Source: Minisyncoccota bacterium (GTDB lineage Bacteria > Patescibacteriota > Minisyncoccia > Phycocordibacterales > DATDSR01). From it: a stretch of 64,000 nucleotides of DNA. Numbering within the stretch: the first letter of the stretch is position 1; every line of letters starts with the position of its first letter. Location of the stretch: assembly GCA_036517655.1 (NCBI GenBank), contig DATDVE010000013.1, positions 28,364-92,363 on the forward strand. Reading direction: 5' to 3'. The notes under the pieces were generated by a model. The model was not told the origin of the DNA, did not search any database, and saw only the letters and a program-made list of their open reading frames with translations. Of the stretch, positions 1 through 64,000 are shown one piece after another. The position numbers and the translations under genes are program-made.

Positions 1-443
1 TTACTAGTAACCGCGACAATACTACTTCAGTAGCTAACGATTTGCGCAAGCAATTCGGTCCGCACTATATTGCCGAGAGTCTCTACGGGCGGGCAAGGGC
101 AGATGGAGTAGATGCGGTGATCGAGTCTCTGCGCGCTCCGGCTGAGGTAGAATACTTGCGCAAGAAGGGCTTCTTCGAATTATGGGCAATTGACGCTCTC
201 CCACGGCGCCGTTATGTGTGGGTGAGCAAGAGGGGGAGCGCACTTGATAATATCTCATACGAGAAGTTCCTGGCTGACGAAGATCGCGAGATGCACTCGA
301 ATGACCCGACCAAACAAAATTTGTCGGCGTGCATTGCGCTTGCAAATGTTGTCTTTCGTAATGACAGCACTAAGGAAGGCCTCTGGCAGAAAGTAGACAA
401 AGAACTAGACAGAATCCGCAATTCGGTATATAATTCAGACTAG
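1..443 (+). CDS. Nucleotide/nucleoside kinase-like protein (P-loop kinase fold), 5' truncated by window edge
   Basis: Frame is open to position 1 and no P-loop lies within the window, so the N-terminus is missing. C-terminal region resembles dNMP/dephospho-CoA kinase-like proteins. GC-elevated. Confidence 0.3.
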   Translation, partial: TSNRDNTTSVANDLRKQFGPHYIAESLYGRARADGVDAVIESLRAPAEVEYLRKKGFFELWAIDALPRRRYVWVSKRGSALDNISYEKFLADEDREMHSNDPTKQNLSACIALANVVFRNDSTKEGLWQKVDKELDRIRNSVYNSD

Positions 444-476
444 AACGCTCGTAAGGGTTCGGGGAGGGCAAAGAAA

Positions 477-863
477 ATGAAGTTCGACCGAGAAGTGAAG
501 GGACCGAAGGGCCTCTTTGATCTGGTTCTCGACGTCGCGGCGGGCCGGATCTTCATCTCGCGAGAGCATCCGCTCACAGTGGCTGTCGATCTCATGGGAA
601 GCAAGAAGAATGTTGTGACTATCAGTCGTTACCACGGGCACCTACAGCCCCATTTCCGCACGCGGGGACAGGACGAGAGCGGAACTGCTCTGGCCGCGGC
701 CGTAAACGGGCTCGTGGGAGAGAGGAAGGGGATCCTAGTCGAGTCGGCGGATCGCCAGGTGTTCGAACTTGTTCACCACTGCTTGGTCGAGGTGACGGAT
801 CTTGGCACGAAAGTGATCGAGGTCAGGGAGCCGGAGTTCGGCCGGCCAGTGGCTGCGCCCTAG
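477..863 (+). CDS. Hypothetical protein (GC-rich island I)
   Basis: ATG preceded by GGGGAGGG SD. About 58% GC against the ~45% backbone. Followed by hairpin terminator 878-918. Confidence 0.4.
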   Translation: MKFDREVKGPKGLFDLVLDVAAGRIFISREHPLTVAVDLMGSKKNVVTISRYHGHLQPHFRTRGQDESGTALAAAVNGLVGERKGILVESADRQVFELVHHCLVEVTDLGTKVIEVREPEFGRPVAAP

Positions 864-877
864 GGCCGGGAGAATAG

Positions 878-930
878 GGGTCGCGTGATGGAGAGAATCT
901 TTCTCCGGAGCGCGACCCTCTTTATTTATT
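878..930. terminator. Bidirectional hairpin terminator between convergent genes
   Basis: GGGTCGCG...CGCGACCC stem followed by T-rich tract. Stop of the minus gene lies at 922-924. Confidence 0.5.
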
Positions 931-2259
931 ACGCCCGTGAGCGCGACCCTTGTCCGGACTTGATTTGTCGAGGGTTGTTGCGGGATTAAAGTATGTGTGG
1001 AGTTTGTCTATTGAGTTTGTGACGTCCGTGAGCGTGCCTACGATTGAGTAACAACGAAAGTTGTGCGTGCTACCGGCGATCACATTTCCACCGCGGAAGA
1101 CGCAATTCCATTTAACCGTGTCTGCGAATTTGAAGCGGCCATAACCGGCGCTTGGGAAGCTTGCTTCGGGCAAGTCTGGCGAGTACACGCCCATGGCGTA
1201 TTTCTTGTCTGGGGTTGAGAGGATCACCGGCAGGTTCTGTTCGCCCCGGCCGTCACTCAATGGAGCAAGTGTTTTCGTCGATGGGTTGTATGAATAGAAG
1301 CTAGAGAATGTTGGCGGCATGTACCCAGTAAGCGTTTCCCACACAGCTGATTTGTGAGCTTCGGGTACAAAAAAGCTTATTTTGTGTTCGATCACGTTTG
1401 GGATTCCGGCGAAGCCAATAGTGACAGTCTTATCAAGATAATGATTGGAAAGGTTAGTTTTGTTCTGGGCAGTGGTAAAGTTAGTATGGCCACAATTCCA
1501 GCCGTAAGGACTAAGAGCCTTGAGCCAGAAGGCCATCTGGGTACTTGCTTGCAACGAGTTGCTAGTTTTTGTGAGCTTGCGTAGCACGCTCGTGCTTACT
1601 AGGCCAGTGCCGTCGGGCGATGAGCCCGCTTCGGTGGGGTTGAAGCATTCACCTAGTCCATCATAAGAAGATGCGCTCTGAAGTTCGCGCCCATGATCGT
1701 AACTGTTGATAAATTCTTGGCCATTCCATTTAAGTGAACCGATTGCGCCTGCTAGGCGTTCGGTTGTTGTGATGGTGATGTTTGAGCCGTTGAATGGCAC
1801 AGAGATGCTTGAGTTGGCCGAGGGTCGTGCGCCAATTGTCTTGGGCGCACCGACTAGGACTGGGTTGCCGTCACCGTTTGTGTCAATAGCGTAAGCGTAA
1901 ATTTGGTGGTAGCCGATCTTGTATCTATCTGGTAGTTGCCACGAGAATCCGTGGTTGCCAGGGTACTTAGTGACCTTGTTCACGTCCGGCCTAGCAATAT
2001 TGGCGGTGGCAGAGCCAATGAGTAAACCAGATCCCGCTGGCCCATTGGCGTAGAAGTGTACAGCGATGCTCTTGGTGGGTGCATCAGGGTCAAGGGCCCA
2101 ACCCCAAACTTTGCCTGTGCCCTGATCTACCCCGTCGAGATGGCCGATAGATTTAGAGCCAGCGCTTGCAGGCAAGGAGACACCTAGTAAGAAAATAAAG
2201 GCGCTGACAAACAAGACTGTTTTTGTCTTTTTCATGTGACCCAAACTACGCTCTTGCAA
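922..2259 (-). CDS. Secreted hypothetical protein
   Basis: N-terminal signal peptide MKKTKTVLFVSAFIFLLGVSLPASA, 445 aa, no recognisable catalytic motif. Confidence 0.55.
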   Translation of the reverse strand: MQERSLGHMKKTKTVLFVSAFIFLLGVSLPASAGSKSIGHLDGVDQGTGKVWGWALDPDAPTKSIAVHFYANGPAGSGLLIGSATANIARPDVNKVTKYPGNHGFSWQLPDRYKIGYHQIYAYAIDTNGDGNPVLVGAPKTIGARPSANSSISVPFNGSNITITTTERLAGAIGSLKWNGQEFINSYDHGRELQSASSYDGLGECFNPTEAGSSPDGTGLVSTSVLRKLTKTSNSLQASTQMAFWLKALSPYGWNCGHTNFTTAQNKTNLSNHYLDKTVTIGFAGIPNVIEHKISFFVPEAHKSAVWETLTGYMPPTFSSFYSYNPSTKTLAPLSDGRGEQNLPVILSTPDKKYAMGVYSPDLPEASFPSAGYGRFKFADTVKWNCVFRGGNVIAGSTHNFRCYSIVGTLTDVTNSIDKLHTYFNPATTLDKSSPDKGRAHGRNK

Positions 2260-2288
2260 AATTTTGTCAAGCGGAGTAGTTTACGAAT

Positions 2289-3350
2289 ATGACAAACAAA
2301 CTAATTCTCACAGGTCTCCTCTCGGGCCTCATTTTAGTGCCTGGCTTAGTTAGCGCCCAGTATTACACTGGTATGTATCCTCAGTACCAGAGCCAGTACC
2401 AGACTTATCCGTACACTTACGGATACAATTACGGTCAGGTTTTGGGAGCTTCCTACTATCCTTATCAGCAATATCAACCTGGTTGCAACTTCACAGTTAA
2501 TCTTTCGCTTGGTTCTACACATCCACAAGTGGCTGATCTAAATAGGATGTTAGGTATAGGAGAGGGATCGTATTTTGGCGCGGCCACTTATAACGCAGTT
2601 GTGCGTTTCCAGAATCAATATGCAAGCGAAGTGCTCTATCCTGCAGGTCTCACGTCTGGGACAGGCTTCGTGGGTTCGTTCACGCGCAACAAATTAAATT
2701 CACTTTGCAACGGACAATCCAGTTTGCAAATGGGAATGAGCATGTACGGCGGCTATCCATATTACGGACAAGTTGCTGGTGCATACTACAATGCGTATCC
2801 GTATTACAACTACCCAACATATCCTACTTACCCCACGTATCCAACTTATGGCACACCTACTCTTAACTTCTACGCCTCAAACACGAATGTTAATTACAAC
2901 GACGTAGTGACATTAAACTGGAACGGCACAAATATTTCGTCATGCAACGCAAGCAGCGGTTGGAGCGGCAGCAAAAGCATAAGTGGCACGGAGTCGCGCA
3001 CTATTAGTTCGGGCACTAACTTTACTCTCACGTGTTATGGCACAAATGGCGAGCAAGTCACGCGCAACGTCTATGTGAGCACAAGCGGTACTAACACTGG
3101 CAATATAAGCATCAACTTCTATGCCAATCCGGCCAACGTTTACTCGGGGGGTAGTACTACACTCTATTGGACTACAACCGGTGCCAATAACTGCACGGCA
3201 TCTGGTATAAACTGGTCAGGTTCAAGGGGGACTTCTGGCAACGAAGTGGTTTACAATCTAACGTCTACTCGCACTTACACTCTCTCTTGTTCCAACTCTT
3301 CTGGTCAGAGTGCAACCCAAAGTGCCACTGTGGGAGTTCTATCCAATTAG
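2289..3350 (+). CDS. Secreted protein with Tyr/Gln/Pro-rich low-complexity segments, putative peptidoglycan-binding-like domain and Ig-like repeats
   Basis: Signal peptide. YPQYQSQYQTYPYTYGYNYG and YPTYPTYPTYPTYG tracts. CNFTVNLSLG...PAGLTSGTGFVGSF domain shared with ORF 42325-45807. Repeated TLNWNGTNISSCNASSGWSGSKS-like Ig-fold modules. Confidence 0.6.
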   Translation: MTNKLILTGLLSGLILVPGLVSAQYYTGMYPQYQSQYQTYPYTYGYNYGQVLGASYYPYQQYQPGCNFTVNLSLGSTHPQVADLNRMLGIGEGSYFGAATYNAVVRFQNQYASEVLYPAGLTSGTGFVGSFTRNKLNSLCNGQSSLQMGMSMYGGYPYYGQVAGAYYNAYPYYNYPTYPTYPTYPTYGTPTLNFYASNTNVNYNDVVTLNWNGTNISSCNASSGWSGSKSISGTESRTISSGTNFTLTCYGTNGEQVTRNVYVSTSGTNTGNISINFYANPANVYSGGSTTLYWTTTGANNCTASGINWSGSRGTSGNEVVYNLTSTRTYTLSCSNSSGQSATQSATVGVLSN

Positions 3351-4285
3351 TGACAAACAAGCGAAGGACGAAACTTAGAATCGCTGTTTTATCCGGCGGA
3401 CCCGGAAGTGAGAGGGAGGTAAGTCTAGATTCTGGAAGGAATGTAGTTAGAGCGCTGGAAACTGGAGAAAACAAGTCTAGGTATATAGTAATACCTCTTA
3501 AGTTTCGCGATCCTCGATTACTTATGTCCAGACTCCAGCGCATCCAGCCTCATGTTGTTTTTCCAGTGTTGCACGGCGAGTTTGGCGAAGATGGCAAAGT
3601 TCAGGCTCTTCTGGAAGTATTCGGCAAGCCATATATCGGCTCGAGAGTGCTTGCCTCGGCGCTTGCGATGGATAAAGTGATTTCATCCAAACTTTTGCAC
3701 GCCGAGGGCGTGCGCGTTCCTAAGGAAATCACCCCGCGAAGCCAAGTAAATTTATTTGGCGGAGTGGGGTCATGTATTGTGAAGCCAAGGAACGGAGGCT
3801 CGAGCGTGGGGGTCTCGATAGTAAGAAATAAAAAAGACTTACAAAAAGCTATTAAGTTAGCCGAAAGAGAGGGCGAACCACTGGTTCAGGAATATCTATC
3901 GGGCAGAGAGTTCACTTGCGGGGTGCTCGAATTTGCGAAGGGCAAACCCAGCGCCCTGCCTGTGACAGAGATTATCCCCAAGAGTAAGTTCTTCGACTAC
4001 AAAGCCAAGTACATGAAGGGCGGTAGCGAAGAGATTACGCCGGCCGGTATATCGAGAAAGTTAACGGAAGAAATTCAACAGAGAGCTTTGCTTGCTCATA
4101 AAGTTTTGGCTTGCCGACATATATCTCGATCAGATTTTATATATTCGCGAGGCAAGCTCTATTATCTCGAGACCAACACCATGCCCGGCATGACGAGCAC
4201 GTCACTCATCCCGCAAGCCGTAAGAGCAGCCAAAATGACGATGCCCGAATTCTGCGATCGCTTAGTCCAAGCTACTCTTCAGTAA
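3350..4285 (+). CDS. ddl: D-alanine--D-alanine ligase (ATP-grasp)
   Basis: IAVLSGGPGSEREVSLDSG N-terminus plus ATP-grasp motifs. Start is probably the GTG at 3350 immediately after the upstream stop; the ORF-track start at 3287 overlaps the previous gene. Confidence 0.8.
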   Translation: MTNKRRTKLRIAVLSGGPGSEREVSLDSGRNVVRALETGENKSRYIVIPLKFRDPRLLMSRLQRIQPHVVFPVLHGEFGEDGKVQALLEVFGKPYIGSRVLASALAMDKVISSKLLHAEGVRVPKEITPRSQVNLFGGVGSCIVKPRNGGSSVGVSIVRNKKDLQKAIKLAEREGEPLVQEYLSGREFTCGVLEFAKGKPSALPVTEIIPKSKFFDYKAKYMKGGSEEITPAGISRKLTEEIQQRALLAHKVLACRHISRSDFIYSRGKLYYLETNTMPGMTSTSLIPQAVRAAKMTMPEFCDRLVQATLQ

Positions 4286-4341
4286 CTCACCCTACCCTCT
4301 CTTATAGATAAGAGAGGGCGAGACAGAGTCCGGGTGAGTTA
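4283..4341. mobile_element. MITE-like palindromic element copy 1
   Basis: TIR TAACTCACCC (4283-4292) / GGGTGAGTTA (4332-4341). Internal 24-bp palindrome CCCTCTCTTATAGATAAGAGAGGG. Its first TAA is the ddl stop codon. Confidence 0.8.
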
Positions 4342-4356
4342 TGTTAAGATACTATA

Positions 4357-5343
4357 ATGAAATCCTTTGATTTTATCGCGGTTGGAGATATTGTGGCGGA
4401 TGCTTTTATACGCCTTTCTGTGGCTGAAGAGCATTTGAATAAGCATGCTCCGGAACTCTGCATGCCCTTTGCCACCAAGATTCCTTACGAATCTGTTGCG
4501 GAAATTTTGGCTGTGGGTAATTGCGCTAACGCGGCTGTGGCCGCCGCCCGCCTTGGCTTATCAAGTGCCCTCGTTTCTAATCAAGGCGACGACGAGATAG
4601 CCAAGAAGCAACGGGAAGTACTTGTGAGTGAGAAAGTGGGAGATGAGTTTGTGATTGATCACTCCGGAATGAAGAGTAATTATCACTACGTTTTGTGGTT
4701 CAAAGATGATCGCACTATCCTAGTCAAACACGAAGATTATCCGTATACGTTGCCGGATATAGGCGAGCCGAAGTGGCTATATATAACTTCTCTTGGTCCT
4801 AAATCTTTGGATTTTCATAAAATTCTTGAATCGTACATCGTGAATCATAATTCTATCCAGCTCGCTTTCCAGCCGGGCACGTTTCAGATCAAAATGAGCA
4901 AGGAGTTGATGGGGTTGTATAAACTTGCCAAAATTTTCTTCTGCAATATCGAAGAGGCCCAGTTAATCCTCAACACAAAAATTGAAGACCCAAAATTACT
5001 TATGCAAAAGTTGCACGAACTGGGGCCCGAGATAGTGTGTCTGACTGATGGACCCAATGGCGCATATGCCTTGGATGGGAAGACGGGCGAAGCTTGGACT
5101 ATAAGCACGTATCCAGATCCCAAGCCCCCCTTTGATCGCACGGGTGCGGGCGATGCGTTTGCCAGCACATTCACATGTGCAATTGCTCTAGGTAAATCTA
5201 TCCCCGAAGCCCTCGCCTGGGCGCCCATTAACTCAATGAATGTTGTGCAATATGTAGGAGCACGCGAAGGACTGCTGACACGAGAGAAACTTGAAGAGTA
5301 TCTGGCAAATGCCCCGAGTGCCTACAAGGCAGCTAAACTTTAA
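4357..5343 (+). CDS. PfkB-family carbohydrate/nucleoside kinase (ribokinase-like)
   Basis: C-terminal GAGDAFASTF anion-hole motif typical of PfkB kinases. 328 aa. Confidence 0.8.
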   Translation: MKSFDFIAVGDIVADAFIRLSVAEEHLNKHAPELCMPFATKIPYESVAEILAVGNCANAAVAAARLGLSSALVSNQGDDEIAKKQREVLVSEKVGDEFVIDHSGMKSNYHYVLWFKDDRTILVKHEDYPYTLPDIGEPKWLYITSLGPKSLDFHKILESYIVNHNSIQLAFQPGTFQIKMSKELMGLYKLAKIFFCNIEEAQLILNTKIEDPKLLMQKLHELGPEIVCLTDGPNGAYALDGKTGEAWTISTYPDPKPPFDRTGAGDAFASTFTCAIALGKSIPEALAWAPINSMNVVQYVGAREGLLTREKLEEYLANAPSAYKAAKL

Positions 5344-5360
5344 TTATCCACTTTGTAGAT

Positions 5361-5400
5361 CAAGTAAAATTAGTGAGCGATCGCTCACTAATTTTACTTG
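5361..5400. terminator. Perfect 40-bp palindrome (20+20) between convergent genes; bidirectional terminator or operator
   Basis: CAAGTAAAATTAGTGAGCGA|TCGCTCACTAATTTTACTTG centred on GCGATCGC. Confidence 0.5.
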
Positions 5401-5407
5401 ATTTATT

Positions 5408-5986
5408 TCACTTGAGATCGAACTCTTCTCGCAACCAGTGATCATTTTCTAGTTTGTCTACTTCTAAATAAAGAACTTCTCTTCCCAACTCGTATTTCCG
5501 TTTGATCAGAGTGATAACATCAGCGCAAGGGTATGGATGAACCCACGCACTTTTTTGTAACGACACAAAGCCGAGGGCAATTAAAGTTGAACGCAGCTCC
5601 TCACGTGTACTTTTTTTAAATTCCGGAATATCAAACATTACGACTCGCCAGTTTCCGTCCCAGTTCCAAGGTTTCTTAATAGAAAGAGTTTTTAACTGAT
5701 ATCCAGTTGCAAGTTTTTCCCCTTTGTCTGTCAGTTCGTATCCTGTGCGATTTCCTTTTTTCACCTTTTTCAACAGTCCTCGATCCACCAGATCTTGCGC
5801 GACACGGTGCATGTACCATTCTTTTCGCTTAGATTCATCTATTCCTAAAATTTGTAACGCGTTTGGAGCCATCACGGCCACAGCAAGGAAACCTACTACG
5901 CCAACAGAATATAGAATTGTTTGTGCAATTTTCCCGATTCTCTTATTGTTTCGATAATCCCTAAGTTCTTTCGAAGTAAACGCCAT
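5408..5986 (-). CDS. PaaX-like/Cas2-fold wHTH regulator with N-terminal TM helix
   Basis: WDGNWRVVMFDIPEFKKSTREELRSTLIALGFVSLQKSAWVHPYP resembles the PaaX C-terminal (Cas2-like) domain. TGYELTDKGEKL wHTH. Hydrophobic stretch near the N-terminus. Confidence 0.4.
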   Translation of the reverse strand: MAFTSKELRDYRNNKRIGKIAQTILYSVGVVGFLAVAVMAPNALQILGIDESKRKEWYMHRVAQDLVDRGLLKKVKKGNRTGYELTDKGEKLATGYQLKTLSIKKPWNWDGNWRVVMFDIPEFKKSTREELRSTLIALGFVSLQKSAWVHPYPCADVITLIKRKYELGREVLYLEVDKLENDHWLREEFDLK

Positions 5987-6000
5987 TATTACAGGTTATT

Positions 6001-6312
6001 TTGTATGGTAAAATTAGTATGCTATCGCTCTCTAATTTTACCATTGGCACTCTTAATTATCCAGATAGTATGGCGGAGGAGGTTCGGATAATGGATAACT
6101 TCGTGCAGCACCCAGACAATGAAGTGCAGCAGGCGATCACGAGACTCGCAGACGCACTCTGTTCGTGGGAGAGGAGTACAGGACTACAATCGGTGTTAAT
6201 TATCCGAGAACAAGGTGATCCAGGGTTCGTTTTTCGAGCAATGTCGGGCAAGCCAGGGATTCCCGATGACATAACGGATCAGCAGATGGTGGATACGATA
6301 CGCCGGGGATAG
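6001..6312 (+). CDS. Hypothetical small protein
   Basis: ORF only. Followed by hairpin GTACCCGGG...CCCGGGTAC (6328-6359). Confidence 0.3.
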   Translation: MYGKISMLSLSNFTIGTLNYPDSMAEEVRIMDNFVQHPDNEVQQAITRLADALCSWERSTGLQSVLIIREQGDPGFVFRAMSGKPGIPDDITDQQMVDTIRRG

Positions 6313-6378
6313 GTGGCCCGTCATGAGTACCCGGGTCTGTGGTAGCAGGCCCGGGTACTTACAATTTTATGATACTAT

Positions 6379-6873
6379 TTGATTCTAATGATTCTACGGG
6401 TAATCAAGAGAGTTTTTGGTGAGACGCGATATTTTTTTATTTCTCTTTTTGCTTTTCTTATTCTGATTGTACTGGCTGCTTGGCTGCCTAATCTTGCACT
6501 CGTCAAAGTTATTCCCTTGGGCTTGATCAGCGCTTTACCCAGCACCCTCGGATTAATTCAGTTTGCATATCTATTAATTGTGAGTATGTTATTTAGCATC
6601 AGCTTGAGCTTCAGCATTTACTATATTAAGCACTCTGGTTTGCTTGCCCGCCGAAGCCTTGGCGTAGGTGGGAGCGGTTTAGTCCTTGCCGTGCTCGGCT
6701 TAGGTTGTGCCTCTTGCGGTTCTCTAGTCCTTACCCCGGTACTGGGACTTGCCGCTGGCGGTTTCCTTGCCTTCTTGCCACTGCGTGGTTTCGAGATTGC
6801 CGGTTTGGGTCTAACCCTGCTTGCATATTCCTTTTACAACTTAGCCAGAAAGATAGATAATCCGTACACATAA
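6379..6873 (+). CDS. Integral membrane protein
   Basis: Multiple hydrophobic helices. Stop overlaps the start of the next ORF (TAAATG). Confidence 0.5.
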   Translation: MILMILRVIKRVFGETRYFFISLFAFLILIVLAAWLPNLALVKVIPLGLISALPSTLGLIQFAYLLIVSMLFSISLSFSIYYIKHSGLLARRSLGVGGSGLVLAVLGLGCASCGSLVLTPVLGLAAGGFLAFLPLRGFEIAGLGLTLLAYSFYNLARKIDNPYT

Positions 6874-7362
6874 ATGGATCAGGTAGAAAATGTAAAAAAT
6901 GAGGAGTTAATTAGGCAAATACAGAAGCCGGAAAGGAAAGTTGCAAGACCTAAGCGATTTAAATTCTTGGCAATTCTGATTGTTTTAATTCTCGCGTTAC
7001 TCGTTACAAATTACGCGTACCAATATTTTGGCTACTACACTATTTCAGAGCAAGCCATCCACTGGCATGCGCACTTAATTATTCGCGATAAGGGGAAGTA
7101 CGTGCCTATTCCGGCGTCTGTCGGGTTGCTTAGGGACACAGCTCATCCGGAGAACTTGCACACTCACAGCGATGACAATATTATCCACATGGAGATAGAA
7201 GGACCAGTACGGGCAAGGCAAGTGATGCTCGGTGCGTTCTTCGGAGTTTGGGGCGAAGATTTCGGCAACCCGGTAAGCCTATTGGTGAACGGCAGCCCGG
7301 TGAGTGCCGGCGAGGATTATGTCATGCACGATGGTGACGAGATCGAGCTTAACTACGAGTAA
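6874..7362 (+). CDS. Membrane-anchored His-rich hypothetical protein
   Basis: N-terminal TM. HWHAHL and HTHSDDNIIHME His clusters suggest possible metal binding. Translationally coupled to the upstream gene. Confidence 0.45.
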   Translation: MDQVENVKNEELIRQIQKPERKVARPKRFKFLAILIVLILALLVTNYAYQYFGYYTISEQAIHWHAHLIIRDKGKYVPIPASVGLLRDTAHPENLHTHSDDNIIHMEIEGPVRARQVMLGAFFGVWGEDFGNPVSLLVNGSPVSAGEDYVMHDGDEIELNYE

Positions 7363-7427
7363 ACTTGTAAGAATTTGATTGCCAAAGCGTCTCCTATCTT
7401 AACAATAGCAATAATTAAATAATCTGT

Positions 7428-8264
7428 ATGGACGACATTCAAAGAGATAGGTCCCGTTTAATGAAGTCAGTAACGGCTTTCGTATGGATACTCTGCGCGG
7501 TGGCTGTGGCCTCCTTCCTTGTTCTGCTCAACTACAACAAAGCCGTGGACTCTTACGATAAGAGTACTATTACAGTGCAGGGCACTGCGGAGCGATTCGT
7601 GACGCCGGATATTGCCACTATATCTTTCGAGGTAAGCGAGACAGCCAAGACTGTATCTGCCGCTCAAGACTTGGCTACACAGAAAATGAACAAAGTGGTT
7701 GCTTACCTTAAAGAAAGTAGCGTAGACGAGAAGGATATTCGCACCACGGGTTATCAAGTTTACCCGGAGTATGAATATTTCTACGAATTCGACGGCGTGC
7801 GTTGTTTGTCCAACTATTGTCCGCCACCGTACGTATACAAAAATGAGATCAAGAGTTATCGGGTAGCGCAATCTGTGCAGGTGAAGGTGCGCAAAATAGA
7901 TGATGCCGGCAAGATTCTATCTGGCATCGGTGGATTCCAGGTGAGCAATGTTTCGGGCCTCTCGTTCGAAGTTGAGGATATTGAGAATGTGCGCGAGGCA
8001 GTCAAGAATGAGGCTATCAAAGATGCCCGAGCCAAGGCCAAAGAACGTGCCAAGTCACTCGGTGTGAGCCTCGGAGATATAGTGTCAGTAAGTGACGACG
8101 GTTACTATCCGATCTATTACGGTAAGGCCGTAGCTATGGACAGTAGCCTTGCCATATCCGAAGGCAGGGGAGGTGGAGGCGACGCCATGCCGGTTCCGCC
8201 AGAAGTGCCAGCCGGAGAGAATCAAATAGTCTCTAACGTAACAATAGTCTTCGAAATCAAATAA
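7428..8264 (+). CDS. SIMPL-domain (DUF541) protein
   Basis: TITVQGTAERFVTPDIATISFEV start and overall pattern typical of the SIMPL/26-kDa periplasmic immunogenic protein family. N-terminal TM. Confidence 0.7.
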   Translation: MDDIQRDRSRLMKSVTAFVWILCAVAVASFLVLLNYNKAVDSYDKSTITVQGTAERFVTPDIATISFEVSETAKTVSAAQDLATQKMNKVVAYLKESSVDEKDIRTTGYQVYPEYEYFYEFDGVRCLSNYCPPPYVYKNEIKSYRVAQSVQVKVRKIDDAGKILSGIGGFQVSNVSGLSFEVEDIENVREAVKNEAIKDARAKAKERAKSLGVSLGDIVSVSDDGYYPIYYGKAVAMDSSLAISEGRGGGGDAMPVPPEVPAGENQIVSNVTIVFEIK

Positions 8265-8442
8265 CACTCAACATTGCGATTGACGCAACATCTCCGTACC
8301 CGCGGTCGGTCCACCACGTTGTTGACTTAGAGAGCGAATAATGTAACTTTGGATACAGAGTAGCTCACTCTCATTGGGGCGACCCGGTGAGAAAATCCAC
8401 CAGCGATGGCTTCCGAGCGATCGGAGGAAAAGGAGAAGCTAG

Positions 8443-8871
8443 ATGATCACTCTGGCGATGATGGTAGCGTTCGTAAAGGGTAGGGATATGCTCGAGGCGG
8501 CGCCTAAGTTGCTCGATCGTATCCTGCGGGGGTTGAACGCTGTTCGCAAGCAGTTGAAACCGGAGACAGCCGATCTTGTTTTTGACATGCATCCTCCGGG
8601 GTGTCATGCGGGGTTTCATTACAGCATAAGCCTTAACTCCGGACAGTTCGGTGGGTACCGACTCTTCAGGTGCCCCTGTGTCTATGAAGGCCAAAACATC
8701 TATCATCCCTGGGTGCGGTTCGATGCTCCGGAAGGTGAGGAAGAGCTTCTGCTCCTGTTCTCCTTCTTTCCCTACGCCTTCGAGCAGATCTCTGAGCACT
8801 GTGGGCCTGGGTTCGACAAGATCTTGGCTGAACGTAGGAGAGCGGTGCTTGACCTCGGTGAGTATTTCTAG
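8443..8871 (+). CDS. Hypothetical Cys/His-containing protein (GC-rich island II)
   Basis: GGAGGAAAAGGAG SD upstream of the ATG. HPPGCHAGFH and CPCVYEG motifs. About 60% GC. Confidence 0.45.
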   Translation: MITLAMMVAFVKGRDMLEAAPKLLDRILRGLNAVRKQLKPETADLVFDMHPPGCHAGFHYSISLNSGQFGGYRLFRCPCVYEGQNIYHPWVRFDAPEGEEELLLLFSFFPYAFEQISEHCGPGFDKILAERRRAVLDLGEYF

Positions 8872-8956
8872 TGTCTGGGCGGCCCTTCGTGGGGCCGCCT
8901 TCGCCATTTGGCAGTTCGACCGCTATGTGCTAGCTTTGGGCCAGAGGAGGATTGCC

Positions 8957-9400
8957 ATGTCGGAACCGAGAATCGTGGACTTCAGAAAGCCAGCCGAGAA
9001 GTACCGAGCAGTTGTGGTGGAATACGACTACGAGGTGGATACAGGAGACGAATGCAAGGGTGTGAGAATCGAGGGACGTACAGGTCGCGGCGTGCTTTTC
9101 GAAGGACCTTCTGGCGTCGGCCGAGTACTTTTTCTCCCGCGCAGGTTCTACGAGAAGGAGCAGGGCGAGTTCTATGCTCTCACTGGCAAGGGTCGCGGGA
9201 GTAGATGGCCTTCGGCTCCTGAACTCGAGTACCATTCGTCAGACGCGTACGATCGGTGTGCGGCTCCCGAAACCGCCTTGCGTGAGATTGAGAAGGTCGA
9301 AGGGGCAGTGCCGGTGGTTGTCGAATTCGTACTACAGATCCCGATCAATCGCCGCAGGCAACAGGAGATCATGAAGACCTGTCTTGGTGTGACGTCGTGA
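8957..9400 (+). CDS. Hypothetical protein (GC-rich island II)
   Basis: Internal ATG at 8957 preceded by GAGGAGG SD. The ORF-track 8651-9400 is an upstream over-extension. Confidence 0.45.
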   Translation: MSEPRIVDFRKPAEKYRAVVVEYDYEVDTGDECKGVRIEGRTGRGVLFEGPSGVGRVLFLPRRFYEKEQGEFYALTGKGRGSRWPSAPELEYHSSDAYDRCAAPETALREIEKVEGAVPVVVEFVLQIPINRRRQQEIMKTCLGVTS

Positions 9401-9503
9401 CAGGGGACATGCCGGGCCCGGGGAAACCTGGGCCTTGCAACTTTTTATAAGTCTGGTAGTATGAGGCTACCCCGGGCAGGGGTTTTTTGCTAAGATTACA
9501 ACA

Positions 9504-9686
9504 ATGGCTAAAGTAACAGAATTCATTAAGGAGACTCGGGCAGAGCTTAAGCATGTGGCTTGGCCCTCCCGCAAGCAGACGGTTCAGGTCACTGCGCTCG
9601 TTATCGCTGTGTCATTATTTGTGGCCCTATTCCTGACACTCTTCGACTGGCTCTTTAGTCTTGGTCTTAAGACTTTAATAAGCTAG
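9504..9686 (+). CDS. secE: Preprotein translocase subunit SecE
   Basis: 60 aa with a single C-terminal TM, immediately upstream of nusG, the conserved secE-nusG-rplK arrangement. Confidence 0.8.
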   Translation: MAKVTEFIKETRAELKHVAWPSRKQTVQVTALVIAVSLFVALFLTLFDWLFSLGLKTLIS

Positions 9687-9718
9687 TACCTATTACCTAA
9701 CATTTAGTACCTACTAAA

Positions 9719-10264
9719 GTGGCTAAGCAAGAACTAAAACAAGAACGCGGTTGGTACGCTATACATACTTATGCCGGCTACGAGAACACTGTGTTGAGAA
9801 ATCTCAAACAGCGCATTGATAGTTTGGGTATGCAAGGCAAAATTTTCGCCGCGATTGTGCCGGTTGAGAAAAAGATCAAGATTAAGGGCGGCAAGCGTGT
9901 GAACACAGAAGAGAAGATCTACCCTGGCTACGTGCTTGTAGATATGATCGTAGATGACGAGAGTTGGTACGTGGTGCGCAATACTCCCAGAGTAACCGGC
10001 TTCGTCGGTTCGGGCACCACGCCCGTGCCCCTATCTGAAGAAGAAATTAAAAAGATTTTCTCGCGCATGGGCGAGGATGTGGCTCGGCACAATATTGATC
10101 TTGAAGTTGGCGAGGAAGTGAAAATTGAAGACGGGCCCTTTAAAGATCTGGAAGGCAAAGTAAACGAAGTAGATGACGTGCGCGGCAAGGTGAAAGTGCT
10201 CGTAAATATGTTCGGTCGCGAGACACCAGTCGAACTAGACTTTTTACAGGTTAAGAAAATCTGA
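9719..10264 (+). CDS. nusG: Transcription termination/antitermination factor NusG
   Basis: GTG start. NGN domain ([11 protein letters not shown]) and C-terminal KOW motif (GKVNEVD...KVLV). Confidence 0.9.
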
Positions 10265-10686
10265 TGGCAAAAAAAATTACAAAGAAAGTGAAGGTGCAGG
10301 CTATGGGTGGTGCAGCTACTCCTGCTCCTCCGCTTGGGCCCACACTTGGTCAGACGGGTATCAATATCGGTGAGTTCATTAAGCGCTTCAACGATGCAAC
10401 TAAAGATATGCGTGGAGAAGTGGTGCCAGCCGAGATTAGTATCTATGAGGATCGCTCATTCGATTTTGTTCTCAAGACGTCTCCCGCCTCACAATTGATT
10501 CTCAAAGCGATTGGCAAGGACAAAGGTTCGGGTACACCCAATACTGCAAAGGTAGGCAAGATCAGTAAAGCGCAGATCAAAGAAATTGCCGAGAAGAAAA
10601 TGGCAGACTTAAATGCTAAAGACTTAGAAGGAGCAATGCGAATCATCGAAGGCTCTGCCAGGAGCATGGGAGTAGACGTCAAGTAA
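10264..10686 (+). CDS. rplK: 50S ribosomal protein L11
   Basis: [28 protein letters not shown] canonical L11 N-terminus. TGATG overlap with the nusG stop. Confidence 0.92.
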
Positions 10687-10710
10687 GACAAGAAAATAGA
10701 GTGAACGAAA

Positions 10711-10755
10711 AGGGGCCCGCTCGCGCGTGGCCCCGGACTCTCGTCTTTCTTGTTC
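10711..10755 (+). terminator. Hairpin after rplK
   Basis: GGGGCC...GGCCCC stem followed by a T-rich run. Confidence 0.4.
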
Positions 10756-10763
10756 AGTGAGCT

Positions 10764-11138
10764 TTAGTTAGCATTCAGGATGAACTGCCGCACGGTGCGC
10801 CTGAACTTGCGTACGAGCTCCGGGTGCATGCCCGGCGAAGTTCGAAGCGTGCCACCGTTCTCGCGTAATTGCTCGAGGAGCGCTGGCAGGTCCTTCTCCT
10901 CAAGCGGGCACATGCTCCTGACCTCGTCCTCCGCAAGCGGACGGCAGTCAATGCCGATGCCGCCTTTGATCGGGTACCAGAGGCGGACCGTGCCGTCGTT
11001 TCCGTCCATGGCCAGGCCCTCATGGACCTTCTTGTTCCCGTACGTCAGGTACGTTACGGCTCGCAGGTTCGTGCCTCGGAAAGCTTGCCATCTTCCGAAA
11101 GCGGCTTTTCCTCTTCTGCCGATTGCCTTTGTCCTCAT
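10764..11138 (-). CDS. Hypothetical protein (GC-rich island III)
   Basis: 124 aa. Shares an AT-rich divergent promoter region (11139-11191, TATAAT-like) with the dUTPase-like gene. Confidence 0.4.
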   Translation of the reverse strand: MRTKAIGRRGKAAFGRWQAFRGTNLRAVTYLTYGNKKVHEGLAMDGNDGTVRLWYPIKGGIGIDCRPLAEDEVRSMCPLEEKDLPALLEQLRENGGTLRTSPGMHPELVRKFRRTVRQFILNAN

Positions 11139-11191
11139 GCTCCACCCCCCGGCTTATTATACGATATAATTAAACAAGGAGGGACTGGCCA
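11139..11191. promoter_or_regulatory. AT-rich divergent promoter region inside GC-rich island III
   Basis: CGGCTTATTATACGATATAATTAAAC with a TATAAT -10 box. Strong AAGGAGG SD for the plus gene. Confidence 0.4.
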
Positions 11192-11845
11192 ATGCCTGAG
11201 TCCAAGCAGCTCTTTTTACGCGCGATTCCGGATATCAAGGACACCGCCGGACAAGTTCCCGCGAGTGCGGAGGAGATACCTGTCCTGGTCCTGCCCGGCG
11301 GTCGGCCGCCAAAGCGACAGAATGAGGACGATGTGGGCTACGATGCCTCAACTAGGGCCATCATCTGCCCCAGTCTCGCCTTCGACGACGTCAATCCCGC
11401 CATGCGCAAGACGCTCTTCGACTTCAAGGAGCCCGCCCACGATCATACGCACCGCGGCAAGATCAAGCTTATTCCTGGTCGCGGAAATCCGGACGAGTGG
11501 GTCTGGATGATGGAGCCGGGTGAGCACGTCTTCCTGGGTCTGGGGGTCGTGCTCGGACTCACCAGTCCGTGGCGCGCCCACACCGTGCCACGAGGCTCGA
11601 CGCCGAATCGTCACTTCCTCATGTTGCTCGACGCCACGGTGCCGATCGATTCCGGTTTCCGCGGCGAGCCAGTTGCGCATCTTTGGCACACGGGGAAGGA
11701 ATCCTTTCCCCTTCGCCACGGCAATCGGTTTGTCCAGTTCGAATTCTGGAAGGCCGAGTTGCCCACGCTCGTGCAACTGCCACCCGGCGAAGTTCTGCCG
11801 GTCGGTATCCGGGGCACAAATTGCAACGGTTCAACCAGGGAGTAG
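11192..11845 (+). CDS. dUTPase/dCTP-deaminase superfamily protein (GC-rich xenolog)
   Basis: Motifs DVGYDAS (~AGYDL), PRGSTP (~RSG) and IDSGFRGEPV (~IDSDYRGE) of the dUTPase fold. A canonical dut exists separately at 16039. Confidence 0.5.
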   Translation: MPESKQLFLRAIPDIKDTAGQVPASAEEIPVLVLPGGRPPKRQNEDDVGYDASTRAIICPSLAFDDVNPAMRKTLFDFKEPAHDHTHRGKIKLIPGRGNPDEWVWMMEPGEHVFLGLGVVLGLTSPWRAHTVPRGSTPNRHFLMLLDATVPIDSGFRGEPVAHLWHTGKESFPLRHGNRFVQFEFWKAELPTLVQLPPGEVLPVGIRGTNCNGSTRE

Positions 11846-12361
11846 TGACCTCGCGCGCTCACGTATCTCGAAGTGGAAGGGGGGATTGTCCGGTCCGGCG
11901 GGCGATCCCTCTTCTTTTTTTACTACTTCAAATTCGTTTTCGTATTCGGGGAAGTAGACATCACCTTCGGCGTTGCTGTCTACGATAGTGAGATACAATC
12001 TGTCCGTATATGGCAGTGCTTGTTTATAAATTTCTCCGCCGCCGATTATGAAAATCTCATCACTATTTTCTGCCCGAGCAATCTCAAGGGCCTGCTCTAA
12101 CGATTCGGCTACTAGGTATCCGAAATTTGAACTTTGCGTTTTGAACTTTGCGCTTTGAGTTAGCACTATATTCGTGCGGCCAGGCAACACTCTCCCTATT
12201 GATTCAAAGGTTTTGCGCCCCATGATTATGGGATGACCCATGGTGAGGCTCTTGAACCGTGGCAGGTCTCCAGGAATGTGCCAAATTAAGCTGCCAGCCT
12301 TGCCTATGGCTCTAGTTTTGGACGATAGGGCGGCGATAATCGATATTCTTGGCTTTGTCAT
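11831..12361 (-). CDS. folA: Dihydrofolate reductase
   Basis: ISIIAALSS...LPW-like...IMGRKTFESIGRVLPGRTNIVLT...IGGGEIY motifs. True start is M171 of the ORF-track frame (CAT at 12359-12361). The upstream extension overlaps the next gene. Confidence 0.8.
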   Translation of the reverse strand: MTKPRISIIAALSSKTRAIGKAGSLIWHIPGDLPRFKSLTMGHPIIMGRKTFESIGRVLPGRTNIVLTQSAKFKTQSSNFGYLVAESLEQALEIARAENSDEIFIIGGGEIYKQALPYTDRLYLTIVDSNAEGDVYFPEYENEFEVVKKEEGSPAGPDNPPFHFEIRERARSLLPG

Positions 12362-12391
12362 GCCCTTCCAGTATACTTCTACCCAAGACTT

Positions 12392-13018
12392 ATGGCCAAA
12401 GTAGCAAAAATAAGTAGCAAGAATGGCAAGATAAGTAATAGGGGGATTTTCGGCTCGGGCTCGAACTTCTCCGATCGCTCTTTCGCCGATTACAAGAAGC
12501 TCAAAGCCTGCATTGATCATTGCAAGGGTCTGGGGCTCAAAATTATTCTCACTCAAGGTTCTTGGGATATGGCCCATATTGGTCACGCGCGATACTTCGA
12601 AGAAGCCAAGAAGCACGGTGATCTCCTCGTCGTGGGTGTAGATAGCGACGATAAGATCAGGAAGCGCAAAGGTCCGGGCAGGCCTGTTGTGCCCCAGGAC
12701 GAGCGTCTCGAGATGCTCTCGCACTTGCGTCACGTAGATATCGTCGTGCTCAAGGAGGCACATTATCCCAAATGGCATCTCATCAAGACAATTAGGCCCG
12801 ATGTCCTCTGGACAGTTAGGGAGACTTATAACGACAAGCAGAGACGCGAGCTCAAGAAATATTGCGGGCAAGTGTTGATTAGCCCGCGCATGGCCACAAC
12901 TTCTACTTCGGCCAAGATAAGACTAATGCAGATTAACACTGCCCAGCACTTGAAGCAGACACTGACACCCAAAGTGATGAGTGTGATCGAGGCGGTGCTC
13001 TCGGGAGAGAAAGCTTAG
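12392..13018 (+). CDS. Cytidylyltransferase-like nucleotidyltransferase (HxGH family)
   Basis: TQGSWDMAHIGHARYF...LLVVGVDSD matches the RfaE-domain-II/TagD-like nucleotidyltransferase signature. Confidence 0.6.
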   Translation: MAKVAKISSKNGKISNRGIFGSGSNFSDRSFADYKKLKACIDHCKGLGLKIILTQGSWDMAHIGHARYFEEAKKHGDLLVVGVDSDDKIRKRKGPGRPVVPQDERLEMLSHLRHVDIVVLKEAHYPKWHLIKTIRPDVLWTVRETYNDKQRRELKKYCGQVLISPRMATTSTSAKIRLMQINTAQHLKQTLTPKVMSVIEAVLSGEKA

Positions 13019-13026
13019 AAAGATTA

Positions 13027-13857
13027 ATGAAACTTGTCGCCTATATTCCTGTCTTGCACAAAGGCTATCTTGATCTATTCTCCCGGCACAAAGATTGCCG
13101 CGAACTTGCCATAATCGGCGAAGAAATTTTAGCCGACTTTGATCACGTAATTCGCAAAGACATCCGTCGCATTCCATCTGAACAAATGAAGCAAGCAATT
13201 GAAGCACTAGAACTATTTGATAAAGTAGAAATTCTCGACAAAAAGTTTGCAACTTCACTTGGCGCCCAGGGCGCCAAGTTAGTGATGTCAGATGATGAGA
13301 TTACTCGCACGCTTGCCAGTAGTGAGCTTAAGAAATGCGAGATAGAGTGGGACAAGGCATTCTTGCGTTGGCATCGCGACAACACGCTCGAAGAGCAAGC
13401 TACTGATCCAGACGAAACTGTCTCTCTCAAAGAAGTAGATCGGGAGCTTATGGGTAAAGCGAGAGAGAAGGGAAGTGAGAGTCTCGATTGGTATCGGCAG
13501 GTGGGGGCTTTGCTTGTGCGTGATGGGGAAATTCTGCTTAGTGCCGTAAACACTCATATGCCAAGTCCCACACAGGCTTATCAAGTCGGTGATCCAAGGA
13601 GTGTGTATAAGCGCAATTTGAATATAGAAATTTCGAGCGCTATGCACTCGGAGGCGGCAATAATTTCTGAAGCAGCCAGGCGGGGGATCAAAACAGAAGG
13701 CTGCTCTGTCTACGTCACAGATTTCCCCTGCCCGCCATGTGCCAAAGTATTATCGCACTCCGGTATAAAAAAATTATACTACGCCGGAGGCTACGCGGTC
13801 TTAGATGGGGGAATAGTCTTGAAAGATGCGGGGATCAAACTAATCAGAGTTAAATAG
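13027..13857 (+). CDS. dCMP/cytidine deaminase with ~145-aa N-terminal extension (degenerate nucleotidyltransferase-like)
   Basis: C-terminal HSEAAIISEAARRG...PCPPCAKVL zinc-binding deaminase motif. N-terminus AYIPVLHKGYLDLF resembles an HxGH motif. Confidence 0.75.
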   Translation: MKLVAYIPVLHKGYLDLFSRHKDCRELAIIGEEILADFDHVIRKDIRRIPSEQMKQAIEALELFDKVEILDKKFATSLGAQGAKLVMSDDEITRTLASSELKKCEIEWDKAFLRWHRDNTLEEQATDPDETVSLKEVDRELMGKAREKGSESLDWYRQVGALLVRDGEILLSAVNTHMPSPTQAYQVGDPRSVYKRNLNIEISSAMHSEAAIISEAARRGIKTEGCSVYVTDFPCPPCAKVLSHSGIKKLYYAGGYAVLDGGIVLKDAGIKLIRVK

Positions 13858-13868
13858 TAGCTCGCGAT

Positions 13869-13904
13869 CGGAGAGCAAAACCCCGAAGGGTATTTGCTTC
13901 TCCG
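13869..13904. terminator. Strong bidirectional hairpin between dCMP deaminase and HIT gene
   Basis: CGGAGAGCAAA...TTTGCTTCTCCG, 11-bp stem with one mismatch. Confidence 0.5.
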
Positions 13905-13927
13905 ACCGCTCGCTTTATGTGTGAGAC

Positions 13928-14485
13928 CTAGCCTTCGGTGGCGACTGCGTTCGGTCGCGGCTTTTCCGAGAAGCCCTTGCCGTCCCAGTCGCGCGGCATC
14001 TCGGTGTTGAAGCGATCAGATAGGAAAGCTTCGAGATGTCCCTCGTCGCGAAGTCGCTCGTAGATCGCCGCGAAGCGCCCGGCCCGTGCCGCGCTCTCGG
14101 CGTTCTCTTCGGGTTCCTTGGCGAGCGTCATCTGCACCCGCCCCGTCCCATCTGGTTCCCAGAGGTTCCAGTGGAAGTGCTCGATCGAGCCGGCGTTGAA
14201 CATCGGGTCGCCGAAGCGCAGTCCCAGGCCACCGCCCTTCATGTCGTACTCGTCAAGGGCCCAGCAGAAGAAGTGGAGGAACTCCAACCACTCCTCGTTC
14301 ATGAAGTCGTTCGGCGTAGTGATGTGGTTCTTGGGCACGATGAGCAGGTGCTTCTTGGTGTGCTTGTGTGGCGGATTGCACCACAGGAGCCTGACGTGGT
14401 TGCCCTCGATGATGATCTTGGTCGGATCGACTTTGCAGAAGGGGCAAGCGCTCCCGCCCGCCTCCATGCTCGCCCGGGTCTTCAC
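13928..14485 (-). CDS. HIT-superfamily (GalT-like branch) nucleotide transferase/hydrolase, GC-rich xenolog
   Basis: CPFC zinc motif and HFHWN histidine triad. About 62% GC. Paralog of 14606-15079. Confidence 0.5.
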   Translation of the reverse strand: MKTRASMEAGGSACPFCKVDPTKIIIEGNHVRLLWCNPPHKHTKKHLLIVPKNHITTPNDFMNEEWLEFLHFFCWALDEYDMKGGGLGLRFGDPMFNAGSIEHFHWNLWEPDGTGRVQMTLAKEPEENAESAARAGRFAAIYERLRDEGHLEAFLSDRFNTEMPRDWDGKGFSEKPRPNAVATEG

Positions 14486-14605
14486 GTACTGCTCGAGCTG
14501 GCGGCAGCCTTTAAGGCGCTGCAGATCGAATGCTGTGAGTTCCCTCGTGACGCACCTCCCTGTCCCACTTTTGCGGGACTCTTTCTTGGGTTAAGCTAGC
14601 ACAAA

Positions 14606-15079
14606 TTAGGCAGAAGGCAAGTTTGTTTTGTAGGCAAGTTTTACTTTCAGTTTTTCGTTCTCTTTGCCAAGAGAGTCAAGACGAGGAACGCCCGAGATTA
14701 GTTGAGCATGGATATGTTTGACTGTTGAACCGGTGTATTCCATGTCGCCGAAGCGCATGAAGACCGAACCTCCCGCAATTGCAAATTCTCTCTCCGCCCA
14801 CTGCATGAGACTGATTAGTTCTTCGCCCGCCTTACTTGGCAACTCGCTTAATTTCTCGTAATGAGATTTTGCAATAGCAAGCAAGTGTATGCGCGTGCCT
14901 TCGTATGGCCACTGATTCTTGGTTAGGATCCAATAGTCGCTTTCTTTGAGCACTGGCTCTTTGTGATACTTAGTTAAATTTTCTAAGCAGAAGGGACAAT
15001 GTCCTTCGGCTACGATCGTCTCCATCACCCGACGTTGTTCGTCGAGGCGGGAATTATCAAGATTTACGAAATAGCTCAT
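14606..15079 (-). CDS. HIT-superfamily (GalT/Ap4A-phosphorylase branch) protein
   Basis: CPFC zinc motif and KHIHAQL (HxHxQ) triad. Backbone GC. Confidence 0.6.
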   Translation of the reverse strand: MSYFVNLDNSRLDEQRRVMETIVAEGHCPFCLENLTKYHKEPVLKESDYWILTKNQWPYEGTRIHLLAIAKSHYEKLSELPSKAGEELISLMQWAEREFAIAGGSVFMRFGDMEYTGSTVKHIHAQLISGVPRLDSLGKENEKLKVKLAYKTNLPSA

Positions 15080-15095
15080 GATCTAGATTGTCATA

Positions 15096-16013
15096 TTAAA
15101 TAGCCACGGGTATACCCTTTATCCCTGGGTGCGGATTATAGTCGCTTAACTCGAAATCATCTTTCCTGAATTCAAATAAATCTTTTTTGGCCGTATTAAT
15201 AGTCATGGTAGGCAGGGCTCTCGGTTCGCGAGCGAGCATTGTCTCCACGGCCGGCACTTGATTAACGAATATGTGCGCGTCAGATATCGTGTGCACATAT
15301 TCGTACGGCTCAAGATCAAGCACTTGAGCGAGGGCAAGTGTGAGCGCGCCGTATTGGATCATATTCGAGGGGACACCCACGGGTACGTCGCCAGATCTCT
15401 GGAACATGTGCAGGGTGAGTTTGCCATTCATGACACGCAAGTGGATCCAACCATGACAGGGTGCCACTACCACTTTCTGCACTTTGCCACCGCCTCTGTA
15501 TGTGTACTGTGGAATCCAGGGAGTGATGAGATGAGTTTTCAAATGAGGTAGTTCTCGTATTTGTTTTATTATCTCGGCAAACTGATTTACTCCCTTGCCA
15601 TCGCTTGTGGGAAAGTCATGAAAGGCGGCGCCGTATGAACCCGGGCCCAAGTCACCAGTCGCAAGGCCGCGCTTAGAACACTTGGCTTCAGTAACCCAAT
15701 CCTTCCACCAGAAGCAGCCAAATTTCTCTAATTCTTCTTGGGTGTGAGCGCCGTTGATAAAGCCGAAGATTTCGCCGATTGCTTGACGCCAGACAGTTAC
15801 TGGCAAATGTTCAGATTCTTTGGGCGCCATATTTCGCTCGGTGATCATGGGGAAGCCGTTTGAGAGTTTGAAGTGCATCTGCACTCCGATCTTGCTGATC
15901 GTGTCTACTTCCTGCTGGCTCTTATCGCGCTGCCCCTCGGCGAGAATTGTCTTGAGAACATTCCTGTACTGCTCATCCGGTGTGCGCTCTGTGAGAGGGT
16001 GGGGCTTATACAT
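15096..16013 (-). CDS. thyA: Thymidylate synthase family enzyme (ThyA-like, divergent)
   Basis: VAPCHG (catalytic Cys), QRSGDVPVGVPSNMIQYGAL (Asn retained, uracil specificity), C-terminal YNPHPGIKGIPVAI almost identical to the E. coli ThyA end. Start is probably M22 of the ORF-track frame, which avoids overlap with dut. Confidence 0.75.
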   Translation of the reverse strand: MYKPHPLTERTPDEQYRNVLKTILAEGQRDKSQQEVDTISKIGVQMHFKLSNGFPMITERNMAPKESEHLPVTVWRQAIGEIFGFINGAHTQEELEKFGCFWWKDWVTEAKCSKRGLATGDLGPGSYGAAFHDFPTSDGKGVNQFAEIIKQIRELPHLKTHLITPWIPQYTYRGGGKVQKVVVAPCHGWIHLRVMNGKLTLHMFQRSGDVPVGVPSNMIQYGALTLALAQVLDLEPYEYVHTISDAHIFVNQVPAVETMLAREPRALPTMTINTAKKDLFEFRKDDFELSDYNPHPGIKGIPVAI

Positions 16014-16038
16014 GTCTAGTATTGTATAATGTCCGGGC

Positions 16039-16461
16039 ATGGAGATAAAGGTGCGCAAATTATCACCCGAGGCCAAATTGCCGGCTTATAGTCACGCGGG
16101 TGACGCGGGCCTAGATCTCTTTGCCCTAGAGAACACAGAACTTGAACCGGGCGTACGGGCGCAAGTCAAAACTGGCATTGCTCTGGAGATTCCTGATGGC
16201 CACGTGGGTCTAATCTGGGACAAGAGCGGCTTGGCCCAGAAATTTGGACTCAAGACGCTCGGCGGTGTAGTGGACGCTACGTATAGAGGCGAAGTGTTGG
16301 TGGGAATTGCTAATATCAGCAAAGAGCGATATGTGGTAGAAGCGGGGCACAAAGTTGCCCAGATGTTGATCCAGAAAGTTGAACAAGTGACTGTAGTAGA
16401 AGTGAAAGAATTAACGCAAACGAATAGAGGCCAAAGCGGCTTCGGCAGCACCGGCAAATGA
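16039..16461 (+). CDS. dut: dUTP diphosphatase
   Basis: GDAGLDL, GVVDATYRGEV and RGQSGFGSTG canonical dUTPase motifs. Confidence 0.9.
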   Translation: MEIKVRKLSPEAKLPAYSHAGDAGLDLFALENTELEPGVRAQVKTGIALEIPDGHVGLIWDKSGLAQKFGLKTLGGVVDATYRGEVLVGIANISKERYVVEAGHKVAQMLIQKVEQVTVVEVKELTQTNRGQSGFGSTGK

Positions 16462-18188
16462 CTTCGGAAATTATACACAAACAAATAGTCGAGGCGCTAA
16501 AGCGAGCTAACTTGCCCGAGAGCGATTTCGACGTTGAACTTGCGCGCGATTTTGCGCATGGCGATTATGCTAGCAACGTCGCCCTAATAGTAGGTAAGTC
16601 TACAGCGGTTGAACCGCTGGGAATAGCTGAAAAGTTACTGCCATATTTGGGTAATGATGGCGATGGATATATTGAGAAAGTTGAGATTGCCGGACCGGGC
16701 TTCCTGAACTTCTGGTTGTCAGAAAAGTATCATTCTAATGTTTTGCAAAAAGCTGCAATAGACCCCACTTCGCCAAGGCTTCGCGGGGCAAGGTGGGGCT
16801 GGAATGATAGTTTGCGCGGGAAGAAAGTGATGGTCGAGTACACGGATCCGAATGTTATGAAGCCATTTCATATTGGACACTTAATGTCTAACGCAATTGG
16901 CGAAAGTTTGTCGAGACTGTATGAAGCAAGCGGAGCCCAGGTGTCACGAACTAATTATTTTTCCGATGTTGGACTTGCTATCGCTAGAGCTGTTTGGGGC
17001 ATGAAAGAAATGAAGCAAACAATGCCCGCCGAGACGGTCGATGTGCGAGAGCGCACAGACTTTCTAGGTAAAGCTTATGCTTTTGGGGTGAAACAGGCAG
17101 AAGAAGACGAAAGCGTAATGAGCGAGGCGAAAGAAATAAATAGGCAGATTTACGTTAAGCAAGAAGGTGAATACCTTGAGCTTTACAACATTGGTAGACG
17201 TTGGTCTCTTGAGCATTTTGATTTGCTCTACAAGAAGTTGGGGAGCAATTTTGATCATTTGATTGCCGAGAGCGAAGTATCTAAACCGGGGCTCGAGATG
17301 AGTTGGCAAGCCCTCAAGCAAGGAATATTCACCGAGAGTGAGGGAGCAGTTGTTTTTCCCGAAGAGAAGTCCGGCCTGCACACTCGTGTGTTTGTGACCA
17401 AAGAGCAGTTGCCAACTTACGAGGCCAAAGAACTAGCACTCGTTGGGAAGAAACATGAACTCTTCCCGTTCGACTCATCTATTACTATCACAGCCAACGA
17501 GCAGAATGATTACTTCAAAGTTGTACTCAAAGCTGTAGATATTATCTTACCCGAGCTTGCGGGTAAAACTCGGCACGTCTCGCACGGCATGTTGCGTCTG
17601 CCTTCTGGCAAAATGAGCTCGCGCACGGGCAATGTTATTACTGGCGAGGCGCTCATAAATGATGTGGTTCTGAAAGCAAAAGAAAAGAATCCGGATGAGA
17701 AAATTGCCGAGGGTGTTGCAATCGGTGCGATTAAGTACTCTATACTCAAGCAGCAGCCGGGCAAAGATATTATTTTTGACTTCGAGAAGTCACTTTCGCT
17801 TGAGGGGGATAGTGGACCATATTTGCAATATGCTTATGCCCGAGCACGTTCGGTGCTAGAAAAATCCCAAAGTTCAAATCCCAAAGCTCAACCAAATCCC
17901 AATTTCCAAAATCTCAAACTCGGAGAACGGGAAAAGAAACTTGTGCGGGTGATTGCTAGATTTCCGGAGATTATCAAGAATGCGCAGGTACATCTTGCGC
18001 CGCAGAATATTTGCACTTACTTGATAGAGCTCGCTAGTGAGTTCAATAGCTTCTACGCAAGTAATCAGATAATTAATCCAGAAGATAAAGAGACTACGCA
18101 ACTGCGGCTAGTACTTACAGCGGCCGTTGCCCAGACGCTCTCGAACGGGTTATACACATTGGGTATCCCGGTGCTTGAGCATATGTAG
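16458..18188 (+). CDS. argS: Arginine--tRNA ligase
   Basis: Class I HIGH motif (PFHIGHLMSNAIGESL), ArgRS N-terminal domain, 576 aa. Confidence 0.9.
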   Translation: MTSEIIHKQIVEALKRANLPESDFDVELARDFAHGDYASNVALIVGKSTAVEPLGIAEKLLPYLGNDGDGYIEKVEIAGPGFLNFWLSEKYHSNVLQKAAIDPTSPRLRGARWGWNDSLRGKKVMVEYTDPNVMKPFHIGHLMSNAIGESLSRLYEASGAQVSRTNYFSDVGLAIARAVWGMKEMKQTMPAETVDVRERTDFLGKAYAFGVKQAEEDESVMSEAKEINRQIYVKQEGEYLELYNIGRRWSLEHFDLLYKKLGSNFDHLIAESEVSKPGLEMSWQALKQGIFTESEGAVVFPEEKSGLHTRVFVTKEQLPTYEAKELALVGKKHELFPFDSSITITANEQNDYFKVVLKAVDIILPELAGKTRHVSHGMLRLPSGKMSSRTGNVITGEALINDVVLKAKEKNPDEKIAEGVAIGAIKYSILKQQPGKDIIFDFEKSLSLEGDSGPYLQYAYARARSVLEKSQSSNPKAQPNPNFQNLKLGEREKKLVRVIARFPEIIKNAQVHLAPQNICTYLIELASEFNSFYASNQIINPEDKETTQLRLVLTAAVAQTLSNGLYTLGIPVLEHM

Positions 18189-18205
18189 TAGAATATGAGG
18201 GCAAA

Positions 18206-18751
18206 ATGCAGAGTTCAAAAATCAAAATTTCAGTTCAAAAATCAAAATTTTTAATTTTGCCTTTTACTTTTGCCCTTTGCCTTTTGAACTTTAACTTGGC
18301 ATTCGCGGCTCCTTGGTCTCTTGACCTTGTGAGTGCCGTGGATGGCACTGATCAGACCATAACTGTTACTCCGGGCGCGACAGTCAATCTGCGCGGTATT
18401 ATCTACGGTACACCGGGTGGGCAAACCTTCTTTACTTTTAGCTGTGGCAGTACTGTTGTGAAGAAGGGAGAGGTTATGGGGAAGCTTATCAATGACTTAG
18501 CTTGCACGTTGCCCGTAGCAGGCGTGCTTAACCCGAAACTTTCAGTCACGAGAGAGAGCGACGAGCAAACGCTGACAGAAGCTATTACGATCAATTTCAC
18601 CTACGGCAATCCTGGGTCGGATGCTGCGAAGGGTAATGAGGCAGATAATACAGAGAGGGGACGACTTGCCTGGTACGTTGTGGGTATCTTGTTGACAACC
18701 CTGGCTGGAATCATTTATTACACAAGGCAAAGCAGAGGAAGTCAATATTGA
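18206..18751 (+). CDS. Secreted protein with C-terminal TM anchor
   Basis: Signal peptide encoded partly by tandem TCAAAAATCAAAATTT repeats. C-terminal hydrophobic helix plus basic tail. Confidence 0.5.
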   Translation: MQSSKIKISVQKSKFLILPFTFALCLLNFNLAFAAPWSLDLVSAVDGTDQTITVTPGATVNLRGIIYGTPGGQTFFTFSCGSTVVKKGEVMGKLINDLACTLPVAGVLNPKLSVTRESDEQTLTEAITINFTYGNPGSDAAKGNEADNTERGRLAWYVVGILLTTLAGIIYYTRQSRGSQY

Positions 18752-18883
18752 CGCAAATTTGCTTTGAGGCATACTTGTAAGTAGCATCGGCGAGTTCCGT
18801 CAATAGTGGCGGACTTCGCAAGGTCTCATCTTTAACCTTCTTCCCGCGCGAGCAATCGTTGCGGCGGCCCGAAAGGAGCCAGC

Positions 18884-19303
18884 ATGCAAATCACGCGCAG
18901 CCGATTCTTGGCGGCCCTCTCGGCCGCCGCCCTCACCTTCGTCATCGCCTGCAGCAGCGGTGGTGGTCCGACCAGCAAGGAGCCGCCCGACCCGCACGGT
19001 GGCTTCGTGGTCACCTCCACGAGCTTCTGCTACTGCCCGATGCCCGACGGGGCCAACGTGGCCCATGCGAGCCTCGCGTGGGACAAGGCCGATCGCGTCG
19101 ATCCCGACGCGTTCGCCCGGATCATCGGGTTCTACGAGGTCGCGCGCTTCTCCTGCGCCGTCACCCAGACCAGCGGGGCGTGTGGGAGCGTGGTGAACAT
19201 CGGCGATGCCGTCGCGACCCAATACGAGCTCGAGCTCGTTTCGCAGGGGCTGCACCTGTCCACCGGCGGATTCCCGCCCGCGGTCTGTAGTACCTGCCCC
19301 TAG
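18884..19303 (+). CDS. Putative lipoprotein (GC-rich island V, about 67% GC)
   Basis: AAAGGAG SD. Signal peptide with lipobox LTFVIAC. Followed by GGGGGCGAGG...CCTCGCCCCC terminator. Confidence 0.5.
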   Translation: MQITRSRFLAALSAAALTFVIACSSGGGPTSKEPPDPHGGFVVTSTSFCYCPMPDGANVAHASLAWDKADRVDPDAFARIIGFYEVARFSCAVTQTSGACGSVVNIGDAVATQYELELVSQGLHLSTGGFPPAVCSTCP

Positions 19304-19326
19304 GGGCAGGCCGAAGGTTGAAGGTC

Positions 19327-19375
19327 GGGGGCGAGGTATGCACAGTTGTGCTCCTCGCCCCCTTCTCCGTTTGAT
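19327..19375 (+). terminator. Rho-independent-like terminator after lipoprotein gene
   Basis: 10-bp GC stem followed by a T-containing tract. A TATAAT for the next gene follows. Confidence 0.5.
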
Positions 19376-19398
19376 ACTGGCGTACTATAATTTAAGGT

Positions 19399-22095
19399 AT
19401 GCAAAAGGTGCTCTCATTGTCGAAGCTTTCTTTAATATTTACAATCCTGTTCCTTGGACTTGTTGTGACGAATAAAGCGTATGCCCAAAGTGCAGGGTCG
19501 CTCGAGATAATCCCAGAAAACCATGCACTAGTTGGCTTCGGCTACGGCTCAGACGACAAGAATTGTACTCTATATTGGAAGGAGGGCAGAATGTACGCAG
19601 ATGGCACAATAGGTGAGATAGATACCAATTGGCATGAGAAGGGTTGCTATTATGGCAATGCAAATCACTATGGAGATGACACGATCCCGAGTTCGGCTCG
19701 TCAAAAGCAAGCTCCAAGTAACGAGTATCTAACAGCATGGAGTTGGGATTCTGACACAGATGGAGGCAGGAAATTGGGTATTCCCCCAAACGAATATACG
19801 GATATAGATTATCCAGGTAACGAATGTTTCTATCAGATATACCAACAATTTGACCCTAACACTAAGGCATTTATAGGTTCACCTAAGGCTTTCGGCTCGC
19901 CGTATGATGGTAGTTGTAACGAACGCCAATATGAGTTTGCTTGGTTGCAGCGATTCGCTGTCGCAAACCCGGGCAAGGTACTTGTGGCTGTGGGTTTGAG
20001 TCTCGGTGGGGACGGCGACGTTAATTATGTTTCTATTGCTTCGCGCAAACCACCCCCAGCTGCACCTAGCTGTACAACGCCCGGACCGGGGACTAATCAG
20101 ATGATAGGCTGCAAGTTCTACGATGTTCCGTATACCGAGAAGCTCACATATATTGGTGGCAATGCTCCTGCGGGACCAAGTACAGGTAGCCCTGCGCCGA
20201 CGTCATTTACTGCCATTGATCAAATTTTTTCTGGAGGACTTTTAGACGGCTATAAAGATTTTTCTTTACGTTGGCAGGGAACATTCAATTTCTCAAGTGG
20301 CGATTACGATTTTATTCTCGAGAATCCGGATGATGGCGTTAGGTTATATATCGACGGGGCATTAGTCACAGACAAGTGGGTAGTGCAATGCTGCAACAAC
20401 TTTACTACCCGAAGGAGCGGGTTCAGTGGGTCTCATACGATCAAGCTTGAGTACTTCAATCAAGGCGGCCCCGCGCAGGTCAAATTGCGCTGGCAGAAAG
20501 TTGGAGATCCGCCTCCACCCCAACCTACACCCACGCTCACATTCACCGCTAGCCCGCCGAATATTACCTCTCCTGGGCAAGCCTTATTAGAGTGGTCAAG
20601 TTCGAATGTGACATCTTGCACAGCAAGTGCTTCGCCAGCGAATTCCCAATGGACTGGAAGCAAAGCAGTTGGACCTGATAAACAGCAGGATGTCACAAAT
20701 TTAACTCAAACCACAACTTTCTATCTCGAATGCGATGGACCTTATGGCAAAACTCCCAAACGCGAGCAAACTGTTACTGTGAGCCCACCGTCACCCGTAG
20801 AGCCTTACGGTTTCCACGATGGAGTTGAAGCCGACTGCTCGATCACTTGGGGATGGACATGCGATTCTGACGACTTTGCCACGCCACTTAATGTCCGCTT
20901 CTATACTCACGATAACAATGCCTGGCAATTCCGCGGCGAGATGACTGCGGATGGCAATCGGCCCGACGTGGCAAGTAGTTGTGGCGGTAACCCCAATCAC
21001 GGATTCATCTGGACTCTGCCAGAGAGCCTCAAGGACGGTTTTCAGCACGAACTCTCCGCATGGCCTTGCGGCATCCCTGACGACCCCAATATCCCGGGTT
21101 GCGATTATTCGGTGAATCCGCTACCAATACCCAAGATCATTACTTGTGGGGCGCCACCACCACCACCCGCTGTTGATATATCAGCCTCGCCTACTACTGT
21201 GCCCTATAACACAGCGAGCACACTTAGCTGGACGTCGCAAAGCGTAGTTTCCTGTTCCGCCTCCGCCGATCCTATTAACACAAACTGGACAGGCGATAAA
21301 CCGATCTCGAGTTCTGGCTACAGCACCGGCCCGCTCACCGAGACAACCGTGTTCACAATCACCTGTCTCGATGCGGGTAATCAGCCGTACACGGATCGAG
21401 TAACAGTGACTGTGGGACAGCCCGTGGCCAATATTAATCTTACCGCGTCGCCTCAAGCAATCACGCCTGGGGATACGTCGACGCTCAACTGGGATACCTC
21501 TAATATTATCTCCGGATCTTGTGTGGCAAGTGGCGGTTGGTCTGGGACCAAATCGGATTCGGGCAGTCAAGTTGTGGGTCCACTTAATGTGACAACGACT
21601 TTCACTCTCACTTGCAAGGATCTCAATAATCAAGATGTTGTGAAGTCTGTTACGGTGACAGTGGGTTCGGGCACATTGGGAGTGACGCTCTTCATAAATG
21701 CGGGTGGTGGTTGGCAGGAAGATACGCAAGCGGCGCTGCCCGCCAACAATGTTGACCTGCGAGGTGATGTATCTGGAACAGTGCTTGGCCCAATCACATA
21801 CAAATTCTGGTGCGATGCGTCGCAAACAAATCCCACCATCACCGAAACAAGCAATCTTGATCCAAAGGATTACATAGATCTCTGCGATTACACAACGCAG
21901 GGTATATATACAGCTAAAGTGACAATAACTCGGGCAGGCCTGGATGCTTCTGACACGGGTAGAATTACTGTGGCGAGAAGTTGCGCCTTGGGCGCGGCTC
22001 CGAATAATCGCCACTTCGCTCGTCTTGAGTTGGTTGAACCAAGTTTTGACTTACCCGGGCTTATTCAGAGCATTATTCTCGCCATCTCGCATTAA
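19399..22095 (+). CDS. Large secreted surface protein with PA14 domain and Ig-like repeats
   Basis: Signal peptide. PA14 signature FSLRWQGTFNFSSGDYDFILENPDDGVRLYIDGALV. Repeated SCTASASPANSQWTG-like Ig modules. Confidence 0.7.
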   Translation: MQKVLSLSKLSLIFTILFLGLVVTNKAYAQSAGSLEIIPENHALVGFGYGSDDKNCTLYWKEGRMYADGTIGEIDTNWHEKGCYYGNANHYGDDTIPSSARQKQAPSNEYLTAWSWDSDTDGGRKLGIPPNEYTDIDYPGNECFYQIYQQFDPNTKAFIGSPKAFGSPYDGSCNERQYEFAWLQRFAVANPGKVLVAVGLSLGGDGDVNYVSIASRKPPPAAPSCTTPGPGTNQMIGCKFYDVPYTEKLTYIGGNAPAGPSTGSPAPTSFTAIDQIFSGGLLDGYKDFSLRWQGTFNFSSGDYDFILENPDDGVRLYIDGALVTDKWVVQCCNNFTTRRSGFSGSHTIKLEYFNQGGPAQVKLRWQKVGDPPPPQPTPTLTFTASPPNITSPGQALLEWSSSNVTSCTASASPANSQWTGSKAVGPDKQQDVTNLTQTTTFYLECDGPYGKTPKREQTVTVSPPSPVEPYGFHDGVEADCSITWGWTCDSDDFATPLNVRFYTHDNNAWQFRGEMTADGNRPDVASSCGGNPNHGFIWTLPESLKDGFQHELSAWPCGIPDDPNIPGCDYSVNPLPIPKIITCGAPPPPPAVDISASPTTVPYNTASTLSWTSQSVVSCSASADPINTNWTGDKPISSSGYSTGPLTETTVFTITCLDAGNQPYTDRVTVTVGQPVANINLTASPQAITPGDTSTLNWDTSNIISGSCVASGGWSGTKSDSGSQVVGPLNVTTTFTLTCKDLNNQDVVKSVTVTVGSGTLGVTLFINAGGGWQEDTQAALPANNVDLRGDVSGTVLGPITYKFWCDASQTNPTITETSNLDPKDYIDLCDYTTQGIYTAKVTITRAGLDASDTGRITVARSCALGAAPNNRHFARLELVEPSFDLPGLIQSIILAISH

Positions 22096-22122
22096 GAGCC
22101 AGTCTAAGCTATATTTACACTT

Positions 22123-25100
22123 ATGACTGGCCCCACACCGGCTAATTTGCCAGAGAAGTCTGACGCTGCCAAGAGAGAAGAAGAAACTCTCAAGTTTTGG
22201 CAGGAAAACAAAATCTTCGAGAAGTCCCTCAAGTTAAGAGAGGGCAAAGAAGAGTTTGTCTTTTATGATGGCCCACCGTTTGCTACCGGCTTGCCCCACC
22301 ATGGCACATTACTTTCCTCTGTGGCTAAAGATGTTATTCCGCGATACAAAACAATGCGCGGGTTTTATGTACGCAGGCGCTGGGGCTGGGATACTCACGG
22401 TTTACCTATAGAGAATATGATCGAGAAGGATTTGGGGCTAAAGTCAAAAAAAGATATTTTGGCATTGGGGATTGAGCAGTTTAACGAAGCTTGCCGGGCT
22501 AAAGTTATGCAATACGCGCATGATTGGCAGAAATACGTTGATCGAGTTGGGCGCTGGGTTGAGTTTGAGAGCGCATACAAGACAATGGACGCAACGTACA
22601 CAGAGAGCGTGTGGTGGGCGCTCAAACAAATGCACGAGAAAGGCTTGCTATATGAGGGCAGGAAAGTGCTCATGTACTGTCCACATTGCGAGACGCCCCT
22701 GGCCAAAGCCGAGATTGCCATGGATAACTCATATAAAGATGTTACAGAAGAAGCCGTCACAGTGAAGTTTAGGTTGAAAATTGAAAATTGGAAATTGAAA
22801 ATTGCAGATACGCCCACGTATCTGCTGGCCTGGACTACCACGCCATGGACACTCCCTGCCAATGTGGCACTAGCTGTTGGGCCGGAGATCGAGTACTCGT
22901 TAGTAACTCACCCGGACTCCGTCTCGCCCTCTCTTATTAATAAGAGAGGGGTAGGGGTGAGTTATATTGTGGCTTCCGCATTAGTTGAGAAGCATTTTGG
23001 CAAAGATGCAAAAGTTGAGAAAACTTTTTTTGGCAAAGATTTAGAGGGGATAGAGTACGAGCCGCTCTTCCAGATTCCAGCTGTCCAGCAATCTGGTAAG
23101 CCAGCGTACTATGTTGCTCTGGCAGACTTTGTGAGTACAGAAGAAGGCACAGGCATTGTGCACACGGCTGTGATATATGGCGAGGACGACTACCAGCTAG
23201 GACTGAAAAATGATTTGCCCATGGTTCCCATATTAAATTCAAATGGCACTTACAATGATTTAGTGCCGGAGTTTTTGCAGGGGCAATACATCAAGAAAGC
23301 AGATAAGTTAGTGATAGAGGATCTCGAGAAGAGGGGTTTACTTTTCTCCAAAGCGCCAAACACGCATAGTTATCCGCATTGTTATCGTTGTGGCACGGCG
23401 CTCATATATAACGCGCTCTCCAGTTGGTTTGTCAACATTCAGAAGATCAAAGCGCGCATGATTGAGCTCAATGAGAAGATAAACTGGGTGCCAGAGCACC
23501 TGAAGCACGGCAGATTCTTGAACATTGTCGAGAACGCCCCCGATTGGACAATCTCGCGTAACAGATTCTGGGCAAGTCCATTGCCGATCTGGAAATGTAG
23601 TGAATGCGATTTAGTTAAAGTTGTGGGATCCCTCTCGGATTTGGAAGATAACCGCTCCACCAAACCGAATAAGTACATTTTGGTTCGTCATGGTCAGAGC
23701 GAAAAGAATAGTGGCAACGGAGAGCAGGGGGTCATCGCCACTACTCGCGAGGGTGATAGGTACCACTTAACAGAAGAAGGTCGAGAGCAGAGCAGGAAAA
23801 TTGCCTCTGAACTCAAATCACAAAACATTGACCTAATTGTGACCTCGCCTTATCTGCGCACTAAGGAGACGGCAGAGGCAATAGGAAGCCTTCTGGGCGT
23901 GAAGGTAGAAGAGGACGAAAGATTGAAGGAACTCCAGCTGGGTCAGACGCTCGAGGGCAAGACATGGGATGCTTTCAGAGAATTCGAGGGGAAGCGCGGT
24001 TTCGATGATCACTTAGGAGAGGGAGAGAGTTGTCGCGAGATGTTGGAACGTATGAGAGCCGTTGTTGTTGACCTAGATAAGAAGTACCAAGGGAAAAGCA
24101 TTGTTCTTGTGAGCCATGGTGATCCACTTTGGCTTCTGCGTTCTTATCTTATGAATCTCTCTCCTCAAGAAACACTCAAGCAGCATGATTCTCTGTATCC
24201 TAAGCGGGGGGAATTTTATGTTTTATCTCACAGCAATTACCCAAGGAACAAAAACATGGAGCTTGATTTTCACCGGCCCTACATTGATGCGATTAAGCTT
24301 GCTTGTTCATGTGGGGGCGAAATGGTGCGCATACCGGAGGTGGTTGATTGCTGGGTGGAATCTGGCTCGATGCCCTTCGCCGAGTATCATTACCCCACAG
24401 AAAACAAAAAAGAATTTGAAGGCCGATTTCCGGGAGACTACATAGCCGAGTACATTTCCCAGACCAGGACTTGGTTCTATTACATGCTCGCTGTTTCGAC
24501 AGCACTCTTTGATCGCGAGCCATTCAAGAATGTTGTAACAACTGGCAACTTACTTGCAGCGGATGGAGCCAAGATAAGTAAGTCTAAAGGCAACTATACG
24601 GACCCGCTTCTTCTGATTGATAAATATGGAGCAGATGCATATCGCTACTACGAAATGGTATCTGTTGTTATGCAGGGGGAAGATGCGCTCTTCAAAGACG
24701 ACGAGGTGAAAGAAGTGTATCAGCGCATGATAAACATTCTCTGGAATGTTGTTCAATTTTATACGACGTATAAAATTGAAGGGCAAAGTGCAAAGGTCAA
24801 AAATCAAAATTACACTTCAAAATTTGAAAATGTGCTGGATCGGTGGATACTCGCAAGATTGGCAGAACTCAATCGTGATGTGACAGAGAATCTAGATAAA
24901 TTTGATACAGTCAAAGCCGGTCGGCCAATCAGGGACTTTGTCACGGATCTATCAACCTGGTATATTCGCCGGTCGCGCGATCGCTTTAAATCAGATAATG
25001 CGCAAGATAGAGACAGTGCTATTGGGACGACTAGATTTGTGCTGCTGGAGCTCTCTAAACTAATAGCGCCGTTTATGCCATTCCTTGCCGAACAAGTATA

Positions 25101-25605
25101 CAAAGCCGTAGGTGGTGAACTCGAGTCAGTCCATCTGGAGAACTGGACTGAAATAAAGTCCGAGCCAGAGCATTCTGATGTTCTTGAGAACACCAGAATA
25201 ACGCGCGACATAGTGTCGCTAGCGCTCGAGGCACGCCAGAAGGAGGGGATCAAAGTGCGCCAGCCGCTTGCAAGTTTACAAACTAGCGCAAAGCTTGCTC
25301 CAGAATATCTGGAGTTGATAAAAGACGAGGTGAATGTCAAAGAAGTAAAGTTTGGCCCAGAGCTCCTTCTCGACACAAACATAACGCCTGAACTCGAACT
25401 CGAAGGCAAGATGCGCGATCTAGTAAGATCTGTGCAAGAGAAGCGCAAGGACTTGGGTCTCCAGCCCACTGATCAGGTCAATCTCACTCTCCCAACTTCA
25501 CTTGGGGATCTGATCCCTAAGTTTGAAAGCGAAATCAAAAAATCTGTGCATGCACAAAATGTGTCATTAGCAGACACACAAGAAATAAAGATAGAAAAAG
25601 TATGA
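22123..25605 (+). CDS. ileS: Isoleucine--tRNA ligase with in-frame MITE insertion and inserted histidine-phosphatase domain
   Basis: PFATGLPHHGT (HIGH), WTTTPWTLPAN, KISKSKGN (KMSKS). 1160 aa. MITE at 22904-22964. PGAM-like domain (LVRHGQSEKN, TSPYLRTKETAEAI, LVSHGDP) at about 23632-24255, between the CxxC and CxC zinc-finger halves. Confidence 0.9.
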   Translation: MTGPTPANLPEKSDAAKREEETLKFWQENKIFEKSLKLREGKEEFVFYDGPPFATGLPHHGTLLSSVAKDVIPRYKTMRGFYVRRRWGWDTHGLPIENMIEKDLGLKSKKDILALGIEQFNEACRAKVMQYAHDWQKYVDRVGRWVEFESAYKTMDATYTESVWWALKQMHEKGLLYEGRKVLMYCPHCETPLAKAEIAMDNSYKDVTEEAVTVKFRLKIENWKLKIADTPTYLLAWTTTPWTLPANVALAVGPEIEYSLVTHPDSVSPSLINKRGVGVSYIVASALVEKHFGKDAKVEKTFFGKDLEGIEYEPLFQIPAVQQSGKPAYYVALADFVSTEEGTGIVHTAVIYGEDDYQLGLKNDLPMVPILNSNGTYNDLVPEFLQGQYIKKADKLVIEDLEKRGLLFSKAPNTHSYPHCYRCGTALIYNALSSWFVNIQKIKARMIELNEKINWVPEHLKHGRFLNIVENAPDWTISRNRFWASPLPIWKCSECDLVKVVGSLSDLEDNRSTKPNKYILVRHGQSEKNSGNGEQGVIATTREGDRYHLTEEGREQSRKIASELKSQNIDLIVTSPYLRTKETAEAIGSLLGVKVEEDERLKELQLGQTLEGKTWDAFREFEGKRGFDDHLGEGESCREMLERMRAVVVDLDKKYQGKSIVLVSHGDPLWLLRSYLMNLSPQETLKQHDSLYPKRGEFYVLSHSNYPRNKNMELDFHRPYIDAIKLACSCGGEMVRIPEVVDCWVESGSMPFAEYHYPTENKKEFEGRFPGDYIAEYISQTRTWFYYMLAVSTALFDREPFKNVVTTGNLLAADGAKISKSKGNYTDPLLLIDKYGADAYRYYEMVSVVMQGEDALFKDDEVKEVYQRMINILWNVVQFYTTYKIEGQSAKVKNQNYTSKFENVLDRWILARLAELNRDVTENLDKFDTVKAGRPIRDFVTDLSTWYIRRSRDRFKSDNAQDRDSAIGTTRFVLLELSKLIAPFMPFLAEQVYKAVGGELESVHLENWTEIKSEPEHSDVLENTRITRDIVSLALEARQKEGIKVRQPLASLQTSAKLAPEYLELIKDEVNVKEVKFGPELLLDTNITPELELEGKMRDLVRSVQEKRKDLGLQPTDQVNLTLPTSLGDLIPKFESEIKKSVHAQNVSLADTQEIKIEKV
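22904..22964. mobile_element. MITE-like palindromic element copy 2, in frame within ileS
   Basis: TAACTCACCC...GGGGTGAGTTA with internal CCCTCTCTTATTAATAAGAGAGGG. Translated as VTHPDSVSPSLINKRGVGVSY inside IleRS. Confidence 0.8.
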
Positions 25606-26198
25606 GGCGGGTAATTATTGTGCATTGTTGGGAAGGGACTCCTGATTTTTGTTGGTATTCTTATGCCAAGCGCGAACTGGAGAAATTGGGTTTCGAAGTT
25701 AATGTTCCGGCTATGCCGGACACCAGTACTCCCCGATTTATTCCATGGCTCACTAAACTGCAGGAGGAGATTGGGTCAGCAAGTGAGGAGCTGTATCTTA
25801 TTGGTCATAGTTTGGGCGGACCAACTATAATGAAGTATTTGGGAACTCTCGCAGAAGGTACAAAAGTGGGTGGGGTTGTGTTTGTTGCCGTACCCACAGA
25901 TACACTAGATGAAGTTGCTGCAATTCAAGACAAATCCGTTTTGCCAGAATTCTTTGGTGACGGGATAAATTGGAATAAAGTTAAAGAAAGCTCAAAGGCA
26001 TTTATCGGCATTTATTCTGACGACGATCCATATATAGACTCAAGACACGCGGAAGTGATTAAAGAAAAACTTGGAGCAGAAATTATCACAAAACATGGTT
26101 TGGGGCACATGTCTGAACCAGACGGTGAGGGTGACATAATGGTAGTCAAAGAACTGCCCGACGTTGTCGAAGCAATTAAAAAGCTAGCGCATGTCTGA
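25602..26198 (+). CDS. Alpha/beta hydrolase (YdeN/RBBP9-like serine hydrolase)
   Basis: GHSLGG nucleophile elbow, about 200 aa, 4-nt overlap with the ileS stop. Confidence 0.7.
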   Translation: MRRVIIVHCWEGTPDFCWYSYAKRELEKLGFEVNVPAMPDTSTPRFIPWLTKLQEEIGSASEELYLIGHSLGGPTIMKYLGTLAEGTKVGGVVFVAVPTDTLDEVAAIQDKSVLPEFFGDGINWNKVKESSKAFIGIYSDDDPYIDSRHAEVIKEKLGAEIITKHGLGHMSEPDGEGDIMVVKELPDVVEAIKKLAHV

Positions 26199-26658
26199 AC
26201 GTATTTACACAACTAGGGCTTTAGTTTTGAGTGAGCGAGCTAGTGGGGAGGCTAGTAAAGTTTTTACACTTTTTACTCGGGAGTTGGGTTTGGTCTATGC
26301 TTATGCGCGATCTGTTAGAGAAGTACGTTCTAAGTTGCGCTACAACTTGCCGCTCTACTCGCATACTCTTGTTTCGCTTGTGCCAGGCAGGGAATACTGG
26401 CGATTGGTGGGAGCGGAGAATTCTGAAAGGGGGATATCAGCCGAACTTTGCAGGTTTATTTGTCGTTTCATGGGCGAGCACGAGCCTCACGTTGATATTT
26501 TTGACATGCTTACTGTCGGGGTAACTGGACAAGACGGAAACGAGAGAGAACTTAAACTTAACATATTAGATAAGCTTGGTTATGTGGGCGTACGGGCAGA
26601 ATCGGACAAGCATAGGGAGCAACTGATAGAGCAGGGTATATACGCCAGCCATTTATAA
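26191..26658 (+). CDS. recO: Short RecO-like protein (N-terminal OB-fold)
   Basis: ALVLSERASGEASKVFTLFTRELGLVYAYARS resembles the RecO N-terminal domain. Only 155 aa. Confidence 0.4.
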   Translation: MSERIYTTRALVLSERASGEASKVFTLFTRELGLVYAYARSVREVRSKLRYNLPLYSHTLVSLVPGREYWRLVGAENSERGISAELCRFICRFMGEHEPHVDIFDMLTVGVTGQDGNERELKLNILDKLGYVGVRAESDKHREQLIEQGIYASHL

Positions 26659-26677
26659 GTTCGTGTTATAATAAGTC

Positions 26678-28585
26678 ATGGCTGAACATGACAAGGGTCT
26701 AGTCGAAGACCTTAAGCAGAAATTATACAAAAGGGGCACATTCAAGGCTGATATCAGCCGAGCGCAGCAATCTTTGCCACGAACTGAAGTGGCTCCAGAC
26801 TGGGATAAAGAAGAAGAACCAGTGACCAGAGGTTTGCTAAACCCATCTTTCCTCAAGAAATTCTTTTTAGTTGCATTGCTTTTCTTCGTTCTCGCTGTTG
26901 CTGCTTCAGCTTTCATAATTTGGAGCGGTTCGAATGTTGTCTCGGCAGATAATCTCGAGATTACGCTCAAGGGTCCGACTTCGCTTAAGGGTGGCGACGA
27001 GCTTGGTCTTTCCGTTGCGGTTGCGAATAACAATGCTACTTCCTTAGAATTTGTTGACCTTATCGTTACATTCCCGCCTGGCACGCGCGAGGCGGATAAC
27101 CTGGAGAAGGAGTTGGTCCGTTACCGAAAGAACTTGGGCACTCTTAACAAGGGAGACGTTGCGAACGAATCTGTTAAGGCAGTTTTATTCGGTGAGGCCG
27201 GTAAGGAGCAGGAAGTTAAGGTCACGGTAGAGTATAGGACCACCGGTTCTAATGCTATCTTCGAGAAGAATAAAACCTACACAGTTCTTATCTCTTCATC
27301 GCCGCTTGATTTGTCACTCTCTTTGCCAGATGAAGTGAATGCTGGTAATCAAGTGCAACTTGTAATTGATGTTGCTTCGCGTGCGACAAGCGAACTCTCC
27401 GATATATTGGTAAACGCGAGCTATCCTTCCGGGTTTAGATTCAAGGATGCAAGTCCTAAGCCAATTTTTGGCAATAATGTTTGGCGGATTGGTGATATGC
27501 AAGGAGATATCAGGAGACGTATAACTATTACTGGGGTCCTTGACGGTGAGGATAATGAGAAGAAACTTTTCAAGGTTGTTGCCGGCCGAGCCAAGGAGAC
27601 TAGCGACAATGAGGTCGGAGTTCCGTATGGATCCACTTTCGCAACTGTCGTGATGCGTCGATCATTCGTTGATCTTGCTGCAAGCTTCTCTGGCCAAGCT
27701 GCATCAGAAATTATCTCTGCGCCCAGTCAGACTTTGCGCGGTAGCATAGCGTGGACTAATAATCTGGGTGACAAGCTTATAAATGGTACCGTAAGCGTGC
27801 GTCTATCTGGGAACGCTCTAGATCAAAGTAGTGTATCAGTTGGATCTGGTTCATACCGGTCTCTCGACAATACGATAACTTGGAAAGAGCAACACGACCA
27901 GTCGCTCGCACTCATCGAGCCTGGCAGTTCTGGGCAGATCAGTTTCGATATCTCTACGCTCTCAAGTGACAAATTGGGGGCTTCGGGTATACGTAACCCT
28001 TTTATCCAGGCTGACGTAACCTTCGAGGCGACTCGCGTAACCGAGGATGGTTCCGGAGATATTGTTCGGACTTCTGTTTCGAGACTGATCCGTCTCAATT
28101 CTGCTCTTGATCTTGGAGCGAAGGCGGTGTACACGGTTGGTCCATTCGCAAACTCTGGGCCGATGCCGCCCAAGGTGAACGTCGAGACCACTTATACTCT
28201 CGTTTGGTCTGTTCTGAGCGCTTCCAATGACCTTAACGGAGTAACGGTAAGGGGACTCCTGCCTTCGCATACTCGTTTTTTGGGCAATGTATCACCTTCA
28301 GGTGCTGACCTACGTTTCGAAGCCACGACTGGTATTGTTTCTTGGAATGTGGGGAGACTAGAGGCGTCTCCGTCGAGTGTTTCCCCTCGCGAGGTTGCTT
28401 TCCAAATTGCTCTCTTGCCCAGCTTGCCCCAGGCGGATCAGACCTTGCCACTTATGACGAATATGAATGCGAGCGGCCGGGATCTATTTACGGGAGAGAC
28501 GATTTCTGATAGCGTGCCACTTATTGACACGCGCATATCCGAAGACCCTAATTTCCAAGAATCATGGAGCAAAATAGCAAATTAG
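26678..28585 (+). CDS. Membrane-anchored large hypothetical protein with extracytoplasmic beta-rich repeats
   Basis: Cytoplasmic N-terminus, one TM helix (FFLVALLFFVLAVAASAFIIW), then about 550 aa of repeated beta-strand-rich sequence. Confidence 0.55.
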   Translation: MAEHDKGLVEDLKQKLYKRGTFKADISRAQQSLPRTEVAPDWDKEEEPVTRGLLNPSFLKKFFLVALLFFVLAVAASAFIIWSGSNVVSADNLEITLKGPTSLKGGDELGLSVAVANNNATSLEFVDLIVTFPPGTREADNLEKELVRYRKNLGTLNKGDVANESVKAVLFGEAGKEQEVKVTVEYRTTGSNAIFEKNKTYTVLISSSPLDLSLSLPDEVNAGNQVQLVIDVASRATSELSDILVNASYPSGFRFKDASPKPIFGNNVWRIGDMQGDIRRRITITGVLDGEDNEKKLFKVVAGRAKETSDNEVGVPYGSTFATVVMRRSFVDLAASFSGQAASEIISAPSQTLRGSIAWTNNLGDKLINGTVSVRLSGNALDQSSVSVGSGSYRSLDNTITWKEQHDQSLALIEPGSSGQISFDISTLSSDKLGASGIRNPFIQADVTFEATRVTEDGSGDIVRTSVSRLIRLNSALDLGAKAVYTVGPFANSGPMPPKVNVETTYTLVWSVLSASNDLNGVTVRGLLPSHTRFLGNVSPSGADLRFEATTGIVSWNVGRLEASPSSVSPREVAFQIALLPSLPQADQTLPLMTNMNASGRDLFTGETISDSVPLIDTRISEDPNFQESWSKIAN

Positions 28586-29790
28586 AAAAAATAGTCAGTC
28601 TCTGCAAAAGAAGGGGCTTCGTCTTCCCAGACTCGGAAATTTACGGCGGGCTTTCTGGTTTCTACTCTTACGGTCACCTAGGTAACGAGCTTTTACACAA
28701 CATTAAGAATCTTTGGTGGCAGAAGTTTGTTTACGGCAGAGAAGATGTATTTGGAGTACGAACACCCATCGTCATGAATCCCAAGGTTTGGGAAGCGGCT
28801 GGACACGTACAAAATTTTACTGATCCACTTGAGGGTGGCAAGTTTAATACTATGTTCAAGACAGAAGTAGGTGCGCGCAAAGATGAGACCACCACGGCAT
28901 ACCTACGACCAGAGACAGCTCAAGGCATGTTTGCCAACTTTAAAACCCTGCTCGATACAACCAGAGGCAGTTTGCCCATGGGGGTGGCCCAAATCGGAAA
29001 GGCTTTTAGGAACGAGATATCGCCCAGAGACTTTATTTTCAGACTGCGCGAATTTGAGCAGATGGAAATTGAATACTTTATCAAGCCAAATGATTGGCAG
29101 AGTATATTTGAGCAGTGGCGCGTGGCCATGCACGAATTCTTCACTTTACTTGGTTTGCCTAAGGTGCATGAGCTTGAAGTTCCAGATGGTGATAGAGCTC
29201 ACTACTCGAAGCGCACAATTGATTTCGAGTTCGAGTATTCTATCGGCAGACGCGAGATTGCTGGCCTTGCGTATCGTACAGATTTTGATCTCTCATCGCA
29301 CGCCAAGTATTCTGGCGCTGACTTGAGCTTCTATGACGAAGAGACGAAAGAACGATTTATTCCCCATGTTATTGAACCATCGTTCGGCGTTGAGAGGATA
29401 TTACTTGCAATACTCGATTGTGCCTATACAGAAGATGAGTTAGGTGGCGAGAAAAGGATTTACTTAAAACTTGCGCCCAAGATCGCTCCCATTAAAGTTG
29501 CTGTGTTCCCCCTGCTCAAGAATAAGCCAGAGCTAGTTGCTAAAGCCCGCGAAATTTATAAAAACCTAAAAACCTATAACCTATCACCTATAACCTGCAT
29601 CTTTGACGACAATGGCAATATCGGCAAACGATATCGCCGGCAAGACGAGATCGGCACGCCTTTCTGCGTCACTGTAGATTTCCAAACCCTGGACGATCAA
29701 ACCATAACAGTCAGGCATCGCGACAGCGGTATACAGGATCGTCTCGCTTCGGCCGAACTCCCCGCTTTTATTCTCGAGAAAATAAAATGA
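28564..29790 (+). CDS. glyS: Glycine--tRNA ligase (alpha2 type)
   Basis: RRGFVFPDSEIYGG N-terminus and FRNEISPR class II motifs. Confidence 0.9.
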   Translation: MEQNSKLEKIVSLCKRRGFVFPDSEIYGGLSGFYSYGHLGNELLHNIKNLWWQKFVYGREDVFGVRTPIVMNPKVWEAAGHVQNFTDPLEGGKFNTMFKTEVGARKDETTTAYLRPETAQGMFANFKTLLDTTRGSLPMGVAQIGKAFRNEISPRDFIFRLREFEQMEIEYFIKPNDWQSIFEQWRVAMHEFFTLLGLPKVHELEVPDGDRAHYSKRTIDFEFEYSIGRREIAGLAYRTDFDLSSHAKYSGADLSFYDEETKERFIPHVIEPSFGVERILLAILDCAYTEDELGGEKRIYLKLAPKIAPIKVAVFPLLKNKPELVAKAREIYKNLKTYNLSPITCIFDDNGNIGKRYRRQDEIGTPFCVTVDFQTLDDQTITVRHRDSGIQDRLASAELPAFILEKIK

Positions 29791-30848
29791 ACGAACCACA
29801 GAGAATAATAGTTACCCCCAGTCTTTCCGGCATCATCAAAGTGGCGGTTGTCGCTCTTTGTATTGTGGCTCTCTTTCTCGTCCGCAACGTAATTCTTATC
29901 ATGCTTACTTCTCTTGTCATAGCTTCTGCCATCGAGCCCGGGGTTAAGGGACTTACCAAGAAGGGGTTGCCCCGTGTGGTATCAGTCCTACTCATATATC
30001 TGCTCTTTGCCCTTATCTTCTTCATCTTCACACTCATCTTCATCCCACCGATGCTGTCGGAAGTTTCTAATCTTTCTGTTGTCTTGCCGGGGTATCTTGA
30101 GAGTGTGAATGTTTCCGATGTTATCCCGGACATTATCCCCGGAGGGGACTTAGTCGGCGGTGAGTTGGTAGATACTTTCTCGATCAGATCCGGTATCGAG
30201 CAGTTGCAGAGTGCTCTTGCTGGGTTGTCCAAAGGATTTCTCCACACAGCTTCGACTATCTTCGGTGGTGCGCTCTCGGCCATGCTTGTATTGGTGATCT
30301 CATTTTATCTTGCTGTGGAAGAACGGGGGATAGAGACATTCTTGCGCGTAGTTACTCCAATACAGAAAGAGAATTATGCCATCAATCTCTGGAAGCGGAC
30401 ACAGGAGAAAATTGGTCTCTGGCTCCAGGGGCAGCTCTTGCTCGCTGTCATTGTGGGCGTGCTTGTCTACTTGGGCCTCTTCATATTGCAAGTGCCGTAC
30501 GCTACTTCGCTTGCAGCTCTTGCCGCTCTGCTCGAGATTATTCCGATTTTTGGCCCGATCATAGCGGCCATACCGGCTATCATAATCGCTTTCTCGATTA
30601 GCCCCACTCTTGGTCTAATGGTCGTGGGCCTCTATGTCATAATCCAGCAATTCGAGAATCACCTTATCTATCCCTTAGTTGTGACCAAGATCGTAGGTAT
30701 ACCACCTATCATCGTAATTGTGGCTCTGCTTGCTGGCGGTCAGCTTGCCGGGATATTGGGCTTCTTGCTTGCTATCCCGCTTACAACCGTCTTGGTCGAA
30801 CTTTTCAACGATCTAGAGAAGCACAAGTTGGCTGCACAAAAGACTTAA
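29787..30848 (+). CDS. AI-2E family transporter (PerM/UPF0118)
   Basis: Eight predicted TM helices. LLEIIPIFGPIIAAIPAII signature. Confidence 0.75.
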   Translation: MNEPQRIIVTPSLSGIIKVAVVALCIVALFLVRNVILIMLTSLVIASAIEPGVKGLTKKGLPRVVSVLLIYLLFALIFFIFTLIFIPPMLSEVSNLSVVLPGYLESVNVSDVIPDIIPGGDLVGGELVDTFSIRSGIEQLQSALAGLSKGFLHTASTIFGGALSAMLVLVISFYLAVEERGIETFLRVVTPIQKENYAINLWKRTQEKIGLWLQGQLLLAVIVGVLVYLGLFILQVPYATSLAALAALLEIIPIFGPIIAAIPAIIIAFSISPTLGLMVVGLYVIIQQFENHLIYPLVVTKIVGIPPIIVIVALLAGGQLAGILGFLLAIPLTTVLVELFNDLEKHKLAAQKT

Positions 30849-32269
30849 TGTCCGATAAGTTCTACATCACAACTACTACGCCATATGTAAACGGCGACCC
30901 GCATATTGGGTTCGCGCGTGAGATTGTTGTAGCAGACGCTATCGCTCGCTTCAGGAAAATTATGGGCGACGAAGTGCGCTTCAACACTGGCACTGACGAG
31001 CACGGACAGAAAATATTTGAGAAGGCTCGAGAAGAAGGTCTAGAGCCCAGAGATTATGTAGATAAACTTGCGCCCAGATTCGCGGCGCTCAAGAGTCCGC
31101 TTGATCTCTCGTTTACTGATTTCTCGCGCACATCAAGTGAGCAACACAAGGTGGCTGCACAGGAGATGTGGAAGCGGTGCAATAAGAACGGTTATATCTA
31201 TAAAGGCAAGCACAAAATTAAATATTGCATAGGCTGTGAGCTAGAGAAGACAGATTCAGAACTTGACAGTGACAAGTGCCCAATTCATCCCAATCGCGAA
31301 TTAGAAAAAAGAGAAGAAGAAAACTACTTTTTCAAGTTTTCTAAACTTGCTCCCAAATTGCTTGAGCTGTACAAAGATAATCCAGAATTTGTGAGGCCAG
31401 ATTTCAGGATGACAGAGATCAGAACTTTCGTAGAGCGAGGCTTGCAAGATTTCTCTATCTCGCGACTTAAGTCAAAAATGAGTTGGGGAGTGCCAGTGCC
31501 CGACGATCCAGAACATGTTATGTACGTATGGTTCGACGCCCTCGTAATATATATTTCTCCCTTGGGTTGGCCAGAAGATGAGAATATGGGTGGCTGGTGG
31601 CCCGGCATGCAAGTCTGTGGCAAGGACAATCTTCGCCAGCAGACGGCCATGTGGCAAGCTATGCTCATAGCAGCCGGACTACCTGCTTCAACCCAGGTGC
31701 TTGTTTTTGGTTTTATAACTGGCGATGGGGGTATCAAAATGAGTAAGAGCTTGGGTAATGTTGTTGATCCCGTGGCTTTGGTAAATGATTGGGGGACAGA
31801 TGCTGTTCGCTATTTCCTGTTGCGCGAGCTTAGTTTGTGGGAAGATAGCCCGTTTACGCCCGAGCGCTTCAAAGAAGCATATAACGCTAACCTGGCAAAC
31901 GGCCTGGGGAATCTTGCGTCGAGAATTATGAAAATGGCGGAGGTAAATCTAGATACGCCGGTTAAAATTCCCGATAACTCTCTACCAGACGATTATAAAA
32001 AGTTAATGGACGAGTTTGGATTGCAGAAGGCAGCTGATTATATCTGGACTGAAATTGGCAGACTAGACACTCTCATCCAATCAAGTGAGCCATTCAAGTT
32101 AGTTAAGAGCGACCCAGAGAAGGGAAAAGAATTAATTCAAGAGTTGGTGGTGGACCTCTATACAATTGCCAGCATGTTAAACCCGTTCATACCAGAAACA
32201 GCGCAAGCGATCAAAGACGCAGTGAAGGGAAACAAGAGTTTTACTAAGCCACTTTTCCCTCGTAAATAA
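30848..32269 (+). CDS. metG: Methionine--tRNA ligase (short form)
   Basis: PYVNGDPHIGFA (HIGH region) and KMSKSLGN. The stop TAA is the first 3 nt of the composite element. Confidence 0.9.
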   Translation: MSDKFYITTTTPYVNGDPHIGFAREIVVADAIARFRKIMGDEVRFNTGTDEHGQKIFEKAREEGLEPRDYVDKLAPRFAALKSPLDLSFTDFSRTSSEQHKVAAQEMWKRCNKNGYIYKGKHKIKYCIGCELEKTDSELDSDKCPIHPNRELEKREEENYFFKFSKLAPKLLELYKDNPEFVRPDFRMTEIRTFVERGLQDFSISRLKSKMSWGVPVPDDPEHVMYVWFDALVIYISPLGWPEDENMGGWWPGMQVCGKDNLRQQTAMWQAMLIAAGLPASTQVLVFGFITGDGGIKMSKSLGNVVDPVALVNDWGTDAVRYFLLRELSLWEDSPFTPERFKEAYNANLANGLGNLASRIMKMAEVNLDTPVKIPDNSLPDDYKKLMDEFGLQKAADYIWTEIGRLDTLIQSSEPFKLVKSDPEKGKELIQELVVDLYTIASMLNPFIPETAQAIKDAVKGNKSFTKPLFPRK

Positions 32270-32716
32270 CTCACCCGGACTAAAGTCTCGACCTCTCTTA
32301 TAAACAAGAGAGGTAAAAAACAGAATCGTGAACAAATTTTTGGCGAACAATAAAATTCTGAAGAACCGCAGAAGGGAATTGCGCAGGAATCAGACTGAGG
32401 CCGAAAAGATTATGTGGGCATACCTTAGGGGTAAACAAATTGGGGTCCGTTTCTTGCGTCAATACAGTCTGGGTCCTTACATTATTGACTTCTATTGTCC
32501 TAGGATCAAACTTGCTGTAGAGTTAGATGGTCCCGTCCACGATTTACCAGTAAGTCAGGAGTATGATAGAGAAAGAGGATTATATTTAGGTAGTCTAGGG
32601 GTGAGGACAGTTAGGTTTAAGAATGCCACAGTAATGAATAATCCAACTAAAATTACAAATAAACTTAAACCTCTCTTATCTATAAGAGAGGTCGAGGCTT
32701 AGGCCCGGGTGAGTTA
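32267..32716. mobile_element. Composite TA-flanked element carrying a DUF559 endonuclease gene (probable full-length relative of the MITEs)
   Basis: Left end: TAACTCACCC+GGACTAAAGTCTCG+hairpin ACCTCTCTTATAAACAAGAGAGGT. Right end: hairpin ACCTCTCTTATCTATAAGAGAGGT+CGAGGCTTAGGCC+CGGGTGAGTTA. Ends are about 85% identical to the MITE ends. Confidence 0.75.
32328..32702 (+). CDS. DUF559 (Vsr-like PD-(D/E)xK) endonuclease-domain protein
   Basis: RRELRRNQTEAEKIMWAYLR...FLRQYSLGPYIIDFYCP..LAVELDG.VH...D.R...L...G..RF matches the DUF559 consensus. The C-terminal 10 aa are encoded by the right-end hairpin. Confidence 0.75.
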   Translation: MNKFLANNKILKNRRRELRRNQTEAEKIMWAYLRGKQIGVRFLRQYSLGPYIIDFYCPRIKLAVELDGPVHDLPVSQEYDRERGLYLGSLGVRTVRFKNATVMNNPTKITNKLKPLLSIREVEA

Positions 32717-33477
32717 TGATCATCGACGTACATAGTCACTTAAACGACGAGCAGTTTGAGTCTGATCTGCCCGAAACTGTGGCCCGCATGAAGGGGGCGG
32801 GGGTGTCTACTATTGTGGTAGGCACTGATCTTGCCACCTCACGCAGAGCCCTCGATGTGGCTAAGATGTACGGCCTATGGGCGACTATCGGCCAGCATCC
32901 AACGGATAACGTGGAAGAGAACTTCGACGAGGCGGCTTATGCTGAACTTGCTAAAAATAAGGAAGTGGTTGCCATCGGTGAGTGTGGACTCGACTTTTTC
33001 CTAGACAAGAGTGATGAGGGGCATGCAAGACAAGAGAAACTTTTTCATCTTCATCTTGAACTTTCTGCCAAAACAGGTAAGCCCTTAATGATTCACTCAC
33101 GAGGCGCGTACGAAAAAATATCCGTTAATCTGGCCACCAACATTCGCTTGCTCCCGTCCACCCCCGGCAATGTGCACTTTTTCACCGGTTCGTGGGTAGA
33201 TGCAAAAAGATTACTGGACCTTGGATTCACAATTTCATTCCCTGGAGTTATTACTTTTACCAGTGATTATGACGAAGTCATAAAGAATGTGCCTAAGGAT
33301 ATGTTCATGGTTGAGACAGATTCTCCCTTTGCTGCTCCGGTGCCCTATAGAGGTAAGCGCAACGAACCGGCCTATGTGGTGGAAATTGTTAAAAAGATCG
33401 CCGAATTGCGTGGCATGAGCCCAGAGAAAGTAGCCGAGCTAAGTTTGGCTACTGCCAAACGCGTATTTGCCTTGTAG
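32716..33477 (+). CDS. tatD: TatD-family metal-dependent DNase/hydrolase
   Basis: MIIDVHSHLN start, GECGLD motif. 253 aa. Confidence 0.85.
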   Translation: MIIDVHSHLNDEQFESDLPETVARMKGAGVSTIVVGTDLATSRRALDVAKMYGLWATIGQHPTDNVEENFDEAAYAELAKNKEVVAIGECGLDFFLDKSDEGHARQEKLFHLHLELSAKTGKPLMIHSRGAYEKISVNLATNIRLLPSTPGNVHFFTGSWVDAKRLLDLGFTISFPGVITFTSDYDEVIKNVPKDMFMVETDSPFAAPVPYRGKRNEPAYVVEIVKKIAELRGMSPEKVAELSLATAKRVFAL

Positions 33478-33505
33478 AGGGCGATCTGCTAATATTGCCC
33501 CACGT

Positions 33506-33976
33506 ATGGATGATAAGGATTTGGATAACGAAAGGGAGAAGAGCTTGTACGAACTTGCCTATATTCTCGAGCCAGAATTGGACGAGCAGGCTTCCCAACA
33601 GGAACTAGCCAGGATTAGCTCGGTCATCGAGAAGCACGGTGGCGCGACTGTGCTATCAGAAAGTCCTAAGCTACGAGGGCTAGCCTACACCATAGAGCGA
33701 TCGGGGGGCGACAAGAAAAGGAAGTTTAATCAGGGTTATTTCGGTTGGATGAAGTTTAATATCGTAGGTTCTATCCTGCCGGAATTGGAGAAGGATCTTG
33801 CGCATGATTCGCATATAATTCGGCATCTAGTAATGCACGCCACTCTGGCTTCTGCTTCTCCCATCCGCAGGGTTCCTCGCAAAATTACACCTGACGTGCC
33901 AGTTGAAAAAGCGAGTGAGGCTGAAATAGATAAGGAAGTAGAGAAACTAATCGAGAGTACAACTGTGGCCATATAA
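33506..33976 (+). CDS. rpsF: 30S ribosomal protein S6 with C-terminal extension
   Basis: YELAYILEPEL...LRGLAYTI...GYFGWMKF S6 core. In an operon with ssb and rpsR. Confidence 0.75.
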   Translation: MDDKDLDNEREKSLYELAYILEPELDEQASQQELARISSVIEKHGGATVLSESPKLRGLAYTIERSGGDKKRKFNQGYFGWMKFNIVGSILPELEKDLAHDSHIIRHLVMHATLASASPIRRVPRKITPDVPVEKASEAEIDKEVEKLIESTTVAI

Positions 33977-34062
33977 TTATGTATCCCATTAGAAGTCTAT
34001 CTAAATAATGTCACTTAACATGTCGAACCCATTTGCTATAATCGTAAGTAACTTCTAACGGG

Positions 34063-34524
34063 ATGTACCTGAACAAAGCAATTGTAATAGGCAATCTCAC
34101 TCGCGATCCAGAATTGCGGGCACTGCCATCTGGTGTCGCAGTAGTTACGATGGCCGTGGCCACAAATAGGGTTTGGAAGGATCGTGATGGCAACAAGAAA
34201 GAAGATACCCAATATCACAATATAGTTGTCTTTGGCAAACAGGCCGAGACGGCTGCCCAATATCTCAAGAAGGGTCAATCTGTTCTCGTCGAGGGCCGAA
34301 TGCAGACCCGCAGTTGGGATGATAAGAGTTCCGGCGAAAAAAAGTATCGCACTGAGATCGTGGCCGACCGTGTGCAATTCGGTCCCAAATCAGGCGCCGG
34401 TGGTGCGGGAGGTGGGACCGGTCAGAGTGCGAGCGCGCCTAGTTCTGTGAAGGGCGCACAGGAGCCAATGGGCGAGATAGATTATCCAAATGAGAACATT
34501 AACCCTGAAGACATCCCATTTTAA
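34063..34524 (+). CDS. ssb: Single-stranded DNA-binding protein
   Basis: OB-fold N-terminus, Gly-rich linker, acidic C-terminal DIPF tail. Confidence 0.9.
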   Translation: MYLNKAIVIGNLTRDPELRALPSGVAVVTMAVATNRVWKDRDGNKKEDTQYHNIVVFGKQAETAAQYLKKGQSVLVEGRMQTRSWDDKSSGEKKYRTEIVADRVQFGPKSGAGGAGGGTGQSASAPSSVKGAQEPMGEIDYPNENINPEDIPF

Positions 34525-34527
34525 TTT

Positions 34528-34725
34528 ATGCAATGCTATTTCTGTACAAATAACGCTACCCACATAGATTACAAGGACCTGGAGACTCTCAAGAAGTTTC
34601 TAGATCAATACGCGCGAATCTCTCGCAAGCGCACAACCGGAGTCTGTTCCCTCCACCAGAGGAAACTAGCCCGAGCAATCAAACACGCCCGCTTCATGGC
34701 ACTCCTACCATTTGTGGCATCATAA
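34528..34725 (+). CDS. rpsR: 30S ribosomal protein S18
   Basis: CYFCTNN...IDYKD...ISRKRTTGV...QRKLARAIKHARFMALLPF. Confidence 0.88.
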   Translation: MQCYFCTNNATHIDYKDLETLKKFLDQYARISRKRTTGVCSLHQRKLARAIKHARFMALLPFVAS

Positions 34726-34781
34726 CTCACCCAACCCTCTCTCATAGATAAGAGAGGGCGAGACGGAGTCCGGGTGAGTTA
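34723..34781. mobile_element. MITE-like palindromic element copy 4 between convergent rpsR and efp
   Basis: TAACTCACCC (34723-34732), CCCTCTCTCATAGATAAGAGAGGG, GGGTGAGTTA (34772-34781). Its TAA is the rpsR stop and its TTA is the efp stop on the minus strand. Confidence 0.8.
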
Positions 34782-35339
34782 GACCCTCGAAACATACTCA
34801 CCAGTTTCAGTGTTGATCACGATAATATCATTCTCATTGACAAACAATGGCGCGTTCACCTGTGCTCCTGTTTCTAGAACTACTACTTTAGTGCCGCCCT
34901 GAGCTGTGTTGCCGCGGGTAGATGGCGGCGCTTCGGTTACTTTGAGCTCTACTTTGATGGGCATCTTTACTCCCAGCAACTTTTCTTCAAACTCTATCAA
35001 ATCTACCAGCATATTCGCCTTCAAGAATTTGCCCGAGTCGCCGATTTTATCAGAGGGGAGCTCAAATCTTTGGGCAGGGTTATTGGGCTCACAGAACCAA
35101 TATTCACCTTTATTCTCGTAGATAAACTTGGCGGGACGAGTTTCTATCTCTGCCTCTTCGACCTTCTCACTTTGATGAAAAGAATTTTCGGCTACTTTGC
35201 CCGTCATTAAATTGCGCAATTTAGTGTCATTAACAGGCTTGCGCTGTTGCTTGCGAAAGACGTGGCTTGAGAGCACTTCGTATGGGGTGCCACCCAAGAC
35301 GATGAACTTGCCTGGTTTGACTTCGTTATATTCAAGCAT
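34779..35339 (-). CDS. efp: Elongation factor P
   Basis: MLEYNEVKPGKFIVLGGTPYEVLSSHVFRKQQRKP; 186 aa; KOW-like plus two OB domains. Confidence 0.9.
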   Translation of the reverse strand: MLEYNEVKPGKFIVLGGTPYEVLSSHVFRKQQRKPVNDTKLRNLMTGKVAENSFHQSEKVEEAEIETRPAKFIYENKGEYWFCEPNNPAQRFELPSDKIGDSGKFLKANMLVDLIEFEEKLLGVKMPIKVELKVTEAPPSTRGNTAQGGTKVVVLETGAQVNAPLFVNENDIIVINTETGEYVSRV

Positions 35340-35413
35340 GCGATTATTTTAGCCCTGTAACTTTATATGTTTAACCACCAGTTGTAAAGGGGGCAAGGAC
35401 GCGATAAAGTAAC

Positions 35414-36004
35414 ATGATAGTGCAATATTTAGGCGATGAGATAAAGCAAGAAGAGATGGCGGACGAGGTAATCCTTTCTCGTTCTATGGCGCGCCCCGAA
35501 CTTTTCGGCCTCCTTGTTGACAAGTACCAGGAAGCCTTCGTGCGCAAAGCCAAGCGCATTTTGGGTGATCGACCCGAAGTAGAAGATGTAGTCCAAGAGA
35601 CTTTCACTAAGATCTATCTCTATGGCTCTAAGTTCGAGACACAGGAGGGCGCAAGTTTCTCTTCCTGGGCGTACAAGATTCTTATGAATACAACCTTTAC
35701 CTACTATCAGAAGTTAAAGAAGAGGGGAGAGGCACAAGCGAACGTAGACGAAGAGATACTTGCTCTGGCGCCTGATCACTCACACAGGCAATCAGAGAAA
35801 GATAATTATAAGGACGTAGTCGCCTCCGTCCTCTCCCGTATGCCCGAACCTTTAGCCCGCGTTCTCTCGCTACACTTCCTGGACGACAAACCTCAAGAGC
35901 AAATTGCAGATGAGCTGGGAGTAAGCGTATCGGCAGTCAAGACGCGAGTACATAGGGCCAAGAAAGAGTTCAAAAAGATTAGCGACAGCTTCCAAGTTTT
36001 ATAA
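35414..36004 (+). CDS. RNA polymerase sigma-70 family (ECF-type) sigma factor
   Basis: Region 2 (VQETFTKIY...SWAYKIL) and region 4 HTH (QIADELGVSVSAVKTRVHRAKKEF). Confidence 0.7.
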   Translation: MIVQYLGDEIKQEEMADEVILSRSMARPELFGLLVDKYQEAFVRKAKRILGDRPEVEDVVQETFTKIYLYGSKFETQEGASFSSWAYKILMNTTFTYYQKLKKRGEAQANVDEEILALAPDHSHRQSEKDNYKDVVASVLSRMPEPLARVLSLHFLDDKPQEQIADELGVSVSAVKTRVHRAKKEFKKISDSFQVL

Positions 36005-36009
36005 AAATT

Positions 36010-36327
36010 ATGATGCAACTCAAAAACAAAATTATGCGCAGGATCTATATTATTTCCTACTTGCGCACGATTCTAGCGCCTCTGCCACTTAAGATATACG
36101 CAAGCGCGCTCATCCTCTGGTCAATAGGAAGGCAAGTCTGGGTCTCAAGAGTCCTTGAGAACGCCCCCGGCACAGATGTCTCGAGTAATCTAAGCTTCTT
36201 CGCGAGCGCCGTCTGGCACGCAGAATTCCTTGTCCAAACTCTGGTCTTAGGTCTCCTAGTCTTAGGCCTCTGGCTCATCAAAGATCTTTTCTCAACCCGA
36301 AGATTAAGTTTTTATCAAAACTTCTAG
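36010..36327 (+). CDS. Small membrane protein, possible anti-sigma factor
   Basis: Position immediately downstream of the ECF sigma gene. Two or three TM helices. No motif. Confidence 0.3.
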   Translation: MMQLKNKIMRRIYIISYLRTILAPLPLKIYASALILWSIGRQVWVSRVLENAPGTDVSSNLSFFASAVWHAEFLVQTLVLGLLVLGLWLIKDLFSTRRLSFYQNF

Positions 36328-36398
36328 CAAATTTGGTTACCTGGTAACCAAGTCCGACCGTATAGGGTTAGTTTGGGTTTACCTGCTATAATTGAGGC

Positions 36399-36986
36399 AT
36401 GAAAAAGAACCTTGTTTTATTGCTTGTAGTTATTGTGCTAATCGTGGGTGCGTTCCTGCTAAACAAGGCAGACAGCACTTCTAGTAAAGACAACAGTTTG
36501 CCTGTACAAGAAATTTCTTACGAGAACACAACCGAATATCAGTGTTATTTCCCCGGCGTGCCGTGTTCCTTCAGATATCCAAGCGACTACGATGTAAGTG
36601 TAGATATTGGTTCGATAATGATTTACAAAGATTCTCCCGAGAGGGCCCTAGGCATTGTTATTGTTGATTCAATCGGATTTATTGACGAAGATACTCCAGC
36701 CCGGACGACCGAGGAGTGGATTCGCTCAGAAGAATTTAAAGACTTCACAATTACGAGTGAAAAAAGAACAATAGGCGGTTACGAAGCCACCAAGTTATTG
36801 GCTATTAGTGATCCAGTACACGCATGGGTATTCCTAACAGATTATGAAATGGAAGTTGAACTAGAATTGCCCGAAGAATTCCCCCCGGTAAAAATCGGCA
36901 TCACAATTTACTCATCATTGGGAGACAGCCAAGAAGAGCATCTAGCAGAAGAGATAGTCCTCTCAAGTTTCAAATTCACCAAGTAA
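36399..36986 (+). CDS. Hypothetical protein with N-terminal TM anchor
   Basis: MKKNLVLLLVVIVLIVGAFLL signal/anchor. Acidic C-terminus. Confidence 0.45.
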   Translation: MKKNLVLLLVVIVLIVGAFLLNKADSTSSKDNSLPVQEISYENTTEYQCYFPGVPCSFRYPSDYDVSVDIGSIMIYKDSPERALGIVIVDSIGFIDEDTPARTTEEWIRSEEFKDFTITSEKRTIGGYEATKLLAISDPVHAWVFLTDYEMEVELELPEEFPPVKIGITIYSSLGDSQEEHLAEEIVLSSFKFTK

Positions 36987-37025
36987 CTGTTTGATCTTTT
37001 TGATCAGTGATATATACTATTTGGT

Positions 37026-37265
37026 ATGTCAGGAAAGAAACAATTTAAGGTTGTTATAAGGCAGGATGAAGATGGTTTTTTTGTTGGGTCAGTTCCTGCT
37101 TTGCCGGGTTGTCATACTCAAGCCAAAACTCTTCCGGAATTACGCAGGCGGGTGCGTGAGGCTATAAGTCTATGTCTTGAGGTTGCAAAAATTGACAGCA
37201 CGTATCGGCGTAGGATTTCGCTTGGTGAACCATCCTTTGTAGGTCTGGACCTGGTCGAAGTATGA
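37026..37265 (+). CDS. hicB: HicB-family antitoxin
   Basis: FKVVIRQDEDGFFVGSVPALPGCHTQAKTLPEL typical HicB/UPF0150 N-terminal domain. ATGA overlap with hicA. Confidence 0.7.
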   Translation: MSGKKQFKVVIRQDEDGFFVGSVPALPGCHTQAKTLPELRRRVREAISLCLEVAKIDSTYRRRISLGEPSFVGLDLVEV

Positions 37266-37486
37266 GCCATTTGCCCTCGCTTAGATCGAGAGACGTTATT
37301 CGCTTTCTCCACAAACTCGGTTTCGAAGAAGTAAGACAGAAAGGTTCGCACAAATTTTTTAAACATCCGGATGGAAGAACAACTTCTGTACCCGTCCACG
37401 CCGGCGAGAATATTGGTCGAGGATTGTTAAGTGACATTCTCGAAGACATAAGAATGTCTCACGACGAGTTCCTAGATCTCTATTAG
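37262..37486 (+). CDS. hicA: HicA-family mRNA interferase toxin
   Basis: [27 protein letters not shown] matches the YcfA/HicA signature (GSH...H). Confidence 0.75.
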
Positions 37487-38532
37487 GCCGTAGTTAGTTT
37501 CTCTTTGATCTTTTTGATTAGCTCACTCTTCACTTTGGGATTTTCTATTAAGTACTGCCTTGCTGCGTCGTAACCTCGGCCCATTTTGTGCGCTTCGCCT
37601 GCTTTGCCATCCTTGCCTACCGGCTCATACTCGTATGAGCCGCCACTAGATTTACTGATTATCTTGTACTTCTCGCCCAAGGCTAGCACCTCGCCTTCTG
37701 GTGAGATCCCTTCGTTATAGAGAATATCAAATTCGGCTTGCTTGAATGGCGCAGCTACTTTGTTCTTCACAACTTTCACTCTATGTCTGCCGCCAACAGT
37801 TTCTTCGCCTTTCTTGATCTGCGCAATACGTCTGATATCGAGGCGCACACTTGCATAAAACTTGAGCGCTTTGCCGCCCGGAGTTGTCTCGGGGTTACCG
37901 AACATTACCCCAATCTGCATCCTAATTTGGTTGATGAAAATTACTACGCACTTACTTTTAGCAACTATGGGCGTGAGCTTGCGCAGGGCTTGGCTCATGA
38001 GCCTGGCCTGCTTGCCAACGTGCATCGCTCCCATGTCGCCCTCTATTTCGTCTTTAGGCGTGAGAGCTGCCACAGAGTCGATCACTATTACATCAATCTT
38101 GCCAGATCGCACCAAACTTTCAGCGATGTCTAGCGCCTGCTCGCCATAATCTGGTTGGGATATGAGCAGTTGATCGATGTTTACTCCCAGCTTGCGGGTG
38201 TATTCCGGATCCATAGCATGTTCAGAATCTATATACGCGCACACGCCGCCCTTCTTCTGTGCTTGTGCAACTATATGTAAACTCAAGGTTGTCTTACCAC
38301 TGGACTCGGGTCCAAATATTTCGATAATCCTGCCCCGCGGTACGCCGCCAACACCGAGCGCAATATCAAGTCCCAATGAGCCTGTAGGGATAGCATCAAC
38401 GCCGACTTTGGGTCGCTCGCCGAGCATAAGTATCGAGCCTTCGCCGAATTTGGTTTGGATGGCGCGCAATGTGTCGTCGATGCTTGCGCCTGATGTTTTC
38501 TCTGCCTTCTCTGCTTTTCCTTTTCTGACCAT
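37483..38532 (-). CDS. recA: Recombinase RecA
   Basis: [20 protein letters not shown] Walker [24 protein letters not shown]2 region. 349 aa. Confidence 0.95.
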
Positions 38533-38540
38533 GATGATTT

Positions 38541-38924
38541 TTAGTTTCCTAATAGGGCGACTTCTTCGATATTGTTCTCACGCGGCTTGTACACCAGCTC
38601 AAGAGTTTTCGATTCCGCACGATTGAAGCGATCAAGCACTTTAATCTCTATGACATTATACCCCAATCCGAGCAGCAGTTCTTTCTCAAAGCGGCCCGCC
38701 GCATCAGTCAGGACCTTAGCCCCGTTTAGGGTGACCATAGTGTTGCCGGGAGCCGTGCCTATGATAGTGACAAAGGCGCTCGAGAGTGTCTCGCCATTCT
38801 TCGGAGATTCTATGGCGATAGAGACGCCAAATAACAGATCGTGAGCCTTAAAGTAGGCGAAGACCAGCGTTACCAATACAAGGCCGCCCACTAATCCTAT
38901 TTTTAAAATGTTCCCGGGTCTCAT
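38541..38924 (-). CDS. Membrane-anchored hypothetical protein (beta-sandwich-like)
   Basis: N-terminal TM plus about 90-aa extracytoplasmic domain. No motif. Confidence 0.45.
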
Positions 38925-39003
38925 CCCGTTAGAAGTTACTTCGTTTAATATTGCAAGTCATAATAATTTGTGTGACATTATTTTGTTAAACTTCTAATGG
39001 GAC

Positions 39004-41298
39004 TCATAATTGTGTGTCTGACTGCTTATCGAACTCTTCAGCGTATTCATCAGTTGCCGTGGTGCTTGATCCGAACACTTCACGAGGCTTAGCCCCCGAT
39101 CCCGGACCAACTACGCCTCGTTCTTCGAGCATATCCAGCAGTCTTGCCCCGCGAGCATAGCCAACTTTGAGCTTGCGCTGGAGAAGAGAAGAGGAAGCCC
39201 TACCGGATTTCTGCACAGTTTCCCTTGCCTGTTCGTATAAGTCATCGTCATCTCCAGAGGCTTCGTCAGAAAAGTTGCCATCACTTGCCCCTTCTCCCTG
39301 GTTTGGTCCGGTGATCTCCACAATCGGAGCCTCCACTTCGTTGTTGCCATTGATGAAGCTCACCACTTTCTTCACCTCAGTTTCAGAAACGTAAGCTGAC
39401 TGGAGACGTGTAGGTTTAGAAGTTTCGCCAGACAGATACAACATGTCGCCGGCACCCAAGAGTTTCTCTGCGCCGGGCATATCGATGATTGTACGCGAAT
39501 CAATCTGGGAGGGTACCTGGAGAGCGACACGCGAAGGCACGTTTGCTTTGATCAATCCCGTAATCACTTCCGTAGATGGCCTCTGCGTTGAGAGCACTAA
39601 GTGGATGCCAACGGCCCGTGACATTTGGGCCAGACGCACTATTGCCGCCTCGAGTTCTCTGGGGTAGCTCGACATAATGTCGGCCAGTTCATCAATGACT
39701 ATTAATATGTACGGCATTGGTTCAGGCAGTTCGGCCTGCAGCCTGGCCTTCTCCTCCTCATCAATTCCGTCACCCAATTTCTTGTTGTAGACTTCAAGTG
39801 CCGGTCGGTAGACGTTGTCGTGGTAACTCTTGATGTCCCGGGCCTGCTCGGCTTCGAGAATATCGTAGCGCCTGTCCATCTCTTTGGCTGCCCACTTAAG
39901 TGCCAGGATTGCCTTCTTGGGATTGGTTATAACCGGCGTGAGCAGATGTGGGATATTGTTGTATAGCGTGAGTTCTACTCGCTTGGGGTCAATCATGATG
40001 AAGCGCATGCTCTCTGGGCCGTTCCTGTACAGGAGTGCCAGGATGAGGGCGTGAATGGTGACAGATTTGCCCGAACCGGTCGTACCAGCTATGAGCAGGT
40101 GGGGCATCTTGGCAAGGTCAGCAAATTGCACAGTTCCGGCGATATTCTTGCCGAGGGCAACGAGCAGTGACTTATCAGAAGTTTTGAAATCGTCTTCAGC
40201 CAAAATAGTTCCCAATCTAACCGTTGTCTTCACGCTGTTGGGCACCTCGATCCCTACGAGTGATTTACCCGGGATGGGCGCTTCTACGCGCAGAGGGTGT
40301 GCGGCCAGGGCAAGAGAAAGATCATTTTGCAGTGCTACTATCTTCGATAGCTTGACTCCCTCTGCGGGCTTGAGTGCGTAACGGGTTATGGACGGACCGA
40401 TAGATATTTCGTCCATCTCTACTTCTATACCGAAGTTTGCAAGTGTACGTTTAATAATGTTTGAGTTCGCCTTGATGTCGCCAGCAGCTGGTTTGCCGCT
40501 ATCTTTGCCGAGTAGTTCTAGTGGCGGAGGGACATAGGGCGCCGCGTCGGCTCTCGATGAGGGTGTGAATTCTTCGGCAATCTGACTACTTGCCCCAGAG
40601 TTTCTGGCAAAAATTTTCTCTACTATATTTTGCTTGCGCGGTTCATTCTGATTGGCGCCTGCCTCTGCCTCTTCCTGCTCTTCAGTTCCTTGGTCGTCCA
40701 GAAGTCCCTGTGTTTGCTCCAGATCTTCTTCGTCTGTTGTCTGCTCACGTTTCCTCCGAATGCGTGCCCAGAGATTTGGCAAAGAGAATGAAGTCTCGAA
40801 GAACAGCACAAGAGAAATGATCAACATAACGACAAAGATAAGCCAGCTTGCCACGCCGAAGAGGCGAGTAGCTGTGCCTGACACAGCCCACCCGATAATT
40901 CCTGCTGTCTTGTCGTGGAAACCAAGCTCAATGAGCCCCAGTCCAGATACTACAAAGAGCAAAACTCCCAGAAGTCGAGTACTAACTATGCGTGGTCGCG
41001 AGAATTTGAAAAATGATATAGACAGAAGTAGTGATACGAGGGGCACAAGATAATAGCCTGACCCCAAGAGATAGTGGAGTGACCTATAGATGTAATCTCC
41101 CACTGGACCGGCGTACTTAAGGCCGGCAAGACAGAGGAATACTGCAAGGGCCAGGAGGATGATCCCTATGATAGTGTGCTTGGCCTCGTCCTTTAAACCC
41201 CTCCTCTCTGACAGCGAAGATTCTTCAAGGGCTCCCTTTTTGTCCTTAGACTTATTTCGTCCCATATACAGTCTTATTGTAGCAGAGAAAGCAAGCAT
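39004..41298 (-). CDS. ftsK: DNA translocase FtsK/SpoIIIE
   Basis: Four or five N-terminal TM helices. Walker A GTTGSGKSV. C-terminal gamma wHTH (LYEQARETV...SSLLQRKLKVGYARGARLLDMLEE). Confidence 0.9.
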   Translation of the reverse strand: MLAFSATIRLYMGRNKSKDKKGALEESSLSERRGLKDEAKHTIIGIILLALAVFLCLAGLKYAGPVGDYIYRSLHYLLGSGYYLVPLVSLLLSISFFKFSRPRIVSTRLLGVLLFVVSGLGLIELGFHDKTAGIIGWAVSGTATRLFGVASWLIFVVMLIISLVLFFETSFSLPNLWARIRRKREQTTDEEDLEQTQGLLDDQGTEEQEEAEAGANQNEPRKQNIVEKIFARNSGASSQIAEEFTPSSRADAAPYVPPPLELLGKDSGKPAAGDIKANSNIIKRTLANFGIEVEMDEISIGPSITRYALKPAEGVKLSKIVALQNDLSLALAAHPLRVEAPIPGKSLVGIEVPNSVKTTVRLGTILAEDDFKTSDKSLLVALGKNIAGTVQFADLAKMPHLLIAGTTGSGKSVTIHALILALLYRNGPESMRFIMIDPKRVELTLYNNIPHLLTPVITNPKKAILALKWAAKEMDRRYDILEAEQARDIKSYHDNVYRPALEVYNKKLGDGIDEEEKARLQAELPEPMPYILIVIDELADIMSSYPRELEAAIVRLAQMSRAVGIHLVLSTQRPSTEVITGLIKANVPSRVALQVPSQIDSRTIIDMPGAEKLLGAGDMLYLSGETSKPTRLQSAYVSETEVKKVVSFINGNNEVEAPIVEITGPNQGEGASDGNFSDEASGDDDDLYEQARETVQKSGRASSSLLQRKLKVGYARGARLLDMLEERGVVGPGSGAKPREVFGSSTTATDEYAEEFDKQSDTQL

Positions 41299-41349
41299 TC
41301 TGGGGCTATTTATCTACACATTTACAATTAGTCCCTAAGGGGTATAGAA

Positions 41350-42021
41350 TTGACCTTAATGGCAGGTGAAAGAGACACGGCAAAAGATTCTTTAGGACCT
41401 CTCCTTTACAAGAGGACCTCAAGGCTGTGCATTGCTGTGTACAGGCTTAGTGACTTCTTCGAAACCGAGGAACCGCTACGGCAAGCCTTACGAGAGTCGG
41501 CTGTTGCCATCTTGCGTAGCGTTATGTCCTTTACATCTCAAAATCCGGAAAGACCGGGTGAATTGTTAAAGGACATAACGGACAAGCTAAATCTCTTATC
41601 CTCGTATTTTGATGTCCTTTTGGCCGCTGGTTATGTCTCTTTAGAAAACTCGCAGATTGTAAAGGACGAATTATTGTCCCTTATGGATATGACTGAGAAA
41701 TATTTCCACTCCCATTTCGGCTATGTGGCTGCACTGCGTGAGTTTCTTGGAACTGTCGAGGAATCCCTGCCATTGCCAAGGGCATCTAATCCTATTCCTG
41801 AACCTGGGGGATCTAGAAACATTGCCCCTGTCCAGAATGATAGGAGGGCCAAGATTATTGAGTATATTAAGAAGCATGGCCCTTCGACTATCAAGGATAT
41901 AGGGTCCGTAATTCGGGGCTGTAGCGAGAAAACTATCCAAAGGGAGCTCTCCACCCTCGTTCTTGCCAATATTGTGCGACGGGAGGGGGAGAGGCGCTGG
42001 AGCAAGTACATGGTAACTTAG
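41350..42021 (+). CDS. Hypothetical protein with C-terminal winged-HTH
   Basis: C-terminus KKHGPSTIKDIGSVIRGCSEKTIQRELSTLVLANIV looks like a wHTH. N-terminal helical domain. Confidence 0.35.
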   Translation: MTLMAGERDTAKDSLGPLLYKRTSRLCIAVYRLSDFFETEEPLRQALRESAVAILRSVMSFTSQNPERPGELLKDITDKLNLLSSYFDVLLAAGYVSLENSQIVKDELLSLMDMTEKYFHSHFGYVAALREFLGTVEESLPLPRASNPIPEPGGSRNIAPVQNDRRAKIIEYIKKHGPSTIKDIGSVIRGCSEKTIQRELSTLVLANIVRREGERRWSKYMVT

Positions 42022-42084
42022 TCAATTGACTGGCGTCTTCTACTATGTTAGCCTTAGTTCCGGGGCTTATCCACATGCCTAATT

Positions 42085-42112
42085 TTGTGGAGAGCCTAAA
42101 GGGCTATATAAT
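42085..42112 (+). promoter_or_regulatory. Sigma70-like promoter (TTGTGG-16-TATAAT) with about 210-nt leader before the giant surface-protein gene
   Basis: -35 at 42085-42090 and -10 at 42107-42112. Confidence 0.4.
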
Positions 42113-42324
42113 CAGTCACAGGATTTCCCAAATGCCGTTTTCCTCTGTGAACTCGCTCTTTGACAACTAAATATAACTAGACAGACGCACAGTAAGTTTT
42201 GCAGAAAGTTCTTACTGTTTTATTCTCGTATCTCCAAATTAGTTAACAACCGCCTACCCGTTTGTATGAGTAGGTGAATTGTGATGAAAGTAGTTAATAG
42301 AGAATTATTATTAAACGCGAAATT

Positions 42325-45300
42325 ATGAAATCATACCTCCAAAGTGGAGTTGTAAGATTCGCAAGTGTTGCGGTAGGCGTAGCTATGCTTCTTAGCGTGG
42401 CGACACCAGTTGCAGCCCAGACGCAGTCACAGATTGATGCGCTCTTGGCTCAGATCGCTGCACTTCAGGCTCAACTTCTAGCCTTGCAGGCTGGTAGCTC
42501 GACCTCGATGTCTTGCAACTTCACAGTTAACCTTAAGTTGGGCATGTCCCATGCTGAGGTTAGAACACTTCAACAGTTCTTGAACACGCATGGTGCTCAA
42601 GTCGCTGCTTCGGGCGCAGGATCGCCTGGTAACGAGACTATGTACTTCGGTGCGCTTACACGCGCTGCAGTCATCAACTGGCAGAATGCAAATGCCGCTT
42701 CAGTCTTGACTCCAGCTGGTCTTACCGCCGGAACAGGATTCTGGGGGGCCTTCTCCAGAGCACATGCCAACAGCCAGTGCACAGTAGCTGGTCCTGGCCC
42801 GGTCACACCTCCTACAACAGGTGGTATGGCAACGGTCACCGCCGCCGCTCAACCAGCTAACGGGCTCGCTGTACAAGGCGCGGCTCGTATCCCATTCACC
42901 AAGTTCACAGTTACAGCAGGAGCTTCTGCGGTCACCATCAACTCGGTTGAAGTGGAGCGCACCGGCCTTGCTGATGACGATGCTTTCTCCGACGTTGTTC
43001 TACTTGACAGTAATGGCATGCAGATTGGCATCGGCAGGACGCTCAACAGTAATCACCGCGCAACTATCGGTGAAGCCGTGACAGTACCTGCTGGTACTTC
43101 CATGACCTTCACTGTGGCTGCCAACACGGCTGCTGACAACGGTACCAACGCGGGTCAGGTGGCCTCGTTCTCTGTGGTTGGTCTTAACACCAACGGTACA
43201 GTGGCAGGTTCCTTCCCGATCACTGGCGCTTCTCACACCATCAACGCCTCACTTGTGATTGGCAGTGTAACAATCAACACGAGTGGCTTGGTCAACACGG
43301 CCGCCACGATTGATATTGGCGAAGCTGATATCATTCACTCCGGTGTTCGCCTTACGGCGGGTTCGTCTGAGAACCTTCGCCTCTGGTCAATTCGTTGGAA
43401 CAACGCCGGTTCTGCTGCACCTTCGGATCTTGGCAATGTAGTTGTCAAGGTTGACGGCACAAGCTACCCGACGACTGTTTCTTCGGATGGTAAGTACTAC
43501 ACAGCAACCTTCGGTAACGGTATCGTAGTCGCCAAGGGTAACACCGTGGAGATTACGATTAGCGCTGTAGCCCTCGGTGGTCCTAATCGCACCATCAAGT
43601 TCGACCTTTATCGTCGTACTGATGTGGCCTTCACGGGCGAGCTCTTCGGTTACGGCATCACGCCTCCAGCCGGTTCCGGCACGGCGGCTGCTACGACCCA
43701 GGAATTCACTTCCGGTACGCCTTGGTACGACGGTATAACTAAGACCATCAACGCCGGTACCATCACGACTGTTTCGAAGTCCAACTCCGTTCCTGCCCAG
43801 AACATTGCCGAGAACCTCTCGGATCAACCCTTGGGCGGCTTCGAGATTGACGTAAAGGGTGAGGCAATCACTGTTCAGTCGTCCATCTTCCACTTCGCAA
43901 TCAGCGGATCTGGAGGTGACGTGGCTGACATTGACAACATCACTCTTACCAACCTCACCACTGGTCTCATTGTGGCCGGTCCCAAGGATGCCACGGCTGG
44001 GGCAACCAACGCGGTGACCTTCACGGACTCGATCACTTACCCGACAGGCAAGAGCACTTACGTGCTTAAGGGCAAGCTCGGGACTGATTTCACCTCTGAT
44101 CAGACGGTCATTGCTTCCACCACCCCAGACACTGACAACGACTGGACAACCGTCACGGGTCAGATCACTGGCAACTCTATTACCCTGTCGAACACTATCG
44201 TGACCATGAACACCATGACGGTGAAGGTCGCGACTGCTACGATCAGCGTGAATAGCTTGCCTGCAGCCCAGAACGTTGTAGTTGGTACAACTGGCTTCAC
44301 ATTCGCCAAGTTCAACGTAGACGCTACAGCTTCTGGTGAGGATATCCGCCTCAACAGCTTCGAGATCACGGCTGACACACCAACGGAAGTTACTGCCGAC
44401 AGCCTTCCAGTGAACTGCTTCGCTTATAGTTCAGCCGGTACACGCCTGAATTCAAGCGCGGTCAATCCTACGGAGGCCGAACAGAGCTTCACTCTGGCCA
44501 CAGCCCTCGTTGTTAAGAAGGGGACAATTGAGGCCATCGAGATCAAATGCGATGTGCCTTCTAACCTGACCTCTGACAACTCGTTCCGCTGGACACTCAC
44601 AGCAGGTACTAATGCTTGGAGTGGTACTGGCGCAACCTCGGGTCAGACTGTAACCTTCGGCTTCAATACAGCCAACGGCAACACCATGACCTTCAAGGGT
44701 GCTGGTACGTTCACAGTCATCAAGGATTCTTCGAGCCCGTCGTACATCATTATGGCGGCTAATCAGAGCAACGCGATCAACGGTGTTCTTCGCTTCTCTG
44801 GTTCAAACGAGGAGGTCACACTCAAGAAAGTAGCCTTGCAACTTACCAACACGGCTTCGTCCACGAACGCCACCGTCACTGGTGTCTCGCTCTGGGATGG
44901 TGCAACTAAGGTAGGTTCGGGTCTCTTCACTGGTTCCGCTACCACAACCCAAATCACACTTGACCAGACTGTCACTATTCCTAAGGATGGCGACAAGAAG
45001 TTAACCGTCAAGTTCGATATTGCGGCCATTGGTACTGGTCAATCCGGTGTCCAGGGCGCCTTGGTCGCTGTTGACTACGATGCCAACGGTCAAGCTGGGA
45101 CCACGGAGGGCACTGGCGCTCAATCGGGCACCACAGTCCTCTCAAGCAGCACAAGCACCTCGGCTGATACAGCCTTCGACGGTGTACGTGTCTTCAAGGG
45201 TTATCCAACCTTCGCCAAGGTGTCGATGTCGCCTATCTTGAGCAACGGTTCTGACAAACCACTGATGCGCTACTCGATTACCGCCAACGGCAACGATGTC

Positions 45301-45807
45301 GGTATCGCCAAGTTCACAGTGCGCTTTGCCACTACTACCGCTACAGTTTCGGCCTCAAGCGTTAACATTCACTGCTTCACCAACTCGTCATTCACCTCTG
45401 CTTGCAGCGGTCTCTCCGCTGACGGCCAGGTGGATGATACAGACAAGACGTCGCAGGGTGTTAACCTCGCCGAGATCTACGCGGAGAATAGTGCTGGCAC
45501 TGCTTCGGCTTTGCAGATCCCAGTCGGTCAGACCTACTACTTCGAAGTTCGCGGTACTGTGTCCGGCGCAGCTGCTGGTACATCTATAGCGACCTACGTA
45601 GAGGGTGATGCCGCCTATCCGCTCTTCACCACCGATATTCTGATGGCTTCGTCCACAGGTATCGACAACGATCAGGGTGGTAACGACGACTTCATCTGGT
45701 CACCAAACGCGGCTACTACTTCGGCTCTGTACGCCGAAGACTGGACGAACGGTTACCAGGTGGTCGGCCTGCCTTCTGGTGGTATCTCTGACTCTCTCTC
45801 ACTCTAA
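42325..45807 (+). CDS. Giant secreted surface protein (coiled-coil, peptidoglycan-binding-like domain, Thr/Ser/Gly-rich beta repeats)
   Basis: Signal peptide. QIDALLAQIAALQAQLLALQA coiled coil. CNFTVNLKLGMSHAEVRTLQQFLN...PAGLTAGTGFWGAF domain paralogous to 2289-3350. Then about 1000 aa of T/S/G/A/V-rich repeats. Confidence 0.7.
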   Translation: MKSYLQSGVVRFASVAVGVAMLLSVATPVAAQTQSQIDALLAQIAALQAQLLALQAGSSTSMSCNFTVNLKLGMSHAEVRTLQQFLNTHGAQVAASGAGSPGNETMYFGALTRAAVINWQNANAASVLTPAGLTAGTGFWGAFSRAHANSQCTVAGPGPVTPPTTGGMATVTAAAQPANGLAVQGAARIPFTKFTVTAGASAVTINSVEVERTGLADDDAFSDVVLLDSNGMQIGIGRTLNSNHRATIGEAVTVPAGTSMTFTVAANTAADNGTNAGQVASFSVVGLNTNGTVAGSFPITGASHTINASLVIGSVTINTSGLVNTAATIDIGEADIIHSGVRLTAGSSENLRLWSIRWNNAGSAAPSDLGNVVVKVDGTSYPTTVSSDGKYYTATFGNGIVVAKGNTVEITISAVALGGPNRTIKFDLYRRTDVAFTGELFGYGITPPAGSGTAAATTQEFTSGTPWYDGITKTINAGTITTVSKSNSVPAQNIAENLSDQPLGGFEIDVKGEAITVQSSIFHFAISGSGGDVADIDNITLTNLTTGLIVAGPKDATAGATNAVTFTDSITYPTGKSTYVLKGKLGTDFTSDQTVIASTTPDTDNDWTTVTGQITGNSITLSNTIVTMNTMTVKVATATISVNSLPAAQNVVVGTTGFTFAKFNVDATASGEDIRLNSFEITADTPTEVTADSLPVNCFAYSSAGTRLNSSAVNPTEAEQSFTLATALVVKKGTIEAIEIKCDVPSNLTSDNSFRWTLTAGTNAWSGTGATSGQTVTFGFNTANGNTMTFKGAGTFTVIKDSSSPSYIIMAANQSNAINGVLRFSGSNEEVTLKKVALQLTNTASSTNATVTGVSLWDGATKVGSGLFTGSATTTQITLDQTVTIPKDGDKKLTVKFDIAAIGTGQSGVQGALVAVDYDANGQAGTTEGTGAQSGTTVLSSSTSTSADTAFDGVRVFKGYPTFAKVSMSPILSNGSDKPLMRYSITANGNDVGIAKFTVRFATTTATVSASSVNIHCFTNSSFTSACSGLSADGQVDDTDKTSQGVNLAEIYAENSAGTASALQIPVGQTYYFEVRGTVSGAAAGTSIATYVEGDAAYPLFTTDILMASSTGIDNDQGGNDDFIWSPNAATTSALYAEDWTNGYQVVGLPSGGISDSLSL

Positions 45808-45830
45808 GCAAATTAAAAGTCGAACAAATC

Positions 45831-45857
45831 GGCCCCCTCACGGGGGCCTTTTTGTTT
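45831..45857 (+). terminator. Rho-independent terminator
   Basis: GGCCCCCTCACGGGGGCC followed by TTTTTGTTTG. Confidence 0.7.
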
Positions 45858-45873
45858 GTGCTATAATATTTAT

Positions 45874-46437
45874 ATGTCCAAGAGAGTCATTCTGCCCATA
45901 CTTGTCTTGGTGGCGATTTTCGGCGGTCTTTATGTCTACGAACAATATTTGAAATTTCCTCCACCGCCGGGGTATCATCGTGAGATTAGTTACCCTGATA
46001 AGATAAAGGAGGCAGACAGAGTCGCCCTGGGGGAAGCTTTTGGGAAGACTCTTGCTACTATCGACAAGGATAAGCACGACAAATCGGCTTGGATGGATCT
46101 GGGCGCTCTCTACAACATCATCGGGGACTACCAAGGGGCCCGGCTTTCGTGGGAGTATGCGGCAATTCTGGATCCAAATAGTTTCGTCCCACTATATAAT
46201 TTGGGCACTCTGTACTTGTCTGATCTGAAAGATTACGCTCTTTCCGAGAAATACTTCCGACAAGCGCTAGTTCTTGATCCAAGCCAGATCGGTGTTTATC
46301 AAAGTCTTTATGATCTGTATCGTTATGGGCTCTTGGATGATACTAGAGCCAAAGCGATTCTCGAGGAGGGTATCGAAGCTAACCCATTCGCCTCTCCGAA
46401 TCTAAAGTATCTCCTCGAGCATTACGATGAAGCTTAG
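45874..46437 (+). CDS. TPR-repeat protein with N-terminal TM
   Basis: ATG at 45874 preceded by TATAAT (45862-45867). TPR-like LGALYNIIGDYQGA / LYNLGTLYLSDLKDYALSEKYFRQAL repeats. Confidence 0.65.
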   Translation: MSKRVILPILVLVAIFGGLYVYEQYLKFPPPPGYHREISYPDKIKEADRVALGEAFGKTLATIDKDKHDKSAWMDLGALYNIIGDYQGARLSWEYAAILDPNSFVPLYNLGTLYLSDLKDYALSEKYFRQALVLDPSQIGVYQSLYDLYRYGLLDDTRAKAILEEGIEANPFASPNLKYLLEHYDEA

Positions 46438-46443
46438 TCCTTA

Positions 46444-47688
46444 ATGATTTACAAGAAACGCATTCTAGTACTCGGTGGCGGTTATGGCGGCACTTACACC
46501 TTCAAACATCTCCACAAAAGTTTTAAGAATAATTCAGGTGTTGAGCTACGTTTAATTAGCAAGACTAATTATTTTGTCTCCACGCCCTTCTTGCACGAAG
46601 TGGCCACGGGCAACATTGACCCCGAGCATGTGGCCGAACCTCTGCGCAAGATTTTCCCCGGACCGGAAGAATTCCAGCTTGCCGATGTTAAAGCTATTTC
46701 GTTAAAAGATAAAAAAGTAGAAACAAATGAAGGAGTAATAGCTTACGATTATCTTATTATGGCTTTGGGCGCTGAGACTAATTATAGGAACACGCCAGGT
46801 GCGCGCGAACACACGCTTGCCCTCAAAACACTCGAAGATGCTATCAAACTCAAGAACCATTTTATCTCAACGTTTGATCAAGCTGCTAATCTGCATAACG
46901 AGGAAGAAATAAGAAAGAAATTGCGTTTTGTAGTGATTGGGGGCGGGGCAACGGGAGTAGAACTTGTTTCCGAAATGTCTGATTTCCTATACTCTTCGCT
47001 GGGGACGTATTACACCAAAAATTTCATAGCACATATTTCTATTATTTTAGTGCATGCAGGGGACGACCTACTTCCCAACTTTAGCCACAATATCAGGCTT
47101 GCCAGCAAAAAAGTATTGCGCAAAAAGAAAATAGAAATCAAATTCGGTCTGCAAGTGATCGAAGTGCGCCCCGGAGCTTTGGTGTTAAATAACGGCGAAG
47201 TGATAGAATCAGACACAATTATTTGGGCCGCTGGCGTAAGTCCCTCCAGTGTGTCAGTTACCCCGAGCGTAGAAAGAGAGAGGGGCAGAATAATTGTGAA
47301 TCAATTTTTCCAGATCCCATCTTATCCAGAGGTGTTTGTGCTCGGCGACCAGGCGGCTTTTAGGAATGTTGGTGATAGCGCGGCTCTACCCATGCTCGCT
47401 CAAGTGGCACACAAACAAGCTGACGCAGTGGCTCGCAATGTAGCGAGAATAGTAGAAGGCAAATTACCCATGCCATATACCTACAAGCACTTGGGCGACT
47501 TAGTAAGCTTGGGTGAGTGGGTGGCGGCGGGCGAACTATTTGGCATCAAGATATTTGGCCACGTGGCTTGGTTCTTCTGGCGCGGAGTCTACCTCTCTAA
47601 ACTCCTGTCTCCCACAAAAAAAGTGAAGGTTCTCCTAGATTGGCTCCTAAATCTTTTCGCCCCTCGCGACATCTCCGCCATCAACTAA
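46444..47688 (+). CDS. ndh: Type II NADH dehydrogenase (NDH-2)/FAD-dependent pyridine nucleotide-disulfide oxidoreductase
   Basis: Two Rossmann GxGxxG motifs (ILVLGGGYGG; VVIGGGATGVE). 414 aa. Confidence 0.75.
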   Translation: MIYKKRILVLGGGYGGTYTFKHLHKSFKNNSGVELRLISKTNYFVSTPFLHEVATGNIDPEHVAEPLRKIFPGPEEFQLADVKAISLKDKKVETNEGVIAYDYLIMALGAETNYRNTPGAREHTLALKTLEDAIKLKNHFISTFDQAANLHNEEEIRKKLRFVVIGGGATGVELVSEMSDFLYSSLGTYYTKNFIAHISIILVHAGDDLLPNFSHNIRLASKKVLRKKKIEIKFGLQVIEVRPGALVLNNGEVIESDTIIWAAGVSPSSVSVTPSVERERGRIIVNQFFQIPSYPEVFVLGDQAAFRNVGDSAALPMLAQVAHKQADAVARNVARIVEGKLPMPYTYKHLGDLVSLGEWVAAGELFGIKIFGHVAWFFWRGVYLSKLLSPTKKVKVLLDWLLNLFAPRDISAIN

Positions 47689-48417
47689 CTTGGAGGCCTT
47701 GCCTCCAAGTTATAAGGGTGATGATTAGATGTCTCCAATAGCAAAACTATCTAATTTTTTTGATTTTTTTACTTCTAACATGAGTTGCAAAGAATCTAAA
47801 GCAAATTTCCTGTAGTCATTCGTGTTCTTAAACTGGTCAAGTATGATTTTTTTCTCACAAATAGACAAGGTACTTTCTTTCATATATTCGTCCCAACTAC
47901 TTCGCACCAACTTAGAGGCCTTGCCTCCAAGTTGGTGAACTTCTGGGTTCAGGTTCACATAAGCACTACAGTGCAGCAGGTCGTCATTGCTGAGTATTCG
48001 TCTTGCTTTAAATTTTCCTTGGTACAAAGACCCAGATCGTTTATATCTATTATTTATGTAATAGGCAAAACCTCCAGATAGTCTTCCAAGGAACATACTG
48101 ATACCGTTTTCCACTAGTTGTTTCAATATCAGATGGAAATGATTCGGATTTAAGCAATACGCGACTATTTCCACGAGTTTTTTCTTGGGTCGTTTTTTAT
48201 CAGGTTTAGCAAAAGACTGTTCATAAATGCTACCTATTGGCTCAACAACGTTAAAAAGTATTAGGCTTTCCACAAACCGATTTGAATCTAAAGGATCTCG
48301 AGTGATATCGCACCCTTCAGCCCCGCGATTACAAATGTGGTAGTACTCATCGTGAGCGAAGGGCTCCTTTCGTGATGACATTGGTTTAATCTAACACTTG
48401 GAGGCAAGGCCTCCAAG
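47689..48417. mobile_element. IS200/IS605-like or REPtron-like element: Y1 (HUH) transposase flanked by inverted REP hairpins
   Basis: Hairpins CTTGGAGGC-CTT-GCCTCCAAG (47689-47709) and CTTGGAGGC-AAG-GCCTCCAAG (48397-48417) in opposite orientation. A third copy (47911-47931) lies inside the transposase ORF. Confidence 0.65.
47725..48381 (-). CDS. Y1 HUH transposase (IS200/IS605 TnpA or RAYT)
   Basis: YYHICNRG (~YHV.NRG), NPNHFHLIL (HUH motif), SLYQGKF (catalytic Tyr region). Confidence 0.7.
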   Translation of the reverse strand: MSSRKEPFAHDEYYHICNRGAEGCDITRDPLDSNRFVESLILFNVVEPIGSIYEQSFAKPDKKRPKKKLVEIVAYCLNPNHFHLILKQLVENGISMFLGRLSGGFAYYINNRYKRSGSLYQGKFKARRILSNDDLLHCSAYVNLNPEVHQLGGKASKLVRSSWDEYMKESTLSICEKKIILDQFKNTNDYRKFALDSLQLMLEVKKSKKLDSFAIGDI

Positions 48418-48476
48418 TGAGCTATGCACATGTTGTCCACAGCAACTTGCATGTCGCTAGATGATAAACTAACTGT

Positions 48477-49805
48477 ATGAAATGGAGGTTCTTGCTGCTC
48501 CTGCCACTACTCCTCTCGCCAATTTTTATCACCTCTGCTGTATCTGACTCTATCACTAAACTCGTATTCACGAGTGAACCTATCACAGTTGCTCCGAATG
48601 AACTTTCTTCGCAAATTACTGTACAACTTCAGAACAGTTTGGGCGCGAGCGAGGAGACTTCCGAGACAGTAGATGTTCTCTTCACAAGTTCATCCGCCAC
48701 CGGAGAATTCTTGAATAGTTCAGGTAGCACTGTGACCAAGACGATGTCCACGGGCACAGCCAACAAGAATTTCTATTATCGAGATTCAAGTGCCGGCACG
48801 CACACAATTACTATTATGGCCACTGGCCGGGTGAGCGGATTTAGCGTGAGCACAAGCCAGAGTATTGTGGTCGGGAACAACACAGGTAGCCAAGTCCAAG
48901 GAACGTCAACTTCGAACTCGGTAACCCCAGTCCAGATAGGCGGGTCCTCTGGCGGGGTCTGGGGCAGCGGCGAAGAAGAGACAGACGATTTCTCTGTGAG
49001 TATTGGCAAGAATCGGACCGGCTTGGTGGGCGTGCCAATCTATTTCACCGCCACTTTATCCCCGCGCTCTTACGAGGGCGAGGCGGAGATTATTTGGTCC
49101 TTTGGGGACGGCGTTGGTGCTCTCGGCGCCGCCTCTCACCATAGTTTCTTGTTTCCAGGCGACTATGTTGTTGTCGCCCGAGCTCGTGTGGGCAGCGAGT
49201 TTGCCACTGCAAGAATTATCGTCAGAGTTCAACCCCTGGGCGTCTCTATTAGTGAGGTTACGCCGGGCTCCGAAGGTTACATTCTTATTTCGAACAATTC
49301 TCCCACGGATGCACATCTGGGTAACTTCTCTCTCAATAAGAGTGCTCAAGTCTTCAGGTTGCCACAGGACTTCGTGATTATGCAGGGGGCAAGTTTGCGT
49401 CTGTCTGCGCTGGTGTCTGGCATTAATCCCAAAGGAGGCGATATGGTGGAGTTGCGTAACCCATCGGGCGAAGTTATGTCTACGTATATACTCGATGAGC
49501 CTCAAGTAGAACTCACAGACACTGCGAGTATTAGTGGCGAAGAGACGAATATAGATTTGCAAGAATTGCAGGTTTCGCTTGCGTTACTAGAGCAGACGGC
49601 CCTTGCAATGAAATCTGTCAGTAAGCAAGTTCCACTCACGATTTCTGCAAAACCCGCAGATCCTGTTGGCCAAGCCCGGGAAGTTGAAAAACTATTTGAG
49701 CCAAAGAGTGCTACCATTGTGATAGAGCGAAAACAGAATTTCTTCGCCAGATTCCTTGCTCTCCCAAGACTAATTATTGGTAACGTGGTCGAGGCCTTCA
49801 AATAA
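48477..49805 (+). CDS. Secreted protein with PKD domain
   Basis: Signal peptide. PKD signature VPIYFTATLSP...IIWSFGDGVGALGAASHHSFLFPGDYVVVARA. Confidence 0.6.
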   Translation: MKWRFLLLLPLLLSPIFITSAVSDSITKLVFTSEPITVAPNELSSQITVQLQNSLGASEETSETVDVLFTSSSATGEFLNSSGSTVTKTMSTGTANKNFYYRDSSAGTHTITIMATGRVSGFSVSTSQSIVVGNNTGSQVQGTSTSNSVTPVQIGGSSGGVWGSGEEETDDFSVSIGKNRTGLVGVPIYFTATLSPRSYEGEAEIIWSFGDGVGALGAASHHSFLFPGDYVVVARARVGSEFATARIIVRVQPLGVSISEVTPGSEGYILISNNSPTDAHLGNFSLNKSAQVFRLPQDFVIMQGASLRLSALVSGINPKGGDMVELRNPSGEVMSTYILDEPQVELTDTASISGEETNIDLQELQVSLALLEQTALAMKSVSKQVPLTISAKPADPVGQAREVEKLFEPKSATIVIERKQNFFARFLALPRLIIGNVVEAFK

Positions 49806-49909
49806 TTATGAAATATTTTGACGAAACTTTCTGGAAGATGGCCTTAGGCTTCCTGGGACTAATTATCCTCGGCGTTGTCTTTGTAGTTGCGGCCGGAGCC
49901 AGTTTCTGA

Positions 49910-50032
49910 TATACTTCTCTTGTTGCAAAGACGATAGGCATCCATAAGTCCTATCCAGCGGTCGATTGCGGCTTCAAGCTGCATTTTGCATTTAACCTAA
50001 AACCTAGTACCTATAACCTAATACCTAAGTTA
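49910..50032 (+). promoter_or_regulatory. rplJ leader with ACCTA-array motif (candidate L10(L12)4 autoregulatory leader)
   Basis: Long untranslated leader. AACCTAAAACCTAGTACCTATAACCTAATACCTAAG immediately upstream of the rplJ ATG. Confidence 0.35.
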
Positions 50033-50521
50033 ATGCCAAAGACACGAAAACAGAAAGAAGAGAACGTAGAATCTCTGACGCAGGCTCTCAAGAGCGCAAG
50101 TAATGTGACCTTCACCACTTTCAATAAACTGAAAGTCGTAGACGAACGAGCCTTACGCAAGAACTTGCGAGAATCTGGATCAAACTACACTGTAGCCAAG
50201 AAATCACTCTTAGCTCGAGCCCTCAAAGTTCTGGGTTTCGAGACGCCAGAATACGAAGGCCAGGTAGCCCTTGCTTATGGAGCTGATGCTGTGGCTCCGG
50301 CCAAGAGTGTTGCCGAGTTTGCAAAGAAACACGAAGGTGTAATGAGCATTCTGGGGGGCATCTTCGAAGGCAAACTAGTTGACGCTGTGAAGATGAAAGA
50401 GATTGCAGCAATCCCACCGCGGGAGACGCTACTTGCCATGCTTGCCAATGTTCTCAATTCGCCAATGCAACGCATAGCTATTGCTATTGATGCAGTAGCC
50501 AAGGAAAAAATGAAAAAATGA
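50033..50521 (+). CDS. rplJ: 50S ribosomal protein L10
   Basis: Typical L10 N-terminus and length, upstream of rplL. Confidence 0.88.
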   Translation: MPKTRKQKEENVESLTQALKSASNVTFTTFNKLKVVDERALRKNLRESGSNYTVAKKSLLARALKVLGFETPEYEGQVALAYGADAVAPAKSVAEFAKKHEGVMSILGGIFEGKLVDAVKMKEIAAIPPRETLLAMLANVLNSPMQRIAIAIDAVAKEKMKK

Positions 50522-50571
50522 GCAAATGTGCAATTTGCAAACAATGAATTAAATGAATTAATTACAAAAAC

Positions 50572-50931
50572 ATGGATGACATACTAAACAAAATAGAGAA
50601 AATGAGTGTGCTCGAGCTCAATGACTTGGTCAAGGCAATCGAGACTAAATTTGGAGTTAGTGCCCAAGCAATAGCAGCTCCCGCCGCCGCTGGAAGCTCC
50701 GGCGAGGTAATAGAGGAGAAAACAGCTTTCAACGTGCACTTAGCAAGCGCCGGTGCCAACAAGATTGCGATTATTAAAGTGATTAAAGAGGTCCTTAATT
50801 TGGGGCTTAAAGAAGCCAAAGACTTAGTTGATGCCGCGCCCTCTGTCGTCAAAGAAGGCATGAAGAAAGAAGAAGCCGAAACCTTGAAAGCGAAAATCGA
50901 AACCGCCGGGGGTAAGGTTGAGCTGAAATAG
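50572..50931 (+). CDS. rplL: 50S ribosomal protein L7/L12
   Basis: [14 protein letters not shown]...Ala-rich hinge...[24 protein letters not shown]...KAKIE.AG.KVELK. Confidence 0.92.
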
Positions 50932-50980
50932 CCTCCGTACGGAGGCTTAACCTTCGCGAAGGTTAAGCCTTCGGAAAGGA
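50931..50980 (+). terminator. Tandem hairpins after rplL
   Basis: GCCTCCGTACGGAGGC and CTTAACCTTCGCGAAGGTTAAG stems. Confidence 0.5.
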
Positions 50981-51047
50981 AGAGATATAGAGGGTCCCGT
51001 GGATAGACGCGCAAGCGTGCCATGGAGCTCTCTGCTATAATTCTCGC

Positions 51048-51614
51048 ATGTCTGCAAACGGGGTGCTTGATAAGCTTTTGGGAGGGCCCGCAAGAGTGCG
51101 TCTCTTGCGGCTTTTCCTTCTCAATCCGGATACCACTTTTGGGTCCAATGTTATAGGTAGCAAAACTAAGGTCAAGGGAGCTATACTCCGGCGCGAGCTG
51201 CTGGCTCTTCGGGCGATTGGTTATGTCAGGAAATCTGGCAAAGGGCTCAAGCTCTCACGCTCCTTCGAATTCCTATCGCCTATGCGCGAGCTCTTGCTTT
51301 CTACGGAGCCTTTCCGCGATGATGAGATTATAAACAGATTCAAGAAGGGTGGTTCTATTAAGTGCATCGTTGTCTCCGGACTCTTCACCCAGCAACCAGA
51401 GTCTAGGGTAGACATATTACTTGTAGGAGATAGGCTCAAACGCAAGAAGATTGAGCGTGCTCTCAAGGATATGGAGAGCGAGGTTGGCCACGAGCTCTCG
51501 TATGCCATCTTCGAAACGCAAGAATTTAAGTACAGATTAGAGGTTTACGACAAGTTTATCCGCGACATCTTCGATTATCCCCATAGGGTCCTTATTGACA
51601 AAGTAGGGCTCTAA
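51048..51614 (+). CDS. Hypothetical protein (N-terminal wHTH-like)
   Basis: Occupies the position normally taken by rpoB after rplL. No catalytic motif. Confidence 0.4.
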   Translation: MSANGVLDKLLGGPARVRLLRLFLLNPDTTFGSNVIGSKTKVKGAILRRELLALRAIGYVRKSGKGLKLSRSFEFLSPMRELLLSTEPFRDDEIINRFKKGGSIKCIVVSGLFTQQPESRVDILLVGDRLKRKKIERALKDMESEVGHELSYAIFETQEFKYRLEVYDKFIRDIFDYPHRVLIDKVGL

Positions 51615-51634
51615 AATCTTGTTATAATAATAGA

Positions 51635-54600
51635 ATGAAGAGGCTCTTACTTTTTTCGGCCTTTACTGTCTTTGCTGTTGCTCTATTTGCTGGCAGAGCT
51701 TATGCCTTGCCCACCGCTTATCTTGGCTATGAAGGCCAGCTCACCAACTCCTCCGATACAGCCCTGACGGGGAGTTACGATATTACCTTTAAGCTTTATT
51801 ATGTTTTGTCTGGAGGCACAGCTATCTGGACAGAGACCCACACTGATCTATCTGTCTCAAGCGGTTATTTTGCCGCCACTTTAGGTTCCACAACGCCCTT
51901 TTCGAATATAGATTTCCGCAACCCTCTTTACCTTGGTATCACTGTCGAGTCTGATTCGGAAATGTCACCCAGACAATTGATCCATTCAAGTGCCTATAGT
52001 CAAACTGCTTCTACCACGCTCTCTGTTTACGCCACTACCACCCAACCCACCAGCGCCTCGGGTGGTAGCGTCTACTACAACGCCACTGACGGCCGGGCCT
52101 TCATATACGACGCGGTCAATTCTGCCTGGCGACGTCTTGGCCTTTGGGCCACCACTACCACCGGTGCCGCATATTATAACGACGGTCGTGTTGGTGTGGG
52201 CACAACTTCTCCGGGTGCGACTTTCTCGGTGCAAGGTGACGAACTAATCTCTGGCACAAGTACCGTTGGCAACCTAGTCGCCACAAGTTCACTAAAAATT
52301 CTTGGCACAGCTACGTCAACCGGAGCGAACGGTTGGGATATAACGGGCGGCTGCTTCGCAATAAACGGCGTCTGTATCACCGGTAGTTCCGCCACTGACA
52401 TCACTTTCTCCACAACCTCAGCCGACTACTGGAAGACCGTTAACAATTTCTTTTCCACTACTTCGGCTGATTATAATTTTGAGATAGCTGTCTCTGCCAC
52501 AAGCTCCTTGCCCAAACTTTCCACTCTTGCAGGCCTTGTTACCCTCGGCTCAAGTACAGCAACCACCACTGCCCTAGGTCACTTCGGCATCACGTCTAAT
52601 TTCTTGGTCAGTGGTTTCAGTTCCCTAACCAAATTTGGCGCCACAAACGGCACAAGTACTACCTTCCAAACCTCCAATCTGGGTGTGGGTACTGATTACC
52701 TGACCGACATCACCGGTACTGGTCTCTCGATCGTGGGTGGAGTCCTCAACTGCGCCACCGCTTCTCCCCTTACAATTGGCTGCCTCTCTACCACCGACTG
52801 GACTCTATTCAACAACAAAGTCTCCTCCACTTCTATAGATACTTCTGCTGAACTTGCTGCACTTCTTACTGACGAATCCGGCAGTGGCGCTTTTATCCTT
52901 GATTCTTCGAACCTTCCTTCTAAATGGGCCACCTCGACCGGTTCGACTACTGCGATTATCCCAAGTGGCGGTGATTCTATCAGTTTGGGTATTGGCACAA
53001 GCACTCCCGGCTCACGCCTGTCAGTGGGTGGAGTTGCTAACTTCAGTGCAGCAACTTCGTCATTTTATTCTAGTGGCGGTATTGATCTTGCAGCCGGCTG
53101 CTTCGCTATAAACGGCACTTGCCTCACTGCCGGTGGTATCACGGCGAGTCAGATTGCGCAGAGCAAGTGGGCTACGTCGACTACAGACTCGAGTGCTATC
53201 TACTCTGCCGAAGCAACCAAAGTTGGTATTGGTACTAGCTCGCCATACGCTGCTCTCTCCGTAGTGGGCGCATCGGGCGTAGTGGCTGATCGCTACACGG
53301 CCACAAGCACGGCTACGTCGTCAGACTTCCAGGGTTTGTTTGCCACCTTTGCCACTACCACTTCACTCTTTAGTACCACTGCTTCAACTACCAATTTGTA
53401 TGCTGATACCGCAAGTCTTGCTTCATCTACAATATATTCTCTCAACCTGCTCGGTAGTGGCACAACTACAGCTTTCAACGGCATCAATCTCACTAATGGC
53501 TGTTTCTCGATCAGGGGGACTTGCGTGGGTGGGTCCTCATCATCTGGCGCCCCTTCTAATTCCAAGTGGTCAACTTCAACAGACAACGTTTCGATTTATG
53601 TTAATGCTGCGACTAACGTGGGTATTGGCACAAGTTCGCCATATACTACCCTTGCCGTCTCCGGTTCTGTCATTCTTGATTCAAATTCGATTACGTTCGC
53701 ATCAAGCTCTGCTACGTCGCTCACCATCAACTACGGTGTTTCCTCAACGTCAACTATTCCGGTAACTAAGTGGAACGCTTGGTCTATTGCAACCTCCACT
53801 ACAGCTCTCTCTATTTTTAGCATTGATACTATAGGTCCGTATGCAAGTTCAAGCTTCGCTGGTAACTTCGTAATTGACGGCGGCAGATTAAGTCATGATG
53901 CAAGCACTGGCGAAACCTCGATCGTTAACTTGAGCACCGGACCGCTTAACTTTGAAGACGGGGCTGGCTGGGTCTCGTGGACTAATATTGCCGCCACGAG
54001 CTCAGCCACGGCTGATAACGACGTACAGGCCTACACTGCCCAACTGGGGAGCAACGACGTGCTCACTATCTACGGCCAAGCTGATGGCCCGAGTAACGGC
54101 GCCATTGATACCTTGCGCACAATTATTGGCACCACCACGGCCACACTCATGAGTTCGACTAACATTCCCTATAACTCTCTTATAGTCTCAAACTCTGCCT
54201 TGTGCGTGGGCAATACTTCCGCTGGTAACTGCACGGAATTTGCCATGAAGCGTGGTCAGATTGTGGGTTGGGGTGGAGGCATCTTTATGGCAAGCTCCAC
54301 GGGCATAGTAGGTGTCGGTACCACTTCTCCATACGCCACACTTTCTGTGGTGGGAGCATCGGGTGTTGTGGCAGATAAATACTTTGCCACATCTACGCGC
54401 GCCACAAGCACCTTCATGGGTGGTGTAGAGATCGGCACAAGTACGGCACCCAAAAATTGGAAGCTTACAGTCCAGGGCGGCGTGTGCATCACGAGTGGTA
54501 ATACTTGTCCCGACGTTGAATCTCCCGGCGGCCTGACTGTTGATACGGCTGATGCAACACCGGACGCAGATGACATAGGCGAAGTCTTCGACGTGGCCGA

Positions 54601-55363
54601 GCGCTACCTAGCCAGCGAAGAAGTGAGCGCTGGCGAAATAGTAGCTCTTGATCTTGAGGCAGAAAAGAGCGCAACAGTTAAGCGAGCGACCGAGGGAGAT
54701 GTGCTGATAGGCGTAATGTCCACTGCACCCGCGATTGCTTTCAACGGTCCAAGCTTGACCCTCGGTCCTGACAGAGAAGCGACAAGCACTAAACCCCTAG
54801 TTGCCCTAGTTGGTCGCGTGCCGGTCAAAGTAAACGTTGAGGGCGGCGAAATCAGAAAAGGTGACAGGATATCAGCGAGCAGTGAACTTGGGATAGGAAA
54901 AAAAGCTTTGCCAAGCGAGCAATCTGTCGGCTTTGCTCTTGAGAACTGGCCAAACGTAGACGATCCAGAGGATGACACGGTGCTTGTGTATGTTAAGTTA
55001 TCAGATACCGATACTCACAGAAACTCAATTGAAACTAGTGGAAACTCGTTGTCGGGAGATAAGGGAAGTAGATTAGATATGTCCGGTTGGGGCATAAACA
55101 GCGAAGGCGAACTGGTAGTTAAGAGAATAAGGGCCAAAGAATTGTGCCTGGGTAGTACATGTATTACAGAATCTGATTTGAAAGAGATCCTGAATAACCG
55201 ATCAACTGAAACTGATGGAAGTTTATTGCCGGAACCAGAAGTAACTCCCGAACCAGAGCCGGAAGTAATTCCTGAACCGGAGCAAATTGAACCGATTGAG
55301 GAAGTCGCATCTCTGCCTGAACCCGAAGAACTCACCGAGACAGTAGAGCCAATAGTAGAATAG
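51635..55363 (+). CDS. Giant secreted surface/fibre-like protein with internal repeats and acidic C-terminal PEPE repeats
   Basis: Signal peptide. 1242 aa rich in S/T/A/G. Near-duplicate modules GIGTSSPYAALSVVGASGVVADRYTATST / GVGTTSPYATLSVVGASGVVADKYFATST. C-terminus PEPEVTPEPEPEVIPEPEQIEPIEE. Confidence 0.65.
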   Translation: MKRLLLFSAFTVFAVALFAGRAYALPTAYLGYEGQLTNSSDTALTGSYDITFKLYYVLSGGTAIWTETHTDLSVSSGYFAATLGSTTPFSNIDFRNPLYLGITVESDSEMSPRQLIHSSAYSQTASTTLSVYATTTQPTSASGGSVYYNATDGRAFIYDAVNSAWRRLGLWATTTTGAAYYNDGRVGVGTTSPGATFSVQGDELISGTSTVGNLVATSSLKILGTATSTGANGWDITGGCFAINGVCITGSSATDITFSTTSADYWKTVNNFFSTTSADYNFEIAVSATSSLPKLSTLAGLVTLGSSTATTTALGHFGITSNFLVSGFSSLTKFGATNGTSTTFQTSNLGVGTDYLTDITGTGLSIVGGVLNCATASPLTIGCLSTTDWTLFNNKVSSTSIDTSAELAALLTDESGSGAFILDSSNLPSKWATSTGSTTAIIPSGGDSISLGIGTSTPGSRLSVGGVANFSAATSSFYSSGGIDLAAGCFAINGTCLTAGGITASQIAQSKWATSTTDSSAIYSAEATKVGIGTSSPYAALSVVGASGVVADRYTATSTATSSDFQGLFATFATTTSLFSTTASTTNLYADTASLASSTIYSLNLLGSGTTTAFNGINLTNGCFSIRGTCVGGSSSSGAPSNSKWSTSTDNVSIYVNAATNVGIGTSSPYTTLAVSGSVILDSNSITFASSSATSLTINYGVSSTSTIPVTKWNAWSIATSTTALSIFSIDTIGPYASSSFAGNFVIDGGRLSHDASTGETSIVNLSTGPLNFEDGAGWVSWTNIAATSSATADNDVQAYTAQLGSNDVLTIYGQADGPSNGAIDTLRTIIGTTTATLMSSTNIPYNSLIVSNSALCVGNTSAGNCTEFAMKRGQIVGWGGGIFMASSTGIVGVGTTSPYATLSVVGASGVVADKYFATSTRATSTFMGGVEIGTSTAPKNWKLTVQGGVCITSGNTCPDVESPGGLTVDTADATPDADDIGEVFDVAERYLASEEVSAGEIVALDLEAEKSATVKRATEGDVLIGVMSTAPAIAFNGPSLTLGPDREATSTKPLVALVGRVPVKVNVEGGEIRKGDRISASSELGIGKKALPSEQSVGFALENWPNVDDPEDDTVLVYVKLSDTDTHRNSIETSGNSLSGDKGSRLDMSGWGINSEGELVVKRIRAKELCLGSTCITESDLKEILNNRSTETDGSLLPEPEVTPEPEPEVIPEPEQIEPIEEVASLPEPEELTETVEPIVE

Positions 55364-55397
55364 TCCTCAGAAGAATGATAAACAAAGTATTTAATAA

Positions 55398-55427
55398 TTC
55401 GATTTCCCCCTTGCGGGGGAAATCGAA
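55398..55427 (+). terminator. Strong hairpin (13-bp stem)
   Basis: TTCGATTTCCCCC-TTGC-GGGGGAAATCGAA. Confidence 0.55.
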
Positions 55428-55617
55428 ATTCAATATCACTCACACGCCCTTGTTGATTGACTGTCTAATCCTAAAGGATTTTGACCAAGGCTTTTGTGGT
55501 GTGAGTGTCTGCGTGGACTGTCACGAAACGTGGCGATCCCATTTCGGCATGAGCCCTTGGCAGAACGGTTCCTCAATGCCTATCGGACCTACAATCATGT
55601 CCGAATTGTATTGATAC

Positions 55618-56181
55618 ATGATATCAAACCCAAAACCGATGTCAAACCCAACAATCAAAGATAAAAAACCAATCAGGCTTAGGGGTAAGACCATTGTCTA
55701 CGTTGATTGGGCAAATGTTTATGGCTGGAGCAAATCGCTTAAGAAAGAAATAAGTTTAGAAAAGTTATTCGCTTATTTCAGGATTTACGATGGGGTCGAG
55801 GATATTCGTCTCTATTTTGGCGAGGATGTTAATCCTAAGTCAAAAAAGTTTTTGGTTGATGCCAGAAATATCGGATACACTGTTGTTAGTAAAGAAGTAA
55901 AATATATTGCCTCCGGCAAGATCGAAGGACAGGTGATACATAGAAGAAAATGCGATTTTGACATGGAAGTTAGTATTGACGTCCACAAGGCTTTGGCCGG
56001 AGGAGTTGAGGGCTTCGTCTTTTTGACCGGGGACGGTGACTTCGCGCCTCTCTACGAGATGTTAATTGCCTTACGTAAACAAGTGGTGGTGATATATACT
56101 AAAGGTCATATTGGGAGAGAAGTGTGGGCTATTAGTAAGGGCATTTTTAAGGCGCAATTAAAGAATATAGTGGATCTATAA
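55618..56181 (+). CDS. NYN-domain (LabA/YacP-like PIN-fold) ribonuclease
   Basis: GKTIVYVDWANVYG...FDMEVSIDV...FLTGDGDFAPL typical NYN signature. Confidence 0.7.
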   Translation: MISNPKPMSNPTIKDKKPIRLRGKTIVYVDWANVYGWSKSLKKEISLEKLFAYFRIYDGVEDIRLYFGEDVNPKSKKFLVDARNIGYTVVSKEVKYIASGKIEGQVIHRRKCDFDMEVSIDVHKALAGGVEGFVFLTGDGDFAPLYEMLIALRKQVVVIYTKGHIGREVWAISKGIFKAQLKNIVDL

Positions 56182-56189
56182 AAGATCAT

Positions 56190-56209
56190 CCCCCCGATTT
56201 CTCGGGGGG
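56190..56209 (+). terminator. GC hairpin after NYN gene
   Basis: CCCCCCGA-TTTC-TCGGGGGG. Confidence 0.45.
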
Positions 56210-56259
56210 CGTGATTAGATAAAGCATATCATTCCCAAAACCCATGTCAAGCCCTAAAA

Positions 56260-56333
56260 ACACAGAAATATCAGGATACTACGATATCAAGATATTGAGA
56301 TACTAATAAAAACTGCGATACTTAGATACTATG
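56260..56333. repeat. Left arm of about 75-nt GATACT-rich inverted repeat flanking the four-helix-bundle gene
   Basis: GATACTACGATATCAAGATATTGAGATACTAATAAAAACTGCGATACTTAGATACT pairs with the reverse complement of 56721-56815. Confidence 0.6.
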
Positions 56334-56720
56334 GCGGAGAAGAAAAGATATATACAGCTAAAAGATCTAGAGGTTTATAAACACGCAAGAGAGCTCTCGA
56401 GACTTGGTTGGGAGATGTATAAATCCTTCGACTGGCAGACAAAGAAGGTGATCGGAGATCAATTTATCACAGCAACTGATTCTGTGGGAGCTAATATTGC
56501 AGAAGGCTACAGCCGTTACCATTATCTAGACAGAATAAAGTTTTTCTACAATTCCCGAGGCTCGCTTGCCGAGGCGGCTGACCACTGGTTGGCCATTCTC
56601 CATGAACGAGGTAAAATAGATGATAAGCAACACGAAGCATTTGCTTTGATTGCCAGCAGGGTGTCGTTAAAACTCCAGAACTTCATCAATGCAATATATA
56701 AAACCAAAAACAGCGAGTAA
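56331..56720 (+). CDS. Four-helix-bundle protein (family usually found in 23S rRNA intervening sequences)
   Basis: EVYKHARELSRLGWEMYKSF...IGDQFITATDSVGANIAEGYSRYHY...YNSRGSLAEAADHWLAILHERG matches the TIGR02436-type four-helix-bundle family. Confidence 0.75.
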   Translation: MAEKKRYIQLKDLEVYKHARELSRLGWEMYKSFDWQTKKVIGDQFITATDSVGANIAEGYSRYHYLDRIKFFYNSRGSLAEAADHWLAILHERGKIDDKQHEAFALIASRVSLKLQNFINAIYKTKNSE

Positions 56721-58929
56721 AGTATCTAAGTATCGTAGTATCCCAGTATCTATTAGTATCGGTTTTATTTTCCTAGTATCTATAAGTATCTTGATATCAA
56801 CTAATATCGCCTCCATCGTCTCCGCTTTCACTATTCAAAAGACCCTGCCCACTCAACCCGACCTGCAAAACGGCCTAGTGGGCCACTGGACATTTGATGG
56901 CAAGGATATTTCCGGTACCAGCGCCACAGACCGAAGCGGCAACAACAACACCGGCACCCTCACCAACGGCCCACTTGCCACTGTCGGCAAAATCGGCCAG
57001 GCCCTGAACTTTGATGGGAGTGATGATTATGTAAGTATTGCGGACAATAATTCTCTTGACCTTACATCTGCGGTCACTATTAGCTTATGGTTTAAAGCTG
57101 ATGGGTGGACTGCCGCATACCAAGGGCTCGTTGCGAAAAGAATTGGCAATTCGTCCAATTACGGTTTGAATGTAAGTAGCACAGGAAGTGCATTTCAGTG
57201 GTTCTTCCATGACGGGGATTATCAGATAGTTGATATAAATGCAAGTACCGTTTCTACAGGCCAGTGGCATCATTTTGTGGGGACTTTTAGTGATACTGGC
57301 GATGTAGTGGGGTCTATCTATATTGATGGAACTTTGAAAAAGACAGAAACATTTACGGCTAGAAATCTTGTCGCAAATACCAATACTCTTCGTATCGGTG
57401 AGAGTAATAATCCGGCAAGTGGCCCCGAACATTTCAATGGCTCCGTCGACGACGTGCGCGTGTACAGCCGGGCGCTTAGTGCGGCCGAGATTACTAAACT
57501 GTACAAACTCGGGGCCACCAGTCACGTCAATGTCACCCTCCCCACCCAACCCGACCTGCAATCTGGTCTGGTCGGCCACTGGACGTTTGACGGCAAAGAT
57601 ATGGGCCCGAATGTACTTGATAAATCAGGCAACGCAAACCACGGCAATGCTGTTTACGGCACCACTGGCAATACGAGCACGACTACAGTCGCGGGCCGGA
57701 TCGGCCAGGCACTTGTCTTTGATGGATTTCCTGTGCTCAATGGATTAGCTGACAGCGTTCTTCTCCCTGGTGTTTCAGTGACGGGGACCAGCCATAGCGT
57801 TTCCATGTGGCTCAATGTTACCGGGCTTCCAGCCGACACATACGGTACCCTTTTCAGTGATGCGTTTGGGAACACTGGACTTTATTATTATAACGATGGG
57901 GCGACAGAAAAGATTACTTATTTCTATAGTCTTGCCGATAATTTCGCCTCAACTACAATAAAAGTTGATAACAAGTGGCACCATTTTGCAGCTGTTTCCG
58001 GTACTGGCGGAGTTACTTTCTATGTCGACGGAGTTAGAAGTGGCGCAGTGTTTGGTCAAGTCCCGGATTATTCGGCAACAAGAATCGGAGGTGACATTTT
58101 TAACGATGAGTTTAAGGGTGCCCTCGACGACATCCGTCTCTACAATCGTCCACTTAGCGCGGCAGAAGTAACTAAACTATACAAACTCGGGGCCACCAGC
58201 CACGTCAACACAACCCTCCGCACCCAACCCGATCTGCAAAATGGCCTAGTGGGCCACTGGACATTCGACGGAAAGGACGTGGGGCCGAATGTACTTGATA
58301 AATCAGGCAACGCAAACCACGGCAATGCTGTTTACGGCACCACTGGCAATACGAGCACGACTACTGTGCCAGGCCGCATCGGCCAAGCTTTGAGCTTTGA
58401 TGGCGTGAACGACTATGTTCTGGTAAATAATAGTGCAAGTCTCACTATGACCACTGGTGATATAAGTATGGGAGGGTGGTTATATCGAAATGCGTCATTC
58501 TCGGTCAATCCCAATATCTTCCACAAAAAGAGTGGTACAAATGATATTAATAGTGGATACGCTATGGGAGTATTAAGAAGCACCCATTCATTGGGTGGCC
58601 ACAAGCCAGCTTTCAGTTTCGCCGATGGTACAAATGCCGCTTATTTCTACCCCACATCAATAACATACGCAACACCTTTCAGAAAGTGGGTCCATGCTTT
58701 CGTAGTTTTCAATTCTACTACCGATACGGCGCAAATATATATCAACGGACAACCAGTCGATACAACTAACGTTTATGCCAGCGCGATTGGTTCAGTAACT
58801 AACACCACAGCGCCAAATATAGGCAGGATATCCACATCCTACTTTGGTGGAAATATTGATGATTATCGCGTCTACAGCCGGGCGCTTAGCGCGGGGGAGG
58901 TGAGGAAATTGTATGAGATGGGAAGATAG
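56689..58929 (+). CDS. Secreted protein with three tandem LamG/concanavalin-A-like lectin domains
   Basis: Each about 228-aa repeat begins TQPDLQ.GLVGHWTFDGKD and ends DD.R.Y.RALSA.E..KLY.LG. Start uncertain: the N-terminal hydrophobic segment is encoded by the right inverted repeat and overlaps the four-helix-bundle gene. Confidence 0.65.
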   Translation: MQYIKPKTASKVSKYRSIPVSISIGFIFLVSISILISTNIASIVSAFTIQKTLPTQPDLQNGLVGHWTFDGKDISGTSATDRSGNNNTGTLTNGPLATVGKIGQALNFDGSDDYVSIADNNSLDLTSAVTISLWFKADGWTAAYQGLVAKRIGNSSNYGLNVSSTGSAFQWFFHDGDYQIVDINASTVSTGQWHHFVGTFSDTGDVVGSIYIDGTLKKTETFTARNLVANTNTLRIGESNNPASGPEHFNGSVDDVRVYSRALSAAEITKLYKLGATSHVNVTLPTQPDLQSGLVGHWTFDGKDMGPNVLDKSGNANHGNAVYGTTGNTSTTTVAGRIGQALVFDGFPVLNGLADSVLLPGVSVTGTSHSVSMWLNVTGLPADTYGTLFSDAFGNTGLYYYNDGATEKITYFYSLADNFASTTIKVDNKWHHFAAVSGTGGVTFYVDGVRSGAVFGQVPDYSATRIGGDIFNDEFKGALDDIRLYNRPLSAAEVTKLYKLGATSHVNTTLRTQPDLQNGLVGHWTFDGKDVGPNVLDKSGNANHGNAVYGTTGNTSTTTVPGRIGQALSFDGVNDYVLVNNSASLTMTTGDISMGGWLYRNASFSVNPNIFHKKSGTNDINSGYAMGVLRSTHSLGGHKPAFSFADGTNAAYFYPTSITYATPFRKWVHAFVVFNSTTDTAQIYINGQPVDTTNVYASAIGSVTNTTAPNIGRISTSYFGGNIDDYRVYSRALSAGEVRKLYEMGR
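56721..56815. repeat. Right arm of GATACT-rich inverted repeat
   Basis: AGTATCTAAGTATCGTAGTATCCCAGTATCTATTAGTATCGG...CTAGTATCTATAAGTATCTTGATATC. Confidence 0.6.
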
Positions 58930-59019
58930 GGCGAAATTGGCCATGCTTTTTCATCAAGCCCTGCATAGGTTTATCACATGTCTTGACTAGTTTAAAGTTG
59001 TAGCTTAAACTGGCCATAT

Positions 59020-60246
59020 ATGAAGGGATACATACATAGATACTTGGAATCGGCTGTTTTGAGGATTTCGAAGACATTTCCGGTTCTTTTATTGACCGGA
59101 CCTCGGCAGGTGGGGAAGACTACGCTTCTGCAGTATCTTATTGCGCAAGAAGGGAAAAAGCGCGGGTATGTCAGTTTGGATGATTTTAAAACGCGCACAC
59201 TGGCCAATGAGGATCCGGCGCTGTTTCTCCAGCAAAATCCTTCTCCCTTGCTCATTGATGAAGTTCAATATGCTCCCAAGCTTTTTACCTACATTAAGAT
59301 TGCTGTGGATCGAGATCGCAACAATGGCATGTATTGGCTTACCGGATCGCAGCAATTCCACATGATGAAAGGAGTATCAGAATCACTCGCTGGGCGCGTG
59401 GGCATATTGTCGCTCCTGGGCCTCTCGCAGGCAGAAATTGATGGTATGCCGCAAAAAGAGGAGCCGTGGATGCCAGGCGCCGCTGCCAAAGCAGAGGGTA
59501 CGAGCACCACAGCCATATTCAGTAAAATTATCAAAGGATCGTTTCCCGCGCTTTTTCAGGATCAAGCTCCCAAACTTGACGAATACTATGGCGCTTATCT
59601 CCGTACCTATGTTGATCGCGATGTGCGGGACATCATCAAAGTTACCTCTCTTGCCTCATTTGAAAAATTTGTTTCCGTTTGCGCGGCAAGGACAGCATCA
59701 CTTTTGAATTATTCTGATCTGGCCCGGGATGCCGATATCAGTGTTCCTACCGCAAAAGAGTGGATGAGCATTCTCGAGGCCGGACACCATGTGTTTCTAC
59801 TCCGTCCCTATTATCGTAATCTCACCAAGCGTCTCATCAAGGCCCCAAAGCTTTATTTTCTTGATACCGGACTTGCGGCGTATCTTACAGGCTGGCGCGA
59901 TCCTGGAACGGCACTTCGCGGGGCCTATGCCGGCCAGTTGTTTGAAACATTGATCATCAGTGAGATTATCAAAAGCTATGTGCATCGTGGCAAGGATCCG
60001 CGTTTCTTTTCATATTTTCGAACCAAAGAGCAAGAGGAGGTCGACTTTCTCATTGATCAAAATGGAATACTCACGCCTGTTGAGGTTAAACTTGGAATGC
60101 AAGTGAACAAGGCTGATCTCCGCGGTGTTGAAGCGCTTAAAGCTACCAAGACAAAGGTCGGGCTTGGCGCAGTCATTGCGCCCGTGGAGGCGCCGTATCA
60201 TCTAAACCAAGATGTTATCGTTGAGCCGCCAAGCGCGATTTCATGA
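59020..60246 (+). CDS. AAA+ ATPase with DUF4143 domain
   Basis: Walker A LLLTGPRQVGKTT. 408 aa. Arrangement typical of the DUF4143 ATP-binding protein family. Confidence 0.75.
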   Translation: MKGYIHRYLESAVLRISKTFPVLLLTGPRQVGKTTLLQYLIAQEGKKRGYVSLDDFKTRTLANEDPALFLQQNPSPLLIDEVQYAPKLFTYIKIAVDRDRNNGMYWLTGSQQFHMMKGVSESLAGRVGILSLLGLSQAEIDGMPQKEEPWMPGAAAKAEGTSTTAIFSKIIKGSFPALFQDQAPKLDEYYGAYLRTYVDRDVRDIIKVTSLASFEKFVSVCAARTASLLNYSDLARDADISVPTAKEWMSILEAGHHVFLLRPYYRNLTKRLIKAPKLYFLDTGLAAYLTGWRDPGTALRGAYAGQLFETLIISEIIKSYVHRGKDPRFFSYFRTKEQEEVDFLIDQNGILTPVEVKLGMQVNKADLRGVEALKATKTKVGLGAVIAPVEAPYHLNQDVIVEPPSAIS

Positions 60247-60316
60247 CGACGTGCGCATCTACAACCGGGCGTTGAGTGCGGGGGAGGTATTAAAATTGTA
60301 CGAGATGGGGAGGTAA
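60244..60316 (+). pseudogene. Orphan duplicate of the LamG-protein 3' end (encodes DDVRIYNRALSAGEVLKLYEMGR*)
   Basis: About 78% nt identity to 58853-58929. Begins exactly at the ATPase stop codon. Confidence 0.6.
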
Positions 60317-60344
60317 TTTGACCCTATTTCTTTAATAATATACA

Positions 60345-60956
60345 ATGGAAGGGTGGAGATATCACCTTTCCATCAGACACATGTCCACAGATAATCTCAT
60401 TGCCAAGCTATATCAGTCCCCCAAAACAATCCTAACCACAAAGGATATTGCTTTAACTTGGGGGGAAACTAACCCCATCAATCTTTTCTCAAAGATCAAA
60501 TATTATGCCAAACAAGGATCGCTGATCCGCCTATCTAGGGGGATTTTTGCCAAAGATAAAAATTATAATCCTAAAGAACTAGCCACGAGTATTTATACTC
60601 CATCATACATCAGTTTTGAAACAGTCCTAAGGGAAGCCGGTATAATTTTCCAGTACCACGATTCGATCTTTGTGGCCGGTCCCTATCCCACGATAAAAAA
60701 GTTTGGAGATCAAACGATTACATTTAGGAAATTGAAAGATAGCCTTCTCTATAATGCCAAGGGTGTTAAAAGTGAAAAGAATTACAGCATCGCCACACCG
60801 GAACGAGCCCTCCTCGATACCATGTATTTATCTCCTAAATTTTATTTTGACAATCTGCGACCTATTAACTGGGAGATATGCTTCGAACTTGCAAAAATTT
60901 ATGGCAACAAGCAGTTAATTAAACGAGTCGCAGAATACCAAAAGCATGCTCAATAA
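60345..60956 (+). CDS. AbiEi-family antitoxin/transcriptional regulator (type IV TA)
   Basis: N-terminal wHTH-like region (...GSLIRLSRGIF...) and position immediately upstream of, and overlapping, the AbiEii gene. Confidence 0.65.
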   Translation: MEGWRYHLSIRHMSTDNLIAKLYQSPKTILTTKDIALTWGETNPINLFSKIKYYAKQGSLIRLSRGIFAKDKNYNPKELATSIYTPSYISFETVLREAGIIFQYHDSIFVAGPYPTIKKFGDQTITFRKLKDSLLYNAKGVKSEKNYSIATPERALLDTMYLSPKFYFDNLRPINWEICFELAKIYGNKQLIKRVAEYQKHAQ

Positions 60957-61659
60957 AGAGAAACATCAACTAATCATGGGGCAGATTCTGCGAGATATTT
61001 ACTCGGATACTTCTATCTCATCTTTGCTCGGATTCAAGGGCGGTTCCTGCGCCTACTTTTTCTATGGTCTATCAAGATTTTCTGTCGATCTTGATTTCGA
61101 CCTATTTTCTAGCGACGAAGCTACTCAAAAATTGGTGTATGAAAAAATTGGTAGCATGTTGGGGAGATACGGAGAAATCAAGAATAATTATATAAAACGC
61201 AACACTATTTTTTTCCTGCTCTCATACGGAGACGCAGAGCACAATGTCAAAATTGAAGTTAATGTGAGAATCTTGATGCCCGATCTCAAAGAGCATTACA
61301 AAGTGGAAGAATATCTTGGAATTTCTATGCTTGTGGGCAAAAAGGATTATCTCTTCGCAAGTAAGCTCGCGGCACTCACTGACCGAAGATTGCTTGCTAT
61401 GCGCGATATTTACGATATTTGGTTCTTTGCCAAAAGCAACTGGGATATCGATGCCGAGGTACTCAAGACGAGAACCGGCAAAACTATCAAAGAACGCATG
61501 GCTGATTGCATTGCAGTCATTGAAACGGTTAAAGACAATGAAATTTTGCGAGGACTGGCCGAATTGTTATCGGGCGAAAAAGAAAAGGCGTGGGTCAAAG
61601 TTCACTTAAGAAAAGAGGTTATCTTCCTGCTCAAGAACTACCAGTCGGTATTAAAATAA
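60946..61659 (+). CDS. AbiEii/AbiGii-family nucleotidyltransferase toxin (DUF1814)
   Basis: GFKGGSCAYFFYGLSRFSVDLDFD matches the GG(T/S)...RFSEDLDF signature of AbiEii. Confidence 0.7.
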   Translation: MLNKEKHQLIMGQILRDIYSDTSISSLLGFKGGSCAYFFYGLSRFSVDLDFDLFSSDEATQKLVYEKIGSMLGRYGEIKNNYIKRNTIFFLLSYGDAEHNVKIEVNVRILMPDLKEHYKVEEYLGISMLVGKKDYLFASKLAALTDRRLLAMRDIYDIWFFAKSNWDIDAEVLKTRTGKTIKERMADCIAVIETVKDNEILRGLAELLSGEKEKAWVKVHLRKEVIFLLKNYQSVLK

Positions 61660-61735
61660 AACTTATGATAAAATTACGAGGCAGAACTGCTGCGAACATG
61701 CCTAAAGTATATTGATGGCACTGAAAATTGAATAA

Positions 61736-63289
61736 ATGGAACATTTATTGAAAATCATAACCCTCATATTTGTTTTTTACGTAGCCTTGCCAACTTACGC
61801 CGCTAATCTCGAGAGTACCAATTACAAAATCTATGGCGGTCAAGTTAACGAGATCATCGGAGAACCGGCTTCTACTAACTATAATCTCAATTCTGGTGGC
61901 AATCCGATAGAAGGGGATACTTCAAGCGCTAATTATAAACTACAATCCGGTTCGGCACTTTCTTTTCCCGGCGCAAGCAGTAGTCCCAGCCCATCTCCCA
62001 GCCCCAGCCCTTCACTCAGCTCCGGTTCCGGTGCTAACGGACCGCCTGATATGCCTAATCTCTTTGTTGTCTCGCCAGGCATTCCTTTACTATCGCCTTA
62101 TCTCCCCCCGCTTCACGAACTTCTGCCAAATCTGCCTGACGACTTCCTCACCCCGCCCACTATTCCGGACTATTCTATCGTAACCGAGGCGGATCTCGCC
62201 GAGTTTGCCAATTTGCCTAGTAGTCTGCGCTTACTCACTCGCAAGTTTCCGAGCCTGGCTGGTACTTTTAGGTCTATCGGGGTCAAAGACTTTTCTGACT
62301 TGGATAGACTTTCGCGAGGTACATTTATTTTGCCCGGTTTTGACGAGCTCGATAAGATTCCCACCGAAGTTGTCTTTGCCCGCTCCGGTGATAAGCTGAT
62401 AAATTTCAACACCCAACTAAAGATTGCCAAATCCGGCCTGGTTACCCAGCTCATCCACGTAATCTCTGGTCACCCGGTTAATCTGGCTATCAGGCCAAAC
62501 GGACAAGTGAAGGAGATTACTGGATACCTTGTCCTGCGAGAGAGCAACTTCTCGCAAGACGCCGATGATAGCGAGAATATTTCTATCGATGTTTCAAGTC
62601 TAACTGCGTCACTCATTCTCGCACAAGCGGGGCAAGTGAAAGTTGACACCGGTCCTAAAAAAATCGAGCTAGAACCGGATCCTAATGTGAATGTGAGTGA
62701 TGAGTTCTTGCTAAATAAATTTACATATTCTGATCCGGACGGGGATGGCATATTTACCACTACTATTACCGCGCCATTTGTAGCCTCAACTTATGAAGTT
62801 ATCACTAATATTACTTACGCTGATGGTAGTACCGGTTCATCTGGCATTAGGCTGATCCTAGTAGTTGACCCAGAAGGTTACGTCTATACAGTTAAGGCCG
62901 GCCTTGAGGCGCGCGTGCCGGATGCTGTTGTCACTATCTTCTGGCGTGATCCGCAGGCAAATGATGGGAAAGGGGAATACGTGCCATGGCCGGCTCGCGA
63001 GTACAGCCAGCGCAATCCGCAGGTTACAGAGAAGGCCGGCGAGTATTCATTCCTAGTGCCGCCTGGCGAATACTACTTAACAGTTGCATCTGCTAAGTAT
63101 CACCCGTACACAAGCGAGCCCTTTATTGTCACAGAAGGCTCGGGTGTGCACATGAATATCGAACTTGCGCCGGTCAGATCCTTTGGTCAAATTCTGCTCT
63201 GGATTGGCTTCTTTATTCTATTCCTGCTACTTCTGCTTATTCTCTTGTTCTTGATAAAGCGCAGGAAGCAAAATAATTATTATCAATAG
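61736..63289 (+). CDS. Secreted protein with SP-repeat linker, carboxypeptidase-regulatory-like domain and C-terminal TM anchor
   Basis: Signal peptide. SPSPSPSPSPS linker. YVYTVKAG...YYLTVASAKYHP beta-sandwich. C-terminal ILLWIGFFILFLLLLLILLFLIKRRKQ. Confidence 0.55.
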   Translation: MEHLLKIITLIFVFYVALPTYAANLESTNYKIYGGQVNEIIGEPASTNYNLNSGGNPIEGDTSSANYKLQSGSALSFPGASSSPSPSPSPSPSLSSGSGANGPPDMPNLFVVSPGIPLLSPYLPPLHELLPNLPDDFLTPPTIPDYSIVTEADLAEFANLPSSLRLLTRKFPSLAGTFRSIGVKDFSDLDRLSRGTFILPGFDELDKIPTEVVFARSGDKLINFNTQLKIAKSGLVTQLIHVISGHPVNLAIRPNGQVKEITGYLVLRESNFSQDADDSENISIDVSSLTASLILAQAGQVKVDTGPKKIELEPDPNVNVSDEFLLNKFTYSDPDGDGIFTTTITAPFVASTYEVITNITYADGSTGSSGIRLILVVDPEGYVYTVKAGLEARVPDAVVTIFWRDPQANDGKGEYVPWPAREYSQRNPQVTEKAGEYSFLVPPGEYYLTVASAKYHPYTSEPFIVTEGSGVHMNIELAPVRSFGQILLWIGFFILFLLLLLILLFLIKRRKQNNYYQ

Positions 63290-63326
63290 TTTATTAGTAA
63301 TTTTTAGTCACAATAATTTAAAAGCC

Positions 63327-63725
63327 ATGGAGTCAAACACAAATACAACTAGTCCACATTCTAAGTTCGTCCACTCTGTTCTCGCTGTTGTCGTGCTTGC
63401 GCTCCTGGCTCTCTCTTCCGCCCTTATCTTCCAGTACAAAGATCTGAAAGAGCAGCTATCTGGCACAAACGGGACAGAGTATGCTCCCGAGAACACCCGA
63501 GTCCTGCTCTTTCTGGATGATTTCGTAAACCTTGTGCTTGGTTCAACTACTGAAATCAGCCTTGAAGACAGGTTACGCTTAGAGAATGAAGTACGAGCCT
63601 TGGGGGATAAAGAAATCCTAGCCACTTGGCAGGCCTTCACCGAGGCCCCTGACGATATGGTGGCTCAAGGACAGGTCATCAAGCTCCTGCGCCTTCTGGT
63701 GGCCAAGCTTAAAGAAGCCCAATAG
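63327..63725 (+). CDS. Small membrane-anchored hypothetical protein
   Basis: One TM (VLAVVVLALLALSSALIF) plus a helical C-terminal region. Confidence 0.4.
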   Translation: MESNTNTTSPHSKFVHSVLAVVVLALLALSSALIFQYKDLKEQLSGTNGTEYAPENTRVLLFLDDFVNLVLGSTTEISLEDRLRLENEVRALGDKEILATWQAFTEAPDDMVAQGQVIKLLRLLVAKLKEAQ

Positions 63726-63887
63726 TGGTGCGCGCACCGCGTAGCCCCGCTCGTAGCGGGGCGGAGTGGTGTGGATATCAAAATAGGGCCTAGATCATAA
63801 GGGGAGTATAATTTCCCATAGGTAATTAGCCGTGGCGGGAGGTCGAATACCAGCCTTGGCGCATGCTTTATTAATCAAATTATACTT

Positions 63888-64000
63888 ATGCAAAACGAAC
63901 TAGTAGACACATTGAGCACTTCGCTCAATAACGTCTGGAGCGGGGTAATCGCATTCCTGCCGAAGTTTATCATTGCTCTCATTATCTTTATTATCGGCTG
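63888..64000 (+). CDS. Membrane protein, 3' truncated by window edge
   Basis: ATG at 63888 after a TATACT-like box. MQNELVDTLSTSLNNVWSGVIAFLPKFIIALIIFIIG. Confidence 0.3.
   Translation, partial: MQNELVDTLSTSLNNVWSGVIAFLPKFIIALIIFIIG

Follow-up and report, generated by a model that had tools for sequence, protein, structure and literature searches.

A coding-tolerant hairpin repeat in a Patescibacteria genome, its BoxC-like relatives, and a candidate DUF559 nuclease partner

Introduction

Four palindromic elements with identical ends lie scattered over a 64-kb window of a bacterial genome (the window being the whole stretch of DNA that was analyzed). The contig that holds them is also present in ERZ4903055 and SRR3989342. 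The question raised by this locus is how these elements reached their positions and which enzyme might stand behind them. The first-pass annotation had read them as miniature elements of the Tc1/mariner-Stowaway type, with TA target-site duplications (or, alternatively, ends that begin with TA) and no match to any family known to it. It had also taken the host for a member of the CPR, in agreement with the best relatives of the window's proteins, which belong to Paceibacterota/Parcubacteria.

Results

Anatomy of the Four Copies

The terminal motif TAACTCACCC occurs eight times in the window without mismatch, and these matches make up four inverted pairs (4283/4332, 22904/22955, 32267/32707, and 34723/34772), exactly the four-copy family, with its coordinates and motifs, that had been proposed. 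One additional site at 15413 carries a single mismatch and probably arose by chance; none of 100 shuffles attained nine matches to TAACTCACCC. All copies possess perfect 10-bp ends, TAACTCACCC/GGGTGAGTTA, and three of them are short (59–61 bp) while one is long (450 bp). That the copies are bounded by TA, as had been remarked, is true but trivial, since the ends themselves start and finish with TA.

These ends form an outer stem (P1), in which TAACTCACCC(C) is paired with (G)GGGTGAGTTA. Within P1 lies P2, a conserved hairpin whose 5' arm is made of pyrimidines and whose 3' arm is made of purines (CCCTCTC...GAGAGGG); P2 is accompanied on one side by a variable small hairpin (P3). The motif GGGTGAG is the mirror image of GAGAGGG, and the same arrangement defines the "triplex motif" of E. 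coli. The first short copy (4283–4341, 59 bp) reads P1 TAACTCACCC, TA, the P2 hairpin, the arm CGAGACAGAGTCC, and P1 GGGTGAGTTA. The second (22904–22964, 61 bp), which lies within IleRS, has its inner part in reversed orientation, and the third (34723–34781, 59 bp) lies between the convergent genes rpsR and efp; no strand was assigned to any of the three.

A 24-bp palindrome had been described as perfect in all four copies. This holds for the copies at 4283 and 22904 (palindromes at 4295–4318 and 22927–22950), but the copy at 34723 presents one mismatch (34735–34758) and the ends of the long copy present two to three (32291–32314 and 32669–32692); the expectation from shuffles is zero. Similarly, the 13-nt arm CGAGAC(A/G)GAGTCC, thought to be common to all four, belongs to the three short ones, of which 22904–22964 carries the reverse complement; the arms of the long copy, GGACTAAAGTCTCG and CGAGGCTTAGGCC, are related to it yet different.

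The long copy (32267–32716, + strand, 450 bp) is located between metG and tatD and consists of a gene for a DUF559 nuclease of the PD-(D/E)XK fold, enclosed by inverted ends that are made of repeat sequence. The left end (32266–32314) comprises a P1 arm, the small hairpin GAC-TAAA-GTC, and P2 (ACCTCTCTT-ATAAAC-AAGAGAGGT), and the right end (32669–32717) comprises the P2 hairpin, the small hairpin GGC-TTAG-GCC, and a P1 arm. The two ends, which bear no assigned strand, are 49 nt each and 88% complementary, and the stem of the right-end small hairpin is compensated relative to the left arm. The DUF559 ORF itself (32328–32702, + strand) has a GTG start and encodes 124 amino acids (Pfam PF04480, E = 2.9e-28); its 3' end crosses the right P2 hairpin and its stop falls in the arm loop. 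This ORF had gone unnoticed in the first-pass annotation. The 59–61-bp copies are ORF-less derivatives of the gene-bearing form. The dispersed family that had been suggested is one of short non-autonomous palindromic elements together with one longer, gene-bearing copy.

Empty Sites and Insertion

The copies are inserted DNA, because the orthologous sites in relatives are empty. Presence/absence differences of this kind, to which the earlier annotation had looked, were found in the relatives L143, L146, L147, L152, and P0080. The net insert of 17 aa is missing from the IleRS relative P0080, which is 77% identical. In both L146 and L147, metG and tatD are separated by a 15-nt spacer with no element at the site of the long copy, and rpsR and efp overlap, again with no element; the rpsR/efp site of L143 is empty as well. 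In L152, ddl ends at the same codon as in the window and is followed by 4 nt and the ATG of pfkB, without an element. No copy was detected in L149, a syntenic sequence of 20 kb with 72–74% nucleotide identity. The rpsR/efp site of L009 is occupied by a copy with an inverted interior. This copy is 90–93% identical to the window copies, against 72–77% for the flanking genes, which we read from these identities as homogenization of the copies.

A net insert of 51 nt was obtained in IleRS, where the copy has 61 bp, and one of about 54 nt at efp, where it has 59 bp; the junctions compared agree neither on a target duplication nor on the length of the net insert. Five target models were tried (TA, TTAA, no duplication, a native TAA, and a half-site model in which one P1 arm is native), none of which fits all junctions. 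The empty rpsR/efp site of L143 carries TAACTCACTC, a P1 arm with one mismatch, and nothing else in 12.7 kb comes as close to the arm as that; TAACTCACTC could be either a target half-site or the footprint of a deletion.

Fit of the Copies to Host Genes

The first TAA of the copy at 4283–4341 is the stop codon of ddl (3287–4285), and pfkB starts 15 nt past the end of this copy. The copy at 34723–34781 provides two stops from its terminal TAAs, one for rpsR (+) and one for efp (−). The long copy ends metG with its first TAA, and its final A doubles as the first letter of the tatD ATG. The IleRS frame (22123–25605, +) stays open through the copy at 22904–22964, read in frame as THPDSVSPSLINKRGVGVS with a predicted insert of 19 aa, and GTAG in place of TA at the copy junction removes an in-frame TAG. 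Neither the location of this copy within the IleRS reading frame nor the identity of the terminal TAA/TTA with the stop codons of four flanking genes had been noticed before. Other in-frame copies were found in ArgRS and a glycosyltransferase of L006, in HsdM, and in L013, L051, and L058; the in-frame copies measure 58, 76, 59, 64, 61, and 60. We also considered a translational bypass of the IleRS copy (take-off at GTA and landing at GTA 48 nt later), which would be speculative and is unnecessary because the frame is open. Long ORFs begin at an ATG in an element end only in the case of tatD and the DUF559 genes, and the idea that the element generally donates Shine-Dalgarno sequences and starts finds support at tatD and at some DUF559 genes but at none of the remaining copies.

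The element is built for tolerance in a genome with almost no intergenic space. The TAA at either end acts as a stop codon for host genes, the all-pyrimidine and all-purine arms are unable to hold stop codons, and the terminal A is able to complete a downstream ATG, so that copies can occupy exact gene boundaries or in-frame positions within proteins. The CPR copies, with their own stop codons and stop-free arms, and tolerated in an essential aminoacyl-tRNA synthetase, also illustrate how a selfish element may persist in a streamlined genome. Rickettsia palindromic elements (RPEs), about 100–150 bp long, are comparable in that they persist in frame in essential genes and add a peptide; the resemblance is functional only, and no sequence relationship is expected. 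A review of RPEs names no enzyme for them (PMC10969869).

A Wider Family Related to BoxC/PIT/TMECO

The scan for both repeat ends, which used one genome per species, yielded 59 loci, against about 17 expected by chance according to our own arithmetic. The same P1/P2/P3 layout was found in 43 distinct matches, spanning Patescibacteria, Bacteroidota, Latescibacterota, Fibrobacterota, Ignavibacteria, Kryptonia, Marinimicrobia, Gammaproteobacteria, and Bacillota. The sequence of P3 varies between genomes yet it folds: 13 of the 26 distinct arms fall in the 5% tail of shuffles. P3 was judged by these shuffle z-scores instead of RNAalifold covariation, which is uninformative here since P1 is fixed by the search pattern and P2 is conserved in sequence. 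Rfam gave no match at gathering thresholds (the best scores in E-value mode were 9–14 bits against thresholds of 45–88), and the viral contigs and plasmids searched contained no copies of the repeat.

BoxC/PIT repeats were reportedly described by Bachellier in the 1990s and by Hoyne and Maher in 2000. We know of no origin, enzyme, or function for the BoxC/PIT/TMECO repeats, which have been catalogued since the 1990s. Judged by its sequence, the window repeat is an AT-rich Patescibacteria relative of these repeats, contrary to the earlier statement that it matched no known family. In all short copies the core blocks follow one another as they do in BoxC: CCCTCTC comes first, a short loop leads to its complement GAGAGGG, and a short spacer leads on to the mirror GGGTGAG. 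On the short-spacer strand (TA, AA, or GTAG), the mirror relation reaches nine positions (GGGAGAGAA versus GGGTGAGTT). Like TMECO, the window repeat is dispersed, has no strand bias, varies in copy number between relatives, and sometimes occurs as inverted pairs. Moreover, GC-rich metagenomic relatives beside DUF559 genes match the TMECO consensus outright (e.g., CCCTCTCCC-nnn-GGGAGAGGG-CG-GGGGTGAGGG), and those in L084, L105, L114, and L133 conform to its strict form, CCCTCNCCC-N3-6-GGGNGAGGG-N3-GGGNGAGGG.

The window copies miss this strict 9-nt consensus, with A/T at the outer positions (CCCTCTCTT / AAGAGAGGG / GGGTGAGTT), and their second spacer measures 2–4 nt on one strand and 13 nt on the other, compared with N3 in the TMECO consensus. 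Unlike BoxC, they carry the P3 hairpin and add a second C-rich arm, CTCACCC, through which the whole unit is closed by an outer stem with TAA/TTA at its ends; the P1 arms of E. coli BoxC pairs, by contrast, face inward. TMECO of K-12 is always intergenic, whereas the window copy at 22904–22964 is intragenic and the other three overlap stop or start codons. The letters of the window repeat are compatible with a triplex of five G·G-C triads, three T·A-T, and one A·A-T. The TMECO "intrastrand triplex motifs" have been reported from E. coli, other proteobacteria, and cyanobacteria, with 3610 copies of BoxC/PIT/TMECO in 262 proteobacterial genomes (Holder et al. 2015, PMC4666352); that study of TMECO mentions DUF559 zero times and names no enzyme. 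Enterobacter asburiae carries 143 TMECO, and none are reported for Salmonella. Overall, our view, held with moderate confidence, is that the four copies are members of a widespread group of selfish repeats that form hairpins, as an AT-rich Patescibacteria branch of the BoxC/PIT/TMECO kind.

The DUF559 Gene and Its Association with the Repeat

The window DUF559 ORF matches PDB 3HRL (E = 6e-14) and possesses the family-invariant residues D54, E65, D67, and H71. The profile of the family matches 3HRL at 4e-30, and its nuclease domain is homologous to the Vsr-like "EDxHD" homing endonuclease I-Bth0305I (3R3P, E = 1.8e-4), with profile A2 covering 74 of 109 positions and the D/E-x-D/H residues invariant; the profile is nearer to this homing endonuclease than to Vsr. 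Vsr-like EDxHD homing endonucleases were reportedly described by Dassa in 2009 and Taylor in 2011. As with free-standing homing genes, DUF559 is a small gene found between host genes, or in frame within them, at recurring sites. Unlike homing genes, it lies outside any intron or intein (no features of either were seen around it) and is bracketed by long structured inverted ends that are also found as many ORF-less copies; we know of no cleavage of an "empty" allele by a DUF559 protein.

The gene at metG/tatD looks vertically inherited down to about 50% protein identity, which speaks against recent mobility of the long copy. L069 presents the order metG-DUF559-tatD with different ends, which are nevertheless 80% complementary; the two arms therefore co-evolve. 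DUF559 is a very large family (our search returned 22,575 clusters at 50% identity) which has, to our knowledge, no agreed role, and a literature search for DUF559 together with mobile or palindromic elements returned nothing relevant.

Around 80 metagenomic DUF559 genes, the density of perfect pyrimidine/purine hairpins is 3.81 per kb up to a distance of 200 bp, versus 0.087 per kb more than 300 bp away. This enrichment of about 44-fold, with the rest of the same contigs as baseline, is inflated since gene flanks are intergenic; our estimate against an intergenic baseline is 5–10-fold. A hairpin was present on both sides of the gene at 31 of the 80 loci, and several loci also bear outer inverted repeats (ACCCTCACCCC/GGGGTGAGGGT). 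Two short elements flank the gene in L038, and in HsdM the DUF559 ORF and its ends are nested in frame as a unit.

The association extends to E. coli K-12, where BoxC/TMECO copy number 9 sits 168 bp downstream of ycjD, a DUF559 gene whose stop falls in a degenerate P2. We drew 60 complete E. coli genomes as a spread sample. Genomes with ycjD (37) hold 10–23 BoxC places (median 17) and those without it (23) hold 1–19 (median 3; Mann-Whitney p = 3e-9), a correlation that is confounded by phylogroup. Lineages devoid of ycjD (e.g., O157:H7 and O55:H7) still hold 11–14 BoxC copies, and the nuclease is therefore not needed for the repeat to persist. The fabI-sapF interval of ycjD-minus strains holds an efflux operon, not a clean empty ycjD site.

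Discussion

New here are a DUF559 gene with repeat ends, inserted copies, an in-frame copy in IleRS, and stop codons supplied to ddl, metG, rpsR, and efp. Our best reading, to which we give roughly even credence, is that of a selfish, coding-tolerant palindromic repeat with a predicted cognate nuclease, by analogy with REPIN-RAYT. It may be the DUF559 nuclease of the long copy that drives the repeat family as a whole. Beside the observed anatomy, insertions, host-gene fit, and DUF559 association, we infer that this nuclease would nick or cut at the repeat, or at sequences like one P1 arm, and that the break would be repaired by copying a resident element in, as in homing or gene conversion. 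Such repair would spread the copies, keep them alike, and let their interior flip.

The relation of DUF559 to the repeat would resemble that of the single-copy, vertically inherited RAYT gene to its REPINs. In both systems, a single-copy and apparently vertical nuclease gene is flanked by inverted hairpin repeats, which are also dispersed as short non-autonomous palindromes without target duplication, and the E. coli genomes sampled that lack the gene (ycjD) hold fewer repeats (BoxC). Unlike RAYT, the gene flanked by the window repeat encodes a PD-(D/E)XK DUF559 protein and not an HUH Y1 transposase, and the repeat is unrelated to REP in sequence. More tentatively, DUF559 nucleases could be the cognate enzymes of BoxC/TMECO-type repeats across bacteria, which would constitute a third nuclease-repeat partnership beside transposase-MITE and RAYT-REPIN. 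If this is true, stop-free arms would let the element, with or without its gene, live at gene boundaries or inside IleRS, ArgRS, and restriction-modification subunits; and if DUF559 and BoxC belong together, both puzzles could be tested in E. coli K-12 (ycjD, 23 BoxC copies).

Alternatively, it is possible, although we think it rather unlikely, that BoxC-type structure-prone DNA spreads and decays by host replication and repair alone, through template switching and slippage at hairpins or triplexes, and that DUF559 is an unrelated Vsr-like repair nuclease gene beside the repeats. The junctions do present microhomology rather than duplications: by our own reading, GGGT flanks the 54 nt that separate the window from L143 at efp, and GTA flanks 48 nt in IleRS. 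BoxC also persists in E. coli without ycjD. Holder et al. proposed replication slippage at TMECO and found it unlinked to transposons, phages, or plasmids (PMC4666352). A Caulobacter DUF559-domain protein, VsrA, is hypothesized to be a T:G mismatch-repair endonuclease, and Neisseria Vsr endonucleases recognize T:G in vitro (PMC12907096 and work cited therein), so the DUF559 gene could be a housekeeping repair enzyme. Chance adjacency to a repair gene, however, fits poorly with inverted ends that co-evolve and that, across many unrelated lineages, enclose exactly the DUF559 ORF, with the strong enrichment of hairpins beside DUF559 relative to the rest of the same contigs, and with the nesting of ORF and ends in HsdM; the affinity of the profile to a homing endonuclease rather than to Vsr points in the same direction.

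It is still less probable that the repeat is a functional host DNA or RNA structure and not selfish, whether as a punctuation module (stop, hairpins, the Shine-Dalgarno-like GGGGGTGA, and ATG), a terminator or stabilizer, or a triplex pause site. Such a role would account for the stops of four genes and the start of tatD, for GGGTGAGTTATG, which sets a purine block 6 nt upstream of the ATG, for the several CPR DUF559 genes that start at GGGGAGTTATG, and for a repeat sequence more conserved than the flanking genes. Against it, the element is absent from close relatives at all three orthologous junctions, one copy lies inside an essential coding sequence, P3 has no strand bias relative to the sense strand of host genes (5 against 6 in our tally), Rfam gave no match, and starts at element ends are confined to tatD and DUF559 genes. 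The TMECO G-strand forms a triplex in vitro, but PIT elements displayed neither promoter or terminator activity nor an in vivo triplex footprint (PMC4666352).

We consider it very unlikely that the copies are REP/REPINs mobilized by the RAYT-like Y1 transposase encoded at 47725–48381 (−). This gene is recognizable by Pfam (Y1_Tnp, 1.7e-6), by NCBIfam (REP_Tyr_transpos, 4.6e-9), and by its HUH motif HFHLIL, and Y1 enzymes typically act on hairpin repeats that lack a target duplication. In addition, CTAC/CTAG adjoins P2 in many copies, and a similar GTAG tetranucleotide is found at REP ends. The RAYT of the window is, however, flanked by a different hairpin of its own (TTGGAGGC-nnn-GCCTCCAA, three copies, all at the RAYT locus), and because it carries a different REP it is not the partner of the TAACTCACCC-ended repeat. 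None of the four TAACTCACCC-ended copies is near it, and repeats of this type flank DUF559 instead, here and in other phyla.

Finally, the original proposal of a Stowaway-like MITE moved by a Tc1/mariner/IS630 DDE transposase is hardly credible, although the elements are short, multicopy, and provided with terminal inverted repeats and a TA at either end: every copy has its TA inside the stem, no external duplication was seen in 43 copies, reconstructions under the TA model fail (excision leaves efp without a stop at the rpsR/efp junction and makes ddl six codons longer than its L152 ortholog, which ends at the element's TAA codon), the gene-bearing copy encodes a 124-aa PD-(D/E)XK nuclease and not a DDE transposase, and no DDE transposase was found by Pfam among 32 scanned ORFs of the 64-kb window.

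Whatever their origin, the repeats matter for annotation, since they generate recurrent low-complexity peptides (…SPSL…REG…GV…) and shift gene ends.

Structure and insertion of the repeat

The outer-stem (P1) arm TAACTCACCC was found eight times without mismatch in the window, forming four inverted pairs, a count reached by none of 100 shuffles. Two copies have a perfect inner palindrome CCCTCTCTTAT-NN-ATAAGAGAGGG; at three other places it has 1–3 mismatches, with none expected by chance. These statistics confirm the repeat family described in the first-pass annotation. Read from the sequence, the short copies (4283–4341, 59 bp; 22904–22964, 61 bp; 34723–34781, 59 bp) consist of the P1 5' arm TAACTCACCC, a 2–4-nt junction, the pyrimidine/purine hairpin P2, a 13-nt arm able to fold as a 3-bp hairpin GAC-NNN-GTC (P3), and the P1 3' arm GGGTGAGTTA. 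The inner part of the copy at 22904 is inverted. The ends of the 450-bp copy (32267–32716) are inverted over 49 nt with 88% complementarity. Each combines a P1 arm with a small hairpin and a P2 hairpin, and the small hairpins of the two ends show a compensated pair difference (GAC/GTC vs GGC/GCC).

Comparisons with related sequences indicate that the element is real and that the window copies are inserted DNA, with the empty sites that the first-pass annotation proposed to look for found at four loci. In isoleucyl-tRNA synthetase (IleRS), a 77% identical fragment (P0080) reads LV-G-SYVV where the window protein reads LV-THPDSVSPSLINKRGVGV-SYIV, and more distant homologs present a turn of 5–6 residues at this position. 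Only a 15-nt spacer separates metG from tatD in the syntenic loci L146/L147, and rpsR and efp without the element overlap by 8 nt in L146/L147 and by 4 nt in locus L143. At ddl/pfkB, ddl of locus L152 ends in ...ALLQ-TAG, 4 nt before the pfkB ATG, compared with ...ATLQ-TAA in the window, where the TAA belongs to P1. No element copy was detected in locus L149, which is syntenic over 20 kb at 72–74% nucleotide identity. In locus L009 (72–77% nucleotide identity), the rpsR/efp junction is occupied as in the window, by a copy whose interior is flipped relative to the flanking genes; this copy is 90–93% identical to the window copies and the element is therefore more conserved than its flanking genes. 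In L143, a remnant right end (P2, arm TCGAGACAAAGTCC, then GAGTGAATTA) lies against the tatD ATG. An IS110-family transposase is encoded just upstream of this remnant, and IS66-like and Y1_Tnp fragments lie further downstream, which suggests that the locus was rearranged (L143 regions 4182–5282 and 11140–12100).

At rpsR/efp, the empty site of L143 has the sequence TCTTAACTCACTCT, in which the end of efp (AGA GTG AGT TAA) is a P1 arm with one mismatch, matched nowhere else in 12.7 kb. The insert in IleRS falls 10 nt short of the element length. Both features would be compatible with insertion beside a pre-existing half-site, and would fit equally well the footprint of slippage between GGGT...GGGT or GTA...GTA repeats.

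A variant of the BoxC/PIT/TMECO kind

We searched one genome per species for both ends spaced 32–62 nt apart, a check proposed in the first-pass annotation, and obtained 59 loci against a chance expectation near 17 by our own arithmetic. The 43 distinct matches with the same P1/P2 layout span Patescibacteria, Bacteroidota, Latescibacterota, Fibrobacterota, Ignavibacteria, Kryptonia, Marinimicrobia, one gammaproteobacterium and one Bacillota MAG. P1 and P2 are conserved in sequence across the family; P3 varies from one genome to another and is constant within each. In 13 of the 26 distinct cases, P3 folding was better than that of shuffles (mean z -2.1); taken one by one, the 3-bp arms of the window copies do not reach significance in this test.

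The element had initially been matched to no known family, a view that did not survive a full-text search with a GC-rich version of its blocks, which led to BoxC/PIT/TMECO. The TMECO motif, earlier named BoxC and PIT, is CCCTCNCCC-N3-6-GGGNGAGGG-N3-GGGNGAGGG, with 23 copies in E. coli K-12, 3610 in 262 proteobacterial genomes and a strongly strain-dependent copy number (Holder et al. 2015, PMC4666352). Single-strand TMECO forms a purine-motif triplex in vitro; an in vivo triplex footprint and promoter or terminator activity were absent (PMC4666352). The core heptamers of TMECO recur in the window element in unchanged order and with the same mirror relation (GAGAGGG then GGGTGAG). The element does not conform to the strict 9-nt consensus, has its unit closed by a second, additional C-rich arm and terminates in TAA/TTA, which makes it a variant and not a strict member. 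From these sequence features, we interpret this selfish-looking element as a new AT-rich, closed, coding-tolerant variant of the BoxC/TMECO kind.

Fit to host coding sequences

According to the ORF listing, the stop codons of ddl (3287..4285), metG (30848..32269) and rpsR (34528..34725) are the TAA that opens copy 1, the long copy and copy 3, respectively; that of efp (34779..35339, minus strand) is the TTA closing copy 3, and the long copy finishes on the A (32716) with which the tatD start codon begins. Copy 2 lies within the IleRS gene (22123..25605) and is read through in frame as THPDSVSPSLINKRGVGVS. Stop codons are impossible in any frame of all-pyrimidine or all-purine arms, and those of the element are confined to its TAA/TTA ends and to AT-rich loops or junctions. 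In the frame used by IleRS, the 59-bp copies would read ...KRG*GEL, the TA junction creating a TAG; GTAG replaces TA in the IleRS copy, which reads ...KRGVGVS, a frame-saving difference of 2 nt. In-frame copies were also found in other CPR genomes (L006, in ArgRS and a glycosyltransferase; L013; L051; L058). At least 13 of the 43 copies provide an in-frame TAA to an ORF of at least 70 codons, part of which is explained by background open frames, and four of these lie between convergent genes and provide one on each side. In our own tally, P3 orientation is unbiased relative to the host-gene strand (5 against 6), which argues against a strand-specific RNA role.

The IleRS itself (1160 aa) has a histidine-phosphatase domain (His_Phos_1, E=2e-33) inserted in its catalytic domain (residues 519–684, window 23677–24174), shared by the homolog P0014. 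Many of its database relatives are annotated as partial, at about 450–500 aa.

The DUF559 gene and its association with the repeat

The long copy encodes a 124-aa DUF559 protein (32328..32702; Pfam E=2.9e-28, NCBIfam DUF559), found identically on 11 public contigs and every time in the context metG-DUF559-tatD. The family comprises 22,575 representatives at 50% identity (E<=1e-3). With the single sequence, 3HRL was the only solved homolog; the DUF559 profile matched 3HRL at 4e-30 and the Vsr-like homing endonuclease I-Bth0305I (3R3P) at E=1.8e-4, and did not reach E. coli Vsr itself. Residues D54, E65, D67, G68 and H71, invariant in 23 DUF559 sequences, are all present in the window protein. 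The Caulobacter DUF559-domain protein VsrA is a hypothesised T:G mismatch-repair endonuclease (PMC12907096), and Neisseria Vsr endonucleases recognise T:G in vitro (cited in PMC12907096), which keeps a housekeeping-repair reading of DUF559 alive. DUF559 domains are also embedded in many R-M proteins (Eco57I/MmeI-type, HsdR, Type ISP, HsdS), with an apparent R-M bias; examples are P0362, an Eco57I/MmeI-type protein with two DUF559 copies, P0405, P0464, P0454, P0482, P0493, P0431, P0439 and P0479.

A metagenome scan with the window protein yielded 80 DUF559 loci, around which we counted perfect hairpins measuring 7 bp or more, with pyrimidines in the 5' arm and purines in the 3' arm. Hairpins were present upstream at 50 loci, downstream at 48 and on both sides at 31. 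Their density was 3.81 per kb within 200 bp vs 0.087 per kb beyond 300 bp, a 44-fold enrichment that is inflated because gene flanks are intergenic and that we estimate at 5–10-fold against an intergenic baseline. More telling than this ratio is the bracketing architecture: many loci read P1 arm-P2-ORF-P2-P1 arm and have inverted repeats as long as 11 nt on the outside (ACCCTCACCCC/GGGGTGAGGGT). Hairpins farther off in a contig, few in number, share their sequence type with the ones beside its DUF559 gene. At the metG-DUF559-tatD locus L069 (proteins 53, 48 and 47% identical to those of the window), the inverted ends are quite different in sequence from those of the window and still 80% complementary, which indicates long vertical residence with co-evolving arms. 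Two short elements flank a DUF559 gene in L038 (Kryptonium), and related hairpins flank DUF559 genes lying between tRNA genes in L013 and L095.

In L096 (46–2106), L084 (667–2091), L073, L074, L093, L097 and L100, the type I methylase HsdM contains an in-frame DUF559 ORF together with both repeat ends, always at one site (...TYHLWRG-insert-YRDIPGFCK...); the DUF559-carrying HsdM has extra short-repeat peptides elsewhere (HPSPSGRGDGGEG and PHAGEGRGEG). In L087 (150–1100), about ten tandem modules, in each of which GGGGGAGTTA comes after two unlike hairpins (CCTCCCCTTAA..TTAAGGGGAGG and CCCCTCTTAGGTTAAGAGGGG), surround a CPR DUF559 gene as a local repeat array.

In E. coli K-12, TMECO number 9 (1351204–1351239) lies 168 bp downstream of the DUF559 gene ycjD (b1289); the calculated chance of finding a TMECO within 200 bp of a given gene is near 0.002 (23 copies in 4.6 Mb). 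The ycjD stop codon falls inside a degenerate P2 (CACCCTCTCCCTGA), and between this stop and TMECO number 9 there is an incomplete second copy of the ycjD 3' end (...gagacggtgctggagaatattc...; L153, NC_000913 1351204–1351760). Of 5426 complete E. coli genomes, 3378 carry ycjD. Among 60 genomes sampled at even spacing from a joint query, BoxC occupied 10–23 places (median 17) in the 37 with ycjD vs 1–19 (median 3) in the 23 without (Mann-Whitney p=3e-9). ST131 and APEC strains have 1–3 copies, and O157:H7 and O55:H7 have 11–14 without ycjD. This correlation is confounded by phylogroup and constitutes supportive evidence, not proof. In ycjD-less strains (NC101, O157:H7), the fabI-sapF interval contains an efflux operon instead.

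The recurrent bracketing of DUF559 genes, from CPR to E. coli ycjD, suggests a REPIN-RAYT-like partnership; we consider it our most interesting result, and the partnership is open to direct test.

Alternative routes of spread

Spread by the host alone through template switching is a serious rival to this partnership: the junctions present 3–4-nt microhomologies without duplication, and BoxC persists without ycjD. Another candidate is the RAYT-like Y1 transposase of the window (47725..48381, minus strand, 218 aa, HUH motif HFHLIL), but the hairpin that flanks this gene is a REP of its own, TTGGAGGC-nnn-GCCTCCAA, which differs from the element and whose three copies in 64 kb (47690–47708; 47912–47930, within the gene; 48398–48416) are all at the RAYT locus; RAYT thus offers a contrast to the element and not its partner. 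A scan of 32 window ORFs detected no DDE transposase, and the element is not the Tc1/mariner-type MITE initially suggested. Finally, an isolated perfect hairpin, TTTCCCCCTTGCGGGGGAAA (55403–55422), at the end of a 1242-aa ORF (51635..55363) is probably a terminator and has no sequence relationship to the repeat family.

Follow-up and report, generated by a model that had tools for sequence, protein, structure and literature searches.

Small GC-rich gene islands in a Candidatus Paceibacterota chromosome and their possible exchange within Patescibacteria

Features of the locus

The window analyzed here is a stretch of 64,000 nucleotides (64 kb) from a Candidatus Paceibacterota (Patescibacteria/CPR) MAG, an ultra-small groundwater bacterium. 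Its GC content is 48.3%, rather than the 45% given in a preliminary description of this DNA. Five GC-rich islands lie within its first 20 kb, and all five are protein-coding, real chromosomal units of one or two genes. The genes and elements are as follows, in window positions.

477 to 863, plus strand: island 1 gene (isl1_128), a 128-aa ORFan, GC 0.605, GC3 0.73
8265 to 8442, no strand: island 2 left spacer, between the SIMPL stop codon and the isl2_142 start, GC 0.52
8443 to 8871, plus strand: isl2_142, a 142-aa protein, GC 0.541, GC3 0.65
8877 to 8900, plus strand: GC-rich hairpin GGGCGGCCC...GGGGCCGCC between the island 2 genes, read in the sequence and predicted to be paired
8957 to 9400, plus strand: isl2_147, a 147-aa protein, GC 0.565, GC3 0.61
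9410 to 9445, plus strand: GC-rich hairpin, then a T-run, 3' of isl2_147 at the right edge of the insertion, read and folded
9434 to 9490, plus strand: backbone element outside island 2 and 5' of secE, with promoter-like TTGCAA...TAGTAT, hairpin ACCCCGGGCAGGGG and a T-run
10764 to 11138, minus strand: first gene of island 3 (isl3_124), 124 aa, GC 0.60, GC3 0.74, divergent from isl3_217
11192 to 11845, plus strand: second gene of island 3 (isl3_217), a divergent 217-aa dUTPase-like paralog, GC 0.613, GC3 0.73
13928 to 14545, minus strand: island 4 gene (HIT'), paralog within the HIT superfamily, carrying HFHWNLW and a CPFC motif, GC 0.62, GC3 0.83-0.85
16051 to 16461: canonical dut
18884 to 19303, plus strand: island 5 gene (isl5_139), a 139-aa putative lipoprotein, GC 0.683, GC3 0.89

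Base composition and gene organization

GC excursions were called across the 64 kb with 300-nt windows and a threshold of 0.57, a value that a single such window has a binomial probability of 0.002 of showing. The longest and strongest were at 415-1044, 8624-9494, 10621-11960, 13781-14638 and 18693-19470, and these five strongest excursions are the islands named in the preliminary description. The 58-67% GC reported there does not hold for island 2 (8290-9420), the feature originally flagged, which at 54-58% and with a peak window of 0.60 is the weakest of the five (its genes have 54-57% GC). The compositional mosaicism is nonetheless real. Relative to 61 backbone genes, in which GC3 is 0.493±0.056 with a maximum of 0.62, the island genes have z values of 4.2 (isl1_128), 2.8 (isl2_142), 2.2 (isl2_147), 4.3-4.5 (both island 3 genes), 6.1 (HIT') and 7.0 (isl5_139).

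Coding periodicity was found in seven of seven island genes, with GC3 far above GC2 in the chosen frames and a strong period-3 GC signal in just one frame. Throughout the islands the use of codons and of amino acids is shifted, the former being atypical for this genome. Spacers adjoining the islands have a GC of 0.49-0.64 compared with 0.22-0.48 for backbone spacers (p = 1e-4), and the GC excess resides mainly in synonymous sites and in these spacers. When the islands were pooled, their dinucleotide signature, normalised for GC, gave a delta* of 89 against 40±13.5 for the backbone (p about 0.003), and none of the islands taken singly was significant (p 0.08-0.51).

Each island had been credited with strong Shine-Dalgarno sequences and its own hairpin terminator. 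Shine-Dalgarno-like sequences are present upstream of six of the seven genes. A GC-stem hairpin can be read directly after every cassette, but a consensus terminator scan showed no excess, with 24 terminator-like sites compared to 19.3±5 in shuffles.

Chimeric assembly, one of the two causes first suggested for the mosaicism, is refuted by at least ten independent assemblies that are identical at the borders of islands 1-4. L001-L010, obtained through ENA, JGI and Logan from different samples, are 99.9-100% identical to the window across these borders, and island 5 with both flanks recurs in at least five samples. Rfam returned nothing for the full 64 kb at the gathering threshold, for positions 1-20000 at E up to 0.1, or for four relative loci, and ARAGORN found no tRNA. 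A reading of the islands as structured non-coding RNA was dropped.

Islands 1 and 5

The promoter-like site that ranked best in the scan (406-434) and the sequence GGGGAGGG lie upstream of isl1_128, and a hairpin follows the gene at about 877-918. The gene has no family match in Pfam, PHROGs, NCBIfam or PADLOC, and direct comparison found no homology between island 1 and the GC-rich ORF of L012. Island 1 had been described as a GC-rich kinase-like gene plus a second gene; this is right for the 128-aa ORF but not for the kinase-like gene (42-443, cut by the window start), which at GC 0.51 is close to the backbone.

In island 5, AAAGGAG precedes isl5_139 and two hairpins (19294-19309 and 19327-19361) lie at its end. 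As read from the sequence, the N-terminus is MQITRSRFLAALSAAALTFVIAC followed by SSGGG, with a signal peptide ending in ...LTFVIAC, consistent with a putative lipoprotein. No phage, plasmid or viral relative of isl5_139 was found. The same slot in L011, a syntenic sister lineage, is occupied by a GC-rich lipoprotein without homology to isl5_139 in direct comparison.

Island 2 between a SIMPL-family gene and secE

Island 2 is a lineage-specific insertion of ~1.17 kb (about 8270-9445), flanked by a SIMPL-family gene on one side and the secE-nusG-rplK operon on the other. L011 has just 180 bp between SIMPL and secE, with no trace of isl2_142 or isl2_147, which bears out a true insertion. Similarity to L011 picks up again at about 9454, and the element at 9434-9490 is conserved there. 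The cargo comprises two small genes (142 and 147 aa), each with its own ribosome-binding site and with a GC-rich hairpin after it. An AAGGAG Shine-Dalgarno-like sequence stands directly 5' of the isl2_142 ATG (8443), GGAGG stands 7 nt 5' of isl2_147, and the intergenic spacer (8872-8956) has a GC of 0.64. The NCBI annotation gives isl2_147 in a longer form of 180 aa.

Neither protein matched Pfam, PHROG, NCBIfam or PADLOC, and the AF2 models are of low confidence (pLDDT 53 for isl2_142 and 45 for isl2_147). The exact isl2_142 protein occurs on 14-22 contigs, and among 1.84 billion representatives it has four remote homologs with 29-33% identity. Alignment with these homologs revealed conserved residues H50-P51, H59-Y60, C77-x-C79 and H88-x-W90, which could constitute a putative metal-binding site. 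The homolog in L041 lies between gyrB and thrS and has a GC3 of 0.66 vs about 0.45. For isl2_147 the sole homolog is P0029 (57% identity; L018 14607-15023, minus strand), located in the thyA/argS interval with a GC of 0.566 vs 0.47 for its host; four-fold site identity between the two is 0.25, compared with a random expectation of 0.26. A weak P-loop-like resemblance of isl2_147 to AAA+ ATPases among solved structures (E 0.02-0.1) was judged spurious, since the protein has only 147 aa and is predicted to be beta-rich. Both families are tiny and so far known only from Patescibacteria-like contexts.

Islands 3 and 4

The dUTPase motifs sought in isl3_217 were D-x-x-[FY]-R-G-E and the C-terminal R-G-x-x-G-x-G-S-T, and in alignment with the canonical Dut of the window the protein retains IDSGFRGE and RGTNCNGST. 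Its matches to TIGR00576 (E 2e-8) and PHROG 135 are sub-threshold, the former reaching 34 bits, below the curated cut-off of 102.6, and there was no Pfam match at E up to 0.01. It resembles the dUTPase family in its motifs but differs in N-terminal and internal extensions and in coexisting with a canonical dut. A strong hairpin with a T-run (11878-11913) follows the gene. L011 carries an ortholog of isl3_217 (50% identity, GC 0.554) and a positional ortholog of isl3_124 (33% identity, GC 0.50), and island 3 is apparently common to a clade that includes this lineage. A further relative, P0028, is 35% identical to isl3_217 and has a GC of 0.49.

HIT' stands in tandem with a backbone HIT gene (14606-15079), with a hairpin at about 13860-13913. 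It is encoded on the minus strand; several pipelines instead called an antisense ORF at 14036-14599. The earlier label of HIT protein holds at the level of profiles, where HIT' and its neighbor jointly match solved HIT proteins (3oj7, 3ksv, 5uvm; E about 5e-6), but not for the histidine triad or the stand-alone Pfam score, which is 13.5 bits vs a HIT cut-off of 21.5. Instead of the full HxHxHxx triad HIT' has HFHWNLW, an HxHxN form with asparagine for the third histidine, and the neighboring HIT protein has HIHAQLI. An HxHxQ variant is found in the GalT/Ap4A-phosphorylase branch of the superfamily.

The position of HIT' is constant in a ThyA-HIT-HIT'-dCMP deaminase cluster across distant Patescibacteria, and the gene is richer in GC than its host at 11 of 11 loci (p = 5e-4 by sign test), across hosts of 38-50% GC. 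The L036 ortholog, with 68% identity where the flanking genes have 54-84%, is equally GC-rich; both genes have a GC4 of 0.72-0.82 with four-fold sites near saturation (identity 0.39-0.48 vs a compositional expectation of 0.35). In composition HIT' is sharply unlike the co-directional HIT gene next to it. Islands 3 and 4 have orthologs in L011, L036 and L022, and those in L011 occupy the same slots at much lower GC. Island 4 is apparently an old syntenic gene, and HIT' looks vertically inherited, as its divergence tracks that of its neighbors, yet its GC stays high. The ages of the islands differ, with islands 1, 2 and 5 lineage-specific, island 3 shared by the clade and island 4 old.

Relatives and variable slots

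Large protein databases were queried with four families only, namely isl2_142, isl2_147, isl3_217 and HIT'. Among the 5.8 billion and 1.84 billion proteins that they contain, just a handful of relatives came up, with 29-70% identity. Every relative with usable flanks sits among Patescibacteria-type genes, is GC-richer than its host and often occupies another slot, and for the four families no donor lineage outside Patescibacteria was returned. Collections of viral contigs, phages and plasmids contained no GC-rich contig, phage or plasmid with an island gene, only generic dUTPases, and no island matched a PADLOC defence system. Across Pfam, PHROGs, NCBIfam and PADLOC the island genes drew nothing beyond the sub-threshold dUTPase matches of isl3_217. 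Beside the islands there was no integrase, transposase or tRNA target, and a repeat search found no flanking repeats and no att-like or IS-like ends.

The small-gene content of the slots between the SIMPL-family gene and secE, between rplK and folA, and after argS differs in L011, L016/17, L018/19 and L020/21, and relatives have GC-rich ORFan islands of their own. Comparison of L016 with L017, and of other relatives, did not reveal any GC-rich cassette that was cleanly gained or lost. The sampled population is clonal, with 0-4 SNPs in 15-19 kb. Island genes show 33-50% identity vs 60-84% for their neighbors, that is, they evolve faster. Other unassigned genes of the same variable regions, for example those at 6388-7362 and 18206-18751, are at backbone GC.

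Origin of the islands and of their GC content

We give an even chance to the reading that the islands belong to a Patescibacteria-internal pool of small self-contained genes, exchanged at permissive intergenic slots and persistently richer in GC than their surroundings. Such genes would circulate inside Patescibacteria and enter, or replace one another allele for allele, at these slots, and for long periods they would be kept GC-richer than the chromosomes that receive them. The high GC could stem from a GC-rich reservoir, for instance a mobile element not yet sampled, or from a GC-biased process in situ. The pool is supported by the identical junctions, the conserved families, the variable slots and the lack of island 2 in L011. 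The homologs of isl2_147 between thyA and argS and of isl2_142 between gyrB and thrS speak for mobility of the families themselves. Against it stand the failure to find a donor or vector, the lack of all mobility genes, tRNA targets and flanking repeats at the islands, and the non-significant dinucleotide signatures of single islands. Because HIT' is apparently vertical yet GC-rich, a model of pure exchange fails for island 4 unless the GC-rich source is constant.

The strongest alternative, one we consider possible though unlikely, is that GC rose in place, for example by GC-biased gene conversion at recombination hot spots, so that GC3 settles at a higher equilibrium whatever the origin of the gene. 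GC-biased gene conversion was reportedly proposed for bacteria by Lassalle et al. in 2015 (PMC4450053). The behavior of HIT', syntenic and GC-richer than its host at every locus, with GC4 maintained despite near-saturated four-fold sites, favors this process, as do the concentration of the excess in third positions and its reach into spacers, the coincidence of islands with variable slots and the faster evolution of the island genes. SNP density is uninformative in the clonal population, and the backbone GC of unassigned genes in the same variable regions argues against a regional process, as does the much lower GC of islands 3 and 4 in L011, where their orthologs fill the same slots. To our knowledge, moreover, a GC3 shift of 0.2-0.4 is far above any gene-conversion effect reported in bacteria.

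A broader proposition, which we put forward tentatively and think will probably not hold, is that GC3 in some Patescibacteria gene families is raised by 0.1-0.4 in a locus- or family-specific way, and that this elevation is long-lived and outlasts both saturating divergence and vertical inheritance, HIT' being the clearest case. If true, this would point to an unrecognised GC-raising force acting in place in reduced genomes; candidates are selection on the composition of DNA or RNA, and biased gene conversion that is both strong and local.

The other cause first suggested was recent horizontal transfer from a high-GC donor, here taken as one from outside Patescibacteria such as a host bacterium; this is not supported, and we regard it as quite improbable. 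It would explain the GC, codon and amino-acid use, which are typical of a high-GC genome, together with the atypical pooled dinucleotide signature and the absence of island 2 from the sister lineage, and islands 1 and 5, as ORFans, may yet fit it. For the four families searched widely, however, relatives occur only in Patescibacteria-type contexts, and recent import from a high-GC phylum is not supported for them. The reading is already contradicted for islands 3 and 4, by orthologs of island 3 in L011 at 0.50-0.55 GC, near the backbone, and by the ancient synteny of HIT'. The nearest homologs of isl2_147 and HIT' are also saturated at synonymous sites. GC3 (0.61-0.89) and the balance of C3 and G3 differ among the islands, which makes a single donor unlikely. 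In agreement with an internal origin, a study of transfers into Patescibacteria found 83% of those detected to be intra-phylum and most of them not recent (PMC12455944, mSystems 2025).

Selection on the genes for G- or C-ending codons, whether for codon adaptation, for mRNA stability or structure, or for escape from AT-targeting nucleases or silencers, is likewise very doubtful. GC-richness is a family trait across hosts of 38-50% GC, as this would predict, and compared with dinucleotide shuffles the fold of the island 5 region is more stable (z = -5.5). Under synonymous-codon shuffles this signal is gone and no island CDS is more structured than controls (z -1.1 to +0.7), so the island 5 value reflects codon periodicity and the terminator hairpins. 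The GC-rich non-coding flanks, the backbone GC3 of rplK, nusG and secE, and the contrast between HIT' and the adjacent co-directional HIT gene also speak against codon selection.

That the islands are artefacts, either of chimeric or mis-binned assembly or of GC-rich structured RNA genes misread as ORFs, is effectively refuted: overlapping ORFs on both strands and discordant strand calls between gene callers would fit, but the same junctions occur in at least ten assemblies, made with several assemblers from several samples, only a single frame shows strong period-3 GC, the protein families are conserved, and Rfam and tRNA searches were empty even at E <=0.1.

Comparison with known systems

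Transfer islands of groundwater Patescibacteria (PMC12455944) are similar in being small foreign-looking segments of streamlined CPR genomes with old Patescibacteria relatives. The units described here differ in that they span 0.4-1.2 kb, hold one or two genes, lack mobility genes and were found by persistent GC3 excess, and one of them (HIT') is syntenic and apparently vertically inherited.

Like the islands, integron cassettes are small one- or two-gene units, mostly uncharacterised, with an imperfect inverted repeat at the end; the islands differ in being dispersed between core genes with a promoter-like site of their own, and the repeat search found no attC-like repeat common to their ends, nor was an integrase present. 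Phage morons, known from work on lambdoid phages in the Hendrix laboratory, are autonomous promoter-gene-terminator units of atypical composition that lie between conserved genes. The islands share with them the promoter-like site, Shine-Dalgarno sequence, hairpin, atypical GC and conserved neighbors, but there is no prophage, there are no phage genes nearby and no viral relatives were found. As in GC-biased gene conversion, the excess lies at synonymous sites in regions expected to recombine; we know of no report in bacteria approaching the GC3 rise of 0.1-0.4 seen here.

Implications for annotation and for the detection of transfer

Compositional outliers are routinely taken as recent horizontal transfer, and HIT' is a counter-example. 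Calling islands by GC would mislead here, because an old syntenic gene is GC-rich in every lineage examined, as are two ORFan families in each place where they occur. Should the GC excess be sustained in situ, a strong compositional force would be acting locally in ultra-small bacteria. Through the cassettes, a thymidylate/nucleotide-salvage cluster that is central to the metabolism of these auxotrophic symbionts gains one more HIT-like and one more dUTPase-like protein. For annotation, the GC-rich islets of CPR MAGs are in this case real genes and not contamination. Gene callers often choose the antisense strand in such islets, as they did for HIT', for island 5 and for islands of relatives.

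Gene content and order

By exact-sequence look-up, the proteins of the window are NCBI entries HEY44932xx (locus tags VJB98_015xx) of a Candidatus Paceibacterota MAG, and identical proteins are found on up to 22 contigs across NCBI, JGI, ENA, and Logan assemblies. The window has a GC content of 48.3%, and neither tRNA genes nor Rfam families were found in positions 1-64000. Pfam and precomputed annotations gave the following backbone gene order in the first 22 kb, with the five GC-rich islands in their places:

AAA_18 kinase gene, cut by the window start
About 1-900: island 1, with isl1_128 at 477-863 (+)
Large secreted proteins, Ddl, PfkB, PaaX-like genes, SIMPL
8290-9420: island 2, with isl2_142 at 8443-8871 (+) and isl2_147 at 8957-9400 (+)
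secE-nusG-rplK
10690-11860: island 3, with isl3_124 and isl3_217
folA, a cytidylyltransferase-like gene, dCMP deaminase
13860-14600: island 4, with HIT' at 13928-14545 (-)
HIT, thyA, dut, argS, one unknown gene
18790-19375: island 5, with the lipoprotein gene isl5_139
PA14 surface protein, ileS

Composition of the islands

The five regions named in the preliminary description are the five strongest GC excursions of the window, with some corrections: island 2, highlighted there as strongly GC-rich, is in fact the weakest (GC3 0.65 and 0.61), and the kinase-like gene assigned to island 1 is not GC-rich. The seven island genes have a GC content of 0.54-0.68 and GC3 of 0.61-0.89, with z-scores of 2.2-7.0 relative to the 61 backbone genes (GC 0.468±0.033; GC3 0.493±0.056, maximum 0.62). 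The excess lies mostly at third codon positions of one frame, which identifies the coding strand of each gene. Codons ending in G or C are favoured for every amino acid (AAG makes up 88% of Lys codons in island genes versus 47% in the backbone), and the proteins are enriched in Arg, Pro, Gly, His, and Cys and depleted in Lys, Ile, Asn, and Tyr. Spacers adjoining island genes are also GC-rich (0.49-0.64 versus 0.22-0.48 elsewhere, p = 1e-4), so that each island is a regional unit including its regulatory flanks. Reading of the sequence bears out the Shine-Dalgarno-like motifs and GC-stem hairpins reported at every unit; a generic terminator scan found no enrichment over shuffles.

Variable slots in related genomes

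Relatives with NusG 89-93% identical to that of the window share the backbone and differ in what occupies the intergenic slots. In L011, L012, and L013, loci of a sister lineage with backbone proteins 50-90% identical to the window's, island 2 is absent and the SIMPL-secE spacer is 180 bp; the genes of islands 3 and 4 keep their positions at 33%, 50%, and 35% identity and GC of 0.50, 0.55, and 0.54, and the island 5 slot holds a GC-rich lipoprotein gene unrelated to the window's. The same slots in L016-L021 contain other small genes, including DUF2283, PDDEXK_3, and AbiEii, as well as a GC-rich non-coding stretch, and these loci carry GC-rich ORFan islands of their own. The slots are thus permissive, variable positions. 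ORFan islands of relatives (GC 0.60-0.64) lie at L011/L012 5269-5970, L011 19226-19747, and L016 3593-4225 and 16965-17642; several have deposited gene calls on the antisense strand, as a GC1 of about 0.8 shows.

The island 2 insertion starts directly past the SIMPL stop codon at 8264 and ends near 9445; beyond this point L011 again shares the window's sequence, with a promoter-like element and a hairpin that precede secE. The L011 spacer contains, at 9643-9745, a 20-bp perfect inverted repeat (GCAAACACATTGCAAGACCC / GGGTCTTGCAATGTGTTTGC) enclosing a 65-nt loop, with the right arm overlapping a promoter-like -35 element of secE. In the window, island 2 appears to sit between what remains of the two arms. 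In L016 this slot (9080-9720) holds about 600 nt of GC 0.55-0.57 with no called gene. TTGACA-17-TATGAT and a hairpin lie ahead of this stretch, which matches nothing in Rfam even at E up to 1 and could be a so far undescribed non-coding RNA.

For isl2_142, four remote homologs (29-33% identity) were all that a full HMMER scan of 1.84 billion representatives returned; invariant His, Cys, and Trp residues in the family point to a putative metal site. The gene for one homolog, P0035, is flanked by gyrB and thrS in a different genome, where its neighbours are of Patescibacteria type; its GC3 is 0.66 versus about 0.45 for those neighbours. The one homolog of isl2_147 (57% identity) lies between thyA and argS in L018, at GC 0.566 versus 0.47 for its host, and four-fold sites of the two copies agree only at random expectation. 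Searches by family, defence system, phage, and structure gave no assignment for either protein. With homologs in differing slots of differing genomes, isl2_142 and isl2_147 are independent modules of tiny families, and members of these families are GC-rich wherever found.

Islands 3 and 4

The island 3 protein isl3_217 retains dUTPase motifs and scores far under the family cut-offs; a canonical dut gene is present in the same genome, and only three relatives were found among 5.8 billion proteins. The L011 ortholog and a more distant copy in L023 are close to host GC, which implies one of two histories for this 1.2-kb two-gene segment in the window lineage: its GC rose in place, or it was replaced by a divergent allele that came from a GC-richer relative.

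HIT' is encoded on the minus strand according to the NCBI annotation and its homologs. Several pipelines (JGI, ENA, Logan) instead called an antisense 187-aa ORF at 14036-14599 (+), a miscall seen as a GC1 of about 0.8 and repeated in relatives. Twenty N-terminal residues conserved in homologs (LTAFDLQRLKGCRQLEQY; region 14486-14592, -) are encoded ahead of the first ATG, GTG, or TTG in the window, with a GGGAGGTG motif farther upstream; HIT' may use a non-canonical start codon or have a truncated N-terminus. HIT' is a paralog of the adjoining HIT gene (24-28% identity); both have CPFC and HxHx(Q/N) motifs, and their joint profile matches solved HIT proteins (E 5e-6).

Distant Patescibacteria (L030-L032, L035) share the gene cluster thyA-HIT-HIT'-dCMP deaminase-cytidylyltransferase-folA-rplK-nusG, which also occurs, rearranged, in L033 and L034. 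HIT' identity to the distant genomes (33-40%) is in line with that of dCMP deaminase (39-43%) and HIT (44-47%). HIT' of L036, a locus from the same aquifer, shares 68% identity with that of the window, versus 54-84% for its neighbours, and has GC 0.618 and GC3 0.74 between flanks of 0.46-0.50 GC. Four-fold identity between window and L036 exceeds the compositional expectation by only 0.04-0.14 in the flanks and 0.13 in HIT', so HIT' has diverged for about as long as its neighbours and retained its GC excess. This excess over the host is found in 11 of 11 cases (window, L036, L022, L011, L030-L035, L039; sign test p = 5e-4), and in most of them HIT' ranks first or close to first among the GC3 outliers. 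Since an old foreign signature should decay over such time, something maintains the excess, and island 4 overturns a simple reading of horizontal transfer.

Between HIT and HIT', L036 carries a 267-aa transposase-like ORF (4095-4898, -), which marks this spacer as an active insertion point. ThyA of the window is 67-73% identical to that of the distant genomes (their NusG 70-73%) and only 30-43% identical to that of its closest NusG relatives (NusG 91-93%). This conflict with translation genes, seen on comparing window 12392-16040 with L016, L018, L020, L030, L031, and L035, suggests replacement or different ThyA types in the clade.

Origin of the islands

Gene exchange in groundwater Patescibacteria has been described as frequent, mostly within the phylum, and mostly not recent (PMC12455944). 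The window fits this picture, with self-contained one- or two-gene units in permissive slots between genes. Unusually, GC-richness is tied to gene families and not to recency. For isl2_142, isl2_147, isl3_217, and HIT', the four island proteins compared with the largest protein databases, every relative whose gene neighbourhood could be judged has Patescibacteria-type neighbours. The islands would then be exchangeable Patescibacteria cassettes, or the outcome of allele replacement out of a GC-richer pool, a reading to which we give about even chances. A process that raises GC in place, for instance through biased gene conversion at the slots, is the less probable account; HIT' is its best test case, and the island 3 segment may be a product of it. 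Selection on composition, which could likewise maintain the HIT' excess, is improbable. The external high-GC donor proposed in the preliminary description is also quite unlikely: pooled, as single islands are too short for testing, the islands do have a GC-normalised dinucleotide signature unlike the backbone (delta* 89 versus 40±13.5, p about 0.003), but GC3 and C3/G3 balance vary from island to island, which counts against one single source.

Chimeric assembly, also raised earlier, is rejected as a source of the islands and keeps a negligible probability, since their borders recur in independent assemblies: ten loci that come from different samples and assemblers match the window at 99.9-100% identity over 1.3-18.9 kb and jointly cover every border of islands 1-4, and nine contigs, representing at least five samples, contain island 5 with both flanks. 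A reading of the islands as RNA genes was likewise rejected, given their strong period-3 composition, the lack of Rfam matches at permissive as well as standard thresholds, and no structure beyond coding. Folding of the island 5 region gave z = -5.5 against dinucleotide shuffles because of GC3 periodicity and flanking hairpins; against synonymous-codon shuffles the island coding sequences had no extra structure (z -1.1 to +0.7, same as controls).

Other features of the window

Very large secreted or surface proteins with repeated domains are encoded at 19399-22095 (PA14), 42325-45807, and 51635-55363. The gene rplK (10264-10686) is not followed by rplA, and rplJ-rplL lies 40 kb away (50033-50931); no L1 gene was seen beside rplK in any relative locus. 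Parcubacteria lineages without L1 have reportedly been described, with which this arrangement is consistent. The PaaX-like regulator gene (5408-5986, -) is bordered on both sides (5356-5405, 6008-6041) by a 34-nt palindrome, GTAAAATTAGTGAGCGATCGCTCACTAATTTTAC, in copies 88% identical, the first within a 50-nt perfect-stem palindrome; these resemble operator sites or bidirectional terminators. The isoleucyl-tRNA-synthetase-like class I enzyme at 22123-25605 (+; 1160 aa) has a His_Phos_1 (histidine-phosphatase) domain at residues 519-684 (E 2e-33) splitting the catalytic tRNA-synt_1 domain, an architecture also present in the precomputed Pfam lists of L018 and L020.

What the first reader, a model, noticed from the sequence alone, without database searches (positions are those of the whole stretch)
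22904..22964. MITE copy inserted in frame inside the essential isoleucyl-tRNA synthetase gene
The element at 22904-22964 sits in the ileS reading frame. It is translated as VTHPDSVSPSLINKRGVGVSY right after the conserved AVGPEIEYSLV segment, at the entry to the CP1 editing domain, a surface region. The ORF stays open for 1160 aa. This parallels Rickettsia palindromic elements that add peptide segments to proteins, but with an unrelated element.
Basis: partly seen in the sequence, partly recalled or inferred. Interest (0 to 1): 0.75.

Follow-up and report, generated by a model that had tools for sequence, protein, structure and literature searches.

The report
Palindromic repeat translated inside isoleucyl-tRNA synthetase
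A 61-base palindromic repeat of an uncultured groundwater bacterium (Paceibacterota) sits in frame inside its only isoleucyl-tRNA synthetase gene, has stayed at the same codon in at least eight related lineages in either orientation, and is far better conserved than the gene around it.

Summary
Window 22904-22964 is one of five units of a dispersed palindromic repeat: three full units of 59-61 nt and two half units. It lies in frame in a 1160-aa ileS ORF and adds about 20 residues inside the CP1 editing domain. More distant orthologues lack it.

New findings:
- The insert is old. Eight IleRS of one 100%-bootstrap clade carry it at the same GTA|...|TAT position, in both orientations. Lengths are 61, 58 or 49 nt, always in frame. 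Four clade members lack it, and one may keep a remnant.
- Four-fold sites of these ileS genes are saturated (33-42% identity), yet the embedded unit is 81-93% identical.
- Elsewhere the family hugs stop codons: its terminal TAA is often the gene's stop. It is also in frame in GH15-like and TatD genes.
- Inverted half units bracket a DUF559 (Vsr-like) endonuclease gene in three independent contigs. This is a candidate autonomous parent.
- The RAYT-like gene in the window belongs to a different palindrome.

Best reading: an ancient, vertically inherited, translated insertion that works like Rickettsia palindromic elements but is unrelated to them. Why the sequence is so conserved, and how the family moves, remain open.

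The parts
22904..22964 (+). Full palindromic unit (61 nt) in frame in ileS; encodes residues 262-281, THPDSVSPSLINKRGVGVSY
   Evidence: CM score 83.7 bits. Folds at -31.5 kcal/mol, z = -5.0.
22123..25605 (+). Host gene ileS (1160 aa), the only ileS in the window. It also carries a lineage-wide His_Phos_1 domain at aa 519-684.
   Evidence: Pfam. PDB 1ILE, E 2.5e-139. An identical protein, P0001, is annotated in a Paceibacterota MAG. The other 1160-aa ORF is not an aaRS.
4283..4341 (-). Full unit (59 nt) between ddl and a pfkB-family kinase gene. Its terminal TAA (4283-4285) is the ddl stop codon.
   Evidence: CM score 88.4 bits.
34723..34781 (-). Full unit (59 nt). Its terminal TAA on the minus strand (34781-34779) is the efp stop codon.
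   Evidence: CM score 85.6 bits.
32267..32314 (+). Left half unit (outer arm + small hairpin + main hairpin), the left terminal inverted repeat of the DUF559 composite. Its TAA (32267-32269) is the metG stop codon.
   Evidence: (I3: 49 nt, 88% complementary to the right arm).
32328..32702 (+). DUF559 (Vsr-like PD-(D/E)XK) endonuclease ORF, 124 aa. Its last codons lie in the right half unit.
   Evidence: Pfam PF04480, E 2.9e-28. PDB 3HRL, E 6e-14.
32669..32717 (-). Right half unit, the right terminal inverted repeat of the DUF559 composite. The tatD ATG (32716) starts on its last base.

Best explanation
The segment is a copy of a short palindromic repeat family (MITE/REP-like) of Paceibacterota. 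It entered ileS once, in an ancestor of a group of related species, at a length-variable beta-hairpin of the CP1 editing domain. It has been inherited vertically ever since as translated sequence.

Because the unit is almost a perfect palindrome, its asymmetric interior can be flipped in place without changing length or frame. Flipping could occur by recombination or template switching between the 10-bp outer arms, or by conversion from an inverted donor copy. This explains why both orientations occur at one codon. Small indels are tolerated only when they sum to multiples of three, giving lengths of 61, 58 and 49 nt. Some lineages have lost the unit.

The peptide is a tolerated passenger, an extended hairpin with a floppy tip, not a new functional domain.

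The nucleotide sequence stays close to the family consensus because of whatever keeps the whole family uniform across species. The most likely cause is recognition by a conserved trans-acting protein together with conversion from other copies. The best candidate protein is the DUF559 endonuclease, whose gene is bracketed by inverted half units.

Shown:
- Repeat identity and in-frame position.
- A shared site in both orientations.
- The conservation excess over the host gene.
- The TIR-DUF559-TIR composites.
- Use of the terminal TAA as a stop codon.

Inferred:
- A single origin.
- In-place flipping.
- Translation of the insert.
- The cause of the conservation.
- The role of DUF559.
For: 1. Repeat family. 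There are five units in the window, and the scans of genome and metagenome contigs yielded 44 entries in a de-duplicated catalogue, nearly all true copies and all of those in Patescibacteria or groundwater contigs.
2. Insertion. Eight IleRS (P0001, P0003-P0008, P0038) have the insert, and all other listed relatives lack it. In the DNA the unit lies between the same GTA and TAT/TAC codons in all of them.
3. Orientation. The window and L003 have the small hairpin on the 5' side. L001, L002, L004 and L005 have it on the 3' side.
4. Common descent. The twelve proteins P0001-P0011 plus P0038 form a 100%-bootstrap clade. L006 and L079, which group together at 100%, share the same derived 49-nt form without the small hairpin. 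TA-to-TA lengths of the ileS copies are 61, 58 or 49 nt, all equal to 1 mod 3, whereas other copies are 59-62 nt. In the H51-bin105_1 MAG the ileS copy (L024) shares its arm and stem variants with the ileS copies of L002/L005 (arm) and L006/L079 (stem). The intergenic copies of its own MAG that were sampled do not have that combination.
5. Loss. L007 has an 18-nt stretch at the site that matches the unit 11/12; only 18 of 2000 shuffles score as well.
6. Tolerated site. In the AlphaFold model strands 257-264 and 278-284 flank a tip (267-276) with pLDDT below 50. The loop length varies among orthologues.
7. Family-level constraint. 22 full copies from many contigs have 90% mean column identity, 96.6% of cells are paired, and there are few compensatory changes.
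8. DUF559 link. TIR-DUF559-TIR is seen in the window, in L040 and in L076, where the arms are 98% complementary.
9. Mobility. The metG-tatD junction is occupied in the window and empty in L002, L003 and L005.
Against: - The tree inside the clade is unresolved (bootstraps 15-64%). The number of flips, gains and losses therefore cannot be counted, and independent insertions at one preferred site are not excluded.
- Units are 81-93% identical while four-fold sites are only 33-42% identical. A passive passenger would not show this. It needs an extra force (conversion, or direct selection) that I did not demonstrate.
- In the 12-23 kb around ileS in six relatives no other copy was found, so the presence of donor copies in those genomes is unproven.
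- There is no transcript or peptide evidence for translation.
- DUF559 is not a known transposase, and most half units have no DUF559 gene beside them.
Confidence: 0.6

Rival explanations
1. The hairpin has been taken over for a function at the DNA or RNA level inside ileS, and is kept there by purifying selection on its nucleotides rather than on the peptide. Possible functions are a strong mRNA structure that slows ribosomes between the first half of the catalytic fold and CP1, or a binding or processing site.
For: - The unit is 81-93% identical between genes whose synonymous sites are saturated.
- The encoded peptide differs between orientations and between length variants through compensated frameshifts, while the palindrome persists.
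- Stems show compensatory changes, for example CCCTCCCTTA/TAAGGGAGGG in L005, L006 and L079.
- The fold is strong, -28 to -33 kcal/mol, z = -5 to -6.7.
- No other copies were seen in the sampled flanks of six relatives.
Against: - Both orientations occur, so a strand-specific RNA motif in the asymmetric part is unlikely.
- Four clade members do without the unit, and one subclade has lost the small hairpin.
- Intergenic copies are just as conserved, so the constraint is not specific to ileS.
- No Rfam family matches.
Confidence: 0.2
2. The ileS site is a strongly preferred target, and the unit inserted there independently several times, in either orientation. Only in-frame events survived.
For: - Both orientations occur at one codon.
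- Presence is patchy within the clade, including P0002 (empty) nested with P0005 and P0038.
- Copies are near-consensus, as expected for young insertions.
- The family is clearly site-selective elsewhere, since it abuts stop codons.
- A nuclease of a clade that includes homing endonucleases is associated with the family (PMC3424549).
Against: - All ileS copies have lengths equal to 1 mod 3, and L006 and L079 share a derived 49-nt deletion form.
- Arm and stem variants are shared between the ileS copies of different species.
- L007 may carry a decayed remnant.
- The empty sites (GTA GGG GGG AAC; GTT TTA GAT ...) do not share a recognisable target sequence.
Confidence: 0.15
3. The segment is removed before the protein functions, as an intron-like or intein-like element, so it does not alter IleRS.
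For: It is a compact, strongly structured insert in an essential gene, and CPR genomes are known for insertions in rRNA genes (my own knowledge, not tested here).
Against: - In all eight lineages the insert is a multiple of three and free of stop codons in the ileS frame despite indels and inversion. Only translated sequence needs this.
- 16-20 residues is far too short for an intein.
- No Rfam intron model matches.
- The same family is read in frame in other genes and supplies stop codons.
Confidence: 0.03

Closest known systems
Rickettsia palindromic elements (RPEs; Ogata et al. 2000, as summarised in PMC10969869)
   Same: - Short palindromic repeats dispersed in a small genome.
- Repeatedly found in frame inside unrelated housekeeping genes and read through as extra peptide.
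- Located at positions compatible with the protein fold.
- Shared between related species.
   Different: - Unrelated host phylum (Patescibacteria versus Alphaproteobacteria).
- 59-61 nt here, against about 100-150 bp for RPEs.
- Most copies here sit flush with stop codons rather than inside genes.
- Both orientations occur at one orthologous codon.
- The unit is much better conserved than the host gene.
- There is a candidate partner gene (DUF559).

I did not compare the sequence with RPE sequences directly.
Bacterial MITEs with an autonomous parent (for example Correia or ERIC elements; review PMC10969869)
   Same: - Small, non-coding, with terminal inverted repeats and many copies.
- Presence/absence differences at orthologous sites.
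- A longer version with the same ends carries a gene.
- Can create in-frame fusions and supply stop codons.
   Different: - The gene between the shared ends encodes a 124-aa DUF559/Vsr-like nuclease, not a DDE, serine or Y1 transposase.
- No target-site duplication can be demonstrated.
- The 'ends' are 46-49 nt structured modules, each containing a complete hairpin.
REP/BIME elements with RAYT (REP-associated tyrosine transposase)
   Same: - Short palindromes at gene ends.
- Modular units in either orientation.
- A gene flanked by inverted copies, as in a REPtron.
   Different: - The RAYT-like Y1_Tnp gene of this genome (47725..48381) and of its relatives is flanked by a different palindrome, ACTTGG(A/C)GG...CC(T/G)CCAAGT.
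- The conserved GTAG/CGTC tag of REPs is absent. The corresponding columns vary.
Free-standing Vsr-like/EDxHD homing endonucleases (I-Bth0305I family; PMC3239194, PMC3424549)
   Same: DUF559 is placed in the same PD-(D/E)XK clade. It is a small selfish-looking nuclease gene with a patchy distribution, and many homologues sit on very short contigs.
   Different: - Here the gene is not in an intron or intein. It lies between terminal inverted repeats that also exist as gene-less 59-nt derivatives.
- No homing target has been identified.
- Catalytic activity is untested.

Membership tests
MITE (miniature inverted-repeat transposable element) | Short, non-coding unit with terminal inverted repeats | tested here: met
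   Units are 59-62 nt with 10-bp outer arms TAACTCACCC/GGGTGAGTTA (94.5% of cells paired). They have no ORF of their own.
MITE (miniature inverted-repeat transposable element) | Multiple dispersed copies and presence/absence at orthologous sites | tested here: met
   There are five units in 64 kb and 44 entries in the de-duplicated catalogue from the scans. The metG-tatD junction is filled in the window and empty in L002, L003 and L005. The ileS site is empty in P0002 and P0009-P0011.
MITE (miniature inverted-repeat transposable element) | Target-site duplication flanking the unit | tested here: inconclusive
   The terminal TA/TAA could be a duplication or part of the unit. Comparing filled and empty junctions does not decide between no duplication and a 1-nt or 2-nt duplication.
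MITE (miniature inverted-repeat transposable element) | Autonomous relative with the same ends that encodes the mobilising enzyme | tested here: inconclusive
   TIR-DUF559-TIR composites occur three times (window, L040, L076). However, DUF559 is not a known transposase and its activity is untested.
Rickettsia palindromic elements (RPE) | Palindromic repeat inserted in frame in protein-coding genes | tested here: met
   ileS, a GH15-like gene and TatD.
Rickettsia palindromic elements (RPE) | Belongs to one of the described RPE sequence families (about 100-150 bp, Rickettsia) | tested here: not met
   The length is 59-61 nt, and every true copy lies in Patescibacteria or groundwater contigs. Sequence was not compared with RPEs directly. 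The size and host figures for RPEs come from PMC10969869.
REP/RAYT system | RAYT (Y1 transposase) gene flanked by the same repeat | tested here: not met
   Y1_Tnp genes in the window, L001, L003 and L005 are flanked by a different palindrome.
REP/RAYT system | Conserved GTAG or CGTC tetranucleotide at the 5' end of the palindrome (PMC3733652) | tested here: not met
   GTAG occurs in the junction of some copies only. Columns 49-52 of alignment A2 are variable.
Intron or intein | Removed from the RNA or protein; splicing motifs or ribozyme structure | tested here: not met
   No Rfam match. The insert is 16-20 codons, always in frame and free of stops in 8 lineages. Removal itself cannot be tested with these tools.
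DUF559 / Vsr-like PD-(D/E)XK nuclease (the partner gene) | Match to the family profile and to a solved member | tested here: met
   PF04480, E 2.9e-28, 98 bits against a cut-off of 20.6. PDB 3HRL, E 6e-14.

The most novel reading that the evidence does not exclude
Two linked claims.

1. The 46-49-nt structured inverted repeats plus the DUF559 (Vsr-like) endonuclease form a previously undescribed kind of autonomous mobile element in Patescibacteria. It would use a PD-(D/E)XK nuclease rather than a classical transposase, target stop codons, and spawn the 59-61-nt gene-less units.

2. The copy inside ileS is held near the consensus for tens of millions of generations by direct selection, or by nuclease-driven conversion, acting on DNA inside an essential gene. 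The protein sequence at that spot would then be a by-product of a nucleic-acid signal.
Probability: 0.25. Interest if true: 0.8.

Novelty: new variant of a known kind. Interest (0 to 1): 0.62.

Why it matters
Translated selfish repeats in housekeeping genes are textbook for Rickettsia but rare elsewhere. My literature searches found no description of them in CPR/Patescibacteria.

Three features make this case useful:
- It is a natural experiment on what an aminoacyl-tRNA synthetase editing domain tolerates. The same codon carries different peptides in different species: two orientations, three lengths, and frameshifted middles.
- The embedded DNA is much better conserved than the essential gene that hosts it. 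That gives a direct way to ask what keeps short palindromic repeats uniform across species.
- The recurrent bracketing of a DUF559 nuclease gene by the same ends offers a testable candidate for the missing mobilising enzyme. It may also explain why DUF559 genes so often sit between inverted repeats (PMC9881135).

There is a practical consequence too. Gene callers and aligners will treat such segments as ordinary protein sequence in these very compact genomes.

Tried and rejected
- **RAYT as the mobilising enzyme.** Rejected. The Y1_Tnp genes in the window and in the relatives are flanked by, and each contain, another palindrome.
- **Known RNA family.** No Rfam match at gathering threshold in the window.
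- **A second ileS that would make this copy dispensable.** The other 1160-aa ORF (42325..45807) has only a peptidoglycan-binding domain.
- **Carriage on phages or plasmids.** No blastn match for the composite in the phage or plasmid collections. The single IMG/VR pattern hit is a chance match without arms or hairpin.
- **Integron attC-like site.** Considered because the ends read ...TAAC/GTTA... and the units follow stop codons. Not pursued: complementarity stops at the TAAC/GTTA ends in the copy I inspected (by eye only), the copies are not in arrays, and I did not look for an integrase.
- **Covariation as proof of an RNA structure.** The helices hold, but the family varies too little. Only 3 pairs show double changes and 6-38 of 500 shuffles do as well, so this does not separate RNA, DNA-hairpin and protein-recognition models.
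- **Target-site duplication.** Could not be resolved from filled versus empty junctions.
- **Technical failures.** Two element-finding regexes returned nothing because of my own pattern errors and were corrected.
Full report
**1. The observation**

Window 22904-22964 reads TAACTCACCCGGACTCCGTCTCGCCCTCTCTTATTAATAAGAGAGGGGTAGGGGTGAGTTA. It lies inside ORF 22123..25605 (1160 aa), where it is translated as (V)THPDSVSPSLINKRGVGVSY after ...AVGPEIEYSL.

The ORF is IleRS:
- Pfam gives tRNA-synt_1 (E 5e-124) and Anticodon_1.
- The best solved relative is T. thermophilus IleRS 1ILE (E 2.5e-139).
- An identical protein is annotated in a Candidatus Paceibacterota MAG.

The segment is a repeat, not a chance palindrome:
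- Its 24-nt core occurs three times in the window with up to 3 mismatches, against none in 100 shuffles.
- The repeat finder recovers units at 4283-4341, 32266-32314, 32669-32717 and 34723-34781.
- A covariance model built from 22 copies finds exactly three full and two half units in the window.

**2. Anatomy of the unit**

A full unit has three parts:
- a 10-bp outer stem, TAACTCACCC/GGGTGAGTTA;
- a small 3-bp hairpin (GAC NNN GTC) on one side only, which gives the unit an orientation;
- an 11-bp main hairpin, CCCTCTCTTAT/ATAAGAGAGGG.

Predicted folding energies are -28 to -33 kcal/mol, with z-scores of -5 to -6.7. "Half" units have the outer arm, small hairpin and main hairpin but no closing arm.

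**3. It is an insertion, and an old one**

Of the 120 best IleRS relatives, only eight carry a segment at this position: P0001, P0003-P0008 and P0038. The other members of the closest clade have 3-7 unrelated residues there.

I fetched the DNA of ten orthologues. In all element-bearing genes the unit lies between the same GTA (Val) and TAT/TAC (Tyr) codons.

- **Orientation differs.** The window and L003 have the small hairpin 5' of the main hairpin. L001, L002, L004 and L005 have it 3'. L006 and L079 carry a 49-nt form without it.
- **Length.** TA-to-TA lengths are 61, 58 or 49 nt, always equal to 1 mod 3. Other copies of the family are 59-62 nt.
- **The peptide is not conserved.** Between the window and L003, three separate 1-nt differences sum to 3 nt, so the middle of the peptide is frameshifted (SLINKRGVGVSY versus SLKIREGRVSY). 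The peptide itself is evidently not what is conserved.

In a neighbour-joining tree with the insert masked, P0001-P0011 plus P0038 form a clade with 100% bootstrap. Inside it, eight proteins have the unit and four lack it. Internal branches are poorly resolved. The exception is (P0002, P0005, P0038) at 100%: two members share the derived 49-nt form and one has nothing. That shared derived form argues for vertical inheritance followed by erosion.

L007 (P0009, "empty") has 18 nt between the same GTA and TAT codons that match the unit 11/12. Only 18 of 2000 shuffles score as well, so this may be a remnant.

**4. The unit is better conserved than its host**

For the 15 pairs among six ileS genes:

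| Measure | Identity |
|---|---|
| Amino acids | 63-73% |
| Nucleotides | 63-70% |
| Four-fold degenerate sites | 33-42% (saturated) |
| The unit, orientation-normalised, gaps counted as mismatches | 81-93% |

The two short forms are 78-84% identical, against 70% for their genes.

The same uniformity holds for the whole family. 22 full copies from many contigs have 90% mean column identity. 96.6% of cells are paired, against 37-62% when partners are slid. Only three pairs show double changes. So sequence is conserved, not merely the ability to pair. That pattern fits recognition by a conserved protein better than a generic hairpin.

**5. Where the family lives**

One pattern scan of GTDB species genomes gave 22 stretches. 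About 13 are true copies, all in Patescibacteria MAGs, and the rest lack the arms. My own rough estimate before the scan was about 9 chance hits. One scan of metagenome contigs gave 44 stretches, 39 of them true, from groundwater samples.

- **Stop codons.** In about half of the non-ileS copies the terminal TAA is the stop codon of an ORF of at least 60 aa, sometimes of convergent genes at both ends. In the window this holds for ddl, efp and metG.
- **Other translated copies.** Half units are read in frame in a GH15-like gene in two contigs (L018, L065), where the C-terminus after the unit is conserved. They are also read in frame in TatD in two contigs (L016, L072).
- **Not on known mobile replicons.** No copy was found in the phage, plasmid or viral-contig collections.

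**6. What might move it**

The relatives and the window encode a RAYT-like Y1 transposase. Those genes are flanked by, and each contain, a different palindrome, ACTTGG(A/C)GG...CC(T/G)CCAAGT. That enzyme therefore belongs to another repeat family.

In the window, two inverted half units (49 nt, 88% complementary) bracket a 124-aa DUF559 ORF (PF04480, E 2.9e-28; PDB 3HRL, E 6e-14) whose last codons lie in the right arm. The same architecture recurs in two other contigs:
- In L040, with a degenerate left arm and an extra gene fragment.
- In L076, around the closest homologue of the protein (62% identity), with arms 98% complementary.

The composite fills the metG-tatD spacer exactly. Relatives have 1-15 nt or unrelated sequence there.

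DUF559 homologues are widespread, and many lie on contigs shorter than 2 kb. The literature supports a selfish-nuclease reading. The DUF559/Vsr clade includes the homing endonuclease I-Bth0305I (PMC3424549, PMC3239194). DUF559 genes are enriched among genes bracketed by inverted repeats (PMC9881135).

This makes TIR-DUF559-TIR a candidate autonomous parent of the 59-61-nt units, but nothing here shows activity. Most half units have no DUF559 gene beside them, and no target-site duplication could be resolved.

**7. Position in the protein**

The insert starts 18 residues after the WTTTPWT motif, inside CP1; the isolated T. thermophilus CP1 domain 1WK8 aligns to query 203-419. 1ILE has a shorter loop at this point. 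Distant orthologues carry unrelated segments of various lengths there.

An AlphaFold model (40-sequence alignment, mean pLDDT 72) has strands at 257-264 and 278-284, with residues 267-276 below pLDDT 50. That is an extended hairpin with an undefined tip. The WTTTPWT motif is intact in the ORF, and reading the translation I also see HIGH-like (PHHG) and KMSKS-like (KISKS) motifs. The window holds no second ileS.

**8. Interpretation**

The best reading (confidence 0.6) is a single ancient in-frame insertion of a MITE/REP-like palindromic unit into a tolerant loop. It was then inherited vertically, flipped in place, trimmed by indels that kept the frame, and lost in some lineages.

The conservation excess is the part that a passive-passenger model does not explain by itself. 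I attribute it to the force that keeps the whole family uniform, namely recognition by a trans-acting protein plus conversion from other copies, but I did not demonstrate this.

The rivals are:
- direct selection on the hairpin inside ileS (0.2);
- repeated insertion at a preferred site (0.15);
- removal of the segment before the protein functions (0.03). The strict maintenance of frame and the absence of stops in eight lineages argue strongly against this one.

**9. Comparison with what is known, and novelty**

Functionally this works like Rickettsia palindromic elements (PMC10969869), but it is not a member of that family. It differs in size and host phylum, and I did not compare sequences directly. 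It fails two defining features of REP/RAYT systems. It meets the structural and copy-number features of MITEs, while the duplication and transposase criteria remain open.

My literature searches found no description of translated repeats in Patescibacteria and none of DUF559-bracketing repeats as a mobile element.

I rate it a new variant of a known kind, with interest 0.62.

Noticed in passing
window 23677-24174 (IleRS aa 519-684): A histidine-phosphatase domain (PF00300 His_Phos_1, E 2e-33) is inserted in the middle of the IleRS catalytic domain. All 120 listed relatives carry it, so it is a lineage-wide trait of these Parcubacteria IleRS. One literature search found no paper linking IleRS to a histidine phosphatase domain.
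   Followed up: partly
window 47684-48419 (ORF 47725..48381, minus strand) and 13257-13283: A RAYT-like Y1 transposase gene (PF01797) is flanked by copies of a different palindrome, ACTTGGAGGCCTTGCCTCCAAGT, at 47684-47711 and 48392-48419. It also contains a third copy inside its own coding sequence (47906-47933). The same three-copy arrangement is seen around the orthologous genes in L001, L003 and L005. It looks like a REPtron with a conserved internal REP.
   Followed up: partly
window 24771-24829 (ileS aa 883-903) and 18189-18247: A second, unrelated repeat. A 59-nt A-rich segment inside ileS (translated YKIEGQSAKVKNQNYTSKFEN) is 80% identical to an intergenic segment at 18189-18247. It falls in a variable stretch that is a few residues longer in P0001, P0002, P0005 and P0007, and residues 889-899 have pLDDT below 50. 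This may be a second translated repeat in the same gene.
   Followed up: partly
window 22768-22805 (ileS aa 216-228): A simple tandem repeat, ttgaaaattgaaaattggaaattgaaaattg, is read in frame as LKIENWKLKI. It lies in a loop whose length and sequence vary among orthologues.
   Followed up: no
L018 4458-4504, L065 (minus strand), L016 5636-5684, L072 3577-3625: Half units of the same family are read in frame in a GH15-like glycoside hydrolase (ITHPDFVSTSLITREV) and, in antisense orientation, in TatD DNase (TSLGVREVETSSPGEL). Each case occurs in two different contigs. I did not compare them with orthologues that lack the insert.
   Followed up: partly
L078 271-1300: Two tandem DUF559 genes (59% identical to the window's). 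Each ends in a related but distinct hairpin, CCTCCCCTTACTTAAGGGGAGG, and there is a further repeated hairpin, CCCCCTCTTAAGATAAGAGGGGG. This suggests that DUF559 genes travel with CCTCNCTTA...TAAGNGAGG-type hairpins more widely.
   Followed up: no
L001 12953-13113 and L004 11990-12481: In two relatives the metG-tatD spacer is long (161 and 492 nt) and looks structured; the L001 spacer has a GC-rich stem followed by a T-run. No Rfam family matches, even at E <= 0.01.
   Followed up: partly
L010 around 81-160 (minus strand): A half unit directly abuts a sequence that looks like the 3' end of a tRNA gene (TGGAGCCGACTGTCGGACTTGAAC...). I did not run the tRNA finder on it.
   Followed up: no
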